The translations under genes and the position numbers were made by a program. Positions 1 to 64,000 of a stretch of 64,000 bases of DNA are shown here, one piece after another. The number at the start of each line of letters is the position of its first letter. Within the stretch, counting starts at the first letter, position 1. The notes beneath the pieces are model-generated. The model was not told where the DNA came from and searched no databases. It was given only the letters and a program-made list of their open reading frames with translations. The DNA is taken from NCBI GenBank assembly GCA_004348925.1, contig RCMX01000006.1:666919-730918 (forward strand), given 5' to 3'. Source of the stretch: Actinomycetota bacterium. Its GTDB lineage: Bacteria > Actinomycetota > Coriobacteriia > Anaerosomatales > Anaerosomataceae.

Positions 1-1
1 T

Positions 2-256
2 TTCCAGGGCTCGGGTGTCGGCTCGGCACTCATCGAGGCCGCTGTCGTCTCGGCGCGCGAGAAGGGCGTGAACGCGCTCAAGACCGCCACCACCAACGAC
101 GACATCCCCGCGCTCCACTTCTATCAGCGCCACGGCTTCGCGATCTACCAGATCGAGACCGGCATCATGATCGACCACCACGGTGAGGCCATCCCCGGCT
201 TCGCCGGCATCCCGGTGCGCGACGAGATCCGTCTGCGTCGCCCGGTCTGTCCGTAA
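2..256 (+). CDS. GNAT family N-acetyltransferase, C-terminal part (5' end outside window)
   Basis: In-frame translation FQGSGVGSALIEAAV...ALHFYQRHGF contains the GNAT acetyl-CoA-binding Q/RxxGxG/A signature. The ORF runs off the window start. Confidence 0.6.
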   Translation, partial: FQGSGVGSALIEAAVVSAREKGVNALKTATTNDDIPALHFYQRHGFAIYQIETGIMIDHHGEAIPGFAGIPVRDEIRLRRPVCP

Positions 257-295
257 CCGTCACCCGACATCGTCTGTCCCTACCGAGGAGGACCC

Positions 296-1294
296 GTGAG
301 AACCACCCGCATCCGTCTGCTCGCTTTGCTGCTCGTCGTCGCGCTCGCTGCGAGCGCGCTTGTGGGCTGCACGAAGAAGGGCGAGCCGGCCGCTTCGGAC
401 GGCACGTCGATCAGCGCCACGCCGGTGCCGATCAAGATCGGCACGCTTCCCACCGAGGATTCGCTGCCGTTGTGGGTCGCCGAGCAGCAGGGGCTCTTCG
501 AGAAGGCCGGTCTCTCGGTAGAGATCCTCATCTTCCAGGCGGCCCAGGAGCGCGACGCCGCGTTCGCATCGGGCGCGATCGACGCCTACATGGGCGACAT
601 CATCGCATCGGCAGCGCTTGAGGCCGGCGGGTCGCCCGTCTCGATTGCGACTGTCATGCTTGGCGCCACCGCGAAGGAGGGCCGCTTCGGCATCGTCGCG
701 AAGCCGGGCTCGAAGGCCAAGACGCTCGCCGATCTTGCCGGCGTTCCGATTGCCACGTCCTCGGCCACGATCCAGGAGTACGTCCTCGACGGCCTGATGG
801 CCGCCGCCAACGTGCCCGCGGACAAGGTGAAGAAGGAGATCGTCGCCAAGGTGCCGGTTCGGTTCGAGCTGCTCATGAACGGCAAGCTCGAGGCGGCATC
901 ACTACCCGAGCCGTTCCTCACGCTCGCCGTCTCGCAGGGCGCCGTGCTTGTTGCTGATGACACCGCGGGCGCGAATCTCACGCAGACGGTGCTGGGTGTC
1001 TCGGACAAGTTTATGGCGACGCCCGGCGGCATGCTTACCGTCAAAGAGCTTCTCGGCGTGTGGGACGAGTCGGTGGATGTCATCAACGCCGAACCGAACT
1101 CGTTCCGTGCACTGCTCGTCGACAAAGCGCGCCTGCCCGAGCCGCTCAAGGACACGTATCCGGTGAACGCGTACCCCAAGGCCGCGCCTCCGACGCAGGC
1201 CGAGGTCGATGCGGTGCTGACCTGGATGAAGTCCAAGGAGCTCCTCAAGGGCGACGTCGCCTACGCTGATCTCGTGCAGGCCCTGCCCGAGTAA
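296..1294 (+). CDS. ABC transporter substrate-binding lipoprotein, NMT1/THI5 (nitrate/sulfonate/bicarbonate) family
   Basis: GTG start preceded by GAGGAGG. Signal peptide with lipobox LVGC. NMT1-like SBP fold sequence. Followed directly by ATPase and permease genes. Confidence 0.8.
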   Translation: MRTTRIRLLALLLVVALAASALVGCTKKGEPAASDGTSISATPVPIKIGTLPTEDSLPLWVAEQQGLFEKAGLSVEILIFQAAQERDAAFASGAIDAYMGDIIASAALEAGGSPVSIATVMLGATAKEGRFGIVAKPGSKAKTLADLAGVPIATSSATIQEYVLDGLMAAANVPADKVKKEIVAKVPVRFELLMNGKLEAASLPEPFLTLAVSQGAVLVADDTAGANLTQTVLGVSDKFMATPGGMLTVKELLGVWDESVDVINAEPNSFRALLVDKARLPEPLKDTYPVNAYPKAAPPTQAEVDAVLTWMKSKELLKGDVAYADLVQALPE

Positions 1295-1303
1295 GGACAC
1301 TTC

Positions 1304-2092
1304 GTGGCAGCCGTATCGGTTCGAGAGCTCGCCGTCACCTATAGCGGTGTGGGGCGCGATGTCCCTGCGCTCCTTGGGATGAACCTCGAGGTCGGTGATG
1401 GCGAGCCGATCGCCATCATCGGGCCTTCGGGCTGCGGCAAGTCAACGCTGCTGCTTGCGCTTGCGGGGTTGCTGCCCGCTGACGCGGGTGAGGTGCTCAT
1501 CGGCGGGGAGGCGGTCACGCGTCCGCGCAGGCGAACCGCGCTGATCCTCCAGGACTTCGGCCTCCTGCCATGGAAGACGGTCGCGCACAACGCCGCGCTT
1601 GGGCTTGAGGTGCGTGGGGTGGAAGCCGGTGCCCGCCGCAAGGTCGTCGACGAGGCGCTCGAGCGTCTCGGCCTGGCCGAGTTCGCCGAGGCGTACCCCG
1701 GCGAGCTCTCGGGCGGCATGCGCCAGCGGCTCGCACTGGCGCGCGCGCTTGCCCTCGACGCGGACCTGCTGCTCATGGACGAGCCCCTCTCGGCGCTTGA
1801 CGCGCTCACGCGGGAAGACCTGCAGAACCTGCTGCTCGGCATCTGGCAGCAGCGCGGGCACACCGCGGTGCTCGTGACGCACTCCATTGAGGAAGCGGTC
1901 TTCCTCGGCAGGCGGGTCGTCGTTATGTCGCCGCGTCCGGGTCGCGTTGCGTCGATCGTCGACAACCCGGAGATGGGCGAGGCGGGCTACCGGGAGACGC
2001 CGGCGTTCCTGGAGCGCTGCGTCGAGCTGCGGCGTCTGCTTGCCGCCGAGGGCGCCTTCGCGGACCAGGCGTTGGCGGAGGGTGTCCGATGA
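1304..2092 (+). CDS. ABC transporter ATP-binding protein (SsuB/TauB-like)
   Basis: Walker A GPSGCGKST, signature LSGGMRQR and Walker B LLLMDEP. Confidence 0.9.
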   Translation: MAAVSVRELAVTYSGVGRDVPALLGMNLEVGDGEPIAIIGPSGCGKSTLLLALAGLLPADAGEVLIGGEAVTRPRRRTALILQDFGLLPWKTVAHNAALGLEVRGVEAGARRKVVDEALERLGLAEFAEAYPGELSGGMRQRLALARALALDADLLLMDEPLSALDALTREDLQNLLLGIWQQRGHTAVLVTHSIEEAVFLGRRVVVMSPRPGRVASIVDNPEMGEAGYRETPAFLERCVELRRLLAAEGAFADQALAEGVR

Positions 2093-2844
2093 ACGCGTGG
2101 CTGCGTCGCATCGGCGGCTACGCGATCGCCAGCGCCGCGTTGCTGGCGGGTTGGCAGTTGCTCTCGATGGCGATCGGCTCCCAGGCGCTTCCGGGTCCGG
2201 TTCCCGCGCTCTCCGATTTCGGGCGGCTGCTCTTCTCCGACCTGCTGCCGCACGCCGGGATCAGCGCATGGCGTGTCGTGGCGTCGATGACAATCGGCGC
2301 AGCCGTTGCGACGCCGCTTGGTCTCGCAATCGGGCGTAGTCCTCGGGCAGACGCGGTGTTCGCACCGATGATCTTCCTCACGTACCCCGTGCCGAAGGTC
2401 GTCTTCCTGCCGGTCCTTCTTGTGCTGCTCGGCATCGGAAACCTTCCGAAGATCGCGCTCATCACGCTCATCGTCTTCTTCCAGATACTCGTGACGGCGC
2501 GCGACGCGGCGCGCGGCATTCCCGCCTCGGCGGTGCTCTCGGTCCGCTCACTCGGAGCGACGCGCTGGCAGGTCTTCCGTCACGTGGTGGTTCCGGCCGC
2601 GCTGCCCGACATCTTCACGGCGCTGCGCATCTCCACGGGCACGGCCATCGCCGTGCTGTTCTTCTCGGAGACGGTGGCGGGGAGCGAGGGGCTCGGCTAC
2701 TACATCATCGACGCCTGGAGCCGCATCGCGTACAGCGAGATGTTCGCCGGTATCATCGGCATGGCGATGCTCGGCGTGGTGCTCTACGAGCTGCTTGAAC
2801 TCGCCGAGGCACGCGTGTGCCGTTGGACGCGTGTCGAGCGGTAG
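2089..2844 (+). CDS. ABC transporter permease (SsuC/TauC-like)
   Basis: ATGA overlap with the upstream ATPase. Polytopic membrane protein with an EAA-like loop. Confidence 0.85.
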   Translation: MNAWLRRIGGYAIASAALLAGWQLLSMAIGSQALPGPVPALSDFGRLLFSDLLPHAGISAWRVVASMTIGAAVATPLGLAIGRSPRADAVFAPMIFLTYPVPKVVFLPVLLVLLGIGNLPKIALITLIVFFQILVTARDAARGIPASAVLSVRSLGATRWQVFRHVVVPAALPDIFTALRISTGTAIAVLFFSETVAGSEGLGYYIIDAWSRIAYSEMFAGIIGMAMLGVVLYELLELAEARVCRWTRVER

Positions 2845-2846
2845 CC

Positions 2847-3938
2847 CTACGGCAGCTGCTGAACCGGGTGACAGTTCAGGCAGAGATCATCGTAGAAAGC
2901 GGTGGAGGTCGCCTCAACGAGCATGCGGTAGTTCGTCGACTCGTGCGGGAAGTTCTGGAACCGCGGGTTGTCGGTGAGCGAGCGTCCGTCCGCGATGCCG
3001 ACCATGTAGGGTTTCACCGTCCCGGCGTTCCCGGTCGCGCTGAGCGAGCCGACGTCCCGGGCGTCCTCATGACACTGCTGGCAGATAGGCGCGTGGCCAG
3101 TCTGCTCGGCAGTGCGCGGATACGGCATCAGATAGCCCCCGTTGTTAGCGGCAAGCGGTCCGAGCGTCGTCGCGGTGGCGTTCACGCCTGCGTTCAGCCG
3201 TGCGACGTTGTTGTAGATGAACGGTGTCGCGGTCGTCCATTTGGATTCTGCCGGGTGGTTATGGGCCTCGCTCAGGCCGGGGCCTCGACCCTTGTGACAG
3301 GCAAGGCACCAATCGGAGCCGTAGCTTGCTGTTGAGGTGGTCGCCCCCGTTGGGCTGCGCTTCAGCAGGCGGTTCTGTGTCTGCAGGGTCATGATGCCCC
3401 AGCGATAGGCCCTCTGGCGTTCGCCAAGGAATGGATTGACGCAGTCGTTCCCGTGTGGCGAGTGGCAGTCGCTACATGTCAGTTTTCCGCCGGGACCCGC
3501 GAAGGAGATCGTAGCGCTACCGCCATCTGCAGCATTGCCTCCGGGAACAGCCGAGGTAGTCTCGATGCGGTGTCCGGAAGCTACGGCCAGTCCACGTCCG
3601 CTGATGGCGCCGTAGACGCCCTCCCCGATCGTTGCCGTGCCGTCGTGGCACGTCATGCAGGTTGCATGGATGGTCTCGCCGGGGAGCAGTTTGAACCCAC
3701 TCGGGGCGTCATGGAGGGTGTGGCACGTCTTGCATGCGTTGGTGGTGGTGGCGTAGCCACCATGCGGACCCCACCGGGTGCCGGTGTTACCCATAGCGCC
3801 GGGGTAGTGGCACTCCATGCATGTCGCCCAGTCGCCAGCGGTCGACGTGGTTTCGTCGAAAGCGAAGGCCGGGGATGCAAACGCTAAGATCGCGGTGGCG
3901 ATGAGTAGCAGACACGTACGCAGGAATCGAACCCCCAT
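2847..3938 (-). CDS. secreted heptaheme c-type cytochrome (paralogue A)
   Basis: Seven CxxCH motifs (CMECH, CKTCH, CMTCH, CSDCH, CLACH, CQQCH, CLNCH). Start moved to the internal ATG at 3938, which is preceded by GGGAGGGG and followed by a signal peptide ending AFAFDE. Conserved C-terminal NPRFQNFPHE...LCLNCHPV block shared with the paralogues. Confidence 0.85.
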   Translation of the reverse strand: MGVRFLRTCLLLIATAILAFASPAFAFDETTSTAGDWATCMECHYPGAMGNTGTRWGPHGGYATTTNACKTCHTLHDAPSGFKLLPGETIHATCMTCHDGTATIGEGVYGAISGRGLAVASGHRIETTSAVPGGNAADGGSATISFAGPGGKLTCSDCHSPHGNDCVNPFLGERQRAYRWGIMTLQTQNRLLKRSPTGATTSTASYGSDWCLACHKGRGPGLSEAHNHPAESKWTTATPFIYNNVARLNAGVNATATTLGPLAANNGGYLMPYPRTAEQTGHAPICQQCHEDARDVGSLSATGNAGTVKPYMVGIADGRSLTDNPRFQNFPHESTNYRMLVEATSTAFYDDLCLNCHPVQQLP

Positions 3939-4071
3939 GGATAAGCCCCTCCCGCTGTCCATGACGTCGTTGTTCGGTAGTTTCGCATAACGCGGCCAGG
4001 AATAGAACACGAGGCAGCCAAATGGCCCTGGTGTGATCCCGGAAGACGCGATGAGCGAGAAGCGGCGGCCG

Positions 4072-5181
4072 CTAGGGCAGTGACACGACCGGGTGGCAGT
4101 TCAGGCAGAGGTCGTCGTAGTACGCGGTCGAAGTCGCCTCGACGAGCATGCGATAGTTCTGCGTCTCGTGCGGGAAGTTCTGAAACCGGGGATTGTCCCC
4201 GTCGGTCCAGCCATCCGGCGTGGTGATGGTGTACGGCGCGGCGTCCCCCTGGGTGCCGTCCGCCGACAAGCTACCCACCATCCTCGAGTCCTCGTGGCAC
4301 TGCTGGCAGATTGGCGCATGTCCGGTCTGCTGCGCTGTACGAGGCCAGGGCATCAGGTAACCGCGGTTGCTTCCCGCAAGCGTGCCGAGAACGGTAACGC
4401 CGGTCAGGGCATCACCGTTGAGCTTGGCGACGTTCGTGTAGGTGAAGGGGGTCGCAGTCGTGGCTTTGGAATCTGCCGGATGGTTATGCGCCGCAGACAG
4501 TCCCGAGCTCCGACCCTTGTGACAGCCGAGACACCAGTCCGAGCCGTACTCTGCTGTGGGCGTCGTCGAGTTCCCGGGCGATCGCTTCAACAGCTTGCTT
4601 GAGGTGGTAACGCCGATGATTCCCCAGGTTGCCGACCGCTGACGTTCGCCGGCGTAGGCATTCACCACGTCTGCGCCGTGCGGGCTGTGGCATGAGGTGC
4701 ATGTTAGTGTTCCGCCGGGACCACCGAACGCCACGGGAAGCGAACCGCCGCTGTTCTCGTCGCCGCCCGGGACCACGTTGATCGCCTCCACGCTGTGCGA
4801 GGAGCCGACGCTGCGTCCACGGGCGGCGATCGCGCCGTACACGCCTCCACCGGCCGTGCCATCATGGCAGGTCATGCAGGTGGCTTTAGTGGTCGCACCG
4901 GGAAGCAGCATCACGCTCGATGCCGGCGCCTGATGAACGGAGTGGCACTCCCCGCACTTCGATGTGGTGATCGTATACCCGCCATGAACGCCGGCCTTGG
5001 GATCGTCGAATACCGAGCCTGGCCACGGATCATGGCACCCGCCGCAATTCGCTTCATCCATGCTGGGTGGAAGCGTCGAGGTGGTCTCATCGAACGCCAA
5101 AACAACGCTCGGGACCATAACGATCAGGGTCGCGAGCGCCGCGATGGCTGCGATTCGTATGACGGTTGAGCGCATGCTCAC
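4072..5181 (-). CDS. secreted heptaheme c-type cytochrome (paralogue B, tandem copy)
   Basis: Seven CxxCH motifs (CGGCH, CGECH, CMTCH, CTSCH, CLGCH, CQQCH, CLNCH). Signal peptide ...VVLAFDETTST. Collinear conserved blocks with paralogue A. Confidence 0.85.
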   Translation of the reverse strand: MSMRSTVIRIAAIAALATLIVMVPSVVLAFDETTSTLPPSMDEANCGGCHDPWPGSVFDDPKAGVHGGYTITTSKCGECHSVHQAPASSVMLLPGATTKATCMTCHDGTAGGGVYGAIAARGRSVGSSHSVEAINVVPGGDENSGGSLPVAFGGPGGTLTCTSCHSPHGADVVNAYAGERQRSATWGIIGVTTSSKLLKRSPGNSTTPTAEYGSDWCLGCHKGRSSGLSAAHNHPADSKATTATPFTYTNVAKLNGDALTGVTVLGTLAGSNRGYLMPWPRTAQQTGHAPICQQCHEDSRMVGSLSADGTQGDAAPYTITTPDGWTDGDNPRFQNFPHETQNYRMLVEATSTAYYDDLCLNCHPVVSLP

Positions 5182-5261
5182 CTCAGAGGACTTTGATTCA
5201 ACACCAATAGTACCCCGCGCACGCGTTGTATGCTAGCGCCGTGCCATGTCGCGCCCTCGCT

Positions 5262-5633
5262 TCAGCTGGCAAGGGTCCGCTCGACGACTTCGCGGAGCGC
5301 TCTGGGATCGAACGGTTTCGTCACGTACTCGTCGCAGCCGAGATCCGCGCCGTGCTTGAGGTCCGTGTTCTGAGCGGCCGTTGTGAGCATGATGACCTTC
5401 ACACCCGCGGTTTCAGGCCGTTTGCGCAAGAATCGCAGCACCTCGAAACCGTCCAGCTTGGGCATCGTCACGTCGAGAAGTACGAGGTCGGGGTGCTCGG
5501 CCATCGCGACCTCGAGCGCCTTCTCGCCGTCAACGGCCTGGAGAATCTCGTGCCCGAGCGAGCGCAATGCAGCGCTTACCAACAGTCGTATCTGCTGGTT
5601 GTCGTCGGCCACCAGTATCTTGCATGTCGCCAC
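5262..5633 (-). CDS. single-domain response regulator (CheY-like receiver)
   Basis: REC domain with DD pair, phospho-acceptor Asp in LVLLDVTMP and conserved Lys in YVTKPF. Confidence 0.85.
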   Translation of the reverse strand: MATCKILVADDNQQIRLLVSAALRSLGHEILQAVDGEKALEVAMAEHPDLVLLDVTMPKLDGFEVLRFLRKRPETAGVKVIMLTTAAQNTDLKHGADLGCDEYVTKPFDPRALREVVERTLAS

Positions 5634-5666
5634 GGGTGCCCCTCCTCGTGACGGCGCGGACAGAAC

Positions 5667-6119
5667 TCAGTCGCGATCTCGATGCATGATGTTCACGATG
5701 GTGTGCAGCTTCGCTTCTCGCTTTGCGCGCTCACGCGCGACCTGCTCGCGCTTCGACGGGTCGAGCATCGCTTCGATGTGATCGGCAACATCGGACGGCT
5801 TGAACGGCTTCGGGATGTAGTCGACGAAGTCGTCCTTCATCTGCTCGACCTGCTCCTCGAAGGTGCCAGCCGCCGAGAGGAACAGAATCGGGATCTCCTT
5901 GAACGCCGGCCTGCGGCGGAGCTCCTCGCGTACCTGGTGCCCCGTCATCTTCGGCATCATGACGTCGAGTACGATGAGGGATGGCTTCTCTGTCTCTGCC
6001 ATCGCAAGCGCTTCGATGCCGTTGTCTGCAGTCACGATGGTGTAGCCGCGATTCGTGAGCGCTACCGTGAGAAGCTTCTGGATCGACGGCTCATCGTCGA
6101 CTACGAGGATCTTCTTCAT
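5667..6119 (-). CDS. single-domain response regulator (receiver) with short C-terminal coiled/charged tail
   Basis: REC motifs VVDDEP, LIVLDVMMP, YIPKPF. C-terminal 30 aa are lysine/arginine/glutamate-rich. Confidence 0.85.
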   Translation of the reverse strand: MKKILVVDDEPSIQKLLTVALTNRGYTIVTADNGIEALAMAETEKPSLIVLDVMMPKMTGHQVREELRRRPAFKEIPILFLSAAGTFEEQVEQMKDDFVDYIPKPFKPSDVADHIEAMLDPSKREQVARERAKREAKLHTIVNIMHRDRD

Positions 6120-6134
6120 GTGCTCTACCTCTCC

Positions 6135-6500
6135 CTACTCGCCCAGGATCTCCGACACCCGTCGGACCAGGTCCTTGGGCGTGAACGGCTTACAGATGTA
6201 TTCGCTTGCGCCGCACGTCAAACCTTCTGCAATCTCACGCTGCTGCGATTTGGCAGACAACATCACGATGGGGATGTGCGCGGTCTTGGGATTCTCGCAG
6301 ATCTTCTTTGCGGCATCGTACCCGTTCATGACAGGCATCATAACGTCGAGCAGGATCAGGTCGGGCTGTTCTGACTCGGCAAGCTCTGCGGCTGTTGCGC
6401 CGTCGGCAGCGGTCACGATCTCCCAGCCGTGATTGCCAAGCGTGAACGACACGAGTTTGAGGATGTGCGGCTCGTCATCCGCGACCAGTATCTTGCTCAC
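6135..6500 (-). CDS. single-domain response regulator (CheY-like receiver)
   Basis: REC motifs VADDEP, LILLDVMMP, YICKPF. 4-bp overlap with the upstream kinase gene. Confidence 0.85.
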   Translation of the reverse strand: MSKILVADDEPHILKLVSFTLGNHGWEIVTAADGATAAELAESEQPDLILLDVMMPVMNGYDAAKKICENPKTAHIPIVMLSAKSQQREIAEGLTCGASEYICKPFTPKDLVRRVSEILGE

Positions 6501-8668
6501 GAGTCCTCCAGCATGCTCTCGAGCAGGGCCTCGACGCGCCGTGCCAGTTCCTCTGCCGAGAACGGCTTATCCACCTTCTGTTGCGCAAGCCCGAGGATGT
6601 CGATGCGAGAGCGATCGATTTGATGTGCGGTCATCACGACGATGGGGATGTCCTTGGTCGCCGGATCCGTCTTCACCTTCTCTATGACCTGATAGCCGTC
6701 CATGACGGGCATCTGCAGATCGAGGAGGATCAGGTCCGGGTGTCTCTTCCTGAGCGCGGCCATAGCCTCGGCGCCGTCGTAGGCCGCCGCTACGGAGAAG
6801 CCCTTCGACTTCAGGTTTCGGCAGAGCAGGTCGACGATGTTGCGGTCGTCATCGACAACCAGGATCACGGGCGCCGCGACGCTGCCGACGAGATCGTCGA
6901 TGATCGTCGTGAGCCGTCGCTTGTCGATCGGCTTCTCAAGGTAGTCTGCCGCGCCAAGACGACACGAGCGACCCTCATCGCAGACGATCGAGAGCACCAG
7001 CACCGGGATCTCGCTCGTCTCCGGTGTGTCTTTGAGCTTCTGGAGAAGATCGAAACCGTCGCCATCGTCCAACATCACATCGAGTGTGATCACGCGCGGA
7101 CGGACCTCGATCGCCTTCTCGAGCGCCTCGGTGGCGTTGTGCGCCTTGACGACGTCGTACCCCTGCCTGACGAGGTAGGTCTCCACGAGGTTCGCGATCT
7201 CGGGGTCGCGGTCGACCACGAGCACCATGCCGCCTGCCGCGGTGGGGCCTTCTACTCCGGGCGTGCGAACGAGGTCCTTCGATGCGATCGGCAGCGAGAA
7301 CCAGAATGTGGAGCCTTTGCCGGCTGTGCTCTTCACGCCGACCTTCCCGCCGAGCAGCTCGATGATGCTCTTGCAGATGGACAGGCCGAGGCCGGTGCCG
7401 CCGATCTCGCGAGTGAGCGAGGAGTCGACGCGATAGAACTTCGTGAACAGCTTTGCCTGGTCTTCCTTGGCGATGCCGATTCCCTGGTCGGTGATCGCGA
7501 CCACGACCATATCGCCTTCTTGCTTCGCCTTGACGGTGACGCTTCCGCCCTCGGGCGAGTACTTGATCGCATTGCTGATGAAGTTCATCAGCACCTGACC
7601 GACCCGGTCTCGGTCTCCGGCGGCTTTCGGCAAGTCGTGCGGTGCCTTCGGGAGGAGTTTGTGTCCGCTCTGGTCGGACACTGCCTGGAATGTATCGACG
7701 GCGCCAGCGATCAGATCGCACATGTCGAGGGGCTGGATTTTGAGGTGGATCCGGCCGGACTCGATGCGCGAGATGTCGAGCATGTCGTTGATGAGCTCGA
7801 CCAGCCGGTCGGAGTTCTGCTTCACGATCGACAGGAACTCGCGCTGTATCTCGTTGATCTCGCCGGCTTCGCCGTCGAGGATCAGGTCGATGTAGCCCTT
7901 GATCGAGGTGAGCGGCGTCCTGAGTTCGTGCGACACGGTCGAGACGAATTCGTTCTTCATCTGGCCCACTTCGCGCTCCGCAGTCACGTCGTGAAGCGTT
8001 GCCACGTAGCCGAGATACCCGCCCTTGTCGTCGAGCACAGGGTCGGTGCGTACGTCCATGATGCGATGCTCTGGTTCCTCCAGCCGGACTTCTCGGACCT
8101 GAGAACCATCGATCGCAGGCGCGAAGCTGTCCTCGGGCACCATCGACAGCATCTCCCAGAGCGGGGTCCGCTTTCCGATGAGCTTGGCGGGCTTCAGGCC
8201 CGCAAGCATGCTTGCGGCCGGGTTGATGTAGGTGATCATCTCTTCGGCGTCGAAGACGATGAGGCCGTCACCGGTGCTTGCCAGGATCGCCTCGGCGCGT
8301 TTGCGGTACGCCTCGAGTGCCGTGTCGTCGCGCAGTGTGACGACGGCGGCCCGACGCCCGGAACAGTCGTACGGTGCGACCGTGGCTGCGACGACGCGGT
8401 CGCCAAGCAGGAGTCGAACGCCGTGGGGCTCCTTGCGCGACCTCGGGCGCAGCAGGCGTTCGATCATCGTCTCGATCTTCGGTTGCTTGAGCGTCGTGTA
8501 CAGCTTGCCGTGGACTTTCGACCGGGGTATGCCGAGCAGCTCCTCGGCGGTCTCGTTGAAGACGCGGATATCGCCGTCGGGTCCGACGGCAATCAAGCCT
8601 TCGCTCGTCGTAGCCATGAGCGCGCGGATGTGCAGGAAGGAACGACGTTCGTCAGCCTTCTGCGGCAA
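6497..8668 (-). CDS. hybrid sensor histidine kinase (PAS-PAS-HisKA-HATPase-REC-REC)
   Basis: H-box HELRTPLTSIKGYIDL. G-box [13 protein letters not shown]. Two C-terminal receiver domains (VLVVDRD..., ILVVDDD... LILLDLQMP). Confidence 0.85.
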   Translation of the reverse strand: MPQKADERRSFLHIRALMATTSEGLIAVGPDGDIRVFNETAEELLGIPRSKVHGKLYTTLKQPKIETMIERLLRPRSRKEPHGVRLLLGDRVVAATVAPYDCSGRRAAVVTLRDDTALEAYRKRAEAILASTGDGLIVFDAEEMITYINPAASMLAGLKPAKLIGKRTPLWEMLSMVPEDSFAPAIDGSQVREVRLEEPEHRIMDVRTDPVLDDKGGYLGYVATLHDVTAEREVGQMKNEFVSTVSHELRTPLTSIKGYIDLILDGEAGEINEIQREFLSIVKQNSDRLVELINDMLDISRIESGRIHLKIQPLDMCDLIAGAVDTFQAVSDQSGHKLLPKAPHDLPKAAGDRDRVGQVLMNFISNAIKYSPEGGSVTVKAKQEGDMVVVAITDQGIGIAKEDQAKLFTKFYRVDSSLTREIGGTGLGLSICKSIIELLGGKVGVKSTAGKGSTFWFSLPIASKDLVRTPGVEGPTAAGGMVLVVDRDPEIANLVETYLVRQGYDVVKAHNATEALEKAIEVRPRVITLDVMLDDGDGFDLLQKLKDTPETSEIPVLVLSIVCDEGRSCRLGAADYLEKPIDKRRLTTIIDDLVGSVAAPVILVVDDDRNIVDLLCRNLKSKGFSVAAAYDGAEAMAALRKRHPDLILLDLQMPVMDGYQVIEKVKTDPATKDIPIVVMTAHQIDRSRIDILGLAQQKVDKPFSAEELARRVEALLESMLEDS

Positions 8669-8829
8669 GTCGAGCCACCCCCTTCAGGGCATACCTCTAC
8701 ACCGAGACGTATTCGCTTGCCGAACGTTAATCCCTGCATCTGTCCGATGGATTCCTGGATCGGCGGAGCCATCGCCTCTGACGACGACAGGCCGGTGCGA
8801 TCGAACCGCACCGGCCTGTATTCGTCTGA

Positions 8830-8905
8830 TGGTGCCCCCTGCATGATTCGAACATGCGACACCAGGTTTAGGAAACCTGTGCTCTATCCCCTGAGCTAAG
8901 AGGGC
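8830..8905 (-). tRNA. tRNA-Arg (anticodon CCT)
   Basis: Manual cloverleaf. D-arm GCTCAGGGGATAGAGC, anticodon loop TTCCTAA, T-arm GTTCGAATC, encoded CCA. Confidence 0.8.
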
Positions 8906-9032
8906 GCGGAGGTCATTCTATCACCACATCAGCGGCGGTTGGGCGCTGGTACCGGGAGTTCGCGCAGACGAGTGACGCCGAGGTGATCGCGGCTTTGGCG
9001 AGCGTCGGCTAGCCGCTACGCTCGGGGGAGGC

Positions 9033-9956
9033 TCAGCTTCTGACCACCCGCGAGAACCGGCGGCGGATGCCGCGCTTCGGCTGTAGTGCGGGATGGCCGA
9101 ATATCACGGCCACGCCCGGACGGACGCGGTCCGGCAGCCCCCATCGCCTGCGGAATCGCTTGCTGTAGAAGGCAGCGTAGCCGGCGAATCCGAGCATACA
9201 ACTCCCGAGTCCGAGCGACTCGGCTGCGACAACTGCGAGGGTCGCCGGGATGTGCGGGTCTGCGGGATCGTTCATGCCGGTGCCGTAGAACACCATCGCG
9301 AGCGGCGCGTCGTACATCAGCCAGTCCTCACCCCTGGCCTCGGCGGCGAAGTACTCCTCCATCGCGGGGAAGACGAAGTCACGCAGCATCGCGTAGTCGC
9401 TCCCGCGCATGAACGGCCGTGATAGCGGCAGCATCGGTCGCAGCCAGCGGTACGCGCTCCGCATCCAGTTGAGCGTGTCGCTTGCGAAGGAACGCACCCG
9501 ATCGCGTCCCTCAAGCACGAGAACGCCCACCTCGGAAGGAGGAACGCCCATCGGAGCGGTGACCGCGGCCTCGAGAATGCGGTCCACGGTTTCGGGGCTG
9601 ACATACCGTGCGGTGAACCTGCGCGTTGAGCGCCGGTGCTGGAGCAGCGCCATAAGCGAGGCGTAGTCGGCCTGCTCGGCGCGTGCCGGCAACGCGAAAA
9701 CGTCCGAGGCGAGCAGGTCGCGCCCGGACACGCTCACTGCACCCGTGGGGCATACGGCCAGGCACGACGCGCATCCGACGCAGCCGAACAGTCGCGTCGG
9801 GTCGATCTCCACGCGGCCATCGCGCATATCGAGCGGCTTGCCGAAGCACACCCTGGCGCACGCGCCGCATGAGGTGCAGATCTCGCGATCGATCGTGACG
9901 GTCGCGGTGGCGGAACCGTCGTGCGTCGTTGGAAGACCCATCGACAACCCTCGCAA
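9033..9956 (-). CDS. ferredoxin (2x[4Fe-4S])-nitroreductase family fusion protein
   Basis: N-terminal CTSCGACARVC and CVGCASCLAVCP clusters. C-terminal nitroreductase-like domain. Confidence 0.7.
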   Translation of the reverse strand: MRGLSMGLPTTHDGSATATVTIDREICTSCGACARVCFGKPLDMRDGRVEIDPTRLFGCVGCASCLAVCPTGAVSVSGRDLLASDVFALPARAEQADYASLMALLQHRRSTRRFTARYVSPETVDRILEAAVTAPMGVPPSEVGVLVLEGRDRVRSFASDTLNWMRSAYRWLRPMLPLSRPFMRGSDYAMLRDFVFPAMEEYFAAEARGEDWLMYDAPLAMVFYGTGMNDPADPHIPATLAVVAAESLGLGSCMLGFAGYAAFYSKRFRRRWGLPDRVRPGVAVIFGHPALQPKRGIRRRFSRVVRS

Positions 9957-10042
9957 TCAAGTGGTCTCTCGGCCAGATGAGAATCGTATCAGAGTCGCGG
10001 CGAAGTCTTCGCTCCGACACCGTCACGGATGCGGAGCCGCGC

Positions 10043-10882
10043 CTAGACCGACAGCAGCGCGATACCGATGAGTGCGACGCCCAGCCCCACGATCTGGTGG
10101 CGGGCCAGATGTTCCTTGATGGTCACGCGAGCGAGCAGTGCCGTGACGGCCGGGTAGAGCGATCCCACGACGGCCGCAACCGCGATCGGGCCGCTCTGCA
10201 CGGCGAGCAGCATGAAGACCGTCGCGACCGTCTCCACGAGTCCGGCAGCGATGGTCGCCAACAGCACCGGGCGCGCGGGTACCAGGCCGCGCGTCGTGAT
10301 GAGAGCACCAGTGCCGAGCACGCCGACTGACACGACCCTCAGGATCACCGCAGGCCACAGCCCGCTCGCGGCGCCCGTGTTCGAAAGCAGGATGAACGAG
10401 CCCGAGAAGAAGACGCCGGCCAGGATGGAGAAGCCGAGTGCCACCCGGCTGAGGGGCTCGTGCCCCTCGGCCCGGGGGATGCTGACGAGCAGGATCGCCA
10501 CGAACACGACGGCGAGCCCCGAGACGCTCATCGCAGCGAGCCGCTCGCCGATCAGCGTTCCGTAGAGCACCGGCAGCGATGCGCCGATCGCCGCGGTGAT
10601 CGGCGCGACGACACCCATGCGCCCGGCACGCAGCGCGGCGTAGAGCGAGAAGATCCCGATTCCGCCACTGACGCCGGCGGCAGCCCCCCACAGCAGGTCG
10701 TTCGGCGAGACAGACGACGCGCCCCACAGCAGCGCGGCGACCAGCATGCCGGCAAGACCGGCTATGTGAGAGAACGCGGCGACTCGGACGGGCCTCTCGG
10801 ATCTGCTGGCGTTGCCACCAATGAAGTCCGAAATACCGTAGCCGAGCGCCGTGCCGCTCGAGAGCAGCAAGGTGAGAAGCAT
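10043..10882 (-). CDS. EamA/DMT family transporter
   Basis: 10-TM hydrophobic profile with duplicated EamA-type halves. Confidence 0.7.
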   Translation of the reverse strand: MLLTLLLSSGTALGYGISDFIGGNASRSERPVRVAAFSHIAGLAGMLVAALLWGASSVSPNDLLWGAAAGVSGGIGIFSLYAALRAGRMGVVAPITAAIGASLPVLYGTLIGERLAAMSVSGLAVVFVAILLVSIPRAEGHEPLSRVALGFSILAGVFFSGSFILLSNTGAASGLWPAVILRVVSVGVLGTGALITTRGLVPARPVLLATIAAGLVETVATVFMLLAVQSGPIAVAAVVGSLYPAVTALLARVTIKEHLARHQIVGLGVALIGIALLSV

Positions 10883-10921
10883 GTCACGTCCTTACGCGCA
10901 CGAGCGCGACGGGTCGGTCAC

Positions 10922-12757
10922 TTACGGCGCCTTGCCCACCTTGAGGGTGACGGTGGTGCCCTTGGTCACCTTGGTAGTGGGGAGCGGATCCTGGTTGATG
11001 ACGATGCCCACGTCCGGACTGACCTCATAGACCACGTTGACCTTGAGGCCGAGCCCCTCGAGCTCCGCGCGAGCGTCCGCCTCGGTCATGCTGGTGTAGT
11101 CGGTCAGCGTGACGGTGCCGGGGCCCTTGGAGACCACGATCGTTATCGTCGAACCCGCATCTACCGACACATCGGCATCGGGGTTCTGGCTCACGACGGT
11201 GCCGGTCGGCACGGTATCGCTGAAGTCCTGCGTGACCTTCACCTTGAAGCCGGCAGCCTTGATCGCCGCCTCGGCGTCGGCCTGCTTCTTGCCGACGGTA
11301 TCCGGCACTTTGGCAAGCTCGGTTCCCTTGGAGATCACAAGCGTCACCTTGGAGCCCTTGGGAACCTTGGCTCCGCTCGTGGGTTCGCTCGAGATGACCT
11401 GCCCCTCCGGCACGTCTTTGCTGAATTCGCGCACAACGGGCACGGAGACCACCAGGCCGACACCCTCGATGGTGGTGACAGCATCGGCCTCGGTCATGCC
11501 GATCACCACAGGAACCTCGACCTGCTCGATACCCGCCGAGATGACCAGGTTGATAGCGGATCCCTTCTTCACCCGACCGCCCGCGACGGGATCTTGCCGC
11601 ATGACCTGACCCAGCTCGTATTCCTCGCTGTTCTCAGTCGTCACAGTGCCAACGATGAGTCCCTGCGAGGTGATGGTCGTGCTGGCTTCCTGCTCGGTCA
11701 TACCGAGGACGGTCGGCACGGCGATTGTGCCGCCGCCGAATGCGCCGAGAGCTGCCGCGACGCCGATGCCGAGCGCGAGCAGGACAACCGCCACGAGTAC
11801 CCACACCCACGGCTCCACCCGACGTTGCGGAACCGGACGAAGCTCGGGTGCGGATGCGATGCGCTGACGCTCAGCACGCTCCACGGCGGGCATGACGGAG
11901 GTCTGGTCGGCGTACGTCTGACGGGGGGCGGCTCCAACGGATTCGCCGGTCACGACACGCTTCAGGTCGTCGCGCATCTCCGAGGCGGACTGATAGCGTT
12001 CCGCGGGATTCTTGCGCATCGCCTTCATGATGACGGCTTCAAGCGAGGCCGGTACCGAGGGGCGGATCTGTCGGGGAGGGACGGGCTGCTCGTTGACCTG
12101 CTTGAGCGCCACGGCAACGGGTGTGTCGGCATCGAACGGCAGTCGCCCGGTGGCGAGTTCGTAGAGCGTGACGCCGAGCGAGTAAAGGTCCGAGGCGGGT
12201 CCGAGCGCACGGCCCTGTGCCTGCTCCGGGCTGATGTATTGCGCCGTGCCGAGAACCGAGCCGGTCTGCGTCATCGTCGTGTTCCCGGCGCGTGCGATGC
12301 CGAAGTCCATGACCTTCACGGTGCCGTCGGGCGTGATGACGATGTTGTGCGGTTTGATATCGCGGTGGATGATGTCGTATCCATGCGCCACAGCGAGCGC
12401 AGCGCATGCCTGCATGCCGTACTCGGCCACTTTGACGGGGTCCATCGCGCCGCGCTGCTCGACAAGCGACTTGAGGTCGGTACCGTTCACGTACTCCATG
12501 ACGATGTAGTAGGTCTCGTCATCACGGCCCCAGTCGTAGATGTTCACAATGCTCGGGTGCGAGAGGTTGGCAGCAGCCTGGGCCTCCTGGCGGAATCGCG
12601 CCACGAAGTTGGGCTCAGAGGCGTAGCGGGGGTGCAAGACTTTCACGGCGACCGTGCGTCCCAGCACTTCGTCGACCGCCTTATAGACCTCGGCCATGCC
12701 ACCGGAGCCGATCTTCTCGATGGCTCTGTACCGGCGTCCGAATACCATTTCTTCCAC
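10922..12757 (-). CDS. pknB: Ser/Thr protein kinase with four extracellular PASTA domains
   Basis: Kinase subdomains (GSGGMAEVY, VAVK, HRDIKPHN, DFG). One TM segment. Four PASTA repeats. Last gene of the fhaA...pknB cluster. Confidence 0.9.
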   Translation of the reverse strand: MEEMVFGRRYRAIEKIGSGGMAEVYKAVDEVLGRTVAVKVLHPRYASEPNFVARFRQEAQAAANLSHPSIVNIYDWGRDDETYYIVMEYVNGTDLKSLVEQRGAMDPVKVAEYGMQACAALAVAHGYDIIHRDIKPHNIVITPDGTVKVMDFGIARAGNTTMTQTGSVLGTAQYISPEQAQGRALGPASDLYSLGVTLYELATGRLPFDADTPVAVALKQVNEQPVPPRQIRPSVPASLEAVIMKAMRKNPAERYQSASEMRDDLKRVVTGESVGAAPRQTYADQTSVMPAVERAERQRIASAPELRPVPQRRVEPWVWVLVAVVLLALGIGVAAALGAFGGGTIAVPTVLGMTEQEASTTITSQGLIVGTVTTENSEEYELGQVMRQDPVAGGRVKKGSAINLVISAGIEQVEVPVVIGMTEADAVTTIEGVGLVVSVPVVREFSKDVPEGQVISSEPTSGAKVPKGSKVTLVISKGTELAKVPDTVGKKQADAEAAIKAAGFKVKVTQDFSDTVPTGTVVSQNPDADVSVDAGSTITIVVSKGPGTVTLTDYTSMTEADARAELEGLGLKVNVVYEVSPDVGIVINQDPLPTTKVTKGTTVTLKVGKAP

Positions 12758-12828
12758 TGCGAACTCCCCATCTGCGTTCTACAGCTGCTACCTGCAGATA
12801 CTTGTGGACATTCTACCCTATGCGGTTC

Positions 12829-15576
12829 TCACTTCGTGCGAGCCAGAGCGGCCTCAAGCACCAGCTTCGCCGCGGGCGCCGCGACCTGGCCGCCAACACC
12901 CGCGTTCTCGAGGATGATCGCGATCGCCACCCGCGGGTTCTCTGTGGGCGCGAAAGCGATGAACCAGGCGTGCGTGTCCACGCTCTTGCCCGCCTCGGCG
13001 GTACCTGTCTTGCCGGCAACGGTGACGCCTTTGATCGAGGCTCGTGTGCCCGAACCGCTCTTCACGACCGCGACCATCATGTCCCGCACGGTGGCGGCGG
13101 TCGTTGGGTCGGTTGCTGTGGTCCACGTGCGTGGTTTCGTCACCGAGAGGACAGCCCCGCCTCGGTCGGTGATCGAGTCGACGAGATACGGGCGCATCAC
13201 GACGCCGTTGTTGCCGATGCCTGCGGCGACGAGAGCCATCTGAAGCGCGGTGACCTGTGGACCCGCGGGGCTAGCATGCTCGCCGACCGGTTGGCCGACG
13301 CCAGCCCATGCGGTCTCCCAGCGGGTCATCTCGGCGGGGTCGGGCATGAGTGAGGCCTTCGCGGGGATCTCGAGTGAGGGCGCATCGCCGAAGCCGAACC
13401 GCTCCGTCTGGGCTACGAGCCGTTCGGCGCCGAGCTGGTCGGCCAGCTGCGCGTACACGGTGTTGATGCTGCTCGCGGTCGCCTTCTCGAGGGTGATGGT
13501 GCCGTAGCCGCTGCCGCCGTAGTTGGTGACGGGCGCGCCACCGATCTCGATCCTCGCGGGCCCGGGGTACGTGCTCTTCGGCGTTGCGGTGCCGGCGCCG
13601 ATGGCGCCGGTGAGCGTCACGACCTTGAAGGTCGATCCCGGCGGGTAGAGGCTGACGGCCGCGCGATCCAGGAGCGGCGAGGCGGCTGCTGTTGAGAGCG
13701 AATCCCACGTGCCGTCCACTTTCGCGGGGTCGTACGTGGGACTCGAGGCCATCGCGAGGACCGCGCCCGTCATCGGGTCGATCACGACGCACGCGCCACG
13801 CGTCTTGCCGAGCGCCTTCTGCGCGGCGGCCTGGATCTCGCTGTCGATCGTGAGGCGCACGTCGTTGCCGGGGACCTGCGCGCCGGCGAGCGAGTTCACG
13901 AGGTCGGTGACGCTCGCGAACGTTCGCTTGCCCGTGAGCGCGTCGTTCATGGCGGCCTCGATGCCGGCTCGGCCGTAGCGCGGGCTGTAGTACCCGACGA
14001 TATGTGCGCCGAGCGACCCTTTCGGGTACGTCCGCTTGAACTCGCTGCCCGAGGGGACCGACTCGGCGATGACGACGGCGTCCCGCGTGAGGATCGCGCC
14101 ACGCTCCTGCTGGAGCTCCTCGGCGAGTCCGCGGGTGTTCGCCGGGTTAGCCGCGAGGGCAGCCGCGTCGAAGACCTGCAGGTACGTGAGATTCGCGACC
14201 ACAGCGCCGAGCAGCAGCGTGATGACCACGGCAACCGCGGTGAGCCGTCGGCCGATAGCGACGCGGCCGAGCACGCCGGTTGCGCCGCTCGTGAGCATCT
14301 CGGCCTCGCGACCGGTGGCGGCATCGCCCGCACGCATGAGCACGCCGAGCAGCATGAAGTTGGCCAGCACCGAGGAGCCGCCGTAGCTCACGAACGGAAG
14401 CGTGATGCCGGTGAGCGGGATGAGCCGCGTCACGCCGCCGAGGATGACGAACGCCTGAAGTCCGAACGTGGCGACAAGGCCGACCGCCGTGAACGCGGCC
14501 ATGTCGGAGCGCGCGCGGGTCCCTGTGGCGAGGCCCCGCAAGCAGAACACGAGGAACGCGACGACGATGGCGGCACCGCCGAGCAGGCCGAGCTCCTCGC
14601 CGATCGCGGCGAAGATGAAGTCGGTCTGCACGAACGGGATACGCATCGGGAGACCGCGTCCGGGCCCGACGCCGAGCATGCCGCCAGCGCCGAAGGCGAA
14701 GAGCGACTGCACGAGCTGATAGCCTCGGCCGGCTGCGTCGGCAAACGGGTCGAGCCATATTGCGACGCGCGTCTGCACGTGGTCGAACATCGCGTACGCC
14801 GCTGAAGCGCCCACGGCGAACAGCCCGATTCCGACGACCACGTATCCCGCACGGCCTGTCGCGGCGTAGATCATGATCAGGAAGACGCCGAAGAACAGCA
14901 GACTCGAGCCCAGGTCCTTCTCGGCAACGAGGACGACGAGTGAGAGCGCCCACATGAAGAGCAGCGGGCCGAGATGCTTGAGCGGCGGCAGCCATACTCC
15001 CAGGATCCGCTTGGTCGATACCGAGAGGACCTCGCGGTTCTCGGCAAGGTATGCGGCGAGGAAGAGCACGATGAGGACTTTCGCGACCTCGGCGGGCTGG
15101 AACGACATGCCCGCGAAGCGCAGCCAGAGCTTCGCGCCGTTCACCTCGACGCCGACGATCGCGGGCAGCACGAGCAAACCCACGCCGGCGAGGGCGATGG
15201 TGTACTTGTAGCGCGCGAGGCGCTCGAGCGAAGGCACCACCGCGAGCGTGCCGACGAGCGCTAGCACGCCCGCGAACATCCACAGCACCTGGCTCGCTCC
15301 CGACGCGCTGTCAAGCCGCGTGATGAACGCGACACCGGTGCCGGAGAGCAGGAACGTCACCGGCAGGAGCACGGGGTCCGCGCCCGGCGCGAAGAAGCGG
15401 GCGGCGACGTGTGCGCCAAGGAACGCCGCAAGCAGGCCGAGCGGAACCGCGAGGTCCATCCAGCCGAGCGTGCTGCGAGCGGCGCCATGCACCAGCGCGA
15501 AGAGGAGCGCCACAGCGGGCGCTGCCGCCAGGAGCAAGAAGAGCTCGGTGTCGCGTCGCGAGCGCATCGCGATCAC
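12829..15576 (-). CDS. SEDS glycosyltransferase (RodA/FtsW) fused in-frame to class B penicillin-binding protein transpeptidase
   Basis: 915-aa continuous ORF. N-terminal ~420 aa polytopic FtsW/RodA. Then a linker, a TM segment and a PBP dimerisation plus transpeptidase domain (SxxK-type). Confidence 0.8.
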   Translation of the reverse strand: MIAMRSRRDTELFLLLAAAPAVALLFALVHGAARSTLGWMDLAVPLGLLAAFLGAHVAARFFAPGADPVLLPVTFLLSGTGVAFITRLDSASGASQVLWMFAGVLALVGTLAVVPSLERLARYKYTIALAGVGLLVLPAIVGVEVNGAKLWLRFAGMSFQPAEVAKVLIVLFLAAYLAENREVLSVSTKRILGVWLPPLKHLGPLLFMWALSLVVLVAEKDLGSSLLFFGVFLIMIYAATGRAGYVVVGIGLFAVGASAAYAMFDHVQTRVAIWLDPFADAAGRGYQLVQSLFAFGAGGMLGVGPGRGLPMRIPFVQTDFIFAAIGEELGLLGGAAIVVAFLVFCLRGLATGTRARSDMAAFTAVGLVATFGLQAFVILGGVTRLIPLTGITLPFVSYGGSSVLANFMLLGVLMRAGDAATGREAEMLTSGATGVLGRVAIGRRLTAVAVVITLLLGAVVANLTYLQVFDAAALAANPANTRGLAEELQQERGAILTRDAVVIAESVPSGSEFKRTYPKGSLGAHIVGYYSPRYGRAGIEAAMNDALTGKRTFASVTDLVNSLAGAQVPGNDVRLTIDSEIQAAAQKALGKTRGACVVIDPMTGAVLAMASSPTYDPAKVDGTWDSLSTAAASPLLDRAAVSLYPPGSTFKVVTLTGAIGAGTATPKSTYPGPARIEIGGAPVTNYGGSGYGTITLEKATASSINTVYAQLADQLGAERLVAQTERFGFGDAPSLEIPAKASLMPDPAEMTRWETAWAGVGQPVGEHASPAGPQVTALQMALVAAGIGNNGVVMRPYLVDSITDRGGAVLSVTKPRTWTTATDPTTAATVRDMMVAVVKSGSGTRASIKGVTVAGKTGTAEAGKSVDTHAWFIAFAPTENPRVAIAIILENAGVGGQVAAPAAKLVLEAALARTK

Positions 15577-16697
15577 GGCGTCGTTGTCGACTCGGACGAA
15601 TGCTCGGTCTGCAGGCGGTACGTGGCGACAAGCGAGAACGCTGGCGCGAGCCCGTCTACTCTGACGCCGTTCCGAAGTCGTGCCGCGGTCACAGGGTCGA
15701 GTTCATCGACCGGGATATCCGTGACCGACTCGAGCCAGTTGAGGCTGACACCGGCGAACGAGCCGGGGACGCCGCGGTAGACGGCGACCACGCCATCCCG
15801 CGCGATGAGATACGCCTGAGCCTGCGCGTACGAGTACGTCGCGTACCACGCCCCGGCGACGATCGCCGAGGCTACAAGCACCCACGCCACGCGGGCTGGC
15901 CAGCGGCGCGTGCGTTCGCGCGGGACGGCGTGCTCCACGCGCTGCGCTGGCACCGGCCGTGGTGCGGTGACGGGCGACGAGCCTTCGATGTCCACGACGA
16001 CCGTCGTGATGTTGTCCTGTCCGCCAGCGTCGTTCGCGGCAGCGATCAGGCGCACGACCGCAGCATTCGGCGAGGGTGCCGTCTGCAGGATCTCCTCGAT
16101 CGCGGCATCTTCGACCATGCTGGTGAGCCCGTCCGAGCAGAGCAGCAGCCGGTCTCCCGGCGCGGCCTCAAGCTCGAAGGCATCGACGAGCATGTTCGGG
16201 TCCGACCCCAACGCGCGGGTGATGACGCTGCGATTCGGGTGCACGCGCGATTCCGCCTCGGAAAGCGTACCGGCGCGCACCATATCGGCCACCATCGAGT
16301 GGTCCGCGGTGAGCTGTGTGAGTTCGCCGAGGTGGAGCAGGTACGCCCGGCTGTCACCGACGTGCGCGACGGCGATCCGCGTGCCCTCTACCATCGCCGC
16401 GGTGAGTGTCGTCCCCATCCCGCTGCGACCGAGGCCCAGCTGGGCGCCTTCGATGACTGCGGCGTTGGCGGCGCGTACCGCTCTGCCGAGCGCTTTCGCA
16501 TCGGCGCGGGCCGGCGAATTGCCGAGCAGCGTCTCGATGGCGATCTGGCTGGCGACCTCGCCCGCCTGGTGCCCGCCGAGCCCGTCGGCCACCGCGTACA
16601 GCGGGGGGTTCACGACGTAAAAATCCTCATTGCCCGAGCGCACCAGTCCGACATCGCTTGCGCCCGCGTACGGAAGCGCGCCCTTGCGCGCGCTCAT
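15573..16697 (-). CDS. pstP: PP2C-family Ser/Thr phosphatase with C-terminal TM/extracellular segment
   Basis: PP2C motifs (ADGLGGH, GDSRAYL, LCSDGL). 4-bp overlaps with both neighbours. Confidence 0.85.
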   Translation of the reverse strand: MSARKGALPYAGASDVGLVRSGNEDFYVVNPPLYAVADGLGGHQAGEVASQIAIETLLGNSPARADAKALGRAVRAANAAVIEGAQLGLGRSGMGTTLTAAMVEGTRIAVAHVGDSRAYLLHLGELTQLTADHSMVADMVRAGTLSEAESRVHPNRSVITRALGSDPNMLVDAFELEAAPGDRLLLCSDGLTSMVEDAAIEEILQTAPSPNAAVVRLIAAANDAGGQDNITTVVVDIEGSSPVTAPRPVPAQRVEHAVPRERTRRWPARVAWVLVASAIVAGAWYATYSYAQAQAYLIARDGVVAVYRGVPGSFAGVSLNWLESVTDIPVDELDPVTAARLRNGVRVDGLAPAFSLVATYRLQTEHSSESTTTP

Positions 16698-17113
16698 GCC
16701 CGCACGACCTTGAGCCGGTTGGTGCCGAGTTCGATCATGTCGCCCTCGCGCACGCGAACAGGCCTGGTGAGCGGCTGTCCGTTCACGATGGTGCCGTTGG
16801 TCGAATGAAGATCCTCGGCGATCGCTCCGTCCCCGTCGGGAACGACCTTCGCGTGAATCGAGGAGACGAAGTCGTCTGCGATCACGAGGTCCGCGTCGGG
16901 CGAGCGGCCGATGACGATCGGGCCGGAGAGCTGCAGCGTGACACCGCGCAGTTCGCGCGGACCCTCCGCAACGGTCAGCGCGAGTCCCTTCGCCTTGGTG
17001 CGCACCCCGCCTGAAGCGACCATGCCAACGCCCGTCCGGACGGCCGCGAAGAGGAACAGGTACAGCAGGCCGATGAAGAGGATTCTACCGAACAAGAGGA
17101 TGACGTCTGCCAT
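16694..17113 (-). CDS. fhaB: FHA-domain membrane protein
   Basis: N-terminal TM segment plus a C-terminal FHA domain (GRSPDADLVI...STNGT). Confidence 0.8.
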   Translation of the reverse strand: MADVILLFGRILFIGLLYLFLFAAVRTGVGMVASGGVRTKAKGLALTVAEGPRELRGVTLQLSGPIVIGRSPDADLVIADDFVSSIHAKVVPDGDGAIAEDLHSTNGTIVNGQPLTRPVRVREGDMIELGTNRLKVVRA

Positions 17114-17116
17114 GGG

Positions 17117-17863
17117 CTAGCCCAACGGATCATGGTAGATGAGCTGCGTCACGCCGATCTCGATGACATCGCCGTCACGCAGGCGAGCGCGTGCGACGGT
17201 CTTCCCGTTGAGCAGCGTGCCGTTGGTGGAGTCGAGGTCTTCGATCGCCCAGCCGTCGTCCATGCGGATGAATGCGGCGTGGCGTCGTGACACGTTCACG
17301 TCGGGCAGGTGTATCTGACAGTCCGCGAGTCGACCGACCACGACCTGCTCGCCGCGCAGGGCGACGTCGTGCTCGAGACCGCCGACCGTGACCGTAGCGA
17401 TGCCGCCCTCGGGCGTGATCGTAGGACGCCGCCTGGGGGCATCGGCGTGTCGCTCGGCGGGCTCCTCGGCAAGAGCAGCGCTCACGCGGAACCTGCCGAG
17501 GCGGAGCTCCTCGCTCACGATGAAGCCCACGACCGGTTTCGTCTGTAGAGCGTAGCCAGCCTCGCGTGCGTGATCGACGAGGTAGGTGGCGAGCTCTCCG
17601 CCGAGCGTCGGCTTGAAGGAGCCGAGCTGCTCGTCGTCTTCCGGCGAAAGCGCGACGGTGAAGGACGTGGGTGCGTAGACCTTGCCGACGCCGATGACGC
17701 GACCGTCGTCCATGGCACGTCCGAGCGACTTGGCGAGTTCAGCGGGTTGCACGGGAGAGCGGAAGGCACCCGCGAAGAAGCCCTCGATGCTTGCACCCAT
17801 GCGGTCTTCGAAGTCAGAGAGAATGCCCATGTCACGCCCCGTGCCGGTCGACGCTGCGTTCAT
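17117..17863 (-). CDS. fhaA: FHA-domain protein with N-terminal DUF3662-like region
   Basis: C-terminal FHA signature (GRLADCQIHLPDVNVSRRHA...STNGT). Confidence 0.8.
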   Translation of the reverse strand: MNAASTGTGRDMGILSDFEDRMGASIEGFFAGAFRSPVQPAELAKSLGRAMDDGRVIGVGKVYAPTSFTVALSPEDDEQLGSFKPTLGGELATYLVDHAREAGYALQTKPVVGFIVSEELRLGRFRVSAALAEEPAERHADAPRRRPTITPEGGIATVTVGGLEHDVALRGEQVVVGRLADCQIHLPDVNVSRRHAAFIRMDDGWAIEDLDSTNGTLLNGKTVARARLRDGDVIEIGVTQLIYHDPLG

Positions 17864-17924
17864 CGGTTAAGACTATACCAGCCGTGCGACACGGGACAGG
17901 AGCGGCGTCACCGCACCGTGGCTT

Positions 17925-19643
17925 CTAGGGTTCTTCGGGGCGCGTGGGAGCGCCAAGTGCAAGTACCACGATCATGAGCATGAGCGCGACACCGATATGG
18001 GGGAGGAACGCCTCCGGCGTGAGCGTCGCGGGGGCGAGCCACGCCCAGCCCGCGTACCCGGCTGCCAGCGCCGCACCGCCGAGCGAGACACCGACGACGG
18101 CCATCGTGCGTGTGGCCCGCCGGCATGCGAGCGAGCACAGCGCACCGGCAAGCGCCCAGGCGAGGATCGCCATGAGCGGGCCGGGCGCCAGCAGGTCGCG
18201 CAGGTTGTTCGTCATGACGCTCGTCTGCGTCCACGGGTCGATGAAGAAGCGCCACTCCACGATCAGGAACGGCGCTCTGCCGCCTGTTGCCGCCGAGGCG
18301 GTCATGGTGGCGAGCGCGGCAAGCGCGCTCGATGCGGCAGCCGGGAGCGGCTCGAATGCGTAGCCGACCAGGAGCGGCGTCGCGAGCGCTCCGCGGGCGA
18401 CCGCGAGAGCGGGCGCCGCGGCCGGCGCGAGCGCATCGCCGCGACCGAAGCGTCCGGCGTACGCCCAGTACGCGACGGCCGGCACGAGGAAGAGCACTCC
18501 GCCGAGGACGGAGCCCTTCGCGATGATTCCGGCGCCGAACGCGAGTGCGCCGATTGCGAGCCCCAGCCCGGGTGCGAGCGCGGCGGCGAGTGCGGCCAAC
18601 CCGGCGCCGCCAAGCGCGGGGGCGAGCGGGAGGCCGAACGCAGTGAGGCCCGCCCACGCGAGCCACCCGCAGGCGGCTGCCGCGAGCGTGCGGCGTCCCG
18701 CGCTCGCGAAGCGCGCGAGGCGGTCCCAGAGGCCGAGAGGCGCGAAGCGCGCGGCACCGTCGCTGTCGTCGACGCCCACGAGCGAGGCGACGACCTCGGC
18801 AAGCGACGCCTCGCCGGCCGCCGGGTCGCCCAGGTGAGCGAGGAGGGCATTCCCGAAGTCGATCACGGATTCGTACCGCTCGGCGGGGTCGGGTGCGAGG
18901 GCGGCGAGGATGACGTCGTCGATCTGCGCCGAGAGCCCCGGCTCGAACTCGGAGGGGTCCGGTATCTCGGCGACCTCGATCTTGAAGAGCGAACCCTCGA
19001 GCGTGTCCGCGTCGAAGGGATTGGCGCCGGTGAGCATCTCGTAGGTTAGCGACGCGAGCGCCCAGCAGTCGGTGCGCGCATCGAGCGCGCCGCCGCGCAG
19101 CTGCTCGGGCGGCATGTAGCCGAGGGTGCCTGCCGTGCCCTTCGCGCGGCCGCTTGCATCCGTGAGTGCCGAGACGCCGAAGTCGGCGACTTTCACGCGC
19201 CCGTCTCGGCCGATGAGGACATTGCCGGGCTTGATGTCGAGGTGCAGTACGCCGTTGTCGTGCGCGAAGCCGATCGCACCGACCATCGCGCGGACGACCG
19301 CCGCCACCTCGTCGAGCTTGAGGGGTTCGCCGGTCTCGTCGAGTATCTCGGCAAGCGACGCGCCGTCGATGTGCTCCATGACGAGGAACGCCTCGTCGGA
19401 GTCGGTGTCCCACTCATGGACGATGACGATCGCGGGGTGGTTGAGGAGGGCGGCCGTGCGGGCCTCGGCAAGTCCGGCCTTCTCGAGCGGGCGTCCGGCG
19501 CGGTCGAGGGGGAGCGGAAGCCGCTTGATGGCCACACGGCGCGCCATGCGGGTGTCGAAGGCGAGCACGACGTCGCCGTGACCTCCGCTGCCGAGGTCGG
19601 CGAGCGGCCGGTAGCGGTCGAGGATGAGCGGCTGTTCTTCCAC
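17925..19643 (-). CDS. Ser/Thr protein kinase with polytopic Ala/Gly-rich C-terminal membrane domain
   Basis: Kinase motifs GSGGHGDV, AIK, HLDIKPGN, DFG, APE. About 280-aa C-terminal region with multiple TM helices and no PASTA. Confidence 0.8.
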   Translation of the reverse strand: MEEQPLILDRYRPLADLGSGGHGDVVLAFDTRMARRVAIKRLPLPLDRAGRPLEKAGLAEARTAALLNHPAIVIVHEWDTDSDEAFLVMEHIDGASLAEILDETGEPLKLDEVAAVVRAMVGAIGFAHDNGVLHLDIKPGNVLIGRDGRVKVADFGVSALTDASGRAKGTAGTLGYMPPEQLRGGALDARTDCWALASLTYEMLTGANPFDADTLEGSLFKIEVAEIPDPSEFEPGLSAQIDDVILAALAPDPAERYESVIDFGNALLAHLGDPAAGEASLAEVVASLVGVDDSDGAARFAPLGLWDRLARFASAGRRTLAAAACGWLAWAGLTAFGLPLAPALGGAGLAALAAALAPGLGLAIGALAFGAGIIAKGSVLGGVLFLVPAVAYWAYAGRFGRGDALAPAAAPALAVARGALATPLLVGYAFEPLPAAASSALAALATMTASAATGGRAPFLIVEWRFFIDPWTQTSVMTNNLRDLLAPGPLMAILAWALAGALCSLACRRATRTMAVVGVSLGGAALAAGYAGWAWLAPATLTPEAFLPHIGVALMLMIVVLALGAPTRPEEP

Positions 19644-19738
19644 GGGCGTCCTTCGTCGCGTGTCCGACGCGATTGTAGCGCGTCGGGGGCGGCGTCTGCG
19701 CCCGCCACATCATTGCGCTACACTCGAATCCGGAAGGG

Positions 19739-21487
19739 GTGCGAACGACTCAGGTGGAATTCCCTGTACGCAAACAGTTGCTTGGCTACGCCGAGGCGAC
19801 CCGTCAGGGGACGGGCGTCTTCTGGTTACGGCTCAAGAAGTGGTTCCTTGCCGCCTCGATCGTGGGCGTGCTTGTCGGCCTTGCCGTCACCGCGGTGCAT
19901 TGGGTGGTGTACGAGGTTCTCTGGGGCGCTGTCTCGCAGTACGCGATGACCCCCTGGGGAACGTTGATCTTCCCGATTATCGGCCTCGGACTCTCCGGTT
20001 TCATCCTTCAGAAGTTCACCAGGAACCCCGATCTCCACGGTACCGAGGAAGTCATCGAGGTCTTTCACCACCACCGCGGCGTGTTCGACTACCGCTCGGC
20101 TCCTGCGAAGGTCATGGCGGCCGTCGCGACGCTCGGCCTCGGCGGTAGCGCGGGCCTCGAAGGTCCGAGCATCTACATAGGTGGCGTGGTCGGCTCCTTC
20201 GTGATGCGCAAGAGCAGGCGTCTCGGCTTCGACGAGAACGACGTGCGGACGCTCATGATCGCCGGCAGCGCAGCAGGTGTCGCGGCGATCTTCAAGGCGC
20301 CGCTCACCGGTATCGTGTTCGCGCTTGAAGTCCCGTACATGGACGACATGACCCGAGAAGCGCTGATCCCGTCGCTCGTGGCGAGTGTCTCAGCGTATCT
20401 GGTGCTGGTCGCGTTCCTCGGCGTCTCACCGCTGTTCTACGTCGCGCAGCGATACACGATGGAGACGAGCGACCTCGCCTGGGCGGTCGTGCTCGGCGTG
20501 GTCGTCGGAGTGCTCGCTCGCATCTTCATCGCATCGTTCAAGGCGGCGCAGCGGCTCGCGGCCCGCAGCGGGTTGCAGCTGTGGATGCGCACCGCGATCG
20601 GCGGGCTGGTCGTCGGGCTGCTCGGCCTTGTGGGGCACCTGCTCTATGGCAAGCCTCTGGTGCTCGGTACCGGCTACGACCTGGTACAGGGGCTTGTCGG
20701 TGGCGGGTTCTCCACCAGCGAGGCATTCTGGCTGCTCATCCTCAAGACGGGTGCGATCGTGGCGACGCTTGGCGCTGGCGCCGCAGGTGGTGTGTTCATC
20801 CCGATGATCGTGCTGGGCGCCTCGGCGGGTTCGCTCCTCGGCGGGCTGCTGCCTGCGGGTACGCCGGTCGCGCTCTTCCCGGTCGTGGGCATGGCGGCGT
20901 TCCTTGCTGCCGGGTACAACACGCCGATCGCCGCCGCTGCGTTCATCGCCGAGTCGACCGGTGGGTCGGGCTACATCATCCCCGGCCTTGTCGGCGCTGC
21001 CGTGGCGTACGCTGTCGCGGGTAGGACTTCGATCTCATCAAACCAGCGCTGGCGGCGCGAGTCGCGGCTCGATCGCATGCTCGGTATCCGCGTGAGCGAC
21101 ATCATGACCCGCGACGTCATCGGCGTACCCGCAGATATCACGCTTCGCGACTTCGTGAGCGACTACGTGGTGCGTCTGCGTCACAAGTCGTTCCCGGTGA
21201 TGGACGGCAAGCACCTCATCGGGATTATCGGTCTCTCGGATGTGAACAGGTTCACCGCCGAGGAGCGCGGGTCCGTGCTCGTGTCGGAGGTGATGGCGCG
21301 CGATGTCGCGACGGCGTTACCGGGTGATACGGTCCGACGCGTGGTCGAGCTCATGACCGAAGGTGATTTCGACCGCGTGCCGATCCTGGAGTCGGAAGAC
21401 TCTGATCGGGTCGTGGGCGTGGTGTCGTCCACAGACATCGTTACCCTTGACAGCATCCTCGAGCCGGCGCAGGGGGCGAACGCGTAG
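19739..21487 (+). CDS. ClC-family chloride channel/H+-Cl- antiporter with C-terminal CBS pair
   Basis: ClC selectivity motifs GSAGLEGP, GIVFALEVP, GYNTP. Two CBS domains at the C-terminus. Confidence 0.85.
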   Translation: MRTTQVEFPVRKQLLGYAEATRQGTGVFWLRLKKWFLAASIVGVLVGLAVTAVHWVVYEVLWGAVSQYAMTPWGTLIFPIIGLGLSGFILQKFTRNPDLHGTEEVIEVFHHHRGVFDYRSAPAKVMAAVATLGLGGSAGLEGPSIYIGGVVGSFVMRKSRRLGFDENDVRTLMIAGSAAGVAAIFKAPLTGIVFALEVPYMDDMTREALIPSLVASVSAYLVLVAFLGVSPLFYVAQRYTMETSDLAWAVVLGVVVGVLARIFIASFKAAQRLAARSGLQLWMRTAIGGLVVGLLGLVGHLLYGKPLVLGTGYDLVQGLVGGGFSTSEAFWLLILKTGAIVATLGAGAAGGVFIPMIVLGASAGSLLGGLLPAGTPVALFPVVGMAAFLAAGYNTPIAAAAFIAESTGGSGYIIPGLVGAAVAYAVAGRTSISSNQRWRRESRLDRMLGIRVSDIMTRDVIGVPADITLRDFVSDYVVRLRHKSFPVMDGKHLIGIIGLSDVNRFTAEERGSVLVSEVMARDVATALPGDTVRRVVELMTEGDFDRVPILESEDSDRVVGVVSSTDIVTLDSILEPAQGANA

Positions 21488-21544
21488 CGGCACTGTGTGT
21501 TCTCGGCTAGAGTCGAGGCGATGTTCCCCGAGGGGAGGAGCGAA

Positions 21545-21754
21545 ATGCCGTACACGTACAAGGTCCTGCCATTCACGGTCGCGCCGCAGCAACGCATGAC
21601 GCGTTTCGAGAACCTCAACCTTGCGGCCGCCGAGCTCGAGCGAGTGGTCAACGAGCACGCCGCGGTGGGATGGGAGTTCCAGGGCGTCGAGCAGGTGCAA
21701 CTCAGCGATTTCCAGACGCACTTCGACGTGCTGGTCTTTCGCGCCGAGCGATAG
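21545..21754 (+). CDS. small conserved protein (DUF4177-like)
   Basis: ATG preceded by GGGGAGGAG. 69 aa. The longer upstream extension in the ORF track lacks an RBS. Confidence 0.5.
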   Translation: MPYTYKVLPFTVAPQQRMTRFENLNLAAAELERVVNEHAAVGWEFQGVEQVQLSDFQTHFDVLVFRAER

Positions 21755-21836
21755 CGTTCAGGCGCTGCCGGAGTCTCGTCAACCTCGGAGTTTCCCCGGC
21801 AACCGCGCGTGTGCTACCATTCGTTCTCGCGCACAC

Positions 21837-21922
21837 GCGGGTGTGGCGGAATGGCAGACGCGCATGGTTCAGGTCCATGTGGGGGCAACCCCGTGAAGGT
21901 TCAACTCCTTTCACCCGCACCA
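21837..21922 (+). tRNA. tRNA-Leu (anticodon CAG)
   Basis: Manual fold. Anticodon stem-loop CATGG-TTCAGGT-CCATG. Long variable arm. T-arm GGTTCAACTCC. Encoded CCA. Confidence 0.8.
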
Positions 21923-21933
21923 CAGACACAAGA

Positions 21934-21964
21934 ACGGCCCCGGGATTCTATCCGGGGCCGTTTT
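21934..21964. terminator. bidirectional intrinsic terminator hairpin between tRNA-Leu and the convergent secreted-protein gene
   Basis: 10-bp perfect stem ACGGCCCCGG/CCGGGGCCGT with an 8-nt loop, followed by TTTT on the plus strand. Confidence 0.6.
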
Positions 21965-21993
21965 GCATGTAGGTGCTGGCGTTCTGTGACTCC

Positions 21994-22557
21994 CTACGGG
22001 GCTGGAAGCACGACCCCGTCGATGACGGGAGGCGGTTCGACGGTGCCGGTCGGCTCAACCGTTGCGGTGGGTTCGACGGTGCTCGTGGGCTCCTCGGCGG
22101 GAGGGATGACCGGTGTGCCGGGCATCGTTGAAGGATCGACGCCGAGCCACCCTGCGAACTTCAGCCACACGCGCAGCAGACCGGGCGGTACCTGAAGCTT
22201 CGTGCCTGCCTCGATCTTGGCGAGCGCCTTCTCGATGTTCGCCGTGATGCGTGTGAACGCGTTGGTGACGCCTGGACCTGGAGCATCCGTCGCAACGTCC
22301 GACTCCGGGAGTTTGGCGTCCCCGGTTCCGTCCGCGCCTTGCTTCACACCGCGTGTCTTCTGGTTGGCCTTCCGCTGCTCGGGGGTCGCTTCACGCTTGG
22401 CAACTCCCTTCGCTTTGCCCTTGCTCTCCGCGCTAGCCGCGGTCGTCTTGCGGTTGCCGGTTGGCTTGTCGTTGCCCTTGCCTGCGAAGGCGAGTGCCGG
22501 GAACGCGAGTGCCGCGATGAGCGCGATTGTGAGGACGGCGATGATAGAGCGCTTCAT
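21994..22557 (-). CDS. secreted protein with Thr/Val/Glu/Pro tandem repeats (hypothetical)
   Basis: Signal peptide MKRSIIAVLTIALIAALAFPALAFA. C-terminal EPT(S/A/G)TV repeats. Confidence 0.5.
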   Translation of the reverse strand: MKRSIIAVLTIALIAALAFPALAFAGKGNDKPTGNRKTTAASAESKGKAKGVAKREATPEQRKANQKTRGVKQGADGTGDAKLPESDVATDAPGPGVTNAFTRITANIEKALAKIEAGTKLQVPPGLLRVWLKFAGWLGVDPSTMPGTPVIPPAEEPTSTVEPTATVEPTGTVEPPPVIDGVVLPAP

Positions 22558-22787
22558 CTGTACTCCTTTCGATGAGTTGCTCTTCTCTCTTCGTCACATG
22601 TACCAGCATCGGTGAGTACCCAAACGACGAACGCACGGGGAGGCGTCAGTTTCGTGCTTGAACGCGCGGTCGGCAGATGGTCGAGTGTGTGCTGCGGCAC
22701 ACGCCGGTCATCCGGTCGCAACATCGGCTAGACGCCCGCTGCAGCCACGACAGCGACGCGGGTCGCGGTTCCTCTCGTGTGACGGCC

Positions 22788-24092
22788 TCAGGCGGCGGTG
22801 CGCTTCTTGCGGCTGAAGTTGAGCTTCATCGTGAGCAGGCGATCCGAGCTGAAGATCCGTCCCGCGACCACCACGAGCACCGCGAACCACGCGAGCTCGT
22901 AGAGAGAACCACCCACGACCGCCCCCGTGTTGCCGAGGAAGAGGTTGGGCGCGGCGAGGAATGCATGCGAGAAGGGAATCGCGAGCACCAGGGTGCGGGC
23001 GAGCGGAGCGAGCGAGTTGATGTCGATGAACAGCGACAGGAAGTACGGCACCATCAGGAGCACCATGAGCGGCGCGAGGAGCGACTGCACCGCCTTCACG
23101 TTCTCGGCAAACGCGCCCAGAATGAGCGCGAAGGCGAGCGCCACGAGGATCGCACCGAACATCGACAGGCCAAGCAGCGCGTAGTCGCCGACACCGAGCG
23201 TGAGGCCGAGGCTCTCGGCGAACGCCTGCGATGCTGCCTGCGCAGCTTCGCCCTCGGCACCGCCGAGGCCCTTCATCAGGCCGTCCATGTAGAAGCGCAT
23301 ACCCACCATGTAGCCAGCTGCCGACAGGAGCGCCACAAGGCCGGCGGCGACCATCTTTGCGGTGACGATGCCGGGGCGTGAGATCGGCATGGCGAGCAGC
23401 GTCTCGAGCGTCTTGTTCTCCTTCTCGGTGGCGATTGCGACGGCTACCATCTGCGCCGCAAAGATCACGACGATGAATAGGACGATCGGCACGAACGTCG
23501 TCTGGCTCGTGATGAAGCCCATCACGACGTCGGGACTCACGTCGGCCTGCCTGTCGCCGATCCGGACGTGGTCGCGGACCTGGAGTGGACTCTCAAGAAA
23601 CGCGGGGTCGAGGTCGGGCGCGCTGCCGGCCACGGTGTCCCTCGCGACGGTCTGTTCTACTGCAGCCAGCGCTGCCGAGAGAGCACTGCTGTCCTGACCG
23701 GCCATGAACGAGAAGGTGCGGATGACCGAGTAGACGTCGACAGGCGCAGGTTCCCCCGCTGCGAGTGATTCGCCGTACCCTTTCGGCACCACGAGCAGGA
23801 TCGTGCCGCCGCTGTCGGCTAGCTCGTCGGTCGCGCCCTTCGGGTCGGTGGAAGCCACGCGGTCGATCTTGAAGCCCGCCTGCTCCACCGCTCCCTGGAG
23901 CGAGGCGGACGCCGCGCTCTTGTCGAGGTCGAGCAGCGCGAGCCGACGGTTCGCCTGCGCTTCCGTGCCCTGTGATCCGACGATGTTGCCGATGAACATG
24001 AACATGACGACCGTGATCGCGAACGGGAGTAGGATCTGCGGCGTGACGAGCTCTTTGATCTCCTTGCGGAGCAGCACCCAGAAGCGTCTCAT
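22788..24092 (-). CDS. ABC-2 type exporter permease
   Basis: N-terminal TM segment, large extracytoplasmic loop and a C-terminal 5-TM bundle. ATGA overlap with the ATPase. Confidence 0.75.
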   Translation of the reverse strand: MRRFWVLLRKEIKELVTPQILLPFAITVVMFMFIGNIVGSQGTEAQANRRLALLDLDKSAASASLQGAVEQAGFKIDRVASTDPKGATDELADSGGTILLVVPKGYGESLAAGEPAPVDVYSVIRTFSFMAGQDSSALSAALAAVEQTVARDTVAGSAPDLDPAFLESPLQVRDHVRIGDRQADVSPDVVMGFITSQTTFVPIVLFIVVIFAAQMVAVAIATEKENKTLETLLAMPISRPGIVTAKMVAAGLVALLSAAGYMVGMRFYMDGLMKGLGGAEGEAAQAASQAFAESLGLTLGVGDYALLGLSMFGAILVALAFALILGAFAENVKAVQSLLAPLMVLLMVPYFLSLFIDINSLAPLARTLVLAIPFSHAFLAAPNLFLGNTGAVVGGSLYELAWFAVLVVVAGRIFSSDRLLTMKLNFSRKKRTAA

Positions 24093-24817
24093 CGGGCCAC
24101 CTCCGCGAAGACTTCCTCAAGGTTCTGCGCCGAGTACCGTGCTTTCAGCTCTGCCGGGGTACCCGTCGCGTGGATGACTCCCTTGTTGATGATGGCGACC
24201 CTGTCCGAGAGGTACTCGATCTCGAGCATGTTGTGGCTTGAAAGCAATACCGCCATGCCCTGACGGGTGAACTCCTTCACGGTGTCGCGGATGTCGAGCG
24301 CTCCAAGAACATCCAGGCCGCTGGTGGGCTCGTCCAGGATCGCGAGCTTCGGTCTTGTCATGATCGACCGCGCTAGTAGCAGCTTGCGGGTCATGCCCTT
24401 GCTGTACGTTCCAAGCTTGTCATCGAGGCGATCTCCAAGCCCGGATATCTCCCTGGCAGCCTTGACGCTTTCCGCCTGGTCGGCCTGGCGCTCGAAGAAT
24501 ACCTCGGCCATGAACTTGAGGTAGTCGTTACCTTTCATGCTCTTGTAGGCTCCGGCTTCTTCGGGCAGGTAGCTCAGTCGTTCGCGAGCCTTTGCGGGCT
24601 CCTTCACCACGTCGACACCGTCGAGCGTGATGGCGCCGGAAGTCGGTTGCAGGATCGTTGCGACCATCCGAAGCGTCGTGGTCTTGCCCGCCCCGTTCGG
24701 GCCGATAAGCGCGAAGACCTCGCCCGCCTCTACGCTGAAGTCGATCCCCTTGACCGCCTCAAGCTGTCCGTATCGCTTACGCAGGTCTTTGACTTGAAGA
24801 ATGTCGCCCACACGCAT
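24089..24817 (-). CDS. ABC transporter ATP-binding protein
   Basis: Walker A GPNGAGKTT, signature YSKGMTRKL and Walker B AILDEP. Start set at the ATG preceded by GGGAGGGG. Confidence 0.85.
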   Translation of the reverse strand: MRVGDILQVKDLRKRYGQLEAVKGIDFSVEAGEVFALIGPNGAGKTTTLRMVATILQPTSGAITLDGVDVVKEPAKARERLSYLPEEAGAYKSMKGNDYLKFMAEVFFERQADQAESVKAAREISGLGDRLDDKLGTYSKGMTRKLLLARSIMTRPKLAILDEPTSGLDVLGALDIRDTVKEFTRQGMAVLLSSHNMLEIEYLSDRVAIINKGVIHATGTPAELKARYSAQNLEEVFAEVAR

Positions 24818-24903
24818 CCCCTCCCAGGAGCTGACCGACACAATTGAACCACAAAGCAACAGAGGCGACCTGGGTCGCCTCTGTCCGCACGAGTCATATG
24901 AGC

Positions 24904-25731
24904 CTACTCGGCCGGTGGTGCCTCGTCGCGCTTCTTGGCCGACAGCCGCTTGAGCCCGACTCCGGTCGCAGCTGCTGCTGACGCGAGCGCCACGAGCAGG
25001 GCCGCGTCTCCGCCCGTGAACGGCAGGAACGGATCGCTCGTCTCCGTGTAGGGCAGGAATGGGTCACCGGGGTCGCTCGGATCGCCAGGGTCACCAGGGT
25101 CGCCAGGGTCACCAGGATCGCCAGGGTCACCGGGGTCACCGGGATCGCCAGGGTCACCAGGGTCGCCCGGGTCGCCCGGGTCACCGGGATCCCCAGGATC
25201 ACCGGGGTCGCCCGGGTCGCCCGGGTCGCCGGGATCCCCAGGATCCCCAGGATCCCCGGGATCGCCCGGGTCACCTGGGTTCTCGGGATCCTCCGGCGGC
25301 GTGGGCGCATCCTTGAACGCCACGTGGCTGAGCACCAGGTTGTTGAAGCTTTCAGAGGCGACCAGCGCCGACCCGCCCGTCAGGGTGTCATGGCCGGGAG
25401 TGCCCACGTAGAAGTGTTGCGTTTGGCCCGCATTCCGCGCCGTCACCGTCTTCGTGCCGGCCCCGGCGAAGGTGACCGTCAACGTCGCAGCCGGGGTGTT
25501 CTTCGCGAGCCCGTTCAGTACGAAATGCCAGGCAACCGCCGAGGATAGCCCCCCGTCATCTGCGCTGCGCGTGAACGTCTCGCTGCTCGCACCGACGTGA
25601 GCGGACTTGAGCGGGGCGGTGATTGCGGCGAATGCGGTTGTCGCGTATACGCAGAACACCGCTGCGATCACCGCCGAGGCCAAGACACGCCGTATCCGTG
25701 AGTGCCTGCTGCCCGGCGAGAGAAGTTTCAC
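24904..25731 (-). CDS. LPxTG cell-wall-anchored surface protein with collagen-like (Gly-Asp-Pro)n repeat
   Basis: Signal peptide. About 30 consecutive GDP triplets. C-terminal LPFTG, then a hydrophobic stretch and a KKRDE tail typical of sortase substrates. Confidence 0.8.
   Translation of the reverse strand: MKLLSPGSRHSRIRRVLASAVIAAVFCVYATTAFAAITAPLKSAHVGASSETFTRSADDGGLSSAVAWHFVLNGLAKNTPAATLTVTFAGAGTKTVTARNAGQTQHFYVGTPGHDTLTGGSALVASESFNNLVLSHVAFKDAPTPPEDPENPGDPGDPGDPGDPGDPGDPGDPGDPGDPGDPGDPGDPGDPGDPGDPGDPGDPGDPGDPGDPGDPGDPSDPGDPFLPYTETSDPFLPFTGGDAALLVALASAAAATGVGLKRLSAKKRDEAPPAE
25060..25300. repeat. 9-bp tandem coding repeat (gggtcacc[a/g] / ggatcgcca variants) encoding (PGD)n
   Basis: Directly visible near-perfect 9-nt periodicity across about 240 bp inside the surface-protein gene. 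Confidence 0.85.
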
Positions 25732-25919
25732 AGCGACCTCCGCTCTAAGTGTGATGTGCGTCACCAATATCCGATGAACGCGCGTAATGCGCAAGCCTTT
25801 GAAGATGGCTCGCCGGTGGAGGGCGGTGTGAGGTGGGCGAGCGGGTGTCAGATACTGGTGAACGAACCGACGCTGCACGGGTATACAGACACAAGGTTGG
25901 GCGCCGAAAGGGGTCATTC

Positions 25920-26327
25920 ATGTCGCCACTCAAGCTCGTCGCGCTCTACGTCATCACGATCGTCGTCTTCCTCGGTATCGACTTCGTCTGGCTGTCTACC
26001 ATGGGCGACCGCTTCTACCGCAGGCAACTCGGCGACCTGATGCGGCCCACTCCGGATCTCACCGTCGCGCTCGTCTTCTACCTTGTGTACGTGATCGGGG
26101 CACTCGCGTTGGTCGTGCTTCCCGCAGTCGAAAAGGGGTCGCTCGCACAGGCGGTTCTCGGCGGAGCGCTTCTCGGCCTTGTCGCGTACGGGACGTACGA
26201 CATCACCAATCTCTCCACGATCGTTGGATGGCCGCGGATCGTGGCAGTCGTCGATCTCATCTGGGGCACCACGCTCACCGCGGTCGTATCGACCGTCGGC
26301 TATTTCGTCGCGCGTTGGCTGGGGTGA
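25920..26327 (+). CDS. small integral membrane protein (4 TM, hypothetical)
   Basis: ATG start. Hydrophobic helices. Confidence 0.5.
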   Translation: MSPLKLVALYVITIVVFLGIDFVWLSTMGDRFYRRQLGDLMRPTPDLTVALVFYLVYVIGALALVVLPAVEKGSLAQAVLGGALLGLVAYGTYDITNLSTIVGWPRIVAVVDLIWGTTLTAVVSTVGYFVARWLG

Positions 26328-26445
26328 GGCCGGCCGCACATCTCCGCTGACGGAGGCGCGCCTGACACCGGCGCCATCTCCGCGCGCCAGAATGTCGTTG
26401 GTTCCGTGTACACTCGTGTTCGTCGAAGCGACGCGCACATCATGA

Positions 26446-28674
26446 TTGGGGGAGATGGTGGAAGCTATCGTGGGCTTGGTCGGAGCTGCCGGTGCGGTGA
26501 TCTTCGGGCTGTTCGTACTGTTTTGGCTGGCCTGGATCCTTCTCGGCGTTCGAATCATCAGATCGGACCGTGTGGGCATCGTCGAGAAGTGGTGGTCGCC
26601 CAAGGGTTCGCTCAAAGACAACATCATCGCGCTCAAGGGTGAGGCCGGGTATCAGCCGGAAGTCCTACGTGGTGGCATCCACTTCCGCACGCCGCTCATG
26701 TATCGCGTGCATGTCATGCCCCTCATCACCATCCCGCAGGGCAAGATCGGCTATGTGTTCTCGCGCGACGGTGAGCCGCTCGAGCCCGAGCAGACGCTGG
26801 CGCGCCTGGTCGACTGCAACTACTACCAGGACGTTCGGTCGTTCTTCGCCAACGGCGGACAGCGGGGACCGCAGCGCGCGATCCTGCGTGAAGGCACGTA
26901 TGCGTTCAACCTCGCGCAGTTCGTCGTGATAACCGAGAGCCGCACGTTCTTCCTGCCGATGGGAAGCAAGGAGGAGGAGATGACCATCTCATCGATGGCC
27001 ACCTACCTCCACAGCCTCGGCGGCTTCGATCCGGTCATCATCCGCGGTGCGGATGACCGCACCGGTATCGTCACCATCCACGACGGTCCCTCGCTGCCGA
27101 TGGGCGACATCATCGCCCCCGCCGTTGGCGACAAGTCCGACGATCCGAACTACCACAACAACTTCCAGAATCCCGAGAAGTTCCTGGCCGCGGGCGGCTA
27201 TCGCGGGCGCCAGTACCAGGTGCTGACCGAAGGCACGTACTTCATCAACCGCCTCTTCGGTACGGTTGAAGTCATTCCGAAGGTCACGGTCCCGGTAGGC
27301 TTCGCGGGCGTTGTCGTCAGCTACATCGGCCCCAAGGGCACCGACACCTCGGGAGAGGAGTACCGCCACGGCGAGCTCGTCGCTCCCGGGAATCGTGGCG
27401 TCTGGAACGAGGCGCTCCTGCCGGGCAAGTACGCCTTCAACACCTATGCCGGTGCGATCGTCATGGTCCCGACGACCAACATCATCCTCAAGTGGGTGCG
27501 CGGCGAAAGCGGCGAGCACCACTACGACGAGAATCTGGCCGAGGTCAACCTCATCACCAAGGACGCGTTCGAGCCGCTCTTGCCGCTCTCGGTGGTCATC
27601 CACATCGACTACAAGAAGGCGCCGCTCGTCATCCAGCGCTTCGGCGACATCAAGATGCTCGTCAACCAGACGCTCGACCCGATGGTCTCGGCGTACTTCA
27701 AGAACATCGGTCAGACGAAGACGATCATCGAGCTCATCCAGCAGCGCTCCGAGATCCAGAAGACCTCCTCGGTGGAGATGCAGGAGAAGTTCGGGCACTA
27801 CAACCTGGAGCTCGAGGAGGTCCTCATCGGCACACCGCACTCGATGCCTGGTGACGACAAGATCGAGACGATCCTCATGCAGCTCCGAGACCGGCAGATC
27901 GCGTACGAGAAGCTCGAGACTTTCGAGAAGCAGCGCATCGCCTCCGACAAAGAGCGCGAGCTCAAAGAGGCGCAGTCGGTGGCCGAGCAGCAGACGGCGC
28001 TCACGCAGTCGCAGATCAACATCCAGGTGCAGGAGAACCAGGCCCGCGCCGATCTGCAGCGCGCCGTCCAGGACGCCGAGCGTGTGCGTACGCTTGCGAA
28101 GGCCGACGCCGATCGGGTGAAGACGCTCGCGTCCGGTGACGCCGAGAAGGTCAAGCTCATGGCCGAGGCAGACGCAAAGAAGGTCGAGATGATGGCCGAG
28201 GCGGACGCCACGCGCGTGAAGAAGATCGGCGAGGCCGACGCTCTCCGCGTCAAGCTGATCGCTCAGGCCGATGCCGAGAAGGAAGCGAAGGTCGGCGTCG
28301 GCAAGGCCATCGCCATCGACGAGCAGGTCAAGGCGTACGGCGGCCCGCAGCTGCAGCTGATGCAGGACGTCATGACGAAGCTCGCAACCGCGATCGAGAC
28401 CTCGAAGGTGCCGATCGTCCCGAGCACGGTCGTGAACATGGGTGGTGGCGAGGGAAGCGGCGACGCCTCGAACATGAACGCGTTCGGGCTGCTCATGTCG
28501 CTCATGGCCACCGACAAGCTCGGCGACTTCACGGCGGCCGCGGAGCGCCTCGCCGACCCGGCACAGGCCGAGATGGTCGCGAGCATCAAGCAGCAGCTGC
28601 GCGACCAGGCAGCGGCGGCGGCCGAGAGCGACAAACCGGCCCCGAAGAAGCCTGTTCCCGACGCCGAGGTGTAG
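26446..28674 (+). CDS. flotillin-family SPFH/band-7 protein with long C-terminal coiled-coil repeat region
   Basis: N-terminal TM segment. SPFH domain. C-terminal repeats (A)DAxRVKxxAxADAEK. Confidence 0.7.
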   Translation: MGEMVEAIVGLVGAAGAVIFGLFVLFWLAWILLGVRIIRSDRVGIVEKWWSPKGSLKDNIIALKGEAGYQPEVLRGGIHFRTPLMYRVHVMPLITIPQGKIGYVFSRDGEPLEPEQTLARLVDCNYYQDVRSFFANGGQRGPQRAILREGTYAFNLAQFVVITESRTFFLPMGSKEEEMTISSMATYLHSLGGFDPVIIRGADDRTGIVTIHDGPSLPMGDIIAPAVGDKSDDPNYHNNFQNPEKFLAAGGYRGRQYQVLTEGTYFINRLFGTVEVIPKVTVPVGFAGVVVSYIGPKGTDTSGEEYRHGELVAPGNRGVWNEALLPGKYAFNTYAGAIVMVPTTNIILKWVRGESGEHHYDENLAEVNLITKDAFEPLLPLSVVIHIDYKKAPLVIQRFGDIKMLVNQTLDPMVSAYFKNIGQTKTIIELIQQRSEIQKTSSVEMQEKFGHYNLELEEVLIGTPHSMPGDDKIETILMQLRDRQIAYEKLETFEKQRIASDKERELKEAQSVAEQQTALTQSQINIQVQENQARADLQRAVQDAERVRTLAKADADRVKTLASGDAEKVKLMAEADAKKVEMMAEADATRVKKIGEADALRVKLIAQADAEKEAKVGVGKAIAIDEQVKAYGGPQLQLMQDVMTKLATAIETSKVPIVPSTVVNMGGGEGSGDASNMNAFGLLMSLMATDKLGDFTAAAERLADPAQAEMVASIKQQLRDQAAAAAESDKPAPKKPVPDAEV

Positions 28675-28697
28675 CGCCGCGTACTCAATGCATCGCG

Positions 28698-28730
28698 AGA
28701 GGCCCCGCTTCGGCGGGGCCTCTTCGCTTC
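28698..28730 (+). terminator. intrinsic terminator after the flotillin gene
   Basis: GAGGCCCCGC-TTCG-GCGGGGCCTC hairpin followed by TTCGCTTCG. Confidence 0.6.
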
Positions 28731-28920
28731 GCGGACTGCGATCGGGTCCCGCTGCGGTATGATAGGCGCCACGCTGACCCGGGCCGGCATACCCGACGGC
28801 GCCACGTGTGGGCCGTTCGTCGCCGGAAGGCAGGGAACGGCGCCCACGCGTCGAAGCAAGGGGTGAGCTTCCGCTCAACGAGCCCTGCAACGTCTGAACC
28901 GCCCCGTGTGGAGGACCTGA

Positions 28921-30258
28921 ATGCTTTCGGAACGCACCATTACCGCCGCACTGCGGCTTCTCAACAAGAGCTACCTGTATACCGAACCAGTCGACATGCC
29001 GCGCCTTCCGGGGCCGCGCGACGGACACGGCTACACGCTGTATGCGCACGTCCCGTTCTGTGAGCGGCTCTGCCCGTACTGCTCGTTCAACCGGTTCCTG
29101 TACCACGAGGACCGCGCGCGCACTTACTTCGGGCATTTGCGCGCCGAGATGCGCATGGTCGCGGAGCTCGGTTACGACTTCGCCTCGCTCTACATCGGCG
29201 GCGGCACCCCGACGATCCTCATCGATGAGCTCTGCGAGACGATCGACCTTGCTCGCTCGCTGTTCCCGGGAATCGGCGAAGTGTCCGCCGAGACCAGCCC
29301 GAACCACCTCACCGAGACGACCATCATGGCGCTCAAACATCGCGTCCAGCGGCTCTCGGTGGGTGTCCAGTCATTCGATGACATGCTGCTTCAGCAGATG
29401 GCGCGCTACGACAAGTACGGCTGCGGCCAGGAGGTCTTTGAGACGGTTAGGGCGGCGGCCGGCGAGTTCCACTCGCTCAATGTCGACATGATCTTCAACT
29501 TCCCGAGCCAGACGCGGGAAATGCTCGAGCACGATATCCAGCTCGTGCGTGCGACTGGCGCCAACCAGACGACGTTCTACCCGCTGATGGCATCACCGAA
29601 GATGCGGGGTGAGCTGGCGCGCACAATCGGGCAGATCGACTATCCGCGTGAGGTCGAGTTCTACCGAGCAATCTGCGACGGGCTTGCACCCGAGTTCGAG
29701 AACTCCTCGGCGTGGACGTTCTCTCAGGAGAAGGGTTCCATGATCGATGAGTACATCGTCGATCACGAAGAGTACCTCGGGATCGGTTCGGGGGCGCTCT
29801 CGTTCCTCGACGGGCGCATCTATCACAACACGTTCTCGCTGCACGACTACGAGAAGCGAATCACACAGGACCGCATGTCCGTGGCGAAGGCGGGCCGACC
29901 GTATAGCCGCATCGCCCGCATGCGCTATCGCTTCGTGACCGACCTGTTCGGTCTGCGGCTCGACAAGGATCGGTTCCGCAGGGACTTCGGCGTTTCGATC
30001 GAGCTCGGCCTGCCCGCCGAGATGGCGTTCATGCACCTGGCTGGCGGGATCGCGGACGACGACGGCCATACCCTAACGCTCACCGACAAGGGCCGTTACC
30101 TGCTGCTCGTCATGATGCGCGAGACGCTTGCCTCCTCGAATGACATCCGCGATCACGAGCGCACGCTTCTTCCGGCCGACGAGAAGATGCTACTGTTCGA
30201 TAACCAGCATCCGTGCGAGATCGTAGCGACTGCCGAGGAGTGCCTCGCGGCCAGCTAG
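28921..30258 (+). CDS. radical SAM HemN/HemW-like protein (oxygen-independent coproporphyrinogen oxidase-like / heme chaperone)
   Basis: CxxxCxxC (CERLCPYC) radical-SAM cluster and a HemN-type fold. Confidence 0.75.
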   Translation: MLSERTITAALRLLNKSYLYTEPVDMPRLPGPRDGHGYTLYAHVPFCERLCPYCSFNRFLYHEDRARTYFGHLRAEMRMVAELGYDFASLYIGGGTPTILIDELCETIDLARSLFPGIGEVSAETSPNHLTETTIMALKHRVQRLSVGVQSFDDMLLQQMARYDKYGCGQEVFETVRAAAGEFHSLNVDMIFNFPSQTREMLEHDIQLVRATGANQTTFYPLMASPKMRGELARTIGQIDYPREVEFYRAICDGLAPEFENSSAWTFSQEKGSMIDEYIVDHEEYLGIGSGALSFLDGRIYHNTFSLHDYEKRITQDRMSVAKAGRPYSRIARMRYRFVTDLFGLRLDKDRFRRDFGVSIELGLPAEMAFMHLAGGIADDDGHTLTLTDKGRYLLLVMMRETLASSNDIRDHERTLLPADEKMLLFDNQHPCEIVATAEECLAAS

Positions 30259-30301
30259 GATTGCTGGCGCCGGGTCGGTACTCGGAGCAAGACGAGGAGC
30301 G

Positions 30302-31201
30302 ATGAGCGAGAGCACTGCATCTTCAGCGACCGCTGCCATGGCGCGGGCCTCCACGCTTGCGAACTACGTGGCGCTCACAAAGCCCAAGCAGACTGCGCTG
30401 CTGTTGGCGACGGCCATCGGCGCATACGTGCTCACGGCATCGCCAGAACTTGACTGGACGCGGGGAGCGATCGGCATCCTCGCCCTCGGGCTCGCGGTAT
30501 CGGGCTGCACCGTTCTCAACATGGTCCTGGACCGCGACATCGACGCGATGATGGGCCGGACCGCCACCCGCCCGCTGCCCGGCGGTGACATCGATGTCCG
30601 CACCGCCACGCTTGTCGGGATGGTCCTCTCGGTGGCGGGAGTCGTCATCGCCGCCTTCTTCTCGCTGACCTTCTGGGTGATCGTTGGCAGCGGCCTCTTC
30701 TTCGACCTCATCGTCTACACGATGTGGCTCAAGCGCCGTACGCCGCTCTCGATCCTCTTCGGCGGTGTTTCGGGCGGCATGCCTGCGCTTGCGGGGCGGG
30801 CGCTGGCGCTCGGTCACATCGATGTTGTCGGCATCCTGCTCGCAGCCGGCGTGGTGCTATGGATTCCGTCGCACATCCTCACGCTGGCGCTTCGCTACGA
30901 GGCGGACTACGCCGAGGCCGACGTCCCGGTCTGGCCGAGGATCTACGGCGCGGACGCGACGCGACGCGTGATAGCAGTCGCCACGCTGCTGGCCGCGATC
31001 GTGCTGATGGCGGCCGGGGTGCTGGAGCGGGTCGCGCCGCCGGCGTTGGTGCTCCTCGGTGTCCTGGGAGCGGCCATCTGCGGGCTTGCGGCCTACGGGC
31101 TCGTGCGCCCCTCCGAGCGGACGAACTGGCTGCTGTTCAAGGGTGCCTCGGCGTACATGCTCGGCGCGTTCGTATGCCTCACGTTCGGCGCCATTCTGTA
31201 G
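30302..31201 (+). CDS. ctaB: protoheme IX farnesyltransferase (heme O synthase), UbiA family
   Basis: UbiA-type polytopic protein with a conserved D-rich loop (NMVLDRDIDAMM). Confidence 0.8.
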   Translation: MSESTASSATAAMARASTLANYVALTKPKQTALLLATAIGAYVLTASPELDWTRGAIGILALGLAVSGCTVLNMVLDRDIDAMMGRTATRPLPGGDIDVRTATLVGMVLSVAGVVIAAFFSLTFWVIVGSGLFFDLIVYTMWLKRRTPLSILFGGVSGGMPALAGRALALGHIDVVGILLAAGVVLWIPSHILTLALRYEADYAEADVPVWPRIYGADATRRVIAVATLLAAIVLMAAGVLERVAPPALVLLGVLGAAICGLAAYGLVRPSERTNWLLFKGASAYMLGAFVCLTFGAIL

Positions 31202-31283
31202 CGACCGCTCGCGGCCGCGCGCGTCGCTCGGGGTTCGGCGTATCATTGCGGTGTGAGTGAGGGGCTCGCGAGAGGACGCGCAG

Positions 31284-31652
31284 ATGCCAGAAGTGAATGA
31301 ACCGCTCGGATTCAGCGAGAGTTTCTCGACGGAGCACGCCCAGCGCATGCTGGACTTCTACGCCAAGACGCTCACCGCGCTTGGTTACACAGCCGAGGCG
31401 TACCCGGAGCTTGAGGAGCATGTGGGCGGCAGGAGGTTCGAGACGCCGAAGTACCAGACGCTCTGCCACGCGATGTGGATGATCGATCGGACCCGGGAAT
31501 TCTTGCGCGGAGGACGGTTCGCAAAGGTGTACCGCTGGATCGGGATGATTCAGGGCATTCTCTTCATGAATGGCGTATTCAGCCTCGCGGACCTCAAGCA
31601 GCACAACCGATTCGAGATCCCCGAGTCGGTTCCGCGCCGGAACGAGCGCTAG
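31284..31652 (+). CDS. hypothetical cytoplasmic protein
   Basis: ORF with balanced composition and ATG (MPEVNEPLGF...). No recognisable family. Confidence 0.35.
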   Translation: MPEVNEPLGFSESFSTEHAQRMLDFYAKTLTALGYTAEAYPELEEHVGGRRFETPKYQTLCHAMWMIDRTREFLRGGRFAKVYRWIGMIQGILFMNGVFSLADLKQHNRFEIPESVPRRNER

Positions 31653-31981
31653 CAGCAGGGAGCACCACGTGGATGCCTTCTCGCCCATCAAAGGGAAATG
31701 CCGCTTCTGGCGCGAGCAGGCGCACATGGATGACGTCTGGGACACCTCGCTCAAGAAGGAAGACAAGCGCGTGATATGCACGTGCTTCGTCGAGGGCGAC
31801 ATGTGGCAGATGCCGGCCAAGGAGACGCCCGCCGATTGCCCGAAGCGGAACAGCTGCCGCTACTACGTACGCGCCTGAGAATGGAACAGCGGCCCCCGGG
31901 AATCCCGAGAGCCGCTGCCGGTAGCCGTTCGACGTCCTGTGTGAGCAGTGATCGTGCGCCGCTCGGCGAATCCGCAGTTTG

Positions 31982-32125
31982 TCAGGCGTATGATCCTGAG
32001 ATCTTGACCTGGTAGCCGGCGCCGTTGCAGCCAGGACAGGTGCGGTGCTTCCTGTCTCCGGTGTTCACGGTGACCGCGACCACCTTGTTGCCCTTGCAGA
32101 CCGGGCATGTCTCTTTCCTGACCAT
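31982..32125 (-). CDS. small DnaJ-type zinc-finger protein (47 aa), absent from the ORF track
   Basis: Reverse-strand ORF MVRKETCPVCKGNKVVAVTVNTGDRKHRTCPGCNGAGYQVKISGSYA. Two CxxCxGxG motifs. Strong SD AGGAGG 6 nt upstream of the ATG. Confidence 0.6.
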   Translation of the reverse strand: MVRKETCPVCKGNKVVAVTVNTGDRKHRTCPGCNGAGYQVKISGSYA

Positions 32126-32279
32126 CCCGCACCTCCTACGAACGAAGCCGAGGATAGTTAAGCAACGTGCATGCCAGATGATGGTACGTGAACGCCCGTA
32201 CGGATTTCACCGCCCGGACGTTCGGATGTCGATACGACGGAACCGCTACATCGACGGTACCATTGCCCCGGAGGTGCGC

Positions 32280-33093
32280 CGTGAACGACAGGGATAGCCA
32301 GGCGTTTCGTGAGTTGATTCTCGGCTACTACGAGGAGCATGGCCGAGACCTGCCGTGGCGCCGCACGCGGGATCCGTACGCGATCCTCGTCTCCGAGGTG
32401 ATGCTGCAGCAGACGCAGGTGCCGCGCGTGATCCCGAAGTACGAGGCGTTTCTCGGCGCATTCCCGGACGTACATGCCCTGGCCGCGGCGCCGCTCGCGG
32501 ACGTGCTCGCGCTGTGGTCGGGGCTGGGATACAACCGTCGCGCGAAAGCGCTCAAGCAGGCCGCCGAGACGATCGTGGCCGAGCACGGCGGGCGCGTGCC
32601 GGACACGGTCGAGGGCCTTGTGGCGCTTCCGGGCGTCGGCTTCGCGACAGCGGCGCAGATCCTCGCATTCGCGTTCGATGTGGCGGTGCCGTTCATCGAG
32701 ACCAACATCCGCTCGGTGTACATCCACGAGTTCTTCTGCGACGCCGAGGGGATCCCCGACAGTGCGATCCTTCCGCTGGTAGAGGCGACGCTCGACCGCG
32801 ACGATCCGCGAACCTGGTACTACGCGATCATGGACTACGGAACTGCGCTCAAGGCGACCATCCCGAACCCGTCTCGCCGAAGCGCTCATCACGCGAGACA
32901 GTCGCGGTTCGAGGGCTCGATGCGGCAGGTGCGTGGCGCGCTGCTGCGCGAGCTGACCGTGCGGCCGGGGCAGAGTGTGGACACGCTAGCGGCCGCGACA
33001 GGCTTCGAGTACGAGAGGGTCTGCTCGGCGCTGGACGTGCTTACCGCCGAAGGGTTCCTTGTGTCCGAGGACGGTCGCTACCGCATCGCTTGA
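32280..33093 (+). CDS. HhH-GPD superfamily DNA glycosylase (MutY/Nth-like, no Fe-S cysteine cluster)
   Basis: HhH motif LVALPGVGFATAAQILAFAF and catalytic-region conservation. The N-terminal extension of the track ORF (32188) looks spurious. Confidence 0.7.
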
Positions 33094-33263
33094 GCCGCGC
33101 GGTGTGTGACGGATGCACGCACCGGGCCGCCTGTCGGATTCGGGTAATCTCCCGCGCGCCAGGAGCCGATGAAACCGGTAGATCCCAACGGGCGCTCCTT
33201 ACGGGGCGCTAGCGCCGAGGGCCGTCGCCGCGGGCGCTGGAAAGAATCTGTCGACGACGGTAA

Positions 33264-33299
33264 GAACCCGCTGGATGCCCCTCCGGCGGGTTCTTCTTC
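33264..33299. terminator. bidirectional terminator between convergent glycosylase and larC genes
   Basis: 11-bp stem GAACCCGCTGG/CCGGCGGGTTC followed by TTCTTC. Confidence 0.5.
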
Positions 33300-33306
33300 G
33301 CCCGAC

Positions 33307-34491
33307 TCAATCGGTGATGCCGAGCAGCCGCCGGGCCTCGGCGGTCAACTCGGCAGCAACCTCCGCGACCGGTCTGCCCTTGGCGCTTGCAGTCCTCGCG
33401 ACGTCCTCGAACTCCGGACGCGCGCCGCGCCGGTCGCCGAGCTGCCAGCTCTTCACGCGAACGCTCCCGAGCGATGTCTTGAGCTCCACGACTTCGCGCT
33501 TCGCGATGAACCGCGTGGTGGGGTCGATGCGAACGCCAAGCGTGCCTGTCTCGGCGATGAGGCGCGCCGAGAGCGCGGCGGCTTCATCCGGCATCGTAAG
33601 CGCGCTCAGGGTCACGGCGGCCCGGCCCTTCTTCATGACGATGGGCGTCTGCCACACGTCGAGCGCGCCGGCTTCGAGCAGTCGCTCCGCCGCGTACGCG
33701 AGATGCTCTGCCGAGAGGTGATCCACGTTGCTGTGGAGCACGACGACCGCCTCGGCGCCGGGCTCCAGCGCGAGCGGGGCAGTGACGTCGCCGAGCAGGA
33801 TGCGCGTGACGTTCGGCACGCCGATGTCACGGGTGCCTGCGCCCGTGCCGCACGCACGCACGGTCATGGGCGGGAGCGCGCCGTACTCGCTGACGAAAGC
33901 GCGCAGGAGCGCGGCGCCCGTGGGCGTGGTGAGCTCGCCGGCGATACCGCCGTCGCAGATCACGATACCCTCGAGCAACGCGGCGGTCGCGGGGGCGGGC
34001 ACCGGCAGTACGCCGTGCGAGCACTCGATCGTGCCGCTGCCGACGGCGACCGGTGAGGCCACGAGGCGCTCGATACCAAGCGCCTGGATGCCGGCCGCGA
34101 CTCCCACGATGTCGACGATCGTGTCGGCCGCACCGACCTCATGGAAGTGCACCTGCTCCACGGGCACGCCGTGCACCCGTGCTTCCGCCTCGGCGAGAAG
34201 GGTGAAGGCGCGGATCGCATCGGCGCGAACCGGCTCCGCAAGGCCCTCGGCGCTCTCCAGCATCGCGCGGATGTCGCGCCAGTGACGCCAGCGGGCGTCC
34301 TCGGCCTGCGCGACTTCGACGCCGACGGCCGCGATGCCCGCCGAGCGGACCTCGTGCACGGCGACCGCATCGGCCAGCCCGAGCGGCGCGAGCGTCGCGC
34401 GCAATTCCTCGATGGTGAACCCGGCATTGATGAGCGCTCCGAGGAACTTATTCCCGGAGACGCCGGTGGAGCAGTCGAGGTACGCGATCAT
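33307..34491 (-). CDS. larC: nickel-pincer cofactor biosynthesis nickel insertase LarC (DUF111)
   Basis: N-terminus MIAYLDCSTGVSGNKFLGALI. Start moved to the internal ATG so that it overlaps the larB stop (ATGA). Confidence 0.8.
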   Translation of the reverse strand: MIAYLDCSTGVSGNKFLGALINAGFTIEELRATLAPLGLADAVAVHEVRSAGIAAVGVEVAQAEDARWRHWRDIRAMLESAEGLAEPVRADAIRAFTLLAEAEARVHGVPVEQVHFHEVGAADTIVDIVGVAAGIQALGIERLVASPVAVGSGTIECSHGVLPVPAPATAALLEGIVICDGGIAGELTTPTGAALLRAFVSEYGALPPMTVRACGTGAGTRDIGVPNVTRILLGDVTAPLALEPGAEAVVVLHSNVDHLSAEHLAYAAERLLEAGALDVWQTPIVMKKGRAAVTLSALTMPDEAAALSARLIAETGTLGVRIDPTTRFIAKREVVELKTSLGSVRVKSWQLGDRRGARPEFEDVARTASAKGRPVAEVAAELTAEARRLLGITD

Positions 34492-35252
34492 CGGGCCTCG
34501 TCTGCGGCGGCGTGATTGATGCGGCTTGCGAGAGCAGCGGCCCCGAAGCCGTTGTCGATGTTCACCACGCCCACGCCTGAGGCGCACGAGTTCAGCATCG
34601 TGAGCAGCGCTGCCAGGCCGCCGAAGCTTGCGCCGTAGCCGATCGATGTCGGCACCGCCACCACCGGGCAGGCGACGAGTCCGGCTACCAGGGACGGCAG
34701 CGCACCCTCCATGCCAGCGACGGCGATGATCACGTTCGCGTCACGCAGCACCTCCTGGTGCGCAAGCAGCCGATGGATGCCGGCGACGCCCACGTCGTAC
34801 AGACGCGTCACGCGGTTGCCCATGACCTCCGCGGAGATCGCGGCCTCCTCGGCGACCGGATGATCCGCCGTGCCGCCCGAGGCGACCACGATGTGACCGT
34901 CGCTTGGGCGCGGGTCGCGTCGGTCGACCACGATGAGGCGGGCTTCCTCGAAGTAGCGGGCGTCGAGCGCCACCTGACCCACCGACTGGAAGTGCGAGGC
35001 GTTCGCTCGCGTGCCAAGGAAGACGGCACCGTGCTCAAGCAGTTCGCGAGCGATCGAACGCACCTGCGACGGCGACTTGCCTTCACAGAACACGACCTCG
35101 GGGAAGCCACAGCGAAGCTCGCGGTGGTGATCGACTTTGGCGTGCCCAAGATCGGTGAACGGCAGCGTGCCGAGACGCGAGAGCGCCTCCTCGGCGGATG
35201 TGTCGCCGCTAGCGACGGCGTCAAGAAGAGCGCGAAGCGTGTCCGAGTCCAT
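34488..35252 (-). CDS. larB: nickel-pincer cofactor biosynthesis carboxylase/hydrolase LarB (PurE-like)
   Basis: PurE-fold C-terminal half and the LarB-type N-terminal region. Confidence 0.75.
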   Translation of the reverse strand: MDSDTLRALLDAVASGDTSAEEALSRLGTLPFTDLGHAKVDHHRELRCGFPEVVFCEGKSPSQVRSIARELLEHGAVFLGTRANASHFQSVGQVALDARYFEEARLIVVDRRDPRPSDGHIVVASGGTADHPVAEEAAISAEVMGNRVTRLYDVGVAGIHRLLAHQEVLRDANVIIAVAGMEGALPSLVAGLVACPVVAVPTSIGYGASFGGLAALLTMLNSCASGVGVVNIDNGFGAAALASRINHAAADEAR

Positions 35253-35343
35253 GAAAGCTCCTGAAGCGAGTTGCCGATAGTGGAGTTTGAGGCCGCTTGG
35301 TAGACCACCCTAGAGGTTATACTCTTTCCCAAGGTCAGCCGCC

Positions 35344-36939
35344 ATGAGGAGACAGCGCGTGACGGACGGGGTGCGCAGGAAGCTCGATATCGACGGTGAG
35401 ACGTATCTCGTCGCCAGGATAGCGAGCGCGCTTTTCGTTATCGGCGTCTACATCATCTGGCTGCACCCGGTGCTTGCTTCCGGGGATGATACCGCGTACT
35501 TCTGGGGTGCAGCGCTCTGGGTGTTGGCGACCGTGCTGTCGGTCGCGCTCCGTTTCATCCGCAATGGCATGGGAGCCAAGCAGGCTCTTCTCGTGACGCT
35601 TCCGTTCGATCTCGTCGCGCTTGCGCTGCTCGCCAGCGCCACCTGGCAGTACGAGGATCCCTACTACGCGTTTTACGTGGGCATCGCCGCAGTCTACGCG
35701 ACGGTGTTCAAGCGCACGCGCGCATGGGTGTACGCGGGGCTGTTCGTCGTCTCGTACCTGGCGGCACACGGAACGATGTCGCACTGGATGCTCGAGCCAG
35801 GGTCGTACATGCTCATAGTGATGAAGGGCGCCACGATCCTGCTGCTCGGCTGGTCCGTCAGTCTCGTTATGGAGCAGCAGGTCGATCGGCAATCCATGCT
35901 TGAGGGGCGCAGCAGGGAGATCGCCGACCTCAACCGGCAGCTCGAGCGCAGCGTGGCCGAACTGCAGGCCATCTCCGAGATCTCCGAGATCATCCACTCC
36001 ACGCTCGACTTCGACAGCGTCGGGCCCGTCGTCATCGACATCCTGCAAAAGGTCATCGACATCCCCGCAGCGTGCATCTTCGTAATCGACAAGGCCAAAC
36101 AGCAGACACTCTTCAGCGCCAGCAAGGGCCTTCGAGGCGAGGGCGCGTACTCGTATAGCGGGCCCGGTCTGATCGCCGAGGCGAGCCTCGATCAGGACGA
36201 GCATTTCTCGTGCATGGAGCTTCTCGACCACAACGAGATGCTCGTGGTCTTCTGTGCCGACGCCCGGCACATCGACGCGCTGGAGCCCGATGACCGCATG
36301 GTCCTCTCGGCGGTCGCGTCCGAGCTGGTCGTGGCGGTGGAGAACTCGCGGCTGTACAAGCTGACGAAGCGACTCTCGATCACCGACGAGCTCACCGACC
36401 TCTACAACTACCGCTACCTGCAGCAGCGGCTCGATGACGAGATCGGCCGGGCGAAACGCTACGGCAAGACGCTATCGTTCCTGATGCTCGACATGGACGA
36501 CTTCAAGGCTATCAACGACACGCACGGGCATCTCGTGGGCGACGCGGTGTTGGCCGAGCTCGGACAGGTCATGAAGACCACCGTGCGCGAGGTCGACGTC
36601 GTTGCCCGCTACGGCGGTGAAGAATTCTCGGTGTTGCTTCCTGAGACAGACGCGGCCGGCGCATTCATCGTGGCCGAGAAGATCCGCGAAGCGGTGGCCC
36701 TTCACAAATTCAGGGACGAAGATGGCGAGCGCAGCGTGCGCGCAACGGTCAGCATCGGCCTCGCGAACTTCCCGGTGCATGCCGAGGACAAAGAATCGCT
36801 CCTGCGTGCGGCGGACGATGCCGTCTATCAGGCGAAGACGATGGGGAAGGACCGCGTTCGTGCCCCGCATATCCGGATGACCCGGCTCGGGCGTCCCACC
36901 GCCGTGCCCGATCCGCCCGAAGGAGAGTTGGAGTCATGA
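35344..36939 (+). CDS. membrane GAF-GGDEF diguanylate cyclase
   Basis: N-terminal multi-TM region. GAF-like middle. GGDEF active site RYGGEEF with an upstream RxxD-like I-site. Confidence 0.85.
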   Translation: MRRQRVTDGVRRKLDIDGETYLVARIASALFVIGVYIIWLHPVLASGDDTAYFWGAALWVLATVLSVALRFIRNGMGAKQALLVTLPFDLVALALLASATWQYEDPYYAFYVGIAAVYATVFKRTRAWVYAGLFVVSYLAAHGTMSHWMLEPGSYMLIVMKGATILLLGWSVSLVMEQQVDRQSMLEGRSREIADLNRQLERSVAELQAISEISEIIHSTLDFDSVGPVVIDILQKVIDIPAACIFVIDKAKQQTLFSASKGLRGEGAYSYSGPGLIAEASLDQDEHFSCMELLDHNEMLVVFCADARHIDALEPDDRMVLSAVASELVVAVENSRLYKLTKRLSITDELTDLYNYRYLQQRLDDEIGRAKRYGKTLSFLMLDMDDFKAINDTHGHLVGDAVLAELGQVMKTTVREVDVVARYGGEEFSVLLPETDAAGAFIVAEKIREAVALHKFRDEDGERSVRATVSIGLANFPVHAEDKESLLRAADDAVYQAKTMGKDRVRAPHIRMTRLGRPTAVPDPPEGELES

Positions 36940-37757
36940 CGAAGGTCGCATTCCTCGGCCCGGCAGGCACGTTCTCGGAAGAGGCGCTGCTCTCGCTCGA
37001 TATGCCTGACGTGGAGCCGGTTTCGTGCACGACCATCGGTGAGGTCTTCGAGGCAGTCGACCGCGGCCGGGCAGACCTTGGCGTGGCGCCGATCGAGAAC
37101 TCGATCGAGGGATCGGTCCCGGCAACGCTCGACGGCCTGGTCTTCGACACACAGCTGGAGATCCAGTCTGAGCTGGTGCTCGACATCCACTTCTCGCTGT
37201 TGGTCGCACCGGGCACCAAGGCAGCCGAGGTGACCTCGATCGTAGCGCACCCGCAGGCGAGCGGTCAGTGCCGACGCTGGCTGGAGCGTAACCTTCCCGG
37301 GCGTGCGACCGTGGCCGCGAACTCGAATGCCGAGGCGGTCCAGACGGCTGTGGCCACGCCGGGCGCTGCGGCGCTCGGCACGGCGCTTGCGGCCGAGCTC
37401 TACGGCGCCGAGGTGCTGCACGAGGGCGTTGAGGACTATGCGGGCAATCAGACGCGCTTCGTCGTCATCGGGCGCGGCATCCGGGAGCGCACGGGCCACG
37501 ACAAGACGTCGCTGGCGCTGTTCATGAAGAAGGACAAGCCGGGCGCGCTGCTCATGATTCTCTCGGAATTTGCGTATGGCGAGATCAACCTCACCAAGAT
37601 TCAGAGCCGGCCCACCAAGCGGCAACTCGGCGACTACATGTTCTTCATAGACTGTGAGGGCCATATCGAGGACGCTCATGTGCGCCTCGCGCTCGATTGC
37701 CTGCGCCTGAAGCTTCGAGAGGTCAAGGTTCTCGGGAGCTATCCGAAGGCTGAGTAG
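36936..37757 (+). CDS. pheA: prephenate dehydratase
   Basis: PDT domain (GPAGTFSEEA...ESRP) plus a C-terminal ACT domain. ATGA overlap with the upstream gene. Confidence 0.85.
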   Translation: MTKVAFLGPAGTFSEEALLSLDMPDVEPVSCTTIGEVFEAVDRGRADLGVAPIENSIEGSVPATLDGLVFDTQLEIQSELVLDIHFSLLVAPGTKAAEVTSIVAHPQASGQCRRWLERNLPGRATVAANSNAEAVQTAVATPGAAALGTALAAELYGAEVLHEGVEDYAGNQTRFVVIGRGIRERTGHDKTSLALFMKKDKPGALLMILSEFAYGEINLTKIQSRPTKRQLGDYMFFIDCEGHIEDAHVRLALDCLRLKLREVKVLGSYPKAE

Positions 37758-37765
37758 GCCGTCCG

Positions 37766-38191
37766 CTAGCTGCGTTCCTCGCCGAGTAGCACCACGCGCT
37801 CTTCCAGCCCGACATCGCGGGCGAGCTTGGCCAGCACCCGGTCGGCGGTGACGAGCGTGTGGCCGCTCTGGATGGCTGCGGCCACGTAGTAGCAGCCGTA
37901 GATCGGGTGGTCGAACGCTAGCGAGATGCGCAGCGCGTCGGCCGTGAGGTCGCCGAGCGGCAGCGCCTGGAGCGGATATGCCCGCAGCTGCGCGACCAGA
38001 TCGTCCGCATCCGAGCCGACGAGCAACCCTCGCCGTACGCGCTTCCAGATTGCGTTGGCGCACTCCGCGTAAAGCAGGTCGGGCGCCGTCAGGCCTTCAG
38101 CGCGCTGCAGGATGCTCACCGCCTCGCGCGACCACTCCTCGCAGACAAGGCACTTGAACATCGCCGACGCGTCAACGACGAGCGATGTCAT
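37766..38191 (-). CDS. vapC: PIN-domain toxin VapC
   Basis: PIN acidic residues (VVDASA...D...D). 4-bp overlap with the upstream antitoxin. Confidence 0.8.
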   Translation of the reverse strand: MTSLVVDASAMFKCLVCEEWSREAVSILQRAEGLTAPDLLYAECANAIWKRVRRGLLVGSDADDLVAQLRAYPLQALPLGDLTADALRISLAFDHPIYGCYYVAAAIQSGHTLVTADRVLAKLARDVGLEERVVLLGEERS

Positions 38192-38424
38192 CGAGAGTCA
38201 CGATCCTCTCGGATGAGGTCTGTGCTGTCGTCTGTGATGTTCCATTCCTTCGATCGCTCACGGAATGCGGCAGCTTCCGCCCACCACTCCTCCAGGGTCG
38301 GTTTCACTGCCGCCGTCAGGATCGACGTGAGTTCTGCCTGCAGCGAGCGATTGTTTCCCGCTGCGCGTGCCTTGAGTTTGGCCACCAGGTCCTCCGACAG
38401 GTTGCGGATGAGAACGTCTGCCAT
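38188..38424 (-). CDS. vapB: ribbon-helix-helix antitoxin (VapB/FitA-like)
   Basis: MADVLIRNLSEDLVAKLKARAA... is an RHH N-terminus. C-terminal DSTDLIREDRDSR toxin-binding tail. Confidence 0.75.
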   Translation of the reverse strand: MADVLIRNLSEDLVAKLKARAAGNNRSLQAELTSILTAAVKPTLEEWWAEAAAFRERSKEWNITDDSTDLIREDRDSR

Positions 38425-38440
38425 GTCGGCCTCCTTTCGA

Positions 38441-38461
38441 GTGATAGCACTATGCTATCAC
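38441..38461. promoter_or_regulatory. inverted repeat GTGATAGC-actat-GCTATCAC upstream of vapB (candidate antitoxin operator)
   Basis: Perfect 8-bp arms seen directly, 17 nt upstream of the vapB start. Confidence 0.5.
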
Positions 38462-38610
38462 TTTGACCGACACCACGAGAGCGTACCGGGCGGGCTGTAC
38501 CCGCCGCCAAACCCTCACTGAACTTCCGCAGCGTAGTGACCGCCGGGCGCTTCTCGGCATAGACTGAGCCTGGGAGGCCCGATGGGGGCCGTCGCACAGG
38601 GGAGGTCGCG

Positions 38611-39237
38611 ATGCGCCGCTCGGCATGGATCATTGCGGTGGGGTTGGTTGTGTGTGTGGCGCTGGCCGGTTGCGGGGGTTCTTCGAGCAGCACGGCGCCG
38701 GGCAGTTCGACGTCCGACGGAAAGGACGCCGAGCCGACTGCGTCGGTGCCCGAGCAGTTCGTGGCGATTCCTGCGAGCGGCGCGAACGAGAAGGCGGCCG
38801 TCGCAGCGGTGCCGACGGCGCTCAAGGCCGGCCTTGAGTTGCGCAAGGGCAGCGGGCAGCCGGAGCCGGACATCGGCGGTATCGATCCGACGTTCACCGC
38901 GTACCTGATCCAGGCGGTCAGCGGTAACATGCTGGTGCTCCTCGAGGTGCACGCGGACGGCGTGGCGCACCCGCTCTACAACCCCACGGCCCCTGCCGAC
39001 GCGAGCACCGTCATGAAGCAGGACGCCTCCCTCAACTCGGGCGCCATCCTCGCCGAGCCCGCGAGCGATGCCGAGAAGGCCGCGGTCGCGGCTGCGAAGA
39101 CCGCGCTTGATTCCGCGGTTCCCGAGAAGGACTTCGCCATCAAGATCCTCGGGTACCGGTTCAACTACCTCAAAGACGGCGAATCTGTTCTTCAGCTCGA
39201 GATCAATCCCGATGGAGGCGTGATCTCGATCAGCTAA
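38611..39237 (+). CDS. lipoprotein of unknown function
   Basis: Lipobox [10 protein letters not shown]. Ala-rich secreted domain. Confidence 0.5.
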
Positions 39238-39256
39238 TGCCGAGGAGGGGACTGAG

Positions 39257-39694
39257 ATGTTCAAGGAGTTCAAAGAGTTCGCGATCAAGGGAAACGCCGT
39301 CGACCTGGCGATAGGCGTCGTCATAGGCGCGGCGTTCGGTGCGGTCGTGACTTCGCTCGTCAAAGACGTCATTATGCCGCCCATCGGTGCGTTGCTCGGC
39401 GGCGCGGACTTCTCGCAGCTGTTCTGGGTGCTGAAGCAGGGGGCGACGGCCGGCCCGTACGCGACCGTCCAGGCGGCCGCCGACGCGGGAGCGGTCACGC
39501 TCAACTACGGTGTCTTCATCAACGCGCTCATCAGTTTCGTGATCGTGGCGTTCGCGGTGTTCATGCTGGTGAAGCTCATCAACCGGCTGCGTAAGCCCGC
39601 TGCCGAGGAGATCACCACCAAGGAATGCCCGTTCTGCAAGAGTGAGATCGCGCTCGCGGCGACACGGTGCCCGGCGTGCACGAGTGAGGTCTAG
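39257..39694 (+). CDS. mscL: large-conductance mechanosensitive channel MscL with C-terminal CxxC...CxxC zinc-ribbon extension
   Basis: MscL N-terminus [28 protein letters not shown]. Tail [24 protein letters not shown]. Confidence 0.85.
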
Positions 39695-40638
39695 GCGACA
39701 GCTGATCGTTCGCGATGCATGTCGAGAGCGTCAACGCTTGGACGAGCTACTTCGTCTCTTGGTATCCAGAGTGGTTGGTCGTGATACCGCTCGTACTTCG
39801 TTCCCTCCAGGGCTTTGGCCAAGGTCAGGCGCAGCGTCGATGTGTCGACTGCGACTAGGCCAAGGTCGAAGAGATCATGCATGTCTGCGCGGAGTAGCAG
39901 TCCGTTTGCCGGATGGTTAGTCTGGGGGCCCCGATACGGCACGATGTGAGCCGCTTCAAGAGCGGGCTCAGCATCGAACCGGGTCATTGCGCATGTGCCT
40001 TCGTACGCCTGCAGTAGCGCTCGCCGGAATCGGGGGGCCCCCTGTCTTCGATGCACCGCCCTGATCACCTTTATGCGGTCATCTTGTTCGGCGGCTGGGT
40101 TGAACGGTTCAAGAGGGAACTCTACAAGCGAAATTGTGACTGAAGCCCGGTTTTCGAGTGCGTTTGCTCGAGAATCTATGCCAACCGAGACAGGCCCGAC
40201 GAGTTCAAAGAATCCTTGGTTGTATCCAGCAACCATCGCCAGCCCGAGAACCTGATAGCCACGACCAGTGGCTCCGGGGATGATTACGCCCACGGGTATG
40301 CCGTCCGCCATACACCTGAATAGTGCCTCGTTTGCAAAGTGGCGCCCTGGGTCTCGGAAGTCCTCGGCGGTCTTCCCTTGCTGATGGTAGAAGTACTGCC
40401 AGGTGCCATCGGTAGGGTGGAGGATCGGGTCCTGATCGTCGTAGACGCCCTTGTGCGTCTGAACTACGCTCACGGCGTATGGAATCCCCGCCGGCTTCCA
40501 GATCCCTTTCTGAAGCGACGAGACCTTGATCGGCAGTCCAACATCGAAGGGTCTGTTTGGGAACACCCTATTGGCGTTTTCCTCGAACCACAAGAGTGCG
40601 TCTACGTGCCACGACTCAAGCCGGTATGCAGTCCCCAT
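39691..40638 (-). CDS. HNH endonuclease (HNH_2-type) with N-terminal putative modified-DNA-recognition domain; candidate type IV restriction enzyme
   Basis: C-terminal HIVPY...[17 protein letters not shown] motif. Visibly lower GC and atypical codons. Confidence 0.6.
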
Positions 40639-40695
40639 TGGCGAGATCCCCCTTCCGAAATAGCATAAACCAAGCCCCTTCGAAATGGAGCAAGA

Positions 40696-41103
40696 GTGCG
40701 CAGAGTCACCGCAGCAGTGATCATCGAACAGGGTCGCCTGTTCTTGGTCCGTCGACCGCCTTCAGATCGGCTGGCTGGCTTCTGGGAGTTGCCAGGCGGG
40801 AAGATCGAAGGAGATGAGACGCCCGAGGCGTGCCTCAAACGCGAGCTCTTGGAGGAGCTGAGTATGGAGGGAGTGGTGGGTGATCTCGCTGCCACATGTG
40901 TCCACCGCTACTCACACGGGGAGTTTGAGCTGCTTGCGTACGCTTTCGAACGGACATCACCTTATGAGCTGCTGATTCACGACCAGGCCGCCTGGGTGGA
41001 CCACGTCTCTATTCGGGACTACAAACTCGCGCCTGCCGACGTGTTCCTGGTCCAGCAGCTCATGTTCAATCGCGGATGGGATCCGGCCAAACCTGTGAAG
41101 TAG
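40696..41103 (+). CDS. NUDIX hydrolase (MutT-like)
   Basis: Nudix box GGKIEGDETPEACLKRELLEELS. GTG start. Confidence 0.8.
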   Translation: MRRVTAAVIIEQGRLFLVRRPPSDRLAGFWELPGGKIEGDETPEACLKRELLEELSMEGVVGDLAATCVHRYSHGEFELLAYAFERTSPYELLIHDQAAWVDHVSIRDYKLAPADVFLVQQLMFNRGWDPAKPVK

Positions 41104-41116
41104 ACGGGCGTGTCTA

Positions 41117-41467
41117 TCACCCCGCCCCGAGCAACCCTCGCACCTGCGCAACCGCCTCGGCACGCTCGCCGGCCGGCAGCTCGTCGACGCGCTTGAGCGC
41201 CATGACCACGCCCTTGTAGCCGTCCTTCTTCGTGTGGCTGGCGAACCTGCCGGGCTCGGGCGGGAGGAAGATCGCGAGGTCCTCGGAGAGTTTGAACCGC
41301 TCGGCGGTCTTGAGGGCGCGTTCAAGCTCCTTGCCGGTCGGCTCCTGCCATTTCTCAAGCGTGTGCATCACGAGCGCCACCGCGAACGCGCTCGCAACGC
41401 CCGCGCCGCCCTGCATGCCGGCGAACGCGGCCATCATCGCGGCTGGCATCTGCGGTTCTCGGCTCAT
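41117..41467 (-). CDS. hypothetical protein
   Basis: ORF with reasonable composition. No recognisable family. Confidence 0.35.
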   Translation of the reverse strand: MSREPQMPAAMMAAFAGMQGGAGVASAFAVALVMHTLEKWQEPTGKELERALKTAERFKLSEDLAIFLPPEPGRFASHTKKDGYKGVVMALKRVDELPAGERAEAVAQVRGLLGAG

Positions 41468-41576
41468 GGCGTCTGCTCTCCTCTCGGCTACGGGTCCATT
41501 GTACTGGCCGGCGGCTTCGGGTAGGACGCCGGGCGGTCGCGGCGTGAGAGGTTCAGATTCCTGAAAGGTCCGGGCA

Positions 41577-41848
41577 ATGTCCGCCGTCTACCGTGGCGCA
41601 GGTGGGTGGAAGGGGACTTGCGATGGACGATGCTGTGGGCCACACGATGAGCTGCTGTTGTCGGATGTGAGCGGACTCATCGAGAGCGCGCATGTGCGAG
41701 CAGCAGCAGCGGTGAACAGCGAGCTTGTGCTGCTGTACTGGAGCATCGGCAAACGGGTGCGCGAGGAACTGCTTGGTGGTCAGCGTGCCGAGTAGGGCAT
41801 ACGGGTCGTGAAGCGCCTGGCGCGACATCTGACCGAACGCTACGGGTA
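41577..41848 (+). pseudogene. decayed N-terminal remnant of a DUF1016/YhcG-like PD-(D/E)xK nuclease gene
   Basis: Translation ...LIESAHVRAAAAVNSELVLLYWSIGKRVREELLGGQRAE* matches the conserved DUF1016 N-terminal helix. After a stop and a +1 shift it continues YGIRVVKRLARHLTERYG*. The nuclease domain is absent. Confidence 0.55.
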
Positions 41849-41867
41849 GATTTCCGAGTAACGCGAC

Positions 41868-42509
41868 CTACCGCGCGGCTTTCGTCTCGGCACGCCTGAG
41901 CGCGAGACCTCGCCACAGGTACAGTGACGCGGCCGTGCGGTAGGGGCGCCACGGCTCGCCGATGAACGCGACCTCGTCACGGCTGGCGGTGCCTTCGAAG
42001 CCGTACATCCAGCCGACGGTGGCGCGCACCGCGCCGTCATCGATCGCAAGCACGTCCGGTCGGCCAAGGGAGAAGATCAGGTACATCTCGGCGGTCCAGC
42101 GGCCGATGCCTTTGACGGCGGTGAGCTCGGCGACGATATCGTCGTCGGGAAGCGCGCCGAGGCGGCCGATGTCGAGCCTGCCGTCGAGGGTTCGCTCGGC
42201 AAGGTCGCGGAGGAACGACGTCTTACTGCCCGAGAGCCCCGCGCCGCGAAGCGTGTCAGTGTCGGCCGCTATGATGCTTTCGGGGGTGACGCCGCCAAGC
42301 GCGGTCTCGACGCGACCCCAGATCGTGCTGGCGGCCTTGTCCGAGAGCTGTTGGGAGACGATCGCGCTCGCGAGCGAGTTGAAGCCGTCGTTCTCGAGCC
42401 GCTGCGAGATGGGGCCGACGCGATCGATGAGCGCGCCAAGGATCGGGTCAGCGGCACAGAGGTGCACGACCTCGGGGGAGGTGAGGGTGAGTTCGATACG
42501 AGATTCCAT
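41868..42509 (-). CDS. alkA: DNA-3-methyladenine glycosylase II (AlkA-like, HhH-GPD)
   Basis: HhH-GPD core LTAVKGIGRWTAEMYL and catalytic Asp region. Confidence 0.8.
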   Translation of the reverse strand: MESRIELTLTSPEVVHLCAADPILGALIDRVGPISQRLENDGFNSLASAIVSQQLSDKAASTIWGRVETALGGVTPESIIAADTDTLRGAGLSGSKTSFLRDLAERTLDGRLDIGRLGALPDDDIVAELTAVKGIGRWTAEMYLIFSLGRPDVLAIDDGAVRATVGWMYGFEGTASRDEVAFIGEPWRPYRTAASLYLWRGLALRRAETKAAR

Positions 42510-42529
42510 GCGGCGATTGTAGCGCGAGA

Positions 42530-43072
42530 TCAGCGCGCGGCGCCGAGCCAGGCCTCATACGCGTCGGCGTCATACAGCACCACGCGCACCTCGCGCACGG
42601 AGTGCGTACGCTCAAGCGCGGTGCGAAGGGCGCGTAGAGCGACGTGCGCCGCCGCCATCATCGGATAGCCGTAGATGCCGGTCGAGATGCTCGGGAATGC
42701 GATTGACTGAAGCCCGAGCCTGTCAGCGATCTCCACGCTCGTGCGGTATGCCGAGGCGAGCGCTTCGGCTTCCCCGTGGTCGCCGCCGTGCCACACCGGG
42801 CCGAGTGCGTGGATGACGTACTGCGCCTTGAGATCGCCGGCGACGGTTGCGACGGCCTCACCAGGCACGAGCTGCTCGCGGTCCGCCATCACGCGGCGGC
42901 AGTCCTCGGTCAGGGTCTTGCCGCCGGCGGTGTGAATCGCGCCGCAAACGCCGCCGCCGGGCCTCAGGCTGGCGTTGGTTGCGTTCACGATGGCATCCAC
43001 GCGTTCATGCGTGATGTCGCCGCGCACGATCCTGATGACGCTGCTGCCGATGTGAATCTCTTCATGATTCAT
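42530..43072 (-). CDS. macro-domain protein (ADP-ribose/O-acetyl-ADP-ribose hydrolase, YmdB-like)
   Basis: Macro motifs VNATNASLRPGGGVCGAIH and FPSISTGIYGYP. Confidence 0.8.
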   Translation of the reverse strand: MNHEEIHIGSSVIRIVRGDITHERVDAIVNATNASLRPGGGVCGAIHTAGGKTLTEDCRRVMADREQLVPGEAVATVAGDLKAQYVIHALGPVWHGGDHGEAEALASAYRTSVEIADRLGLQSIAFPSISTGIYGYPMMAAAHVALRALRTALERTHSVREVRVVLYDADAYEAWLGAAR

Positions 43073-43120
43073 AAGACAACAATACCGCATTGAGCCGACG
43101 GCGGAAGACGAGAACGCACG

Positions 43121-43534
43121 TTAAGTCTCACCTATCCAGATGACCGCCACGCCGGAGGCTCCGGCGACGTCGCGGAGACGGGCGTCGGAGGTCGCCAGCG
43201 TCGCTCGCATTCTCGTGGCAACCGCGAGGTAGGCGCAGTCGTAGACGGGATGCTGCCGTTCGATGCCGATCGCGAGGGCAAGGCGCGTGTACTCCGCGGC
43301 CGCTACCACCGAGAATCCGAGTAGCTCGAAGGCTTCGAGCGCGAGAGACGCCTGCTCTGGAGAGGTCTCGCCGCGGCGAACGCGTTTCCACAGGGCGTTG
43401 GCTACCTCAAGGGCTGTCCAGTCCAAGACGGTCGGGTCGGGCGCAGCGGCAAATTCTACCCGGGCCTGCTCGGACCCAGGCTCGTTCGTTACGAGCTTCA
43501 GAGCCGAACTCGCATCGAAGATGAGAGTGGTCAT
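43121..43534 (-). CDS. vapC: PIN-domain toxin VapC (second copy)
   Basis: PIN fold. About 35% identical to the 37766 copy by eye. Confidence 0.75.
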   Translation of the reverse strand: MTTLIFDASSALKLVTNEPGSEQARVEFAAAPDPTVLDWTALEVANALWKRVRRGETSPEQASLALEAFELLGFSVVAAAEYTRLALAIGIERQHPVYDCAYLAVATRMRATLATSDARLRDVAGASGVAVIWIGET

Positions 43535-43761
43535 CGCGAGTCTCTATCCTCCCGAATGAGGAAGGTTGAGTCGGTGTCGAAGGTGGGCAGCCGGTCTCGC
43601 AGCTCCTCCAGCAGCGCGATCGACTCGGCCTTGCTGAGGCGAACCGAGCGCTTGAGGGTGTCGTGGACCTCGGCCTGCAGCGAGCGGCCGTGCTGTTCGG
43701 CGCGCTTCTTGAGCTGCTCAAGCACGTGCGGATCCAGATTGCGGATGAGGAAGTCGGTCAC
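43531..43761 (-). CDS. vapB: RHH antitoxin VapB (second copy)
   Basis: GTG start after AGGAG. LIRNL N-terminus and DSTFLIREDRDSR tail shared with copy 1. Confidence 0.7.
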   Translation of the reverse strand: MTDFLIRNLDPHVLEQLKKRAEQHGRSLQAEVHDTLKRSVRLSKAESIALLEELRDRLPTFDTDSTFLIREDRDSR

Positions 43762-43908
43762 AAGGACTCCTCGGCGTCGGCGGAGTGATACCGATATGAT
43801 ACTACCCACCGCGAACCTCCAGCCATCCGCCCGTCTGACCGTTCTTCTCGGCTATAATCCCAGCTAGCACCGACCGCGCCCTGAACGATCTCCGACCGGA
43901 GGCCTACC

Positions 43909-45189
43909 ATGCTCGACGCACGCTTCGTCCGAGAGAATCTCGACCTTGTCCGCGCGTCGGTCGAGAACCGTCGCGGGAAGTGGAACTTCGATCGCTTCGT
44001 CGCGCTTGACGAGGAGCGTCGGCGTCTCATCGGCGAGGTCGAATCGCGCCAGGCGCGCCGCAATGAGGCGTCCAAGGAGATCGGCGCGCTCATGAAGGCG
44101 GGCGAGCGCGATGCCGCCGAGGCGCGGAAGGAAGAAGTGCGTGTCATCAACGAGGAGATTGCCGTCGACGAGGAGCTTCTCGGCAAGGTCGATTCCGAGG
44201 TGCGCGAGCTGCTCATGACCATCCCGAACGTCCCGCACGAGAGCGTGCCGGTCGGCGCTGACGAAGCCGAGAACGTCGAAATCCGCCGCTGGGGAACGCC
44301 GCGCTCGTTCGACTTCGAGCCCAAACCGCACTGGGACCTTGGACCGGAAGCCGGCCTCGTGGACTTCGAGGCGGGCGTGAAGCTTGCCGGAAGCCGTTTC
44401 GTCGTCCTCGGCAGGGATGGCGCGCGGCTCAACCGGGCGCTCATCAACTTCATGCTCGACACCCACGGCTCGCGCGGCTTCACCGAGTGGTCCGTGCCCG
44501 CGCTCGCCAACGTCGACACGCTCACCGGCACGGGTCAGCTGCCCAAGTTCGAGGACGACCTCTTCAAGACGGGCGAGGGCCTCTACCTCATCCCCACTGC
44601 CGAGGTGCAGCTCACCAACCTCCACCGCGACGAGGTCCTTGAGGCCGACACCCTCCCGCGCCGCTACTGCGCGTACACCCCGTGCTTCCGCGAGGAGGCG
44701 GGCAGTGCCGGCCGAGACACCCGCGGCATGATCCGCGTGCACCAGTTCGACAAGGTGGAGATGGTGAAGTTCGCCACGCCCGAGACGTCGATGGACGAGC
44801 TCGAATCGATGGTGGCCGATGCCGAGAACATCCTGCAGCTTCTCGGCCTGCCGTACCGCGTGATCGTGCTCTGTACGGGCGACATGGGCTTTGGCGCTGC
44901 GAAGACCTACGACCTCGAGGTCTGGCTGCCGAGCTACGACGACTACAAGGAGATCTCCAGCTGCAGCAACTGCTGGGACTTCCAGGCGCGCCGCGCAAGC
45001 ATCAAGTACCGCGGGGGCGACTTCAAAGGCAGCCGCCTCGTACACACCCTCAACGGCAGCGGTCTCGCGGTGGGGCGGACGCTGGTGGCTGTGCTTGAGA
45101 ACTACCAGCAGGCCGACGGCAGCATCGTGGTGCCGGAGGTCCTGCGCCCGTACATGGGCGGTCAGGAAGTCATTCGACCGCAGGCGTAG
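43909..45189 (+). CDS. serS: seryl-tRNA synthetase
   Basis: Class II aaRS motifs and an N-terminal coiled-coil. Confidence 0.9.
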   Translation: MLDARFVRENLDLVRASVENRRGKWNFDRFVALDEERRRLIGEVESRQARRNEASKEIGALMKAGERDAAEARKEEVRVINEEIAVDEELLGKVDSEVRELLMTIPNVPHESVPVGADEAENVEIRRWGTPRSFDFEPKPHWDLGPEAGLVDFEAGVKLAGSRFVVLGRDGARLNRALINFMLDTHGSRGFTEWSVPALANVDTLTGTGQLPKFEDDLFKTGEGLYLIPTAEVQLTNLHRDEVLEADTLPRRYCAYTPCFREEAGSAGRDTRGMIRVHQFDKVEMVKFATPETSMDELESMVADAENILQLLGLPYRVIVLCTGDMGFGAAKTYDLEVWLPSYDDYKEISSCSNCWDFQARRASIKYRGGDFKGSRLVHTLNGSGLAVGRTLVAVLENYQQADGSIVVPEVLRPYMGGQEVIRPQA

Positions 45190-45193
45190 CTCT

Positions 45194-45571
45194 CTACTTT
45201 CGCAGCGGCATGACGACCGCGATGATGAGGTTGCGGCCAAGCACGTGCACTGGGTAGCCGGTCACGACGCAATCGACGCCGGTGCCGTCGAGCGCACTGA
45301 TCTTGCACGCGACGCGGTGGACGCTGAGATCGCGCTCGTACACCAGCTGGACCCTCTCGCGCGCGCTGGCCTCGCCGTCGGGATGCACGAAGTCGAAGAG
45401 GTTGCGTCCCACCAACTCATCAAGGCGACGAGCGCCCACTAGGGCCAACGCCGCAGGATTCGCATAGAGGACGGTCTCCTCGTCGTGCAGAATCGTCGCC
45501 AACGGTGCGTTTTCGATGATCGCTCGCTGGACTTCGCCTTGTCGTGCCGCTTCAAGCCACCGTTCGGGCAT
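45194..45571 (-). CDS. stand-alone PAS-domain protein
   Basis: PAS fold sequence (ILHDEETVLYANPAALALVG...). Confidence 0.6.
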   Translation of the reverse strand: MPERWLEAARQGEVQRAIIENAPLATILHDEETVLYANPAALALVGARRLDELVGRNLFDFVHPDGEASARERVQLVYERDLSVHRVACKISALDGTGVDCVVTGYPVHVLGRNLIIAVVMPLRK

Positions 45572-45689
45572 TCGTCCTCCTCGGTACGAGACGGGCTACC
45601 CGAACAGTACCATCAGTGTCTGACATGCTGCGGTGCGTCTGCCTGGGGTAGAACCTACGTACGAGTCCATCCACTCCTGCGGAGGCACC

Positions 45690-48047
45690 GTGAGCACCCC
45701 AGCATCTCCCACCATCCTCGTCGTCTTCGGCGCGACCGGCGACCTCATGGCGCGCAAGATCGTCCCCTCGCTCGCGTACCTCAAGGTGAAAGACCGCCTG
45801 CCCGAGCGCTTCCGCGTCATCGGCTTCTCCCGGCGCGACTGGAGCGACGCCGACTTGCGCTCGCATGTCGCGACTATCCTCGACGCCTACGAAGGCATCG
45901 CGCCCGCCGCCGAGGACCGCGAGGCGTTTCTCGGCATGTTCTCCTACCAGCGAGGTACGTTCGACGATGAGGACGCGTACCGGCAGCTTGCGGACGATGT
46001 CGAGGCCGTCGATGCGGCGTGGGGGCTGTGTGCAAGCAAGCTCTACTACCTCGCGGTGCCGCCCGAGAACTACCGTGTGATCTTCCAGCGCCTCTCGGAC
46101 AGCGGACTTGCCGAGCCATGCGACGACGGTGTCGGCTTCACGCGTGTGCTCGTAGAGAAGCCGTTCGGCAAGGACGGCAGCTCCGCGCAGGAACTCGATG
46201 AGCTTCTCGGCAGTCTCTTCGCCGAGGAGCAGGTGTACCGAATCGATCACTACCTCGCGAAGGAGATGCTGCAGGGCATCCTCTCCTTCCGCTTCAGCAA
46301 CGCGCTCTTCGAGCCATCGTGGGATGCGGGCTCGATCGATCACATCGACATCACGCTCCTGGAGTCGCTCGGGGTGGAGAAGCGCGGCGCGTTCTACGAC
46401 GGCGTCGGTGCGTTGCGCGACGTGGGGCAGAACCACCTGCTGCAGATGCTGGCGCTCGTACTCATGGACAAACCGGCGGACCTCTCGGCGGAAAGCATCC
46501 GGGCGAATCGCACCCGTTTTCTCCAGGACCTGAAGGCGCCCTCTCCCGACGACATCACGGCGCACTCGTTCCGGGCGCAGTACGTTGGCTACCGCGACAT
46601 CCCTGGCGTTGCCTCCGACTCCACCACTGAGACCTACTTTCGCCTGCGCTTCGCGCTGCACGGTGGACGGTGGGGTGGCGTGCCCGTCACGATGGAATCC
46701 GGCAAACGCATGGGCGAGGCGCTCAAGCAGGTCTCGGTCACCTTCCGCGCTCCGGAGGCCTGTCTGTGCGATGCCGAGGGACCGGGCCCGTACGAGAACC
46801 GCGTGACGTTCCAACTTGAGCCCGAGGAGTCCATCAAGATCCAGTTCTGGGCGAAGAAGCCGGGCTTCGAGCGCGAGCTCGAGCGGCGTGAGTTCACCTT
46901 CTTCCTGTACGAGAAGGAGGAGAAGGTCCAGTACGTCGAGGAGTACGCCAAGCTGCTGCTCGACGCGATCGCCGGCGACCAGACGCTCTTCGTCGCCACC
47001 GACGAGGTCCGCGCGATGTGGGCGTTCATCGACCCGTTCATGCGCGTGTGGGGGAGCGACGCCGTGCCGCTCGACAACTACGAGCCCGAGTCGGCCGAGG
47101 TGACCCGCCGTGCGCGCGAGAAGGTCGACGAGTCGCACATCGCTCGCATGGAGATCGGCGTCGTGGGTCTCGGCAAGATGGGCGCCAACCTGGCACGCAA
47201 CCTCATCGACCACCGCTGGCGCGTCGTGGGCTGGAACCGCACGCATTCGGTCGCCGAAGAGATGGAGGCCGAGGGCCTCGAGTCCGCCGCAACGTTTGCG
47301 GAGCTCGTGCGCGCGCTCAAACCGCCGCGTTCGGTGTGGCTGATGGTGCCGGCTGGCGCACCCGTGGATGACGTCATCTTCGGCGAGGGCGGTCTCGCGG
47401 AGCTGCTCGAACCCGGCGACGTCGTCATCGACGGCGGCAACTCGCACTTCATCCAGACGATCGAGCGCGCGCCGAGGGTTCTCTCGGCGGGACTGCGGTT
47501 CATCGACGTGGGGACCTCGGGCGGGCCGGGCGGCGCCCGGAACGGCGCCTGCCTCATGATCGGCGGCGTGCGCGAGGACTTCGAGCGCCTGGAGCATCTG
47601 TGGCGCGATCTGTCGGTGCGCGACGGCTACCGTTTCTTCGACGGGCACGGCTCGGGCCACTTCGTGAAGATGGTCCACAACGGCATCGAGTACGGCATGA
47701 TGCAGGCCATCGCCGAGGGATTTGCGCTCATGCGTCGCTCGGAGCTGGGCATTGACCTCGACGCCGCCGCCGAGGTCTACAACCGCGGCAGCGTCATCGA
47801 GTCGCGCCTTATCGGCTGGCTGGAGCAGGCGTATCGCGAGTTCGGCGAGGACCTGGAGGGCGTCTCGGGCACGGTCGGGCACACGGGCGAGGGCGAGTGG
47901 ACCGTGCGCGCCGCCGAGGCGCTCGGCGTGGACGCGCGCGTCATCCGCGACGCGCTTGAGGTGCGCAAGGAGTCCGAGACGAGCCCGAGCTACACCGGGC
48001 AGATCCTCTCGGCGCTGAGGAACCAGTTCGGCGGACATGCGCTGTGA
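45690..48047 (+). CDS. zwf-gnd: glucose-6-phosphate 1-dehydrogenase fused to short-form 6-phosphogluconate dehydrogenase
   Basis: N-terminal FGATGDLMARKIVPSL and RIDHYLGKE-like G6PD motifs. From about residue 490, MEIGVVGLGKMGANLARNL... is a Rossmann fold plus 6PGDH C-domain. Single ORF with no stop. GTG start after GGAGG. Confidence 0.8.
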   Translation: MSTPASPTILVVFGATGDLMARKIVPSLAYLKVKDRLPERFRVIGFSRRDWSDADLRSHVATILDAYEGIAPAAEDREAFLGMFSYQRGTFDDEDAYRQLADDVEAVDAAWGLCASKLYYLAVPPENYRVIFQRLSDSGLAEPCDDGVGFTRVLVEKPFGKDGSSAQELDELLGSLFAEEQVYRIDHYLAKEMLQGILSFRFSNALFEPSWDAGSIDHIDITLLESLGVEKRGAFYDGVGALRDVGQNHLLQMLALVLMDKPADLSAESIRANRTRFLQDLKAPSPDDITAHSFRAQYVGYRDIPGVASDSTTETYFRLRFALHGGRWGGVPVTMESGKRMGEALKQVSVTFRAPEACLCDAEGPGPYENRVTFQLEPEESIKIQFWAKKPGFERELERREFTFFLYEKEEKVQYVEEYAKLLLDAIAGDQTLFVATDEVRAMWAFIDPFMRVWGSDAVPLDNYEPESAEVTRRAREKVDESHIARMEIGVVGLGKMGANLARNLIDHRWRVVGWNRTHSVAEEMEAEGLESAATFAELVRALKPPRSVWLMVPAGAPVDDVIFGEGGLAELLEPGDVVIDGGNSHFIQTIERAPRVLSAGLRFIDVGTSGGPGGARNGACLMIGGVREDFERLEHLWRDLSVRDGYRFFDGHGSGHFVKMVHNGIEYGMMQAIAEGFALMRRSELGIDLDAAAEVYNRGSVIESRLIGWLEQAYREFGEDLEGVSGTVGHTGEGEWTVRAAEALGVDARVIRDALEVRKESETSPSYTGQILSALRNQFGGHAL

Positions 48048-48161
48048 GCGGCTGATGGCCACGCTGCATGCACGCCCACCGTTGGCGGGTGCACGCTTGC
48101 AGCTGAGCAATGCTGGATGCTAGGTTGATGGCGTCAGGATACCTGCGACGGATGTGAATCA

Positions 48162-49283
48162 ATGCTGAGACGACTGCCCGCCGCTTTGATGGTTACCGCC
48201 TTCGTGTTCTTCCTCTTCGGCGCGGCATCGACCGCGTTCGCGTTCAACGACGCAGGTTGGACGGGCGGAGTCACCTGCAGCAGCTGCCACCATCCCGGTG
48301 GTATGGCCATCGCCAACTACGGTCCGCACGGAGCGTATTCGACTGCGACACGGGCGTGCAAGACGTGCCATACCCTTCATGATGCTCCCGGTGGTTTGAA
48401 GCTTCTGCCTGGCGACACCGTCAAGGCCACATGCGAGGTGTGCCACGACGGCACCGGTGGCGGTGGCGTCTACGGCGCGATCGCCGCGCGCGGTCTGACG
48501 GTCGGCGGCAAGCACGGTATCGAGACCACATCGGTCGTCCCCGGCGGCAGCGCATCCGACGGCGGCAGCGCGACGATGGCCTTCGGAGGTGCGAACTCGA
48601 CGTTAACGTGTAGTGACTGTCACTCACCTCACGGGAGCGACTGCGTCGACCCCTTCCTCGGCGAGCGGCAGCGCGATGGGGTCGCAATTGGTCTCTTCGA
48701 TGTTTCAACTTCGAATCGACTGCTCAAGCGCCACCCAGGTGGAGCGACCACGGAGACGGTGCAGTACGGTTCTGACTGGTGCCTCTCGTGCCACCAGGGC
48801 CGCGCGTCGGGTCTCTCGGCGGTGCACAACCATCCCGCGGAATCGGCGCTCACGACCGCCAATCCCGCGTACTACCAGGCAGCTGCGATTCTCGGTACGG
48901 CTCCGTATCCCACAGCAACGACGGTCATCGGGTCTATGGGAGTCAACACGAAGAACGCGGGGTACAACCGCGCCTACCTCTGGCCGTGGCCCAGGACCGG
49001 TGCCCAAGCGGGCCGACTCCCCATCTGCCAGCAGTGCCACGAGGACACCCGGAACGTCGGGAGCCTGACGGCCGACGGCACGCAGGGCGTTCCGAGCGAG
49101 ACCACCATCACGGCCCAGTCGGTCGGTGGGCCGTCGGGCAACGGAATCAACCCGACTGACAACCCACGGTTCCAGAACTTCCCGCACGAGACGCAGGGGT
49201 TCCGGTTGCTTGTCGAGGCGGACACCACCTACTTCGCTGATGACCTTTGCATGAACTGTCACCCGGTGGTGGCGCTGCCGTAG
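48162..49283 (+). CDS. secreted heptaheme c-type cytochrome (paralogue C)
   Basis: Seven CxxCH motifs (CSSCH, CKTCH, CEVCH, CSDCH, CLSCH, CQQCH, CMNCH). Signal peptide ...AFAFND. Same conserved blocks as paralogues A and B. Confidence 0.85.
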   Translation: MLRRLPAALMVTAFVFFLFGAASTAFAFNDAGWTGGVTCSSCHHPGGMAIANYGPHGAYSTATRACKTCHTLHDAPGGLKLLPGDTVKATCEVCHDGTGGGGVYGAIAARGLTVGGKHGIETTSVVPGGSASDGGSATMAFGGANSTLTCSDCHSPHGSDCVDPFLGERQRDGVAIGLFDVSTSNRLLKRHPGGATTETVQYGSDWCLSCHQGRASGLSAVHNHPAESALTTANPAYYQAAAILGTAPYPTATTVIGSMGVNTKNAGYNRAYLWPWPRTGAQAGRLPICQQCHEDTRNVGSLTADGTQGVPSETTITAQSVGGPSGNGINPTDNPRFQNFPHETQGFRLLVEADTTYFADDLCMNCHPVVALP

Positions 49284-49298
49284 CAGTTCTCGGCGCGG

Positions 49299-51011
49299 CT
49301 ACTTCTTGATCTCGGCGAAGTGCGCCTGGTAGCGACCGCCGTTCCCCTTCAGGAACGTGTCGTATGGCGGCACTTCGTAGACGCGCAGACGGTTGTCGAG
49401 GAAGTCGCTGAAGATGAGGATCTTCCCGTCGTCGGAGACGTCGAGCGCGGTGCACTGGTTTCCGCCGATGACGGCGTCGAGCGGTTTCCCGCTACCCGCA
49501 TCGAACACCAGGATCGAGCCCCACTCGGGGCCGGGGATGTAGTACGACTTCGGGTTGTTCTCGCCCCGACAGCTCACGAAGAGCATCTTCTTGTCGGGCG
49601 ACAGGTCGATCGTGTTCGGCTTCTCGTCCACGTCGAGGAACTTCGTGGTCGCGCCGGTCTTCATATCGTGCACCCAGATCTTGTCGGCCGACATGTCCGA
49701 GATGAACAGCCGCCCGGTGCCTTCATCGGCCACGATGTGTCGCAGCGCGCCGCCGCTCTTGAAGATCGTGGTCATCTTCCCGGTGGCAAGGTCGATCTTG
49801 TCGAGGAAGCCGGAGTCGAAGCCGGCCACGTAGAGCGTCCTCCCGTCGGCCGTGGCGTACATGCCGCGCGGCGTGTTGGAGACGCCGATGCGCTTCACCA
49901 GCTTGCCGGTTGTGAGGTCGATGATCGATACGTCGTCACCCGACCAGTTGCTGGCATAGAGCGTCTTCTCGTCGGGGGAGAGTTGCACCCACTTCGTCCA
50001 GGCGCTGCCGCTCTTGAACTCGCGCAGGACCTTCCGCGTCCTCACGTCGATCTCGAAGCACTCGGCGGTCTCCATCTGGGACGTATAGGCGAGTGTCCCG
50101 GCCTTGTTGAAGATGACCTCCACCGCGCCGTACTTGCCGATGTCGACCTCGCCGATCTTCTTGCCGCTTCGCGGCTCGAAGATCTCGATCGACGGCGGGC
50201 CGTTCAGGATGCTCGTCCACGCCTCGCTCCCGTCGGGGGTGACCGAGACGCCCTTGGGCGCGCCTTTGGTGGTGATCGTCCCGAGGCCGTGCAGGACCTG
50301 ACCCTCGGGGTCCATGAAGAAGTCGAGCTCGAGCGGCTCGTCCAGGAAGACCTCGCGTGTGAACGTGTTGTACCCGGCCATCGCGACCGTGAGCGTGCAC
50401 TTCCCGGCCGGAGCCTGCTGCGAGAACGGCGCGGTGCCGGTGAGCTTCTCGCCCGAGGCGGTGGTGAGCGTGCAGGTCGCGCCTTCGGGATGCGTGATGA
50501 TCGATACCCCGAACGGCTGTGGCTTGAGGTCGTAGGTGAGCTTCGCCCTGCGCCCGCGCTTGAGCTCCACGTTTGCCGAGACCGGCTCGAAGCCCTTGCG
50601 GCTTACATTCACCGTGTAAGCGCCGGGTTCGAGGTCGGCGACGGTAAGCGTGCCGGATGCGGTCTGTGAACCGTTGAAGACGATGCTCGCATCGGCGGGC
50701 GTGGCGGTGATGGCGACCGACGCGGGACGCGTGAGCATCCATGCGGTCACTGCGATCGCGATGGCGAGCACCCCCACGACGAGCGCGACGAACCCGAACG
50801 ACACCGTGCTGCGACGACGGCGCCCGGCGAAGATCTGCGCGTCGTGCCTGGTGCGCGGCAGGGGCGTCCTGTGTCCGCCTCGGCCGCGCTTGCGTCCCGG
50901 GCCGCCCGAGATGCCTTCAAGCCGCCGCGACGACGCAGGAGGCGCTGCGTGGCGCGCTCGCGACGAACGCGAGCGCGACGACGGATCCCGCAGGCTTCCG
51001 TACTCGCTCAA
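49299..51011 (-). CDS. membrane-anchored PEGA-domain / YVTN beta-propeller repeat protein
   Basis: Arg-rich cytoplasmic tail, TM segment, two PEGA-like modules (PGAYTVNVSRKGFEP, PEGATCTL), then YVTN-type repeats (TLYASNWSGDDVSIIDL...). Confidence 0.65.
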   Translation of the reverse strand: MSEYGSLRDPSSRSRSSRARHAAPPASSRRLEGISGGPGRKRGRGGHRTPLPRTRHDAQIFAGRRRRSTVSFGFVALVVGVLAIAIAVTAWMLTRPASVAITATPADASIVFNGSQTASGTLTVADLEPGAYTVNVSRKGFEPVSANVELKRGRRAKLTYDLKPQPFGVSIITHPEGATCTLTTASGEKLTGTAPFSQQAPAGKCTLTVAMAGYNTFTREVFLDEPLELDFFMDPEGQVLHGLGTITTKGAPKGVSVTPDGSEAWTSILNGPPSIEIFEPRSGKKIGEVDIGKYGAVEVIFNKAGTLAYTSQMETAECFEIDVRTRKVLREFKSGSAWTKWVQLSPDEKTLYASNWSGDDVSIIDLTTGKLVKRIGVSNTPRGMYATADGRTLYVAGFDSGFLDKIDLATGKMTTIFKSGGALRHIVADEGTGRLFISDMSADKIWVHDMKTGATTKFLDVDEKPNTIDLSPDKKMLFVSCRGENNPKSYYIPGPEWGSILVFDAGSGKPLDAVIGGNQCTALDVSDDGKILIFSDFLDNRLRVYEVPPYDTFLKGNGGRYQAHFAEIKK

Positions 51012-51023
51012 GGCCCCTCCGCC

Positions 51024-51850
51024 CTAGCGACGGCCCTTCATCTTGCCGGTCATCCCGTACCATGACATGAGCGCGATACCGCGCGCCAGTCTCGGCCCTT
51101 TCAGGAGACTGTATATGCGCCCCGTTTCGCGCCCCGGTTGCTTGGCCAGTAGTGCTGCTGCTTCTCGGCCCACCACGTCGAGCGGCACGCCGAACGCCTC
51201 CAGCGCATAGCGCCAGTTGTCCTTGGTCGCCTCCAGGCGCGGGCTGCACGTGATGTCCACGTAGAAGTCGGTGGCCACCATGCCGGGCACGAGCGCGTTC
51301 ACGGACATGTTCGCGACGTCGCGGTTCTCCTCGGCAACGCTCTTGGTGATGCTCGCGATCGCGGTCTTGGTGGCGGCGTATGCGGCGGTGTACGGCGTGG
51401 CCTCGCCGCGGTAGCCGCGGCCGGTCATGTTGAGGATGTGGCCGCCGTGCTCGCGGAAGTACGGCACCGCCACGCGCAGGCCGAAGAAGTGGCCGAGCAG
51501 ATTGATGCGCACGATGTCGTCGAGCTCTTCGACAGACAGTTCGTCGAGCGGCCTGTAGCCCTCCGAGATGCCCGCGTTGTTTACCCAGGCGTCGATGCGC
51601 CCGTGCGTGGCGAGCGCATGGTCGAAGAGCACCTGCACCTGCCCGGCGTCAGCGACGTCGGCAACGATGCCCGAGGCCTTCCATCCGCGAGCGCCGAAGG
51701 CGGCGAGCGTCTCGGTGACTGCATCTGCCGAGCGCGAGGAGAGCACGACGGTCGCGCCTTCGGCGGCGCACGCCTCGGCGATCGAGCGGCCGATGCCGCG
51801 GGTGGAACCGGTGACGACGATGACCTTGTCGGCGAGCGGAGGAGTCACGT
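51024..51850 (-). CDS. short-chain dehydrogenase/reductase (SDR)
   Basis: TGSTRGIGRSIA cofactor motif and YAATKTA catalytic YxxxK. GTG start overlaps the LOG stop (GTGA). Confidence 0.8.
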
Positions 51851-52330
51851 GAGTCCCTTCGCGAAGAGTTCCTTCGCTGCGACGATCGCCGCCTCCGGCG
51901 TATCCGCGTCGATGATGCGGCCGGCCGCCCGAAGCGCGGGACCGGGGTCCCAGCCGACCACGATAACGGGCTTGCGTGCCGAGAGCGCGAGCGCGACCTC
52001 GGAGAGCGTCCCGGCACCGCCTGGCAGCGCGATGACGACGTCGCTCGAGAGCACGTTCACTGCATTGCGCGCGTCGCCCATGCCCGTGCGGATCGCGATG
52101 TCGATCGCCGAGGACGCCCGTGCCGCGTCGACGTCGGGAAGCACACCGACAACGAGCCCGCCGGCGTCTTTCGCGCCGTGCGAGCATGCGTCCATGACGC
52201 CGCTCGATCTGCCGCCGGTCAGAAGCGCCCACCCCTCGGCAGCGATCAGAGCGCCGAGGTGTCGTGCGGTAGCGCTGGCGGCGGGCAAGAGCGGCCGCCC
52301 CGAACCCATTACGCCGACCATCTTGAGCAT
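51845..52330 (-). CDS. LOG/TIGR00725-family protein (cytokinin riboside 5'-monophosphate phosphoribohydrolase-like)
   Basis: PGGxGTxxE motif (LPGGAGTLSE) and GVMGSG N-terminus. Confidence 0.7.
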   Translation of the reverse strand: MLKMVGVMGSGRPLLPAASATARHLGALIAAEGWALLTGGRSSGVMDACSHGAKDAGGLVVGVLPDVDAARASSAIDIAIRTGMGDARNAVNVLSSDVVIALPGGAGTLSEVALALSARKPVIVVGWDPGPALRAAGRIIDADTPEAAIVAAKELFAKGLT

Positions 52331-52373
52331 GTCGCACCTCCGAACCGATGGTAGCGCACTGGGGGGAGAAGCG

Positions 52374-52405
52374 GCAGGGGAGCCGCGTTGTGCCGGCTCC
52401 CCTGC
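52374..52405 (-). terminator. GC-rich hairpin downstream of the SIMPL gene
   Basis: 12-bp stem GCAGGGGAGCCG/CGGCTCCCCTGC. No clear U-tract. Confidence 0.35.
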
Positions 52406-52429
52406 GTTTGCGCCTGTGCGTGGGTCACA

Positions 52430-53155
52430 CTACTTGAGCTCGAACACCACCGTCACGCTGGCGGTCACGTCGAGCGTGCCGGCCTCGATCGGGACATTGC
52501 TCCCGCCCATCGCGCTCTTCGCAGCGTCCGCGTAGTAGATCGGTGGTGCGCTCACGCCGGCTTCACTGATGCTGAGCACGGCACCCACCGACTTGCCGGC
52601 CGCTTTCGCCATCACCTCGGCGCGGCTGCGCGCATCGGTGACGGCCTTGTCGATCGCGTCGGCACGCGATGCGGACTTCTCGGATAGCGTGAAGGTCGGG
52701 CCTGAGACTTCGTTAGCGCCAGCGGCGGTGCCAGCTGCGATGACGTCACCGATCTTCTCGATGTCCTTCATCGTCACGCGCACCTGCACGCTTGCCTGGT
52801 AGCCGGTTATCCGCGGAGTCTTGCCTTCGCTGTAGTCCTGCTGCGGATAGAGGTTCACGCCGCTCGTCTGGATGTCGTCCTTCGCGACGCCGGCCTTCTT
52901 GAGTGCTGCGATGATCGCATCGGCCTTCTTGGCGGCGTCATCGAGCGTCTTGCCGGCCTCGGTGCCCGTGGTGGTCACGCCGAAGTTCATCTCGGCTTGA
53001 TCGGGAGCGGCAACCGCTTTGCCTTCCCCTGTGGCCGTTACGGTGTTGAGCGCGCTTCCCGCCGGCGCCGAGACCACCTTTGTCGTGCATCCGCCGAGTG
53101 CTAGGGCGCCGACCACCAGCGCGATCGCGAGCACGAGCCACGTCCTGTTACGCAT
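52430..53155 (-). CDS. SIMPL-domain (DUF541) lipoprotein
   Basis: Lipobox LGGCTT. SIMPL-like sequence. Confidence 0.6.
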   Translation of the reverse strand: MRNRTWLVLAIALVVGALALGGCTTKVVSAPAGSALNTVTATGEGKAVAAPDQAEMNFGVTTTGTEAGKTLDDAAKKADAIIAALKKAGVAKDDIQTSGVNLYPQQDYSEGKTPRITGYQASVQVRVTMKDIEKIGDVIAAGTAAGANEVSGPTFTLSEKSASRADAIDKAVTDARSRAEVMAKAAGKSVGAVLSISEAGVSAPPIYYADAAKSAMGGSNVPIEAGTLDVTASVTVVFELK

Positions 53156-53289
53156 CGTGAGCCTCCCTTCAATGGGCGACCGACACCGGTCGCCGCGAGT
53201 TCTGCACTGGGTATGACGCCGCAGGCGTCTGACGGGTTCTCGGGGAAACGAAAGACCCCGCCGGATCTGGCGGGGTCTCGCAAGTGCTG

Positions 53290-53365
53290 TGGTGCGCCCT
53301 GCAGGATTCGAACCTGCGACCTCCCGGTTCGTAGCCGGACGCTCTATCCACTGAGCTAAGGGCGC
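53290..53365 (-). tRNA. tRNA-Arg (anticodon ACG)
   Basis: Manual fold. Anticodon loop CTACGAA. T-arm GGTTCGAATCC. CCA encoded. Confidence 0.8.
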
Positions 53366-53445
53366 GTGGGCCGTATAGGCTCACGTATCCTGCCATTGAG
53401 CGGCCGATGTGTCAATCGGATCGCCCCGCAGGAGGGATTATCAAC

Positions 53446-53538
53446 TGGCGGAGAGTGAGGGATTCGAACCCTCGAAAGGGCTTCAAGCCCTTTACTCGCT
53501 TAGCAGGCGAGCGCCTTCAACCGACTCGGCCAACTCTC
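53446..53538 (-). tRNA. tRNA-Ser (anticodon GCT)
   Basis: 93 nt with a long variable arm. Anticodon loop CTGCTAA. Acceptor GGAGAGT/ACTCTCC. Confidence 0.8.
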
Positions 53539-53596
53539 CGCGCCAATGACGCGCAAGTGATTATACACGGCGACGACGCGTGCGGCGACACGGACC

Positions 53597-54490
53597 TTGT
53601 ATCGGTTAAACACCACAAATGCGTGTCGTCTGAAGCGGCGACCGGGTATAGCATCAGAAGCGAGCCGCCGCTGGGGCGGTCCGAGGAAGAAAGGAACCGC
53701 TGTGTTGCCTGTAGTCTTGGGAGTTCTGTTTGTCATCGTGGCGATACTGCTCTCGGGTTTGCGTATCGCTAATGAGTACGAGCGTGCCGTCGTGTTCCGG
53801 CTCGGCCGGCTGATGGGGCTCAAGGGGCCCGGTTTGTACTGGCTGATTCCACTCGGTATCGAGACACAGCGCAAGGTGGACCTGCGGACCAACACCGTCG
53901 ATGTTGAGCGCCAGGAGACCATCACCAAGGACTCTGTGACGATCAAGGTCAACGCTGTGCTGTGGTTCCGCATCATGGATCCGGTCAAGGCCGTCGTGGA
54001 GGTTGCGAACTACTACGCCGCAACGTATCAGATCGCCCTCACGAGCCTGCGCAACATCATCGGTCAGCATCAGCTCGACGAGATTCTCCGCGAACGAGAC
54101 CAGATCTCGGCCATTCTGCAGGAGGTCGTCGACAAGGCGACCGACCCGTGGGGCATCAAAGTCGAGATGGTCGAGATGAAAGACGTCGAGCTGCCCGATG
54201 GCATGCAGCGGGCTATGGCGCAAGAAGCGCAGGCCGCTCGCGAGAAGCGTGCCCGTCTCATCAAGGCTGATGCCGAGTTCGAGGCGGCCAAGAAGCTTGG
54301 CGAAGCATCGCAACTCATGGCCGCGAATCCGCTCTCGCTTGAGCTTCGTCGCATGCAGATGATCACCGAGGTGGGTGCCGAGCAGAACACCACCACGATC
54401 GTCATGATGCCGAGCGAGTTCGTAAGCCTTGCCGACAGCATCGCGAAGAAGTTCAGAGCCGATACGCCGAAAGAGAAGGGCGAGAAGTAG
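53597..54490 (+). CDS. SPFH/band-7 (stomatin-like) membrane protein
   Basis: TM segment plus an SPFH domain. The true start is probably the GTG near 53700 (VLPVVLGVLF...), after an AG-rich RBS. Confidence 0.75.
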   Translation: MYRLNTTNACRLKRRPGIASEASRRWGGPRKKGTAVLPVVLGVLFVIVAILLSGLRIANEYERAVVFRLGRLMGLKGPGLYWLIPLGIETQRKVDLRTNTVDVERQETITKDSVTIKVNAVLWFRIMDPVKAVVEVANYYAATYQIALTSLRNIIGQHQLDEILRERDQISAILQEVVDKATDPWGIKVEMVEMKDVELPDGMQRAMAQEAQAAREKRARLIKADAEFEAAKKLGEASQLMAANPLSLELRRMQMITEVGAEQNTTTIVMMPSEFVSLADSIAKKFRADTPKEKGEK

Positions 54491-54555
54491 TCGCACCCGG
54501 CGAGCAGGGGCGGTGGCCGAGCGGTCGCCGCCCCTTCGGCGCTCCGGGAGGAGCG

Positions 54556-55737
54556 TCAGCCCGTGCGCTTCCGTTCGAGCGGGATGTCGAACCGGAACGT
54601 CGAGCCTTCGCCGGGCGTAGTGCATACGTCGATTCGACCGCCGAGCAGCTCAACGATCTTGCGGCTTATCGAGAGCCCCAGCCCCAGACCGGAAGTCTTC
54701 GCAGTATCGGCTATCTCGAGCTGCTGGAACGGGTCGAAGATTCTCTCGGCGAGCTCTGCGGGCATCCCGATCCCGGAGTCCGAGACTTCGAACCATGCGC
54801 GTTCGGAGCCCGAGCCGTACCGAATCGTCACCGACCCTTCCGGGGAGAAGCGCACGCCATTGCCGATGAGCCGGACGAGCACCTGGCGGACGCGGTCTGG
54901 AGAGGAGATGATTCGGACTGGCACCGCCGACGGCTCGATCGCGATGGTGATGCCCTTTTCGGCGGCGATCGGCCGCATGACCTGTGCCGCTGCATCAACC
55001 ACCCAGGCGGCGTCGAACGACTCGATCTCGTCGCCGGGAAGCTCCTGCTCGACGAACGCCATCTCGAGGGCGTCGTTGAGCAGGGCAAGCAGGTAGCGCC
55101 CGGACTTCCCGATCATCTCAAGCTGCGCGCGCTGTTCGTCCGTTACGTCGCCGGCCAGACCGTTCACCATGAGATCCGAGAAGCCGATGATGGAGTTGAG
55201 CGGCGTGCGCAATTCATGCGACATCGCCGAGAGGAACTCGGATTGGCTCGCCCGGAGGATCTCGATCTCCTCCAACAGCCGCTGTATCTCCTCCTGGACT
55301 GTCGCATTCGCCACGGTGGCGGGAACCGCCTGCGCGCGCTCCTTGCGCAAGGCGCGAATCTCGGTCACGAGGTCGCCGTTTATCGAGATGAGCTCGTCCA
55401 GGATGGCAGCATCGTTCTCATGTGATGGGGCGGCGAATACCAGGTAGCCTTCGCTCACCTTCGAGCCCGTGAGCCGAATGGAAACCGGACCCCCGGGGGC
55501 CACGACGTCTACCGGCCAATCGAAGGCGCGGCCACGCGACGCCGTCTCTGCGAAGAACGCGATCACGTTCCTGGTCTGGTCGGGGTAGACGATCGACGCA
55601 AGCGGGGCGCCCTCAAGCATCGGCTGAGCGAGTCGCATGTGATTGCTGATCACCTCGACGATCAGCCCCGACCCATCGCAGAGCACCGCGAAGCAGGCGG
55701 TGTCGTCTGACGGGCGCGTGTCCGGACCGTCGGTCAT
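54556..55737 (-). CDS. sensor histidine kinase (PAS-HisKA-HATPase), cytoplasmic
   Basis: H-box SHELRTPLNSIIGFSDL and G-box GLGLGLSISRKIVELLGG. ATGA overlap with the upstream B12-binding gene. Confidence 0.8.
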   Translation of the reverse strand: MTDGPDTRPSDDTACFAVLCDGSGLIVEVISNHMRLAQPMLEGAPLASIVYPDQTRNVIAFFAETASRGRAFDWPVDVVAPGGPVSIRLTGSKVSEGYLVFAAPSHENDAAILDELISINGDLVTEIRALRKERAQAVPATVANATVQEEIQRLLEEIEILRASQSEFLSAMSHELRTPLNSIIGFSDLMVNGLAGDVTDEQRAQLEMIGKSGRYLLALLNDALEMAFVEQELPGDEIESFDAAWVVDAAAQVMRPIAAEKGITIAIEPSAVPVRIISSPDRVRQVLVRLIGNGVRFSPEGSVTIRYGSGSERAWFEVSDSGIGMPAELAERIFDPFQQLEIADTAKTSGLGLGLSISRKIVELLGGRIDVCTTPGEGSTFRFDIPLERKRTG

Positions 55738-56792
55738 GCGACGAGCCCGGCAGCGGCTTTGAGCGCCTCCGGAGCCGAGCGGGCGAAGTTGTCTGCGCCG
55801 ACGCGCTTCCACAGCTCAGGTGCCAGGTTGAACGGATAGCCACCGACGAGGACCTTCACATTCTTCGTGGCGTCGTTATCGCGAAGCAGCCGGATGATCT
55901 CGGCCACCTCCTCGACTCTGAACGACATCGTTGCCGAGAGTGCGAGCACATCGGCACCGCGCTCCGCGGCGGTCGTGACGATGGATGACGCCGGCATATT
56001 GGCACCGAGGTAGTGAGTATCCCAGCCGTCCATCTCGAAGAAGTCGGTGACCATTCGTAGCCCGAGCTCGTGCAATTCCGAGCCGACGCACGCCGCAACG
56101 AGGGTGTGTTCTTTCGGGGCGTCGGTGAAGATCTCTCCGTAGAGCTGCGACATCACCATCTGGGTAACGGCCGTCGCGTAGTGCTCCTGCGCCACCGAGA
56201 TGCGATTCAACTGCCACAGGCGACCAAGCTCTAGCTGTGCCGGCTGGAAGACGTGCGTGTAGATGTCGCGCACCGGCGTGCCTGCCGCAACCGCATCCAG
56301 GATGGAGCGGGATGCGCCGTGACGGTCGCCGCCGAGCACTGCGCCGAGGTAGCGAACGGCAAGCGAGCCCAGAGGCTGATCCGGCGTGATGTACGAAGCG
56401 ATCGAGGTGTCAGCGGTTTCAAGAGCGGCGATCGCGCGGTCGATCAGGAGAGCGGCGCGCGCGGCAGACTCGGCACCGAGGTCCTTCGCGATCGCGTCTC
56501 GGACGTCAGCGAGGCTGCCCGAAAGCCACTCGGCCGGCAGGGCAAGGTTCTCGAACAAGACCTTCACCCAGAGCACGTAGTTGTCGTAGAGCGCGGCCTC
56601 GTTCGCCCACAGCGATGAAGCGAGGAATTGGAGATGATACTTCGTGTCTTGCACCATATTTCGGTACTGGTCGTCCGAGAGAGTGGATCGCAGCTGTGGC
56701 CATCGTAGATCCTGCAGTTCGAGCGCCGTATCGGCCAGGCCGTCCAGCTTTGCCCGGATGTTGCGGCTCACGTCTTCGGATGATGCCCCCAT
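55734..56792 (-). CDS. cobalamin (B12)-binding domain sensor protein
   Basis: B12-binding_2 helical domain, then a Rossmann-like B12-binding domain with a GSELHELG (DxHxxG-like) motif and a C-terminal VLVGG. Confidence 0.7.
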   Translation of the reverse strand: MGASSEDVSRNIRAKLDGLADTALELQDLRWPQLRSTLSDDQYRNMVQDTKYHLQFLASSLWANEAALYDNYVLWVKVLFENLALPAEWLSGSLADVRDAIAKDLGAESAARAALLIDRAIAALETADTSIASYITPDQPLGSLAVRYLGAVLGGDRHGASRSILDAVAAGTPVRDIYTHVFQPAQLELGRLWQLNRISVAQEHYATAVTQMVMSQLYGEIFTDAPKEHTLVAACVGSELHELGLRMVTDFFEMDGWDTHYLGANMPASSIVTTAAERGADVLALSATMSFRVEEVAEIIRLLRDNDATKNVKVLVGGYPFNLAPELWKRVGADNFARSAPEALKAAAGLVA

Positions 56793-56966
56793 TGTCGCCC
56801 CGCTTTCACGAAGAGGGTGGAAAGCTCTGTGACGCCGGGCCCGGGTGAGCAGGCGTCAGCTACACGTGCTGGGGAAATGATACCCTTCCTGTCGGCGCAC
56901 ACTCGCATGATAATGCGATAGGCGGGCAGTATGCTGGTGCGTGCGGTCAACAAGTGACGACGAACA

Positions 56967-59078
56967 TTGGTGCTTCGGCGGGGAGGACGTTTGGGTGAGC
57001 GGTCACAGTCGGCTCCGGACGGCTTCGATCAGCTGATCGAGGCCCTTGAGGGCGCGTGGTCCGGGCATGGAGCAGCCTGCGACGACCTTCCCGGCTCCCC
57101 GGAGCAGCAGGCCCGCCTCGGCAAGCTTCTGGCCGATATCCGGGCAACTCGTATGCTCGCTGACGCGGTCGCCGAGAGTGCACTGCGATCCGACGTGGAC
57201 GTTGAAGGCCCGCTCGCGGACCGCCTCAGAACGTGTCAGGCGAACCTTCGCGAGATCACTGCGCAAGCACGCGCGGTCACTCGTGGTGACTATTCGTACG
57301 TGGCGGGTGTACGCGGCGAGTTGGCACAGGCTCTTGGCGACATGCGGCAGGCTTTGAGCGCGGCTCAAGAAGCTCAGATGCGGCTTGCGGACGAGCTTGT
57401 CGCGTCCAACTCGCGTCTTGGTGAAGAGGTGCGCACGCGACGCAGGGCGGAGAGCGCACTCGCGGAAGCGAATGAGGAGCTTGCGGCCGCGAACGAGGAA
57501 CTTGCCGAGACGAACGCTGAGCTTGAAGTCGCCACGCGCGCAAAGAGCGACTTCCTGTCGGCGATGAGCCACGAGATCAGAACACCGATGAACGCCATCA
57601 TCGGCATGGGCGAGCTGCTGCAGGAGACGAGCCTCGACGACGAGCAGCGCAGGTACATCCACACCCTGATCAATGCCGGCGAAGCGCTGCTGGCGATCAT
57701 CAACGACATCCTTGATCTGTCGAAGATCGAGGCGGGGAAGTTCGAGCTCGACCCACGTGAGTTCGATATCACCCAGCTGGTCGAGGGAACCGCGGACGTC
57801 GTGGCGATCCGTTCGCGCGAACGCGGTCTTGATCTGCTCGTCGACATCGAGGGAGACGTGCCGCTCGTCGTGTTCGGCGACGACAACAGGCTGCGGCAGG
57901 TGCTCGTGAATCTGTTGGGGAACGCGGTGAAGTTCACCGAGAGCGGGCACGTTCTTCTCTCGGTCCGACAGGGTTCGCGTCCCGGGCTGGTGCGGTTCGG
58001 CGTGTCGGACACCGGCATCGGCATACCGGCCGATCGGCTGGCGACCATCTTCGAGGCATTCACGCAGGCTGATTCGAGCACGACGCGTCGGTATGGGGGC
58101 ACCGGACTCGGCCTGTCGATCTCGAGCCGATTGGTAGCGCTCATGGATGGTCGGCTGCAGGTCTCGAGCGTGGTGGGCGAAGGGAGCGAGTTCTTCTTCG
58201 AGGTGGCGCTTCCGCCGATCGGCGACGTTCGTGCGGCTTCGGTCGCTGCTGACCTTTCGGGGATGCGTGCGCTTGTCGTCGACGATGAGCCGACCAACCG
58301 CTACATCCTCCGGCGGTATCTGGGTGAAGCAGGCATGGAAACGGTAGAAGCCGGCGGTGCGAAAGAGGCGATGTCGCTTCTGGGCGGAGGCGGGGGATTC
58401 CATGTGATCCTCTCGGACATGCGCATGCCGGACGTCTCCGGGCTCGAGTTGGTAGGGATGATTCGGGAGAATCCCGGACTCAGCCGCATCCCCGTGCTCA
58501 TGTTCTCGAGCGACAACCGGCCGGGAGAAGCAGCGCTGTTGAGGAGCAAGGGCGCGGACGACCTGCTGCTCAAGCCGGTGCATCGCGCTGACCTCATGGG
58601 TGCTCTGCAGCGTGCGCTCGGGAAAAGCGCAGGCGCTGCTGTGAGCCAGTCGCCGACGCCGGTGACCGCGGCCGAGACGATTCCCGCGAAGCTCCTCCTG
58701 GTGGAGGACAACGAGGACAACCTGACGCTTGCGTTGGCCTACCTTGCCAAGACAGCGCACCACGTGGTCACGGCCCGCAATGGCCGAGAAGCCGTTGACG
58801 CTTTCATCGGCGCCGGCCCCGGCACCTTCGACGTGGTGTTCATGGATATGCAGATGCCCGAGATGGATGGCCTTGAGGCAACGAGGGTCATCCGGGCCCA
58901 TGAAGCGGAGAACGGCTGGCACCGCGTGCCGATCATCGCGTTGACCGCGTACGCGCTCGCCAGCGAGGCACAGGAGGCGCTTGACGCGGGCTGTGATCGC
59001 CACATGACGAAGCCGATTCGCAAGGCGAGCTTCCTTGAGGCGGTGGCGGAGTACGCCGGCCACGCGAACGCGGGCTGA
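56967..59078 (+). CDS. hybrid histidine kinase (coiled-coil-HisKA-HATPase-REC-REC)
   Basis: H-box [15 protein letters not shown]-box [13 protein letters not shown]. Two receivers (ALVVDDEP..., [10 protein letters not shown]...[10 protein letters not shown]). Confidence 0.8.
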
Positions 59079-59263
59079 TCAGCACAGCGGCTGGCGTGTC
59101 GCCGTGGCCCCCCGGACGCCCGTGATGGGCGGTCCGCGATGGCTTGCGGTGCACGGGCATCGAGCGCATACCTCTCTGTTCAGGTACTCTATTCACGTAC
59201 GGACATCGATTGTGCCCGCCGTTCACCTCGGCCAGGGCCTTCGAGCAGCGAAGGGGAATCCTC

Positions 59264-60661
59264 ATGGCGCAAGCCAAGAACACCATATCGTCCACGGCGC
59301 CTCTGGGCGTGCCGAGCGGCCGAGAGGCTGCTCTCGATGCCTGGACCGCTATCGCTGATGAGCGATCGGTCGTCGACCCCGGACTCTATCTGGAGTACGA
59401 CGTGAAACGCGGTCTTCGCGACCAGAACGGGCGCGGCGTCCTGGCGGGTCTCACCCGAATCGGTGACGTCATCGGCACCGTCGCCGACGGCGATCAGCTG
59501 GTGCCTGCGCCCGGCAAGCTGCTCTATCGCGGCATCGAGATCACCGAGCTCGTCGACGGCTTCGTCGCCGAACACCAGCACGGGTTCGAGGAGACGGCGT
59601 ACCTTCTGCTCTTCGGCTCGTTGCCGACCAAGGCGCAGCTCGATGAGTTCGACGATTACCTCTCGGGAATGCGACGAATGCCCCGTTCGTTCATCCACGA
59701 CGGGATACTCCGCATGCCGAGCAACGACATCATGAACGCCATGATGCGCGGCGTGCTCGGCCTGTACACACTCGACCCCAACGCGGACGACACCTCTACG
59801 AGAAACGTGTTGCGGCAGAGCCTGCACCTCATCGCCAAGCTCCCCATGCTCGCCGTGTACGCGTATCAGGCTTACCTTGACGAGTTCCACGGCAAGAGCC
59901 TCGTCATCCACCGCCCGGAGCCCGACTGCTCCACCGCCGAGAACTTCCTGCACATGCTGCGTCCCGACAGCAGCTTCACCAAGCTCGAGGCGCTCGTTCT
60001 CGACATGATGTTGGTGCTGCATGCCGAGCATGGCGGCGGCAACAACTCTTCGTTCACTACGCACGTCGTGTCGTCGACGGGAACAGACACATACTCGGCC
60101 GTCGCCGCATCGCTCGGCTCGCTCAAGGGCCCGCGGCACGGCGGCGCGAACATCAAGGTCGTCGGCATGCTCGACGACCTGAGCGAGAAAGTCTCGGACT
60201 GGGAGGACGACGAGCAGATCGCCGACTATCTTCACCTGATGCTGGAGAAGAAGGCGTTCGACAAGTCCGGCCTCATCTACGGCATGGGTCACCCTGTGTA
60301 TTCGGTGTCCGACCCACGTGCCGTGCTCCTGCGTGCCTATGCCGAGAAGCTCGCCGCCGAGAAGGGCTTCTCGAAGGAGTTCGCATTGCACGCGCGCGTC
60401 GAGCGGATCGCGCCGCTGATCGTCTCGGCGCAGCGCAGGCTTTACAAGGGCGTCAGCGCGAACGTCGACTTCTACTCGGGATTCGTCTATCGCATGCTCG
60501 ACATCCCGCCCGAGCTGTACACGCCGCTTTTCGCCATCTCCCGCGTGGTCGGCTGGAGCGCGCACCGGCTCGAGGAGATCGCCAACGGCGGCAAGATCAT
60601 CCGACCTGCCTACAAGAGCGTCTGCCCGCGACAGGAGTATGTGCCACTCAAGGATCGCTAG
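59264..60661 (+). CDS. citrate synthase
   Basis: Citrate synthase signature GYGHxVY-like (GMGHPVYSVSDPR) and NVDFYSG. Confidence 0.85.
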   Translation: MAQAKNTISSTAPLGVPSGREAALDAWTAIADERSVVDPGLYLEYDVKRGLRDQNGRGVLAGLTRIGDVIGTVADGDQLVPAPGKLLYRGIEITELVDGFVAEHQHGFEETAYLLLFGSLPTKAQLDEFDDYLSGMRRMPRSFIHDGILRMPSNDIMNAMMRGVLGLYTLDPNADDTSTRNVLRQSLHLIAKLPMLAVYAYQAYLDEFHGKSLVIHRPEPDCSTAENFLHMLRPDSSFTKLEALVLDMMLVLHAEHGGGNNSSFTTHVVSSTGTDTYSAVAASLGSLKGPRHGGANIKVVGMLDDLSEKVSDWEDDEQIADYLHLMLEKKAFDKSGLIYGMGHPVYSVSDPRAVLLRAYAEKLAAEKGFSKEFALHARVERIAPLIVSAQRRLYKGVSANVDFYSGFVYRMLDIPPELYTPLFAISRVVGWSAHRLEEIANGGKIIRPAYKSVCPRQEYVPLKDR

Positions 60662-60670
60662 GGGACCCTC

Positions 60671-62011
60671 ATGCGGTTGATCCTACGGGGAGTATTCTGG
60701 TTCGGCCTGTACCTCACGATCATCCTGTTCCCGCTTGTCGTGGGTGTGATCTTTTTCGACCCGCGACAGGCGGCGGGTCCGCTGATCTACCTGTCGGCCG
60801 CCGCCGGTTACATCGCGATCGCGCTCATGGCGACCGAGCTCACCCTTGTCGCGAGGCTCAAAGGCGTGGCCGGCGCGTTCGGTATCGACTCGCTGCTCCA
60901 GTTCCACCGCGAGATCGGCATCGCGTCGATTGCGTTCGCTGCGGCGCACCCGCTCTTGCTCGTGGCGGATCGCGCGTACACTGCGGGGCTGCTCGTTCCG
61001 TCTGCTACGACACCGTGGCCGGTGACCGTGGGATTCGCCGCATTCATCGTGGCCGCGCTCGTTGTCGGACTCTCCGTCTACCGACGCCTGCTTCGCATGT
61101 CGTACGAGCTCTGGCATACGACGCACGGCGTGCTGTCGGTCATCCTGATCGGCTTCGGAGCGGCGCATATTCTCGGTATCGGGCGGTTCGCGGCGCTGCC
61201 GGTCATGCGGACGCTGGTGATCATCTATCTGGTGTTCTTCGTTGGGATCTTCTTGCGCTACCGCCTGGCGCGCCCGCTCTCACTGTGGCACCGGCCGTGG
61301 GAGGTGGTGGAGAATCGCCCCGAACACGGTCAGTCGCACACCCTGGTGCTGCGTCCGGTCGGGCACGAGGGGTTCCGGTTCGAGCCCGGTCAGTTCGCCT
61401 GGATCGGCTTCGGGCCGACCCCGCTCAACACCGACAAGCATCCGATCTCGTTCTCCTCGAACGGCGACATCCCAAGCCATGACGGTGCCATCGCATTCAC
61501 GATCAAAGAGCTGGGCGACTGGTCGGGCGGCGTCGTACCTGCAGTGAAACCCGGCACCCGCGCATGGGTCGACGGACCACATGGCGTGTTCACGATGGAT
61601 CGCGAAGAAGGCGCCGGCTACGTGCTCATCGGCGGCGGCGTGGGCATCACGCCGCTCTATTCGATGCTGCAGGCGCTTGAGACTCGCGCAGACGCGCGGC
61701 CCGTCTTCATGTTCCATGCGGCCAACGACTTCGACGACCTCACCTTCCGGGAGGAACTCGCGGCGACGGCGGCTCGCATGCCCTCATTGACGCTGGTGAC
61801 GGTACTCGTGCGCGCCGATGATGAATGGGAGGGGGAGCGCGGATTCGTGAACGCAGAGATCCTCTCCCGGCATCTTCCTCCTGCGCTGTACCGGCACTTC
61901 CAGTACTTCATCTGCGGCCCAACGCCGCTGATGGATGCCATGGAAGAGGTGCTCCCGAAGATCGGAGTCCCGGCGGAGCGCATCCACACCGAGCGTTTCG
62001 ACATGGTGTAG
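60671..62011 (+). CDS. NOX/ferric-reductase-family flavocytochrome b (6-TM bis-heme domain + FAD + NAD(P)H domains)
   Basis: Paired His in TM3 and TM5 (FHREIG...AAAHPLL, LWHTTHGV...GAAHILG). HPISF FAD motif. GGGVGITP NAD(P)H motif. C-terminal FICGP. Confidence 0.8.
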   Translation: MRLILRGVFWFGLYLTIILFPLVVGVIFFDPRQAAGPLIYLSAAAGYIAIALMATELTLVARLKGVAGAFGIDSLLQFHREIGIASIAFAAAHPLLLVADRAYTAGLLVPSATTPWPVTVGFAAFIVAALVVGLSVYRRLLRMSYELWHTTHGVLSVILIGFGAAHILGIGRFAALPVMRTLVIIYLVFFVGIFLRYRLARPLSLWHRPWEVVENRPEHGQSHTLVLRPVGHEGFRFEPGQFAWIGFGPTPLNTDKHPISFSSNGDIPSHDGAIAFTIKELGDWSGGVVPAVKPGTRAWVDGPHGVFTMDREEGAGYVLIGGGVGITPLYSMLQALETRADARPVFMFHAANDFDDLTFREELAATAARMPSLTLVTVLVRADDEWEGERGFVNAEILSRHLPPALYRHFQYFICGPTPLMDAMEEVLPKIGVPAERIHTERFDMV

Positions 62012-62019
62012 GAGGACGA

Positions 62020-62628
62020 ATGAACCACCGCATCGTGTCTACCGTGGTCATGATCATCGTGGCGTTCTTCGTGGGCGCGGTGGCGCTGTTCGCCGGCACT
62101 GCGACGTCGGTCGCACCTGCAGCGAGCGCCGAGGCTCCGAAGAACCCGCATCCCCCTTCGCGACGGACCGCATCGTGCCTCGAGTGCCACAACGGGGAGC
62201 AGCACACCATCCCGTCGACGCATCGCAACTTCGACCTTGCGACGTGCGCCTCGTGCCATGTGGAGGCGATGCGCGTGATCGTCCCGCACACCGCCGCCAT
62301 GGGTGACGCCCGCTGTCCGCTCTGTCACGGCGAACCGGCGCGCGACCACGGGATTCCGGTCAGTCATCTTCGGTACGAATCGGGCGAGTGTCTGCTCTGC
62401 CATCCGGGAGATCCTGCGAACTACGACAAGCAGCCGTCGCCAGCCGGATTGTCGAAGAGTCCGGCAGGAGCGATTCCGCATGCTCTGGACGGAGTCTTCG
62501 CCGAGTGCTCGGGATGTCACTTCGTCACAGCCAAAGCCACGCTGCCAGAGAACCACCGGGACTTCCCCGCGGACAGCTGTGGCGGCTGTCATGACCATGA
62601 GCCCGCAGAAGCGGGAGCCGGTAAGTAG
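62020..62628 (+). CDS. membrane-anchored hexaheme c-type cytochrome
   Basis: N-terminal TM anchor. Six CxxCH (CLECH, CASCH, CPLCH, CLLCH, CSGCH, CGGCH). ATG 8 nt after the upstream stop, with GGAGGA RBS. Confidence 0.8.
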   Translation: MNHRIVSTVVMIIVAFFVGAVALFAGTATSVAPAASAEAPKNPHPPSRRTASCLECHNGEQHTIPSTHRNFDLATCASCHVEAMRVIVPHTAAMGDARCPLCHGEPARDHGIPVSHLRYESGECLLCHPGDPANYDKQPSPAGLSKSPAGAIPHALDGVFAECSGCHFVTAKATLPENHRDFPADSCGGCHDHEPAEAGAGK

Positions 62629-62629
62629 G

Positions 62630-62717
62630 TGGCGGAGGGGGTGGGATTCGAACCCACGAACCCTTGCGGGTCAACAGTTTTCAAGACTGTCGCATTCAAC
62701 CACTCTGCCACCCCTCC
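62630..62717 (-). tRNA. tRNA-Ser (anticodon TGA)
   Basis: 88 nt with a long variable arm. Anticodon loop CTTGAAA. Acceptor GGAGGGG/CCCCTCC. CCA encoded. Confidence 0.8.
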
Positions 62718-62777
62718 GTGGGTGACTGCGGGAACGCATGAGCGCTCCTCGGCGGTCAGTAGTGTAGCATTCCAGGC

Positions 62778-63266
62778 ATGGATGCAGACACGATGTACAT
62801 GAGGATGGCGCTCGATGAGGCGCGTCTGGCGGCCGAGAAGGGCGAGGTCCCCATCGGTGCCGTCATCGTGTGCGACGGCGCGGTCGTTGCGCGAGCGCAC
62901 AACACCCGCGAGATCGACAACGATCCCACGTCCCACGCGGAGCTGATCGCTATCCGCGACGCAGCCGCGAAGCTCGGCAGGTGGCGGCTCTCGGACTGCA
63001 CCGTGTACGCGACGCTCGAGCCGTGTCCGATGTGCGCGGGCGCCATGCACCAGGCGCGCATCGACCGCCTGGTGTACGGTGCGCCGGATCCCAAAGCCGG
63101 TGCCGTCGGCACGCTCTACGATCTCTCCAGCGACGACCGGCTCAATCACCGATTCGCTGTGACTTCGGGTATCCTTTCCGAGGAAAGTTCATCCATGTTG
63201 AAGAAGTTCTTCGAGCAGTTGCGTGCGAATCGGGGAAATGGACGCCCGCCCGTCGAAGGTATGTGA
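62778..63266 (+). CDS. tadA: tRNA-specific adenosine deaminase
   Basis: HAELIAIRDAA and PCPMCAGAM zinc-binding motifs. Confidence 0.85.
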   Translation: MDADTMYMRMALDEARLAAEKGEVPIGAVIVCDGAVVARAHNTREIDNDPTSHAELIAIRDAAAKLGRWRLSDCTVYATLEPCPMCAGAMHQARIDRLVYGAPDPKAGAVGTLYDLSSDDRLNHRFAVTSGILSEESSSMLKKFFEQLRANRGNGRPPVEGM

Positions 63267-63356
63267 CGTGCACTACAGGCGAAATGGCGGAACGGGCCGA
63301 TATCCGATTGCATGATGAGATGCGAACACCGACACCGGCAAACGGGAGGAAGAACA

Positions 63357-63835
63357 TGCGCTCGAGCAGGTTCGCACTACTGACGGTATGCCTGCTTCTT
63401 GCGATGCCGTCGACCGCCTTCGCCCAGGACGGGGCCGGAGTCGCAGCCGCCATATCGACCGGAGCGGGTGTCGTCGCGCTCATCGTCGCAGCGATCCTGC
63501 TGCTCGAGATGCTCGCTCTGCGCAAGCTCGCGCAGGGTGCTGCGATCGCTGACAACATCACCTACGCGATTCTCGGCGTGGCATGTCTGGCTACATCGGT
63601 GCTGCTGGGCTGGGTCTCGCGGTACGTTCCGACGGGCTTCACCGCCGAGCAGGCACGCCTGGGGGCCGACCTGCTCTCGATTGCGTCCATGGTGCTGTTT
63701 GGCATCTACTTCTTCCGCGTCCGGAGAGCGATGTCCAGGTTTCTAGGCCGGCTGACGGGTCAGGAGCAGCATCTCATCTCGGTACTGGAACCGAATGCGG
63801 AGCTTCCGGTGGATCGGGACGGTGACGGTGCCTAA
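63357..63835 (+). CDS. hypothetical membrane protein with signal peptide
   Basis: Signal peptide LLLAMPSTAFAQ followed by 3-4 TM helices. Confidence 0.45.
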
Positions 63836-64000
63836 CATCCTGGCAGAGCGCATCGAGGAGGTGCTGCGGCCCATTGTGGGCACGGTGCTGGCGGCCGTGT
63901 CGGTCGACCTCGAAAGCAAGCGTATCGGGAAGGATCCCGAGACGATCACCCGGCTCGACCTACCCGTCATCGCCGACAACCTTTCGCAGCAGCTGAAGCT
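63828..64000 (+). CDS. hypothetical protein, N-terminal fragment (runs off window end)
   Basis: GTG-initiated ORF VPNILAERIEEVLRPIVG... continuing to the window edge. Confidence 0.25.
   Translation, partial: MPNILAERIEEVLRPIVGTVLAAVSVDLESKRIGKDPETITRLDLPVIADNLSQQLK

Follow-up and report, generated by a model that had tools for sequence, protein, structure and literature searches.

A NOX-like flavocytochrome b encoded beside a membrane-anchored hexahaem cytochrome c: a candidate NAD(P)H-driven electron exporter in an uncultured actinobacterium

Enzymes of the FRD family are already known to feed the extracytosolic enzyme MsrP and have been proposed to feed FMN_bind carriers; the locus described here differs in pairing an FRD-FNR reductase with a haem-c protein. 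The MsrQ-like flavinylation systems, which combine PF01794, with or without PF00175, with FMN_bind and ApbE, belong in a broad sense to the same reductase family, and their FRD and FMN_bind arrangement has been proposed to export electrons from NAD(P)H (Meheust et al., 2021). These systems and our gene pair both encode an anchored or signal-bearing extracytosolic redox carrier directly downstream of the reductase, and an NAD(P)H-to-carrier logic is proposed for both, but the MsrQ-like carrier belongs to the FMN_bind proteins, binds its flavin covalently, and depends on ApbE, whereas ours is a c-type multihaem protein. In the Fre-MsrQ-MsrP system of E. coli, an FRD dihaem membrane protein likewise relays NAD(P)H-derived electrons to a dedicated extracytoplasmic partner, but there the flavin reductase is a separate protein, and the electrons go not to a haem chain but to a soluble molybdoenzyme that acts on a defined substrate. 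Extracytoplasmic haem chains also begin at CymA/NapC-NirT, ImcH, CbcL, and the PCC3/PCC4 FRD-like proteins (He et al., 2017), where the chain starts from a multihaem c protein anchored in the membrane or from a dihaem b membrane protein that carries two HX13H motifs; these proteins draw on the quinone pool and lack an NAD(P)H domain, whereas the donor for our pair would be cytoplasmic NAD(P)H, so that no quinone would be needed. The one instance of transfer from a NOX-type enzyme to a haem protein seen so far is a side reaction of SpNOX in vitro: the purified enzyme reduces cytochrome c directly, under argon as well (Hajjar et al., 2017). Our searches of the open-access literature turned up no FRD-FNR gene described together with a multihaem cytochrome c or with the micropeptide presented below; an earlier note on this DNA had likewise known of no described operon in which a bacterial NOX homologue has a dedicated multihaem c partner.

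The pair comes from an uncultured subsurface actinobacterium and lies in a window of 64,000 nucleotides, the whole stretch of DNA that was analysed; coordinates are those of the window, and features are on its forward strand unless stated otherwise. Gene 1 (60671..62011; an ORF of 446 aa) encodes an FRD flavocytochrome b fused to an FNR-type dehydrogenase domain, and gene 2 (62020..62628) encodes a membrane-anchored hexahaem c-type cytochrome. All of the sequence features that the earlier note had listed were found where it placed them, except that gene 2 is an ORF of 202 aa and not of 203. We think it probable that the products of both genes form one membrane complex that exports electrons from NAD(P)H through FAD and two b-haems to c-haems. 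The exporter is supported by the architecture of the two proteins, the conservation of cofactor ligands, a NOX-like fold, the pairing of the genes, and a position-specific conservation of the anchor helix; from these we infer that the proteins associate, which way the electrons flow, and what donates and finally accepts them.

Gene 1 has six membrane helices (residues 2-27, 37-59, 72-99, 116-136, 145-170, and 177-207), followed by the cytoplasmic FAD/NAD(P)H domain. Three Pfam models had been suggested for it beforehand: Ferric_reduct (PF01794) matches residues 45-161 with 51 bits against a cut-off of 28, but FAD_binding_8 (16.1 bits vs 22) and NAD_binding_6 fall below their cut-offs, and NAD_binding_1 (PF00175) matches residues 319-425 instead (79.9 bits vs 22). 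As a profile, residues 210-443 match FNR-type PDB structures (MmoC, 6e-26; flavohaemoglobin; NqrF), and the modelled fold is in agreement. Gene 1 contains the elements that characterise bacterial long-form FRD proteins, namely PF01794, four His, and C-terminal FAD and NAD(P)H domains (Zhang et al., 2013). In an alignment of 19 gene 1 homologues (50-87% identity), the four transmembrane histidines that had been noted as positioned for two stacked b-haems are invariant, with the spacing H-x13-H occurring twice: H79 and H93 on helix 3 (60905..60949; model helix 72-99), and H152 and H166 on helix 5 (61124..61168; model helix 145-170). By analogy with H101 and H115 of NOX2 (Zhang et al., 2013), H79 would belong to the inner and H93 to the outer haem, and on helix 5 H152 would be the inner and H166 the outer ligand. 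The three dehydrogenase motifs described earlier (HPxSF, GxGxxP, and CGP) were located as well. The FAD-binding motif is HPISF at residues 257-261 (61439..61453), with H257 and P258 invariant; the NAD(P)H-binding motif is GGGVGITP at residues 321-328 (61631..61654), with G322, G323, V324, G325, T327, and P328 invariant and I326 conserved in at least 70%; and the C-terminal CGP motif of the FNR-type nucleotide domain (residues 415-417; 61913..61921) has C415, G416, and P417 all invariant.

By fold and architecture gene 1 is NOX-like, yet it lacks two NOX-specific sequence signatures. The best Foldseek match of its AF2 model (pLDDT 72.4) is SpNOX (8qt6; E 1.7e-19; TM-score 0.62/0.68), and the model also matches the folds of NOX2, DUOX1, and NOX5. 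As in gene 1, a single SpNOX polypeptide (8qt6, 8qq7) combines six helices, short outer loops, and an FAD/NAD(P)H domain at its C-terminus, and helices 3 and 5 provide the ligands of two bis-His b-haems. A PDB sequence search with the membrane domain alone, run with a single sequence and with a 10-sequence profile, returned no NOX match, so the connection with the haem ligands of NOX is based on PF01794, on the spacing H-x13-H, and on the Foldseek match of the whole model. Set against the strict NOX filters of Hajjar et al. (2017), which call for two His-X12/14-His motifs on separate helices and 3-7 helices in total, gene 1 conforms with H-x13-H on helices 3 and 5 and six helices in the model, and it has the nucleotide motif as G-V-G-I-T-P at residues 323-328, but its HPISF departs from the FAD motif H[PSA]F[TS][LIMV] in having Ile at position 3 and Phe at position 5. 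Also absent is a counterpart of NOX2 His-119, a residue of the signature of ROS-generating NOX enzymes (Zhang et al., 2013): four residues beyond the outer ligand of helix 3, gene 1 has L97, an invariant Leu in the alignment. The FAD motif and the position of His-119 also separate gene 1 from SpNOX, as does its match to NAD_binding_1 rather than NAD_binding_6; in addition, SpNOX works alone with O2 as acceptor, whereas a haem-c protein is dedicated to gene 1, and the cultured relatives of its lineage are anaerobes.

By the missing His-119 signature, gene 1 groups with presumptive metalloreductases as Zhang et al. (2013) define them. The complex could be a metal reductase with an assimilatory or housekeeping task, comparable to yeast FRE or STEAP proteins, and reduce chelates of Fe(III) or Cu(II) outside the cell for metal uptake or for delivery to cofactors, with c-haems that would only enlarge the reducing surface. 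Some MsrQ-like clusters are linked to the VIT1 iron transporter (Meheust et al., 2021), and proteobacterial members of the family adjoin CtaG-like cytochrome oxidase assembly genes (for example L167, L024, and L140), both of which would suit a metal reductase. However, no iron or copper transporter adjoins the pair in the window or in the related loci L164-L166, Fe(II) should not be lacking in the anoxic subsurface settings of this lineage, and six haems exceed the needs of a one-electron chelate reductase; we regard this explanation as rather unlikely.

In the electron exporter that we favour, the haem chain is supplied by gene 2, in which Pfam recognises Cytochrome_C7 (30.7 bits; cut-off 24.8) and Cytochrom_c3_2 (25.1 bits; cut-off 25). 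Homologues of gene 2 form 37 clusters at 90% identity. The six CxxCH motifs already reported for it (residues 53, 76, 99, 124, 163, and 187) are invariant in 22 homologues, and so are its spare extracytoplasmic His, of which there are exactly six (H44, H68, H90, H116, H154, and H179), a number that appears sufficient for bis-His ligation of all six haems. The motifs fall into three dihaem repeats: residues 44-80 (62149..62259), with distal H44, CLECH at 53-57, distal H68, and CASCH at 76-80; residues 90-128 (62287..62403), with distal H90, CPLCH at 99-103, distal H116, and CLLCH at 124-128; and residues 154-191 (62479..62592), with distal H154, CSGCH at 163-167, distal H179, and CGGCH at 187-191. 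A PDB sequence search with gene 2 gave nothing significant. Assignment of gene 2 to the NapC/NirT/CymA quinol dehydrogenases was considered and rejected, with no Cytochrom_NNT match at E <= 1 and an NrfH score of 12.6 bits vs a cut-off of 134.

The apparent ligation of the haems bears on another possibility, that the pair serves extracytoplasmic redox protection. Electrons from NAD(P)H would then be used for O2/H2O2 detoxification or for the repair of oxidised envelope proteins in the manner of Fre-MsrQ-MsrP, an established precedent of an FRD protein feeding a periplasmic repair enzyme, and the multihaem protein would act as a peroxidase/oxidase or a relay. Strict anaerobes often have oxidative defences, and this role would fit the catalase-peroxidase gene that converges on the pair in L166 and the methionine sulfoxide reductase (PMSR) gene about 3 kb from it in L165. 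But these neighbours are not conserved across loci, no MsrP-type gene is adjacent, and bis-His ligation of all six haems, as the sequence suggests it, would leave no obvious open site for O2/H2O2 chemistry, which makes a protective role look quite improbable.

For electron export, gene 2 would have to be anchored with its haems outside the membrane, as had been proposed. Its N-terminal signal-anchor helix (residues 2-31, MNHRIVSTVVMIIVAFFVGAVALFAG...; 62023..62112), the single helix noted earlier, is the sole confidently modelled part of the protein (AF2 pLDDT 88-98); outside it the model is poor (pLDDT 51.6). Across the 22 homologues H3, R4, V6, V10, F17, A20, and F24 of this helix are invariant, and no AxA cleavage site is conserved after it. 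The basic N-terminus and the helix fit a predicted N-in/C-out signal anchor, and from the order of basic N-terminus, helix, and haems the haem domain would face outward, since c-type haem attachment occurs outside the cytoplasm.

The two genes are closely joined. Gene 1 ends with TAG at 62009-62011 and gene 2 begins with ATG at 62020, which leaves the reported gap of 8 nt, and the ribosome-binding site GGAGGA (62011..62016), whose first base is also the last of the stop codon, is separated from the ATG by 3 nt. Of the three observations that the earlier note had named as fatal to its proposal, none was made. Conservation of the pair in relatives, on which the proposal had been staked beforehand, was borne out: a helix-anchored cytochrome stands beside the reductase in all fetched loci in which the reductase has an identity of 56% or more and the sequence downstream can be read (L001, L164, L165, L166, L082, L085, L128, and L081, the last frameshifted). 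In L084 an IS element is inserted between reductase and cytochrome, both of which are intact, and ten further reductase and cytochrome pairs are likely among the homologue matches, judged by contigs of matching length. The flanking genes vary between loci while the gap stays at 8-15 nt, and the two genes thus behave as one unit. This spacing makes co-transcription and translational coupling plausible, and a promoter and terminator scan gave nothing above chance. Motifs and pairing alike recur on many independent contigs, and these features are therefore not due to chance. The named carriers of the pair are all MAGs, with none found among named cultured isolates.

Single-helix small subunits are known from other haem membrane oxidoreductases, as CydX in cytochrome bd, whose gene is positioned after cydAB, and as p22phox/DUOXA in NOX/DUOX. 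A comparable helix may accompany the reductases related to gene 1. In a register test, we looked for an ORF starting M-x22-F-A, the register shared by F24-A25 of gene 2, beside the reductase stop codon and beside control stop codons. Among sampled loci with a reductase of 33% or more identity to gene 1, such an ORF stands next to the stop in 89 of 121, vs 14 of 1399 control stop codons (1%) and none of 36 more distant loci, which are of the MsrQ-like type; in the Streptomyces-type loci sampled, the reductase is about 30% identical to gene 1. The ORF mostly encodes an unannotated micropeptide of 29-31 aa, is preceded by a Shine-Dalgarno-like motif in 73 of the 89 loci, and has the substitution pattern of coding sequence (2018/997/3641 by codon position). 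Genes annotated as 'ferredoxin reductase family' have it beside them in hundreds of cases, among others in Actinobacteria, Proteobacteria, Cyanobacteria, and Chloroflexi. Neither Pfam nor NCBIfam has a model that representatives of the micropeptide matched, and it appears to be uncatalogued. Like cydX, it directly follows its enzyme's gene, but it has no sequence relationship to CydX or p22phox/DUOXA, and the repeated haem-c extension of its helix is without counterpart in those systems. In at least four reductase clades the helix bears c-haem domains of 1, 2, 3, 4, 5+1, or 6 haems, Chloroflexi-type loci have the micropeptide and a separate pentahaem lipoprotein, and remote actinobacterial homologues have an FMN_bind protein at the partner position instead. 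Neither an FMN_bind nor an ApbE gene occurs beside our pair among its neighbours in the window, which takes in part of the downstream side.

This variety of partners bears on the alternatives in different ways. Most members of the reductase family have the haem-free micropeptide alone, so the core enzyme works without c-haems, as would be expected of a metal reductase; the variable number of dihaem modules (1, 2, or 3) better suits a wire or relay. An HMM built from 82 micropeptides and run with HMMER against all ORFs of the window gave gene 2 an E of 8.4, which is not significant, so homology of its helix to the micropeptides cannot be claimed and the likeness rests on position, register, and motif. 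This result would also be expected if the two genes had separate functions, their adjacency reflecting compact gene order and the gene 2 helix being a generic signal anchor, and the association of the two proteins is, as said, one that we infer. However, the pairing outlasts complete turnover of the flanks and an IS insertion, the helix register is specific to the position after the reductase stop, and independent fusions to different cytochrome types recur at the partner position, all of which makes separate functions very doubtful. More tentatively, and with greater reserve than for the export complex itself, it is possible that bacterial long-form FRD enzymes have an unrecognised, near-universal single-helix subunit of about 30 aa that has repeatedly been extended into a wire of 1-6 haems, the hexahaem form being a NOX-like, quinone-independent entry into extracellular electron transfer (EET), from NAD(P)H to extracellular multihaem cytochromes, in quinone-free, Gram-positive, iron-reducing bacteria of the Coriobacteriia type.

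In the proposed complex, cytoplasmic NAD(P)H would reduce FAD in the FNR-type domain of gene 1, electrons would traverse the membrane through the stacked b-haems, first that of H79/H152 (inner) and then that of H93/H166 (outer), and the outer b-haem would pass them to the first c-haem of the gene 2 product. The N-terminal helix of gene 2 would dock on the reductase like a small subunit and so hold the chain of three dihaem modules just outside the membrane. The 170-aa hexahaem domain cannot by itself cross a Gram-positive wall, and the genes beside the pair encode no terminal reductase, porin, or wall-spanning component. The secreted heptahaem cytochromes of the window could serve as acceptors, as could shuttles (soluble Fe(III) or humic-type) or a reductase outside the cytoplasm. 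Of two cultured relatives in the Anaerosomatales, both with a Gram-positive wall, 17-18 multihaem cytochromes, and no detectable respiratory quinones, one reduces Fe(III).

Because the electrons start on the cytoplasmic side, the transmembrane step would consume membrane potential, and its likeliest role would thus be a quinone-independent outlet for cytoplasmic reductant to extracellular haems rather than a coupling site. Judged from NOX bioenergetics, the dissipation of membrane potential by outward flow would argue against a main respiratory role, and on bioenergetic grounds the pair would not conserve energy as an entry point of respiratory EET. Flow could also be inward: an outside donor such as Fe(II), a partner cell, or a reduced shuttle would give electrons to the cytochrome, and the flavocytochrome would reduce NAD(P)+ with them; haem chains are in principle reversible, and lithoautotrophic growth of relatives requires reduced pyridine nucleotides. 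Electrons moving in this direction would nevertheless have to work against a membrane potential that is negative inside and against the low potential of NAD(P)+/NAD(P)H, the pair has no ion-translocating module that could drive them, and all characterised NOX, FRE, and MsrQ systems send electrons outward; we consider it extremely improbable.

If outward export by the pair is correct, it would be a simple answer to the question of how electrons leave the cytoplasm in Gram-positive metal reducers without detectable quinones, and it would mean that NOX-type enzymes pass electrons to protein-bound haem instead of O2 or a metal chelate. For the engineering of electron export, the two genes would then offer a compact part, and the micropeptide may be required in biochemical work on these reductases.

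The annotated neighbours of the pair are Band_7, a histidine kinase, a B12-binding protein, a hybrid kinase, citrate synthase, tRNA-Ser, and tadA. The citrate synthase gene (59144..60661; Pfam Citrate_synt, 3.1e-113) ends 9 nt before gene 1, an adjacency found also in L164, the closest relative (87% identity), and absent in L165, L166, L081, and L082; being confined to that relative, it is not counted in the module, and a functional link was rejected. On the other side, tRNA-Ser(tga) (62630..62717, reverse strand; ARAGORN) forms the downstream boundary of the two-gene unit. A search for the CcsA WWD motif revealed no cytochrome c maturation gene in the window. The heptahaem cytochromes mentioned in the earlier note are encoded elsewhere in the window by three genes, at 2847-4010 and 4072-5181 on the reverse strand and at 48162-49283 on the forward strand.

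The reductase gene (gene 1; 60671-62011, + strand), an ORF of 446 aa, ends in a TAG stop codon at 62009-62011 (+) and is followed, after a gap of 8 nt, by the ATG of the cytochrome gene (gene 2; 62020-62628, +), which is preceded by GGAGGA at 62011-62016 (+). The sequence features described in the earlier note, a NOX-like gene 1, the 8-nt gap, GGAGGA, and an anchored gene 2 with six CxxCH motifs, were all found; the gene 2 ORF is likewise present, at 202 aa counted from the ATG at 62020 rather than the 203 aa claimed. The window protein carries accession TDB38219.1, from an 'Actinobacteria bacterium' MAG. A citrate synthase gene upstream ends 9 nt from gene 1, and a tRNA-Ser on the opposite strand begins 2 nt past gene 2. 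Homologues of gene 1 fall into >1400 clusters, with best matches in Coriobacteriia, Anaerosomatales, and 'Actinobacteria' MAGs; only 37 clusters of close homologues are found for gene 2, and 10 of these 37 come from contigs equal in length to those of gene 1 matches, which we infer to be the same contigs. Mere adjacency of the two genes is the rival to a working pair, and on this point the synteny of the FRD and multihaem c genes is informative: the pair is kept in the inspected relatives (56-87% identity to gene 1) while its flanks vary. A hexahaem gene lies downstream at L001 (83% identity to gene 1) and L085 (56%), a ~200-aa cytochrome at L164 (87%, flanks as in the window) and L165 (78%, flanks different), and a ~200-aa putative partner ORF, with no Pfam match on record, at L166 (71%, flanks different). 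At L084 (82%), an IS110-like transposase gene (4861-6117, -) sits exactly between the reductase and hexahaem genes, both intact; at L081 (63%), the hexahaem gene (7352-7975) is broken by two frameshifts, either as a pseudogene or through long-read assembly error; and at L082 (58%), the partner has five CxxCH motifs and one CxxxCH. The reductase-to-partner gap is 8-15 nt throughout the directly inspected loci, and the named members carrying the pair are all MAGs. Because adjacency to citrate synthase is kept only in L164, we leave that gene out of the module.

Judged by its sequence and structural model, gene 1 is NOX-like in fold and wiring, with any oxidase activity only putative. Of the Pfam domains anticipated in the earlier note, Ferric_reduct is present (residues 45-161; 51 bits, cut-off 28), and FAD_binding_8 and NAD_binding_6, both specific to NOX/FRE, score under their cut-offs, with NAD_binding_1 found instead (residues 319-425; 79.9 bits, cut-off 22); in NCBIfam, the only matches are partial ones to components of FNR-type reductases. 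Across 19 aligned homologues (50-87% identity), the four membrane histidines (H79, H93, H152, and H166) are invariant, as are H257-P258 of HPISF, the GGVG-TP core, and C415-G-P417. The AlphaFold2 model (pLDDT 72.4, pTM 0.59) has six membrane helices, with the histidine pairs on helices 3 (72-99) and 5 (145-170), three short outer loops (about 9, 16, and 6 residues), and a two-lobed dehydrogenase domain C-terminal to the helices. By analogy with NOX2 (Zhang 2013), H79/H152 would ligate the inner haem and H93/H166 the outer haem. Basic residues are concentrated at the N-terminus, in loops 60-71 and 137-144, and past helix 6, which by the positive-inside rule, read from sequence, places the dehydrogenase domain in the cytoplasm. 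The top Foldseek match in the PDB is the S. pneumoniae NADPH oxidase SpNOX (8qt6; E 1.7e-19, TM-score 0.62/0.68, 442 columns), followed by human NOX2, DUOX1, and NOX5; a sequence profile retrieves SpNOX (5e-18) and NOX2 (6e-8) and puts the dehydrogenase part nearest to FNR-type domains (MmoC, cytochrome b5 reductase, and NqrF). Of the four sequence filters that Hajjar et al. (2017) apply, gene 1 passes those for the NADPH motif, two His-X13-His motifs, and helix count, and fails the one for the FAD motif, with HPISF against the required H[PSA]F[TS][LIMV]; it also has Leu at the position of His-119 of ROS-producing NOX enzymes. We therefore class it among the long-form FRD proteins of bacteria. 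Cultured Anaerosomatales are strict anaerobes, and O2 would be an unlikely substrate there. Purified SpNOX directly reduces cytochrome c, under argon too, which its authors credit to short outer loops (Hajjar 2017).

The six CxxCH motifs of gene 2 (residues 53, 76, 99, 124, 163, and 187) are invariant across 22 homologues, as are exactly six further extracytoplasmic histidines (H44, H68, H90, H116, H154, and H179), a number that suffices for six bis-His haems. Three copies of a ~38-residue module, H-x8-9-CxxCH-x9-11-P-x2-H-x6-8-CxxCH, make up the protein. Its Pfam matches are weak and of class-III/c7 type, with none to NapC/NirT, and a PDB sequence search returned nothing significant. Residues 2-31, the sole region confidently modelled by AlphaFold2, form one helix; in the 22-homologue alignment this helix is conserved (H3, R4, V6, V10, F17, A20, and F24) and no conserved signal-peptidase site follows it, which is why we interpret it as a signal anchor. 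CxxxCH replaces CxxCH as the sixth haem motif in one subclade (CRFICH or CRFVCH; L082 7351-7950, protein P0161), where it is kept in two independent sequences. The dihaem module is also repeated 9-17 times in giant multihaem metagenome proteins: P0165 (943 aa), P0181 (1516 aa), and P0238 (1967 aa).

The anchor helix seems to have a wider family. In a sample, not a census, of 163 loci from one-per-species genomes and metagenomes, we scored the ORF starting -45 to +70 nt from the reductase stop codon: at 122 of 153 loci its product opens with a hydrophobic N-terminal segment, compared with 8.8% for 1399 same-locus control stops. The register M-x22-F-A, which the window cytochrome N-terminus (MNHRIVSTVVMIIVAFFVGAVALFAG) matches, occurs at 89/121 loci with >=33% identity to gene 1, at 0/36 more distant loci (<33%), and at 14/1399 control stop codons. 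The majority of register-positive ORFs encode micropeptides of 29-31 aa, with consensus M-R-[HRQ]-x4-R-L-V ... L-F-A-[LW]-x-[RQ], beginning 8-25 nt past the stop of long-form FRD-FNR genes in Actinobacteria, Proteobacteria, Cyanobacteria, Chloroflexi, and others; examples (L009 7306-7395, L037 4654-4746, and also L119 and L153) are equal in position to window 62020-62112. Substitutions among micropeptides fall mostly in third codon positions (2018/997/3641 for positions 1/2/3) and a Shine-Dalgarno-like motif precedes 73 of 89 register-positive ORFs, and we therefore consider them real coding genes. No Pfam or NCBIfam model matched representative micropeptides, and the ORF is unannotated in the one annotated record examined. 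The window helix is probably equivalent to these micropeptides, by position, length, and register; an HMM of the micropeptides gives no significant match to the window cytochrome (E 8.4).

At 17 sampled loci, the helix bears a c-haem domain with 1, 2, 3, 4, 5+1, or 6 haems. These loci split into at least four separate groups on a reductase neighbour-joining tree, which is crude and so makes the number of independent extension events approximate: the window clade with dihaem modules, a betaproteobacterial group with one haem, Myxococcus with a class-I monohaem domain (Pfam Cytochrome_CBB3/Cytochrom_C), and a 2/4-haem group. A gene 2 profile search of 1.84 billion representatives yielded 384 relatives, many of them dihaem proteins of 87-100 aa starting MNHRIVS...LFA. 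Chloroflexi-type loci have a three-gene version that keeps the micropeptide and adds, as a separate protein, a pentahaem lipoprotein about 350 aa long with a weak MtrC/MtrF domain II/IV match (L003 3303-4382, L006 7465-8514, L004 8029-9144, and L091 965-2101). Distant Streptomyces-type loci encode an FMN_bind protein downstream of the reductase, an arrangement proposed to drive NAD(P)H-dependent electron export to an extracytosolic flavoprotein (Meheust et al. 2021). Given the haem-c and FMN_bind partners, the slot after the reductase repeatedly holds a one-electron carrier that is anchored and lies outside the cytoplasm. Earlier work has described NOX-like enzymes of bacteria (Hajjar 2017; SpNOX structures), long-form bacterial FRD proteins (Zhang 2013, where cytochrome c is unmentioned), MsrQ-like/FMN_bind clusters (Meheust 2021), and FRD-like dihaem proteins in iron-oxidiser porin-cytochrome clusters, thought to be quinone-linked (He 2017). 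In the open-access literature, we found no description of an FRD-FNR protein that has an anchored multihaem cytochrome c as its partner, in agreement with the earlier note, nor of the micropeptide. The components are thus familiar; the wiring is new and the small subunit previously unrecognised.

The best-supported electron path would run from cytoplasmic NAD(P)H to the FAD of gene 1, through its inner and then outer haem b to the first haem c of gene 2, and along the further haems c to an external acceptor, with the gene 2 helix acting as a small subunit that keeps the haem chain above the outer haem. The analysis shows the architecture, the fold, and the conservation of ligands, pairing, and helix; contact between the two proteins, flow direction, nucleotide preference, and acceptor are what we infer, and inward electron flow is a rival on direction. 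Electron export of this kind, with its donor in the cytoplasm, carries negative charge out of the cell and spends membrane potential, as in NOX2; a redox outlet is accordingly a likelier role for the module than a coupling site, and envelope redox protection is a rival account of that role. Cultured Anaerosomatales have Gram-positive walls, and both strains have 17-18 multihaem cytochromes and undetectable respiratory quinones, one of them being an Fe(III) reducer; in such organisms, a quinone-independent link from cytoplasm to outer haems would make sense. Assimilatory metal reduction is a further rival reading of the module. Taken as a hypothesis, the electron-export interpretation is supported. 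In proteobacterial members, genes for CtaG-like oxidase assembly and for subunit II of cytochrome c oxidase adjoin the reductase gene (L167, Paracoccus marcusii plasmid NZ_CP157012, 1-2310; L024 7419-8141; and L140), a hint that the haem-free versions may act as metal (copper?) reductases.

The heptahaem cytochromes that the earlier note places on this replicon are indeed present, as three paralogues (Paired_CXXCH_1) within the window at 2847-4010 (-), 4072-5181 (-), and 48162-49283 (+). Their signal peptides are cleavable, ending AFA|F or LAF|D, unlike the uncleaved hexahaem anchor, and they could accept the electrons of the anchored hexahaem. On the same strand, 114 nt upstream of the heptahaem gene at 48162-49283, lies a fused glucose-6-phosphate dehydrogenase/6-phosphogluconate dehydrogenase gene (45633-48047, +; 804 aa), covering two NADPH-producing steps. 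Upstream of citrate synthase, at 54556-59078, a histidine kinase is encoded together with a protein that has a B12-binding domain and, at its N-terminus, a weak phycobilisome-like match, and with a hybrid kinase that has two receiver domains; these may constitute a signalling cluster linked to light or cobalamin.
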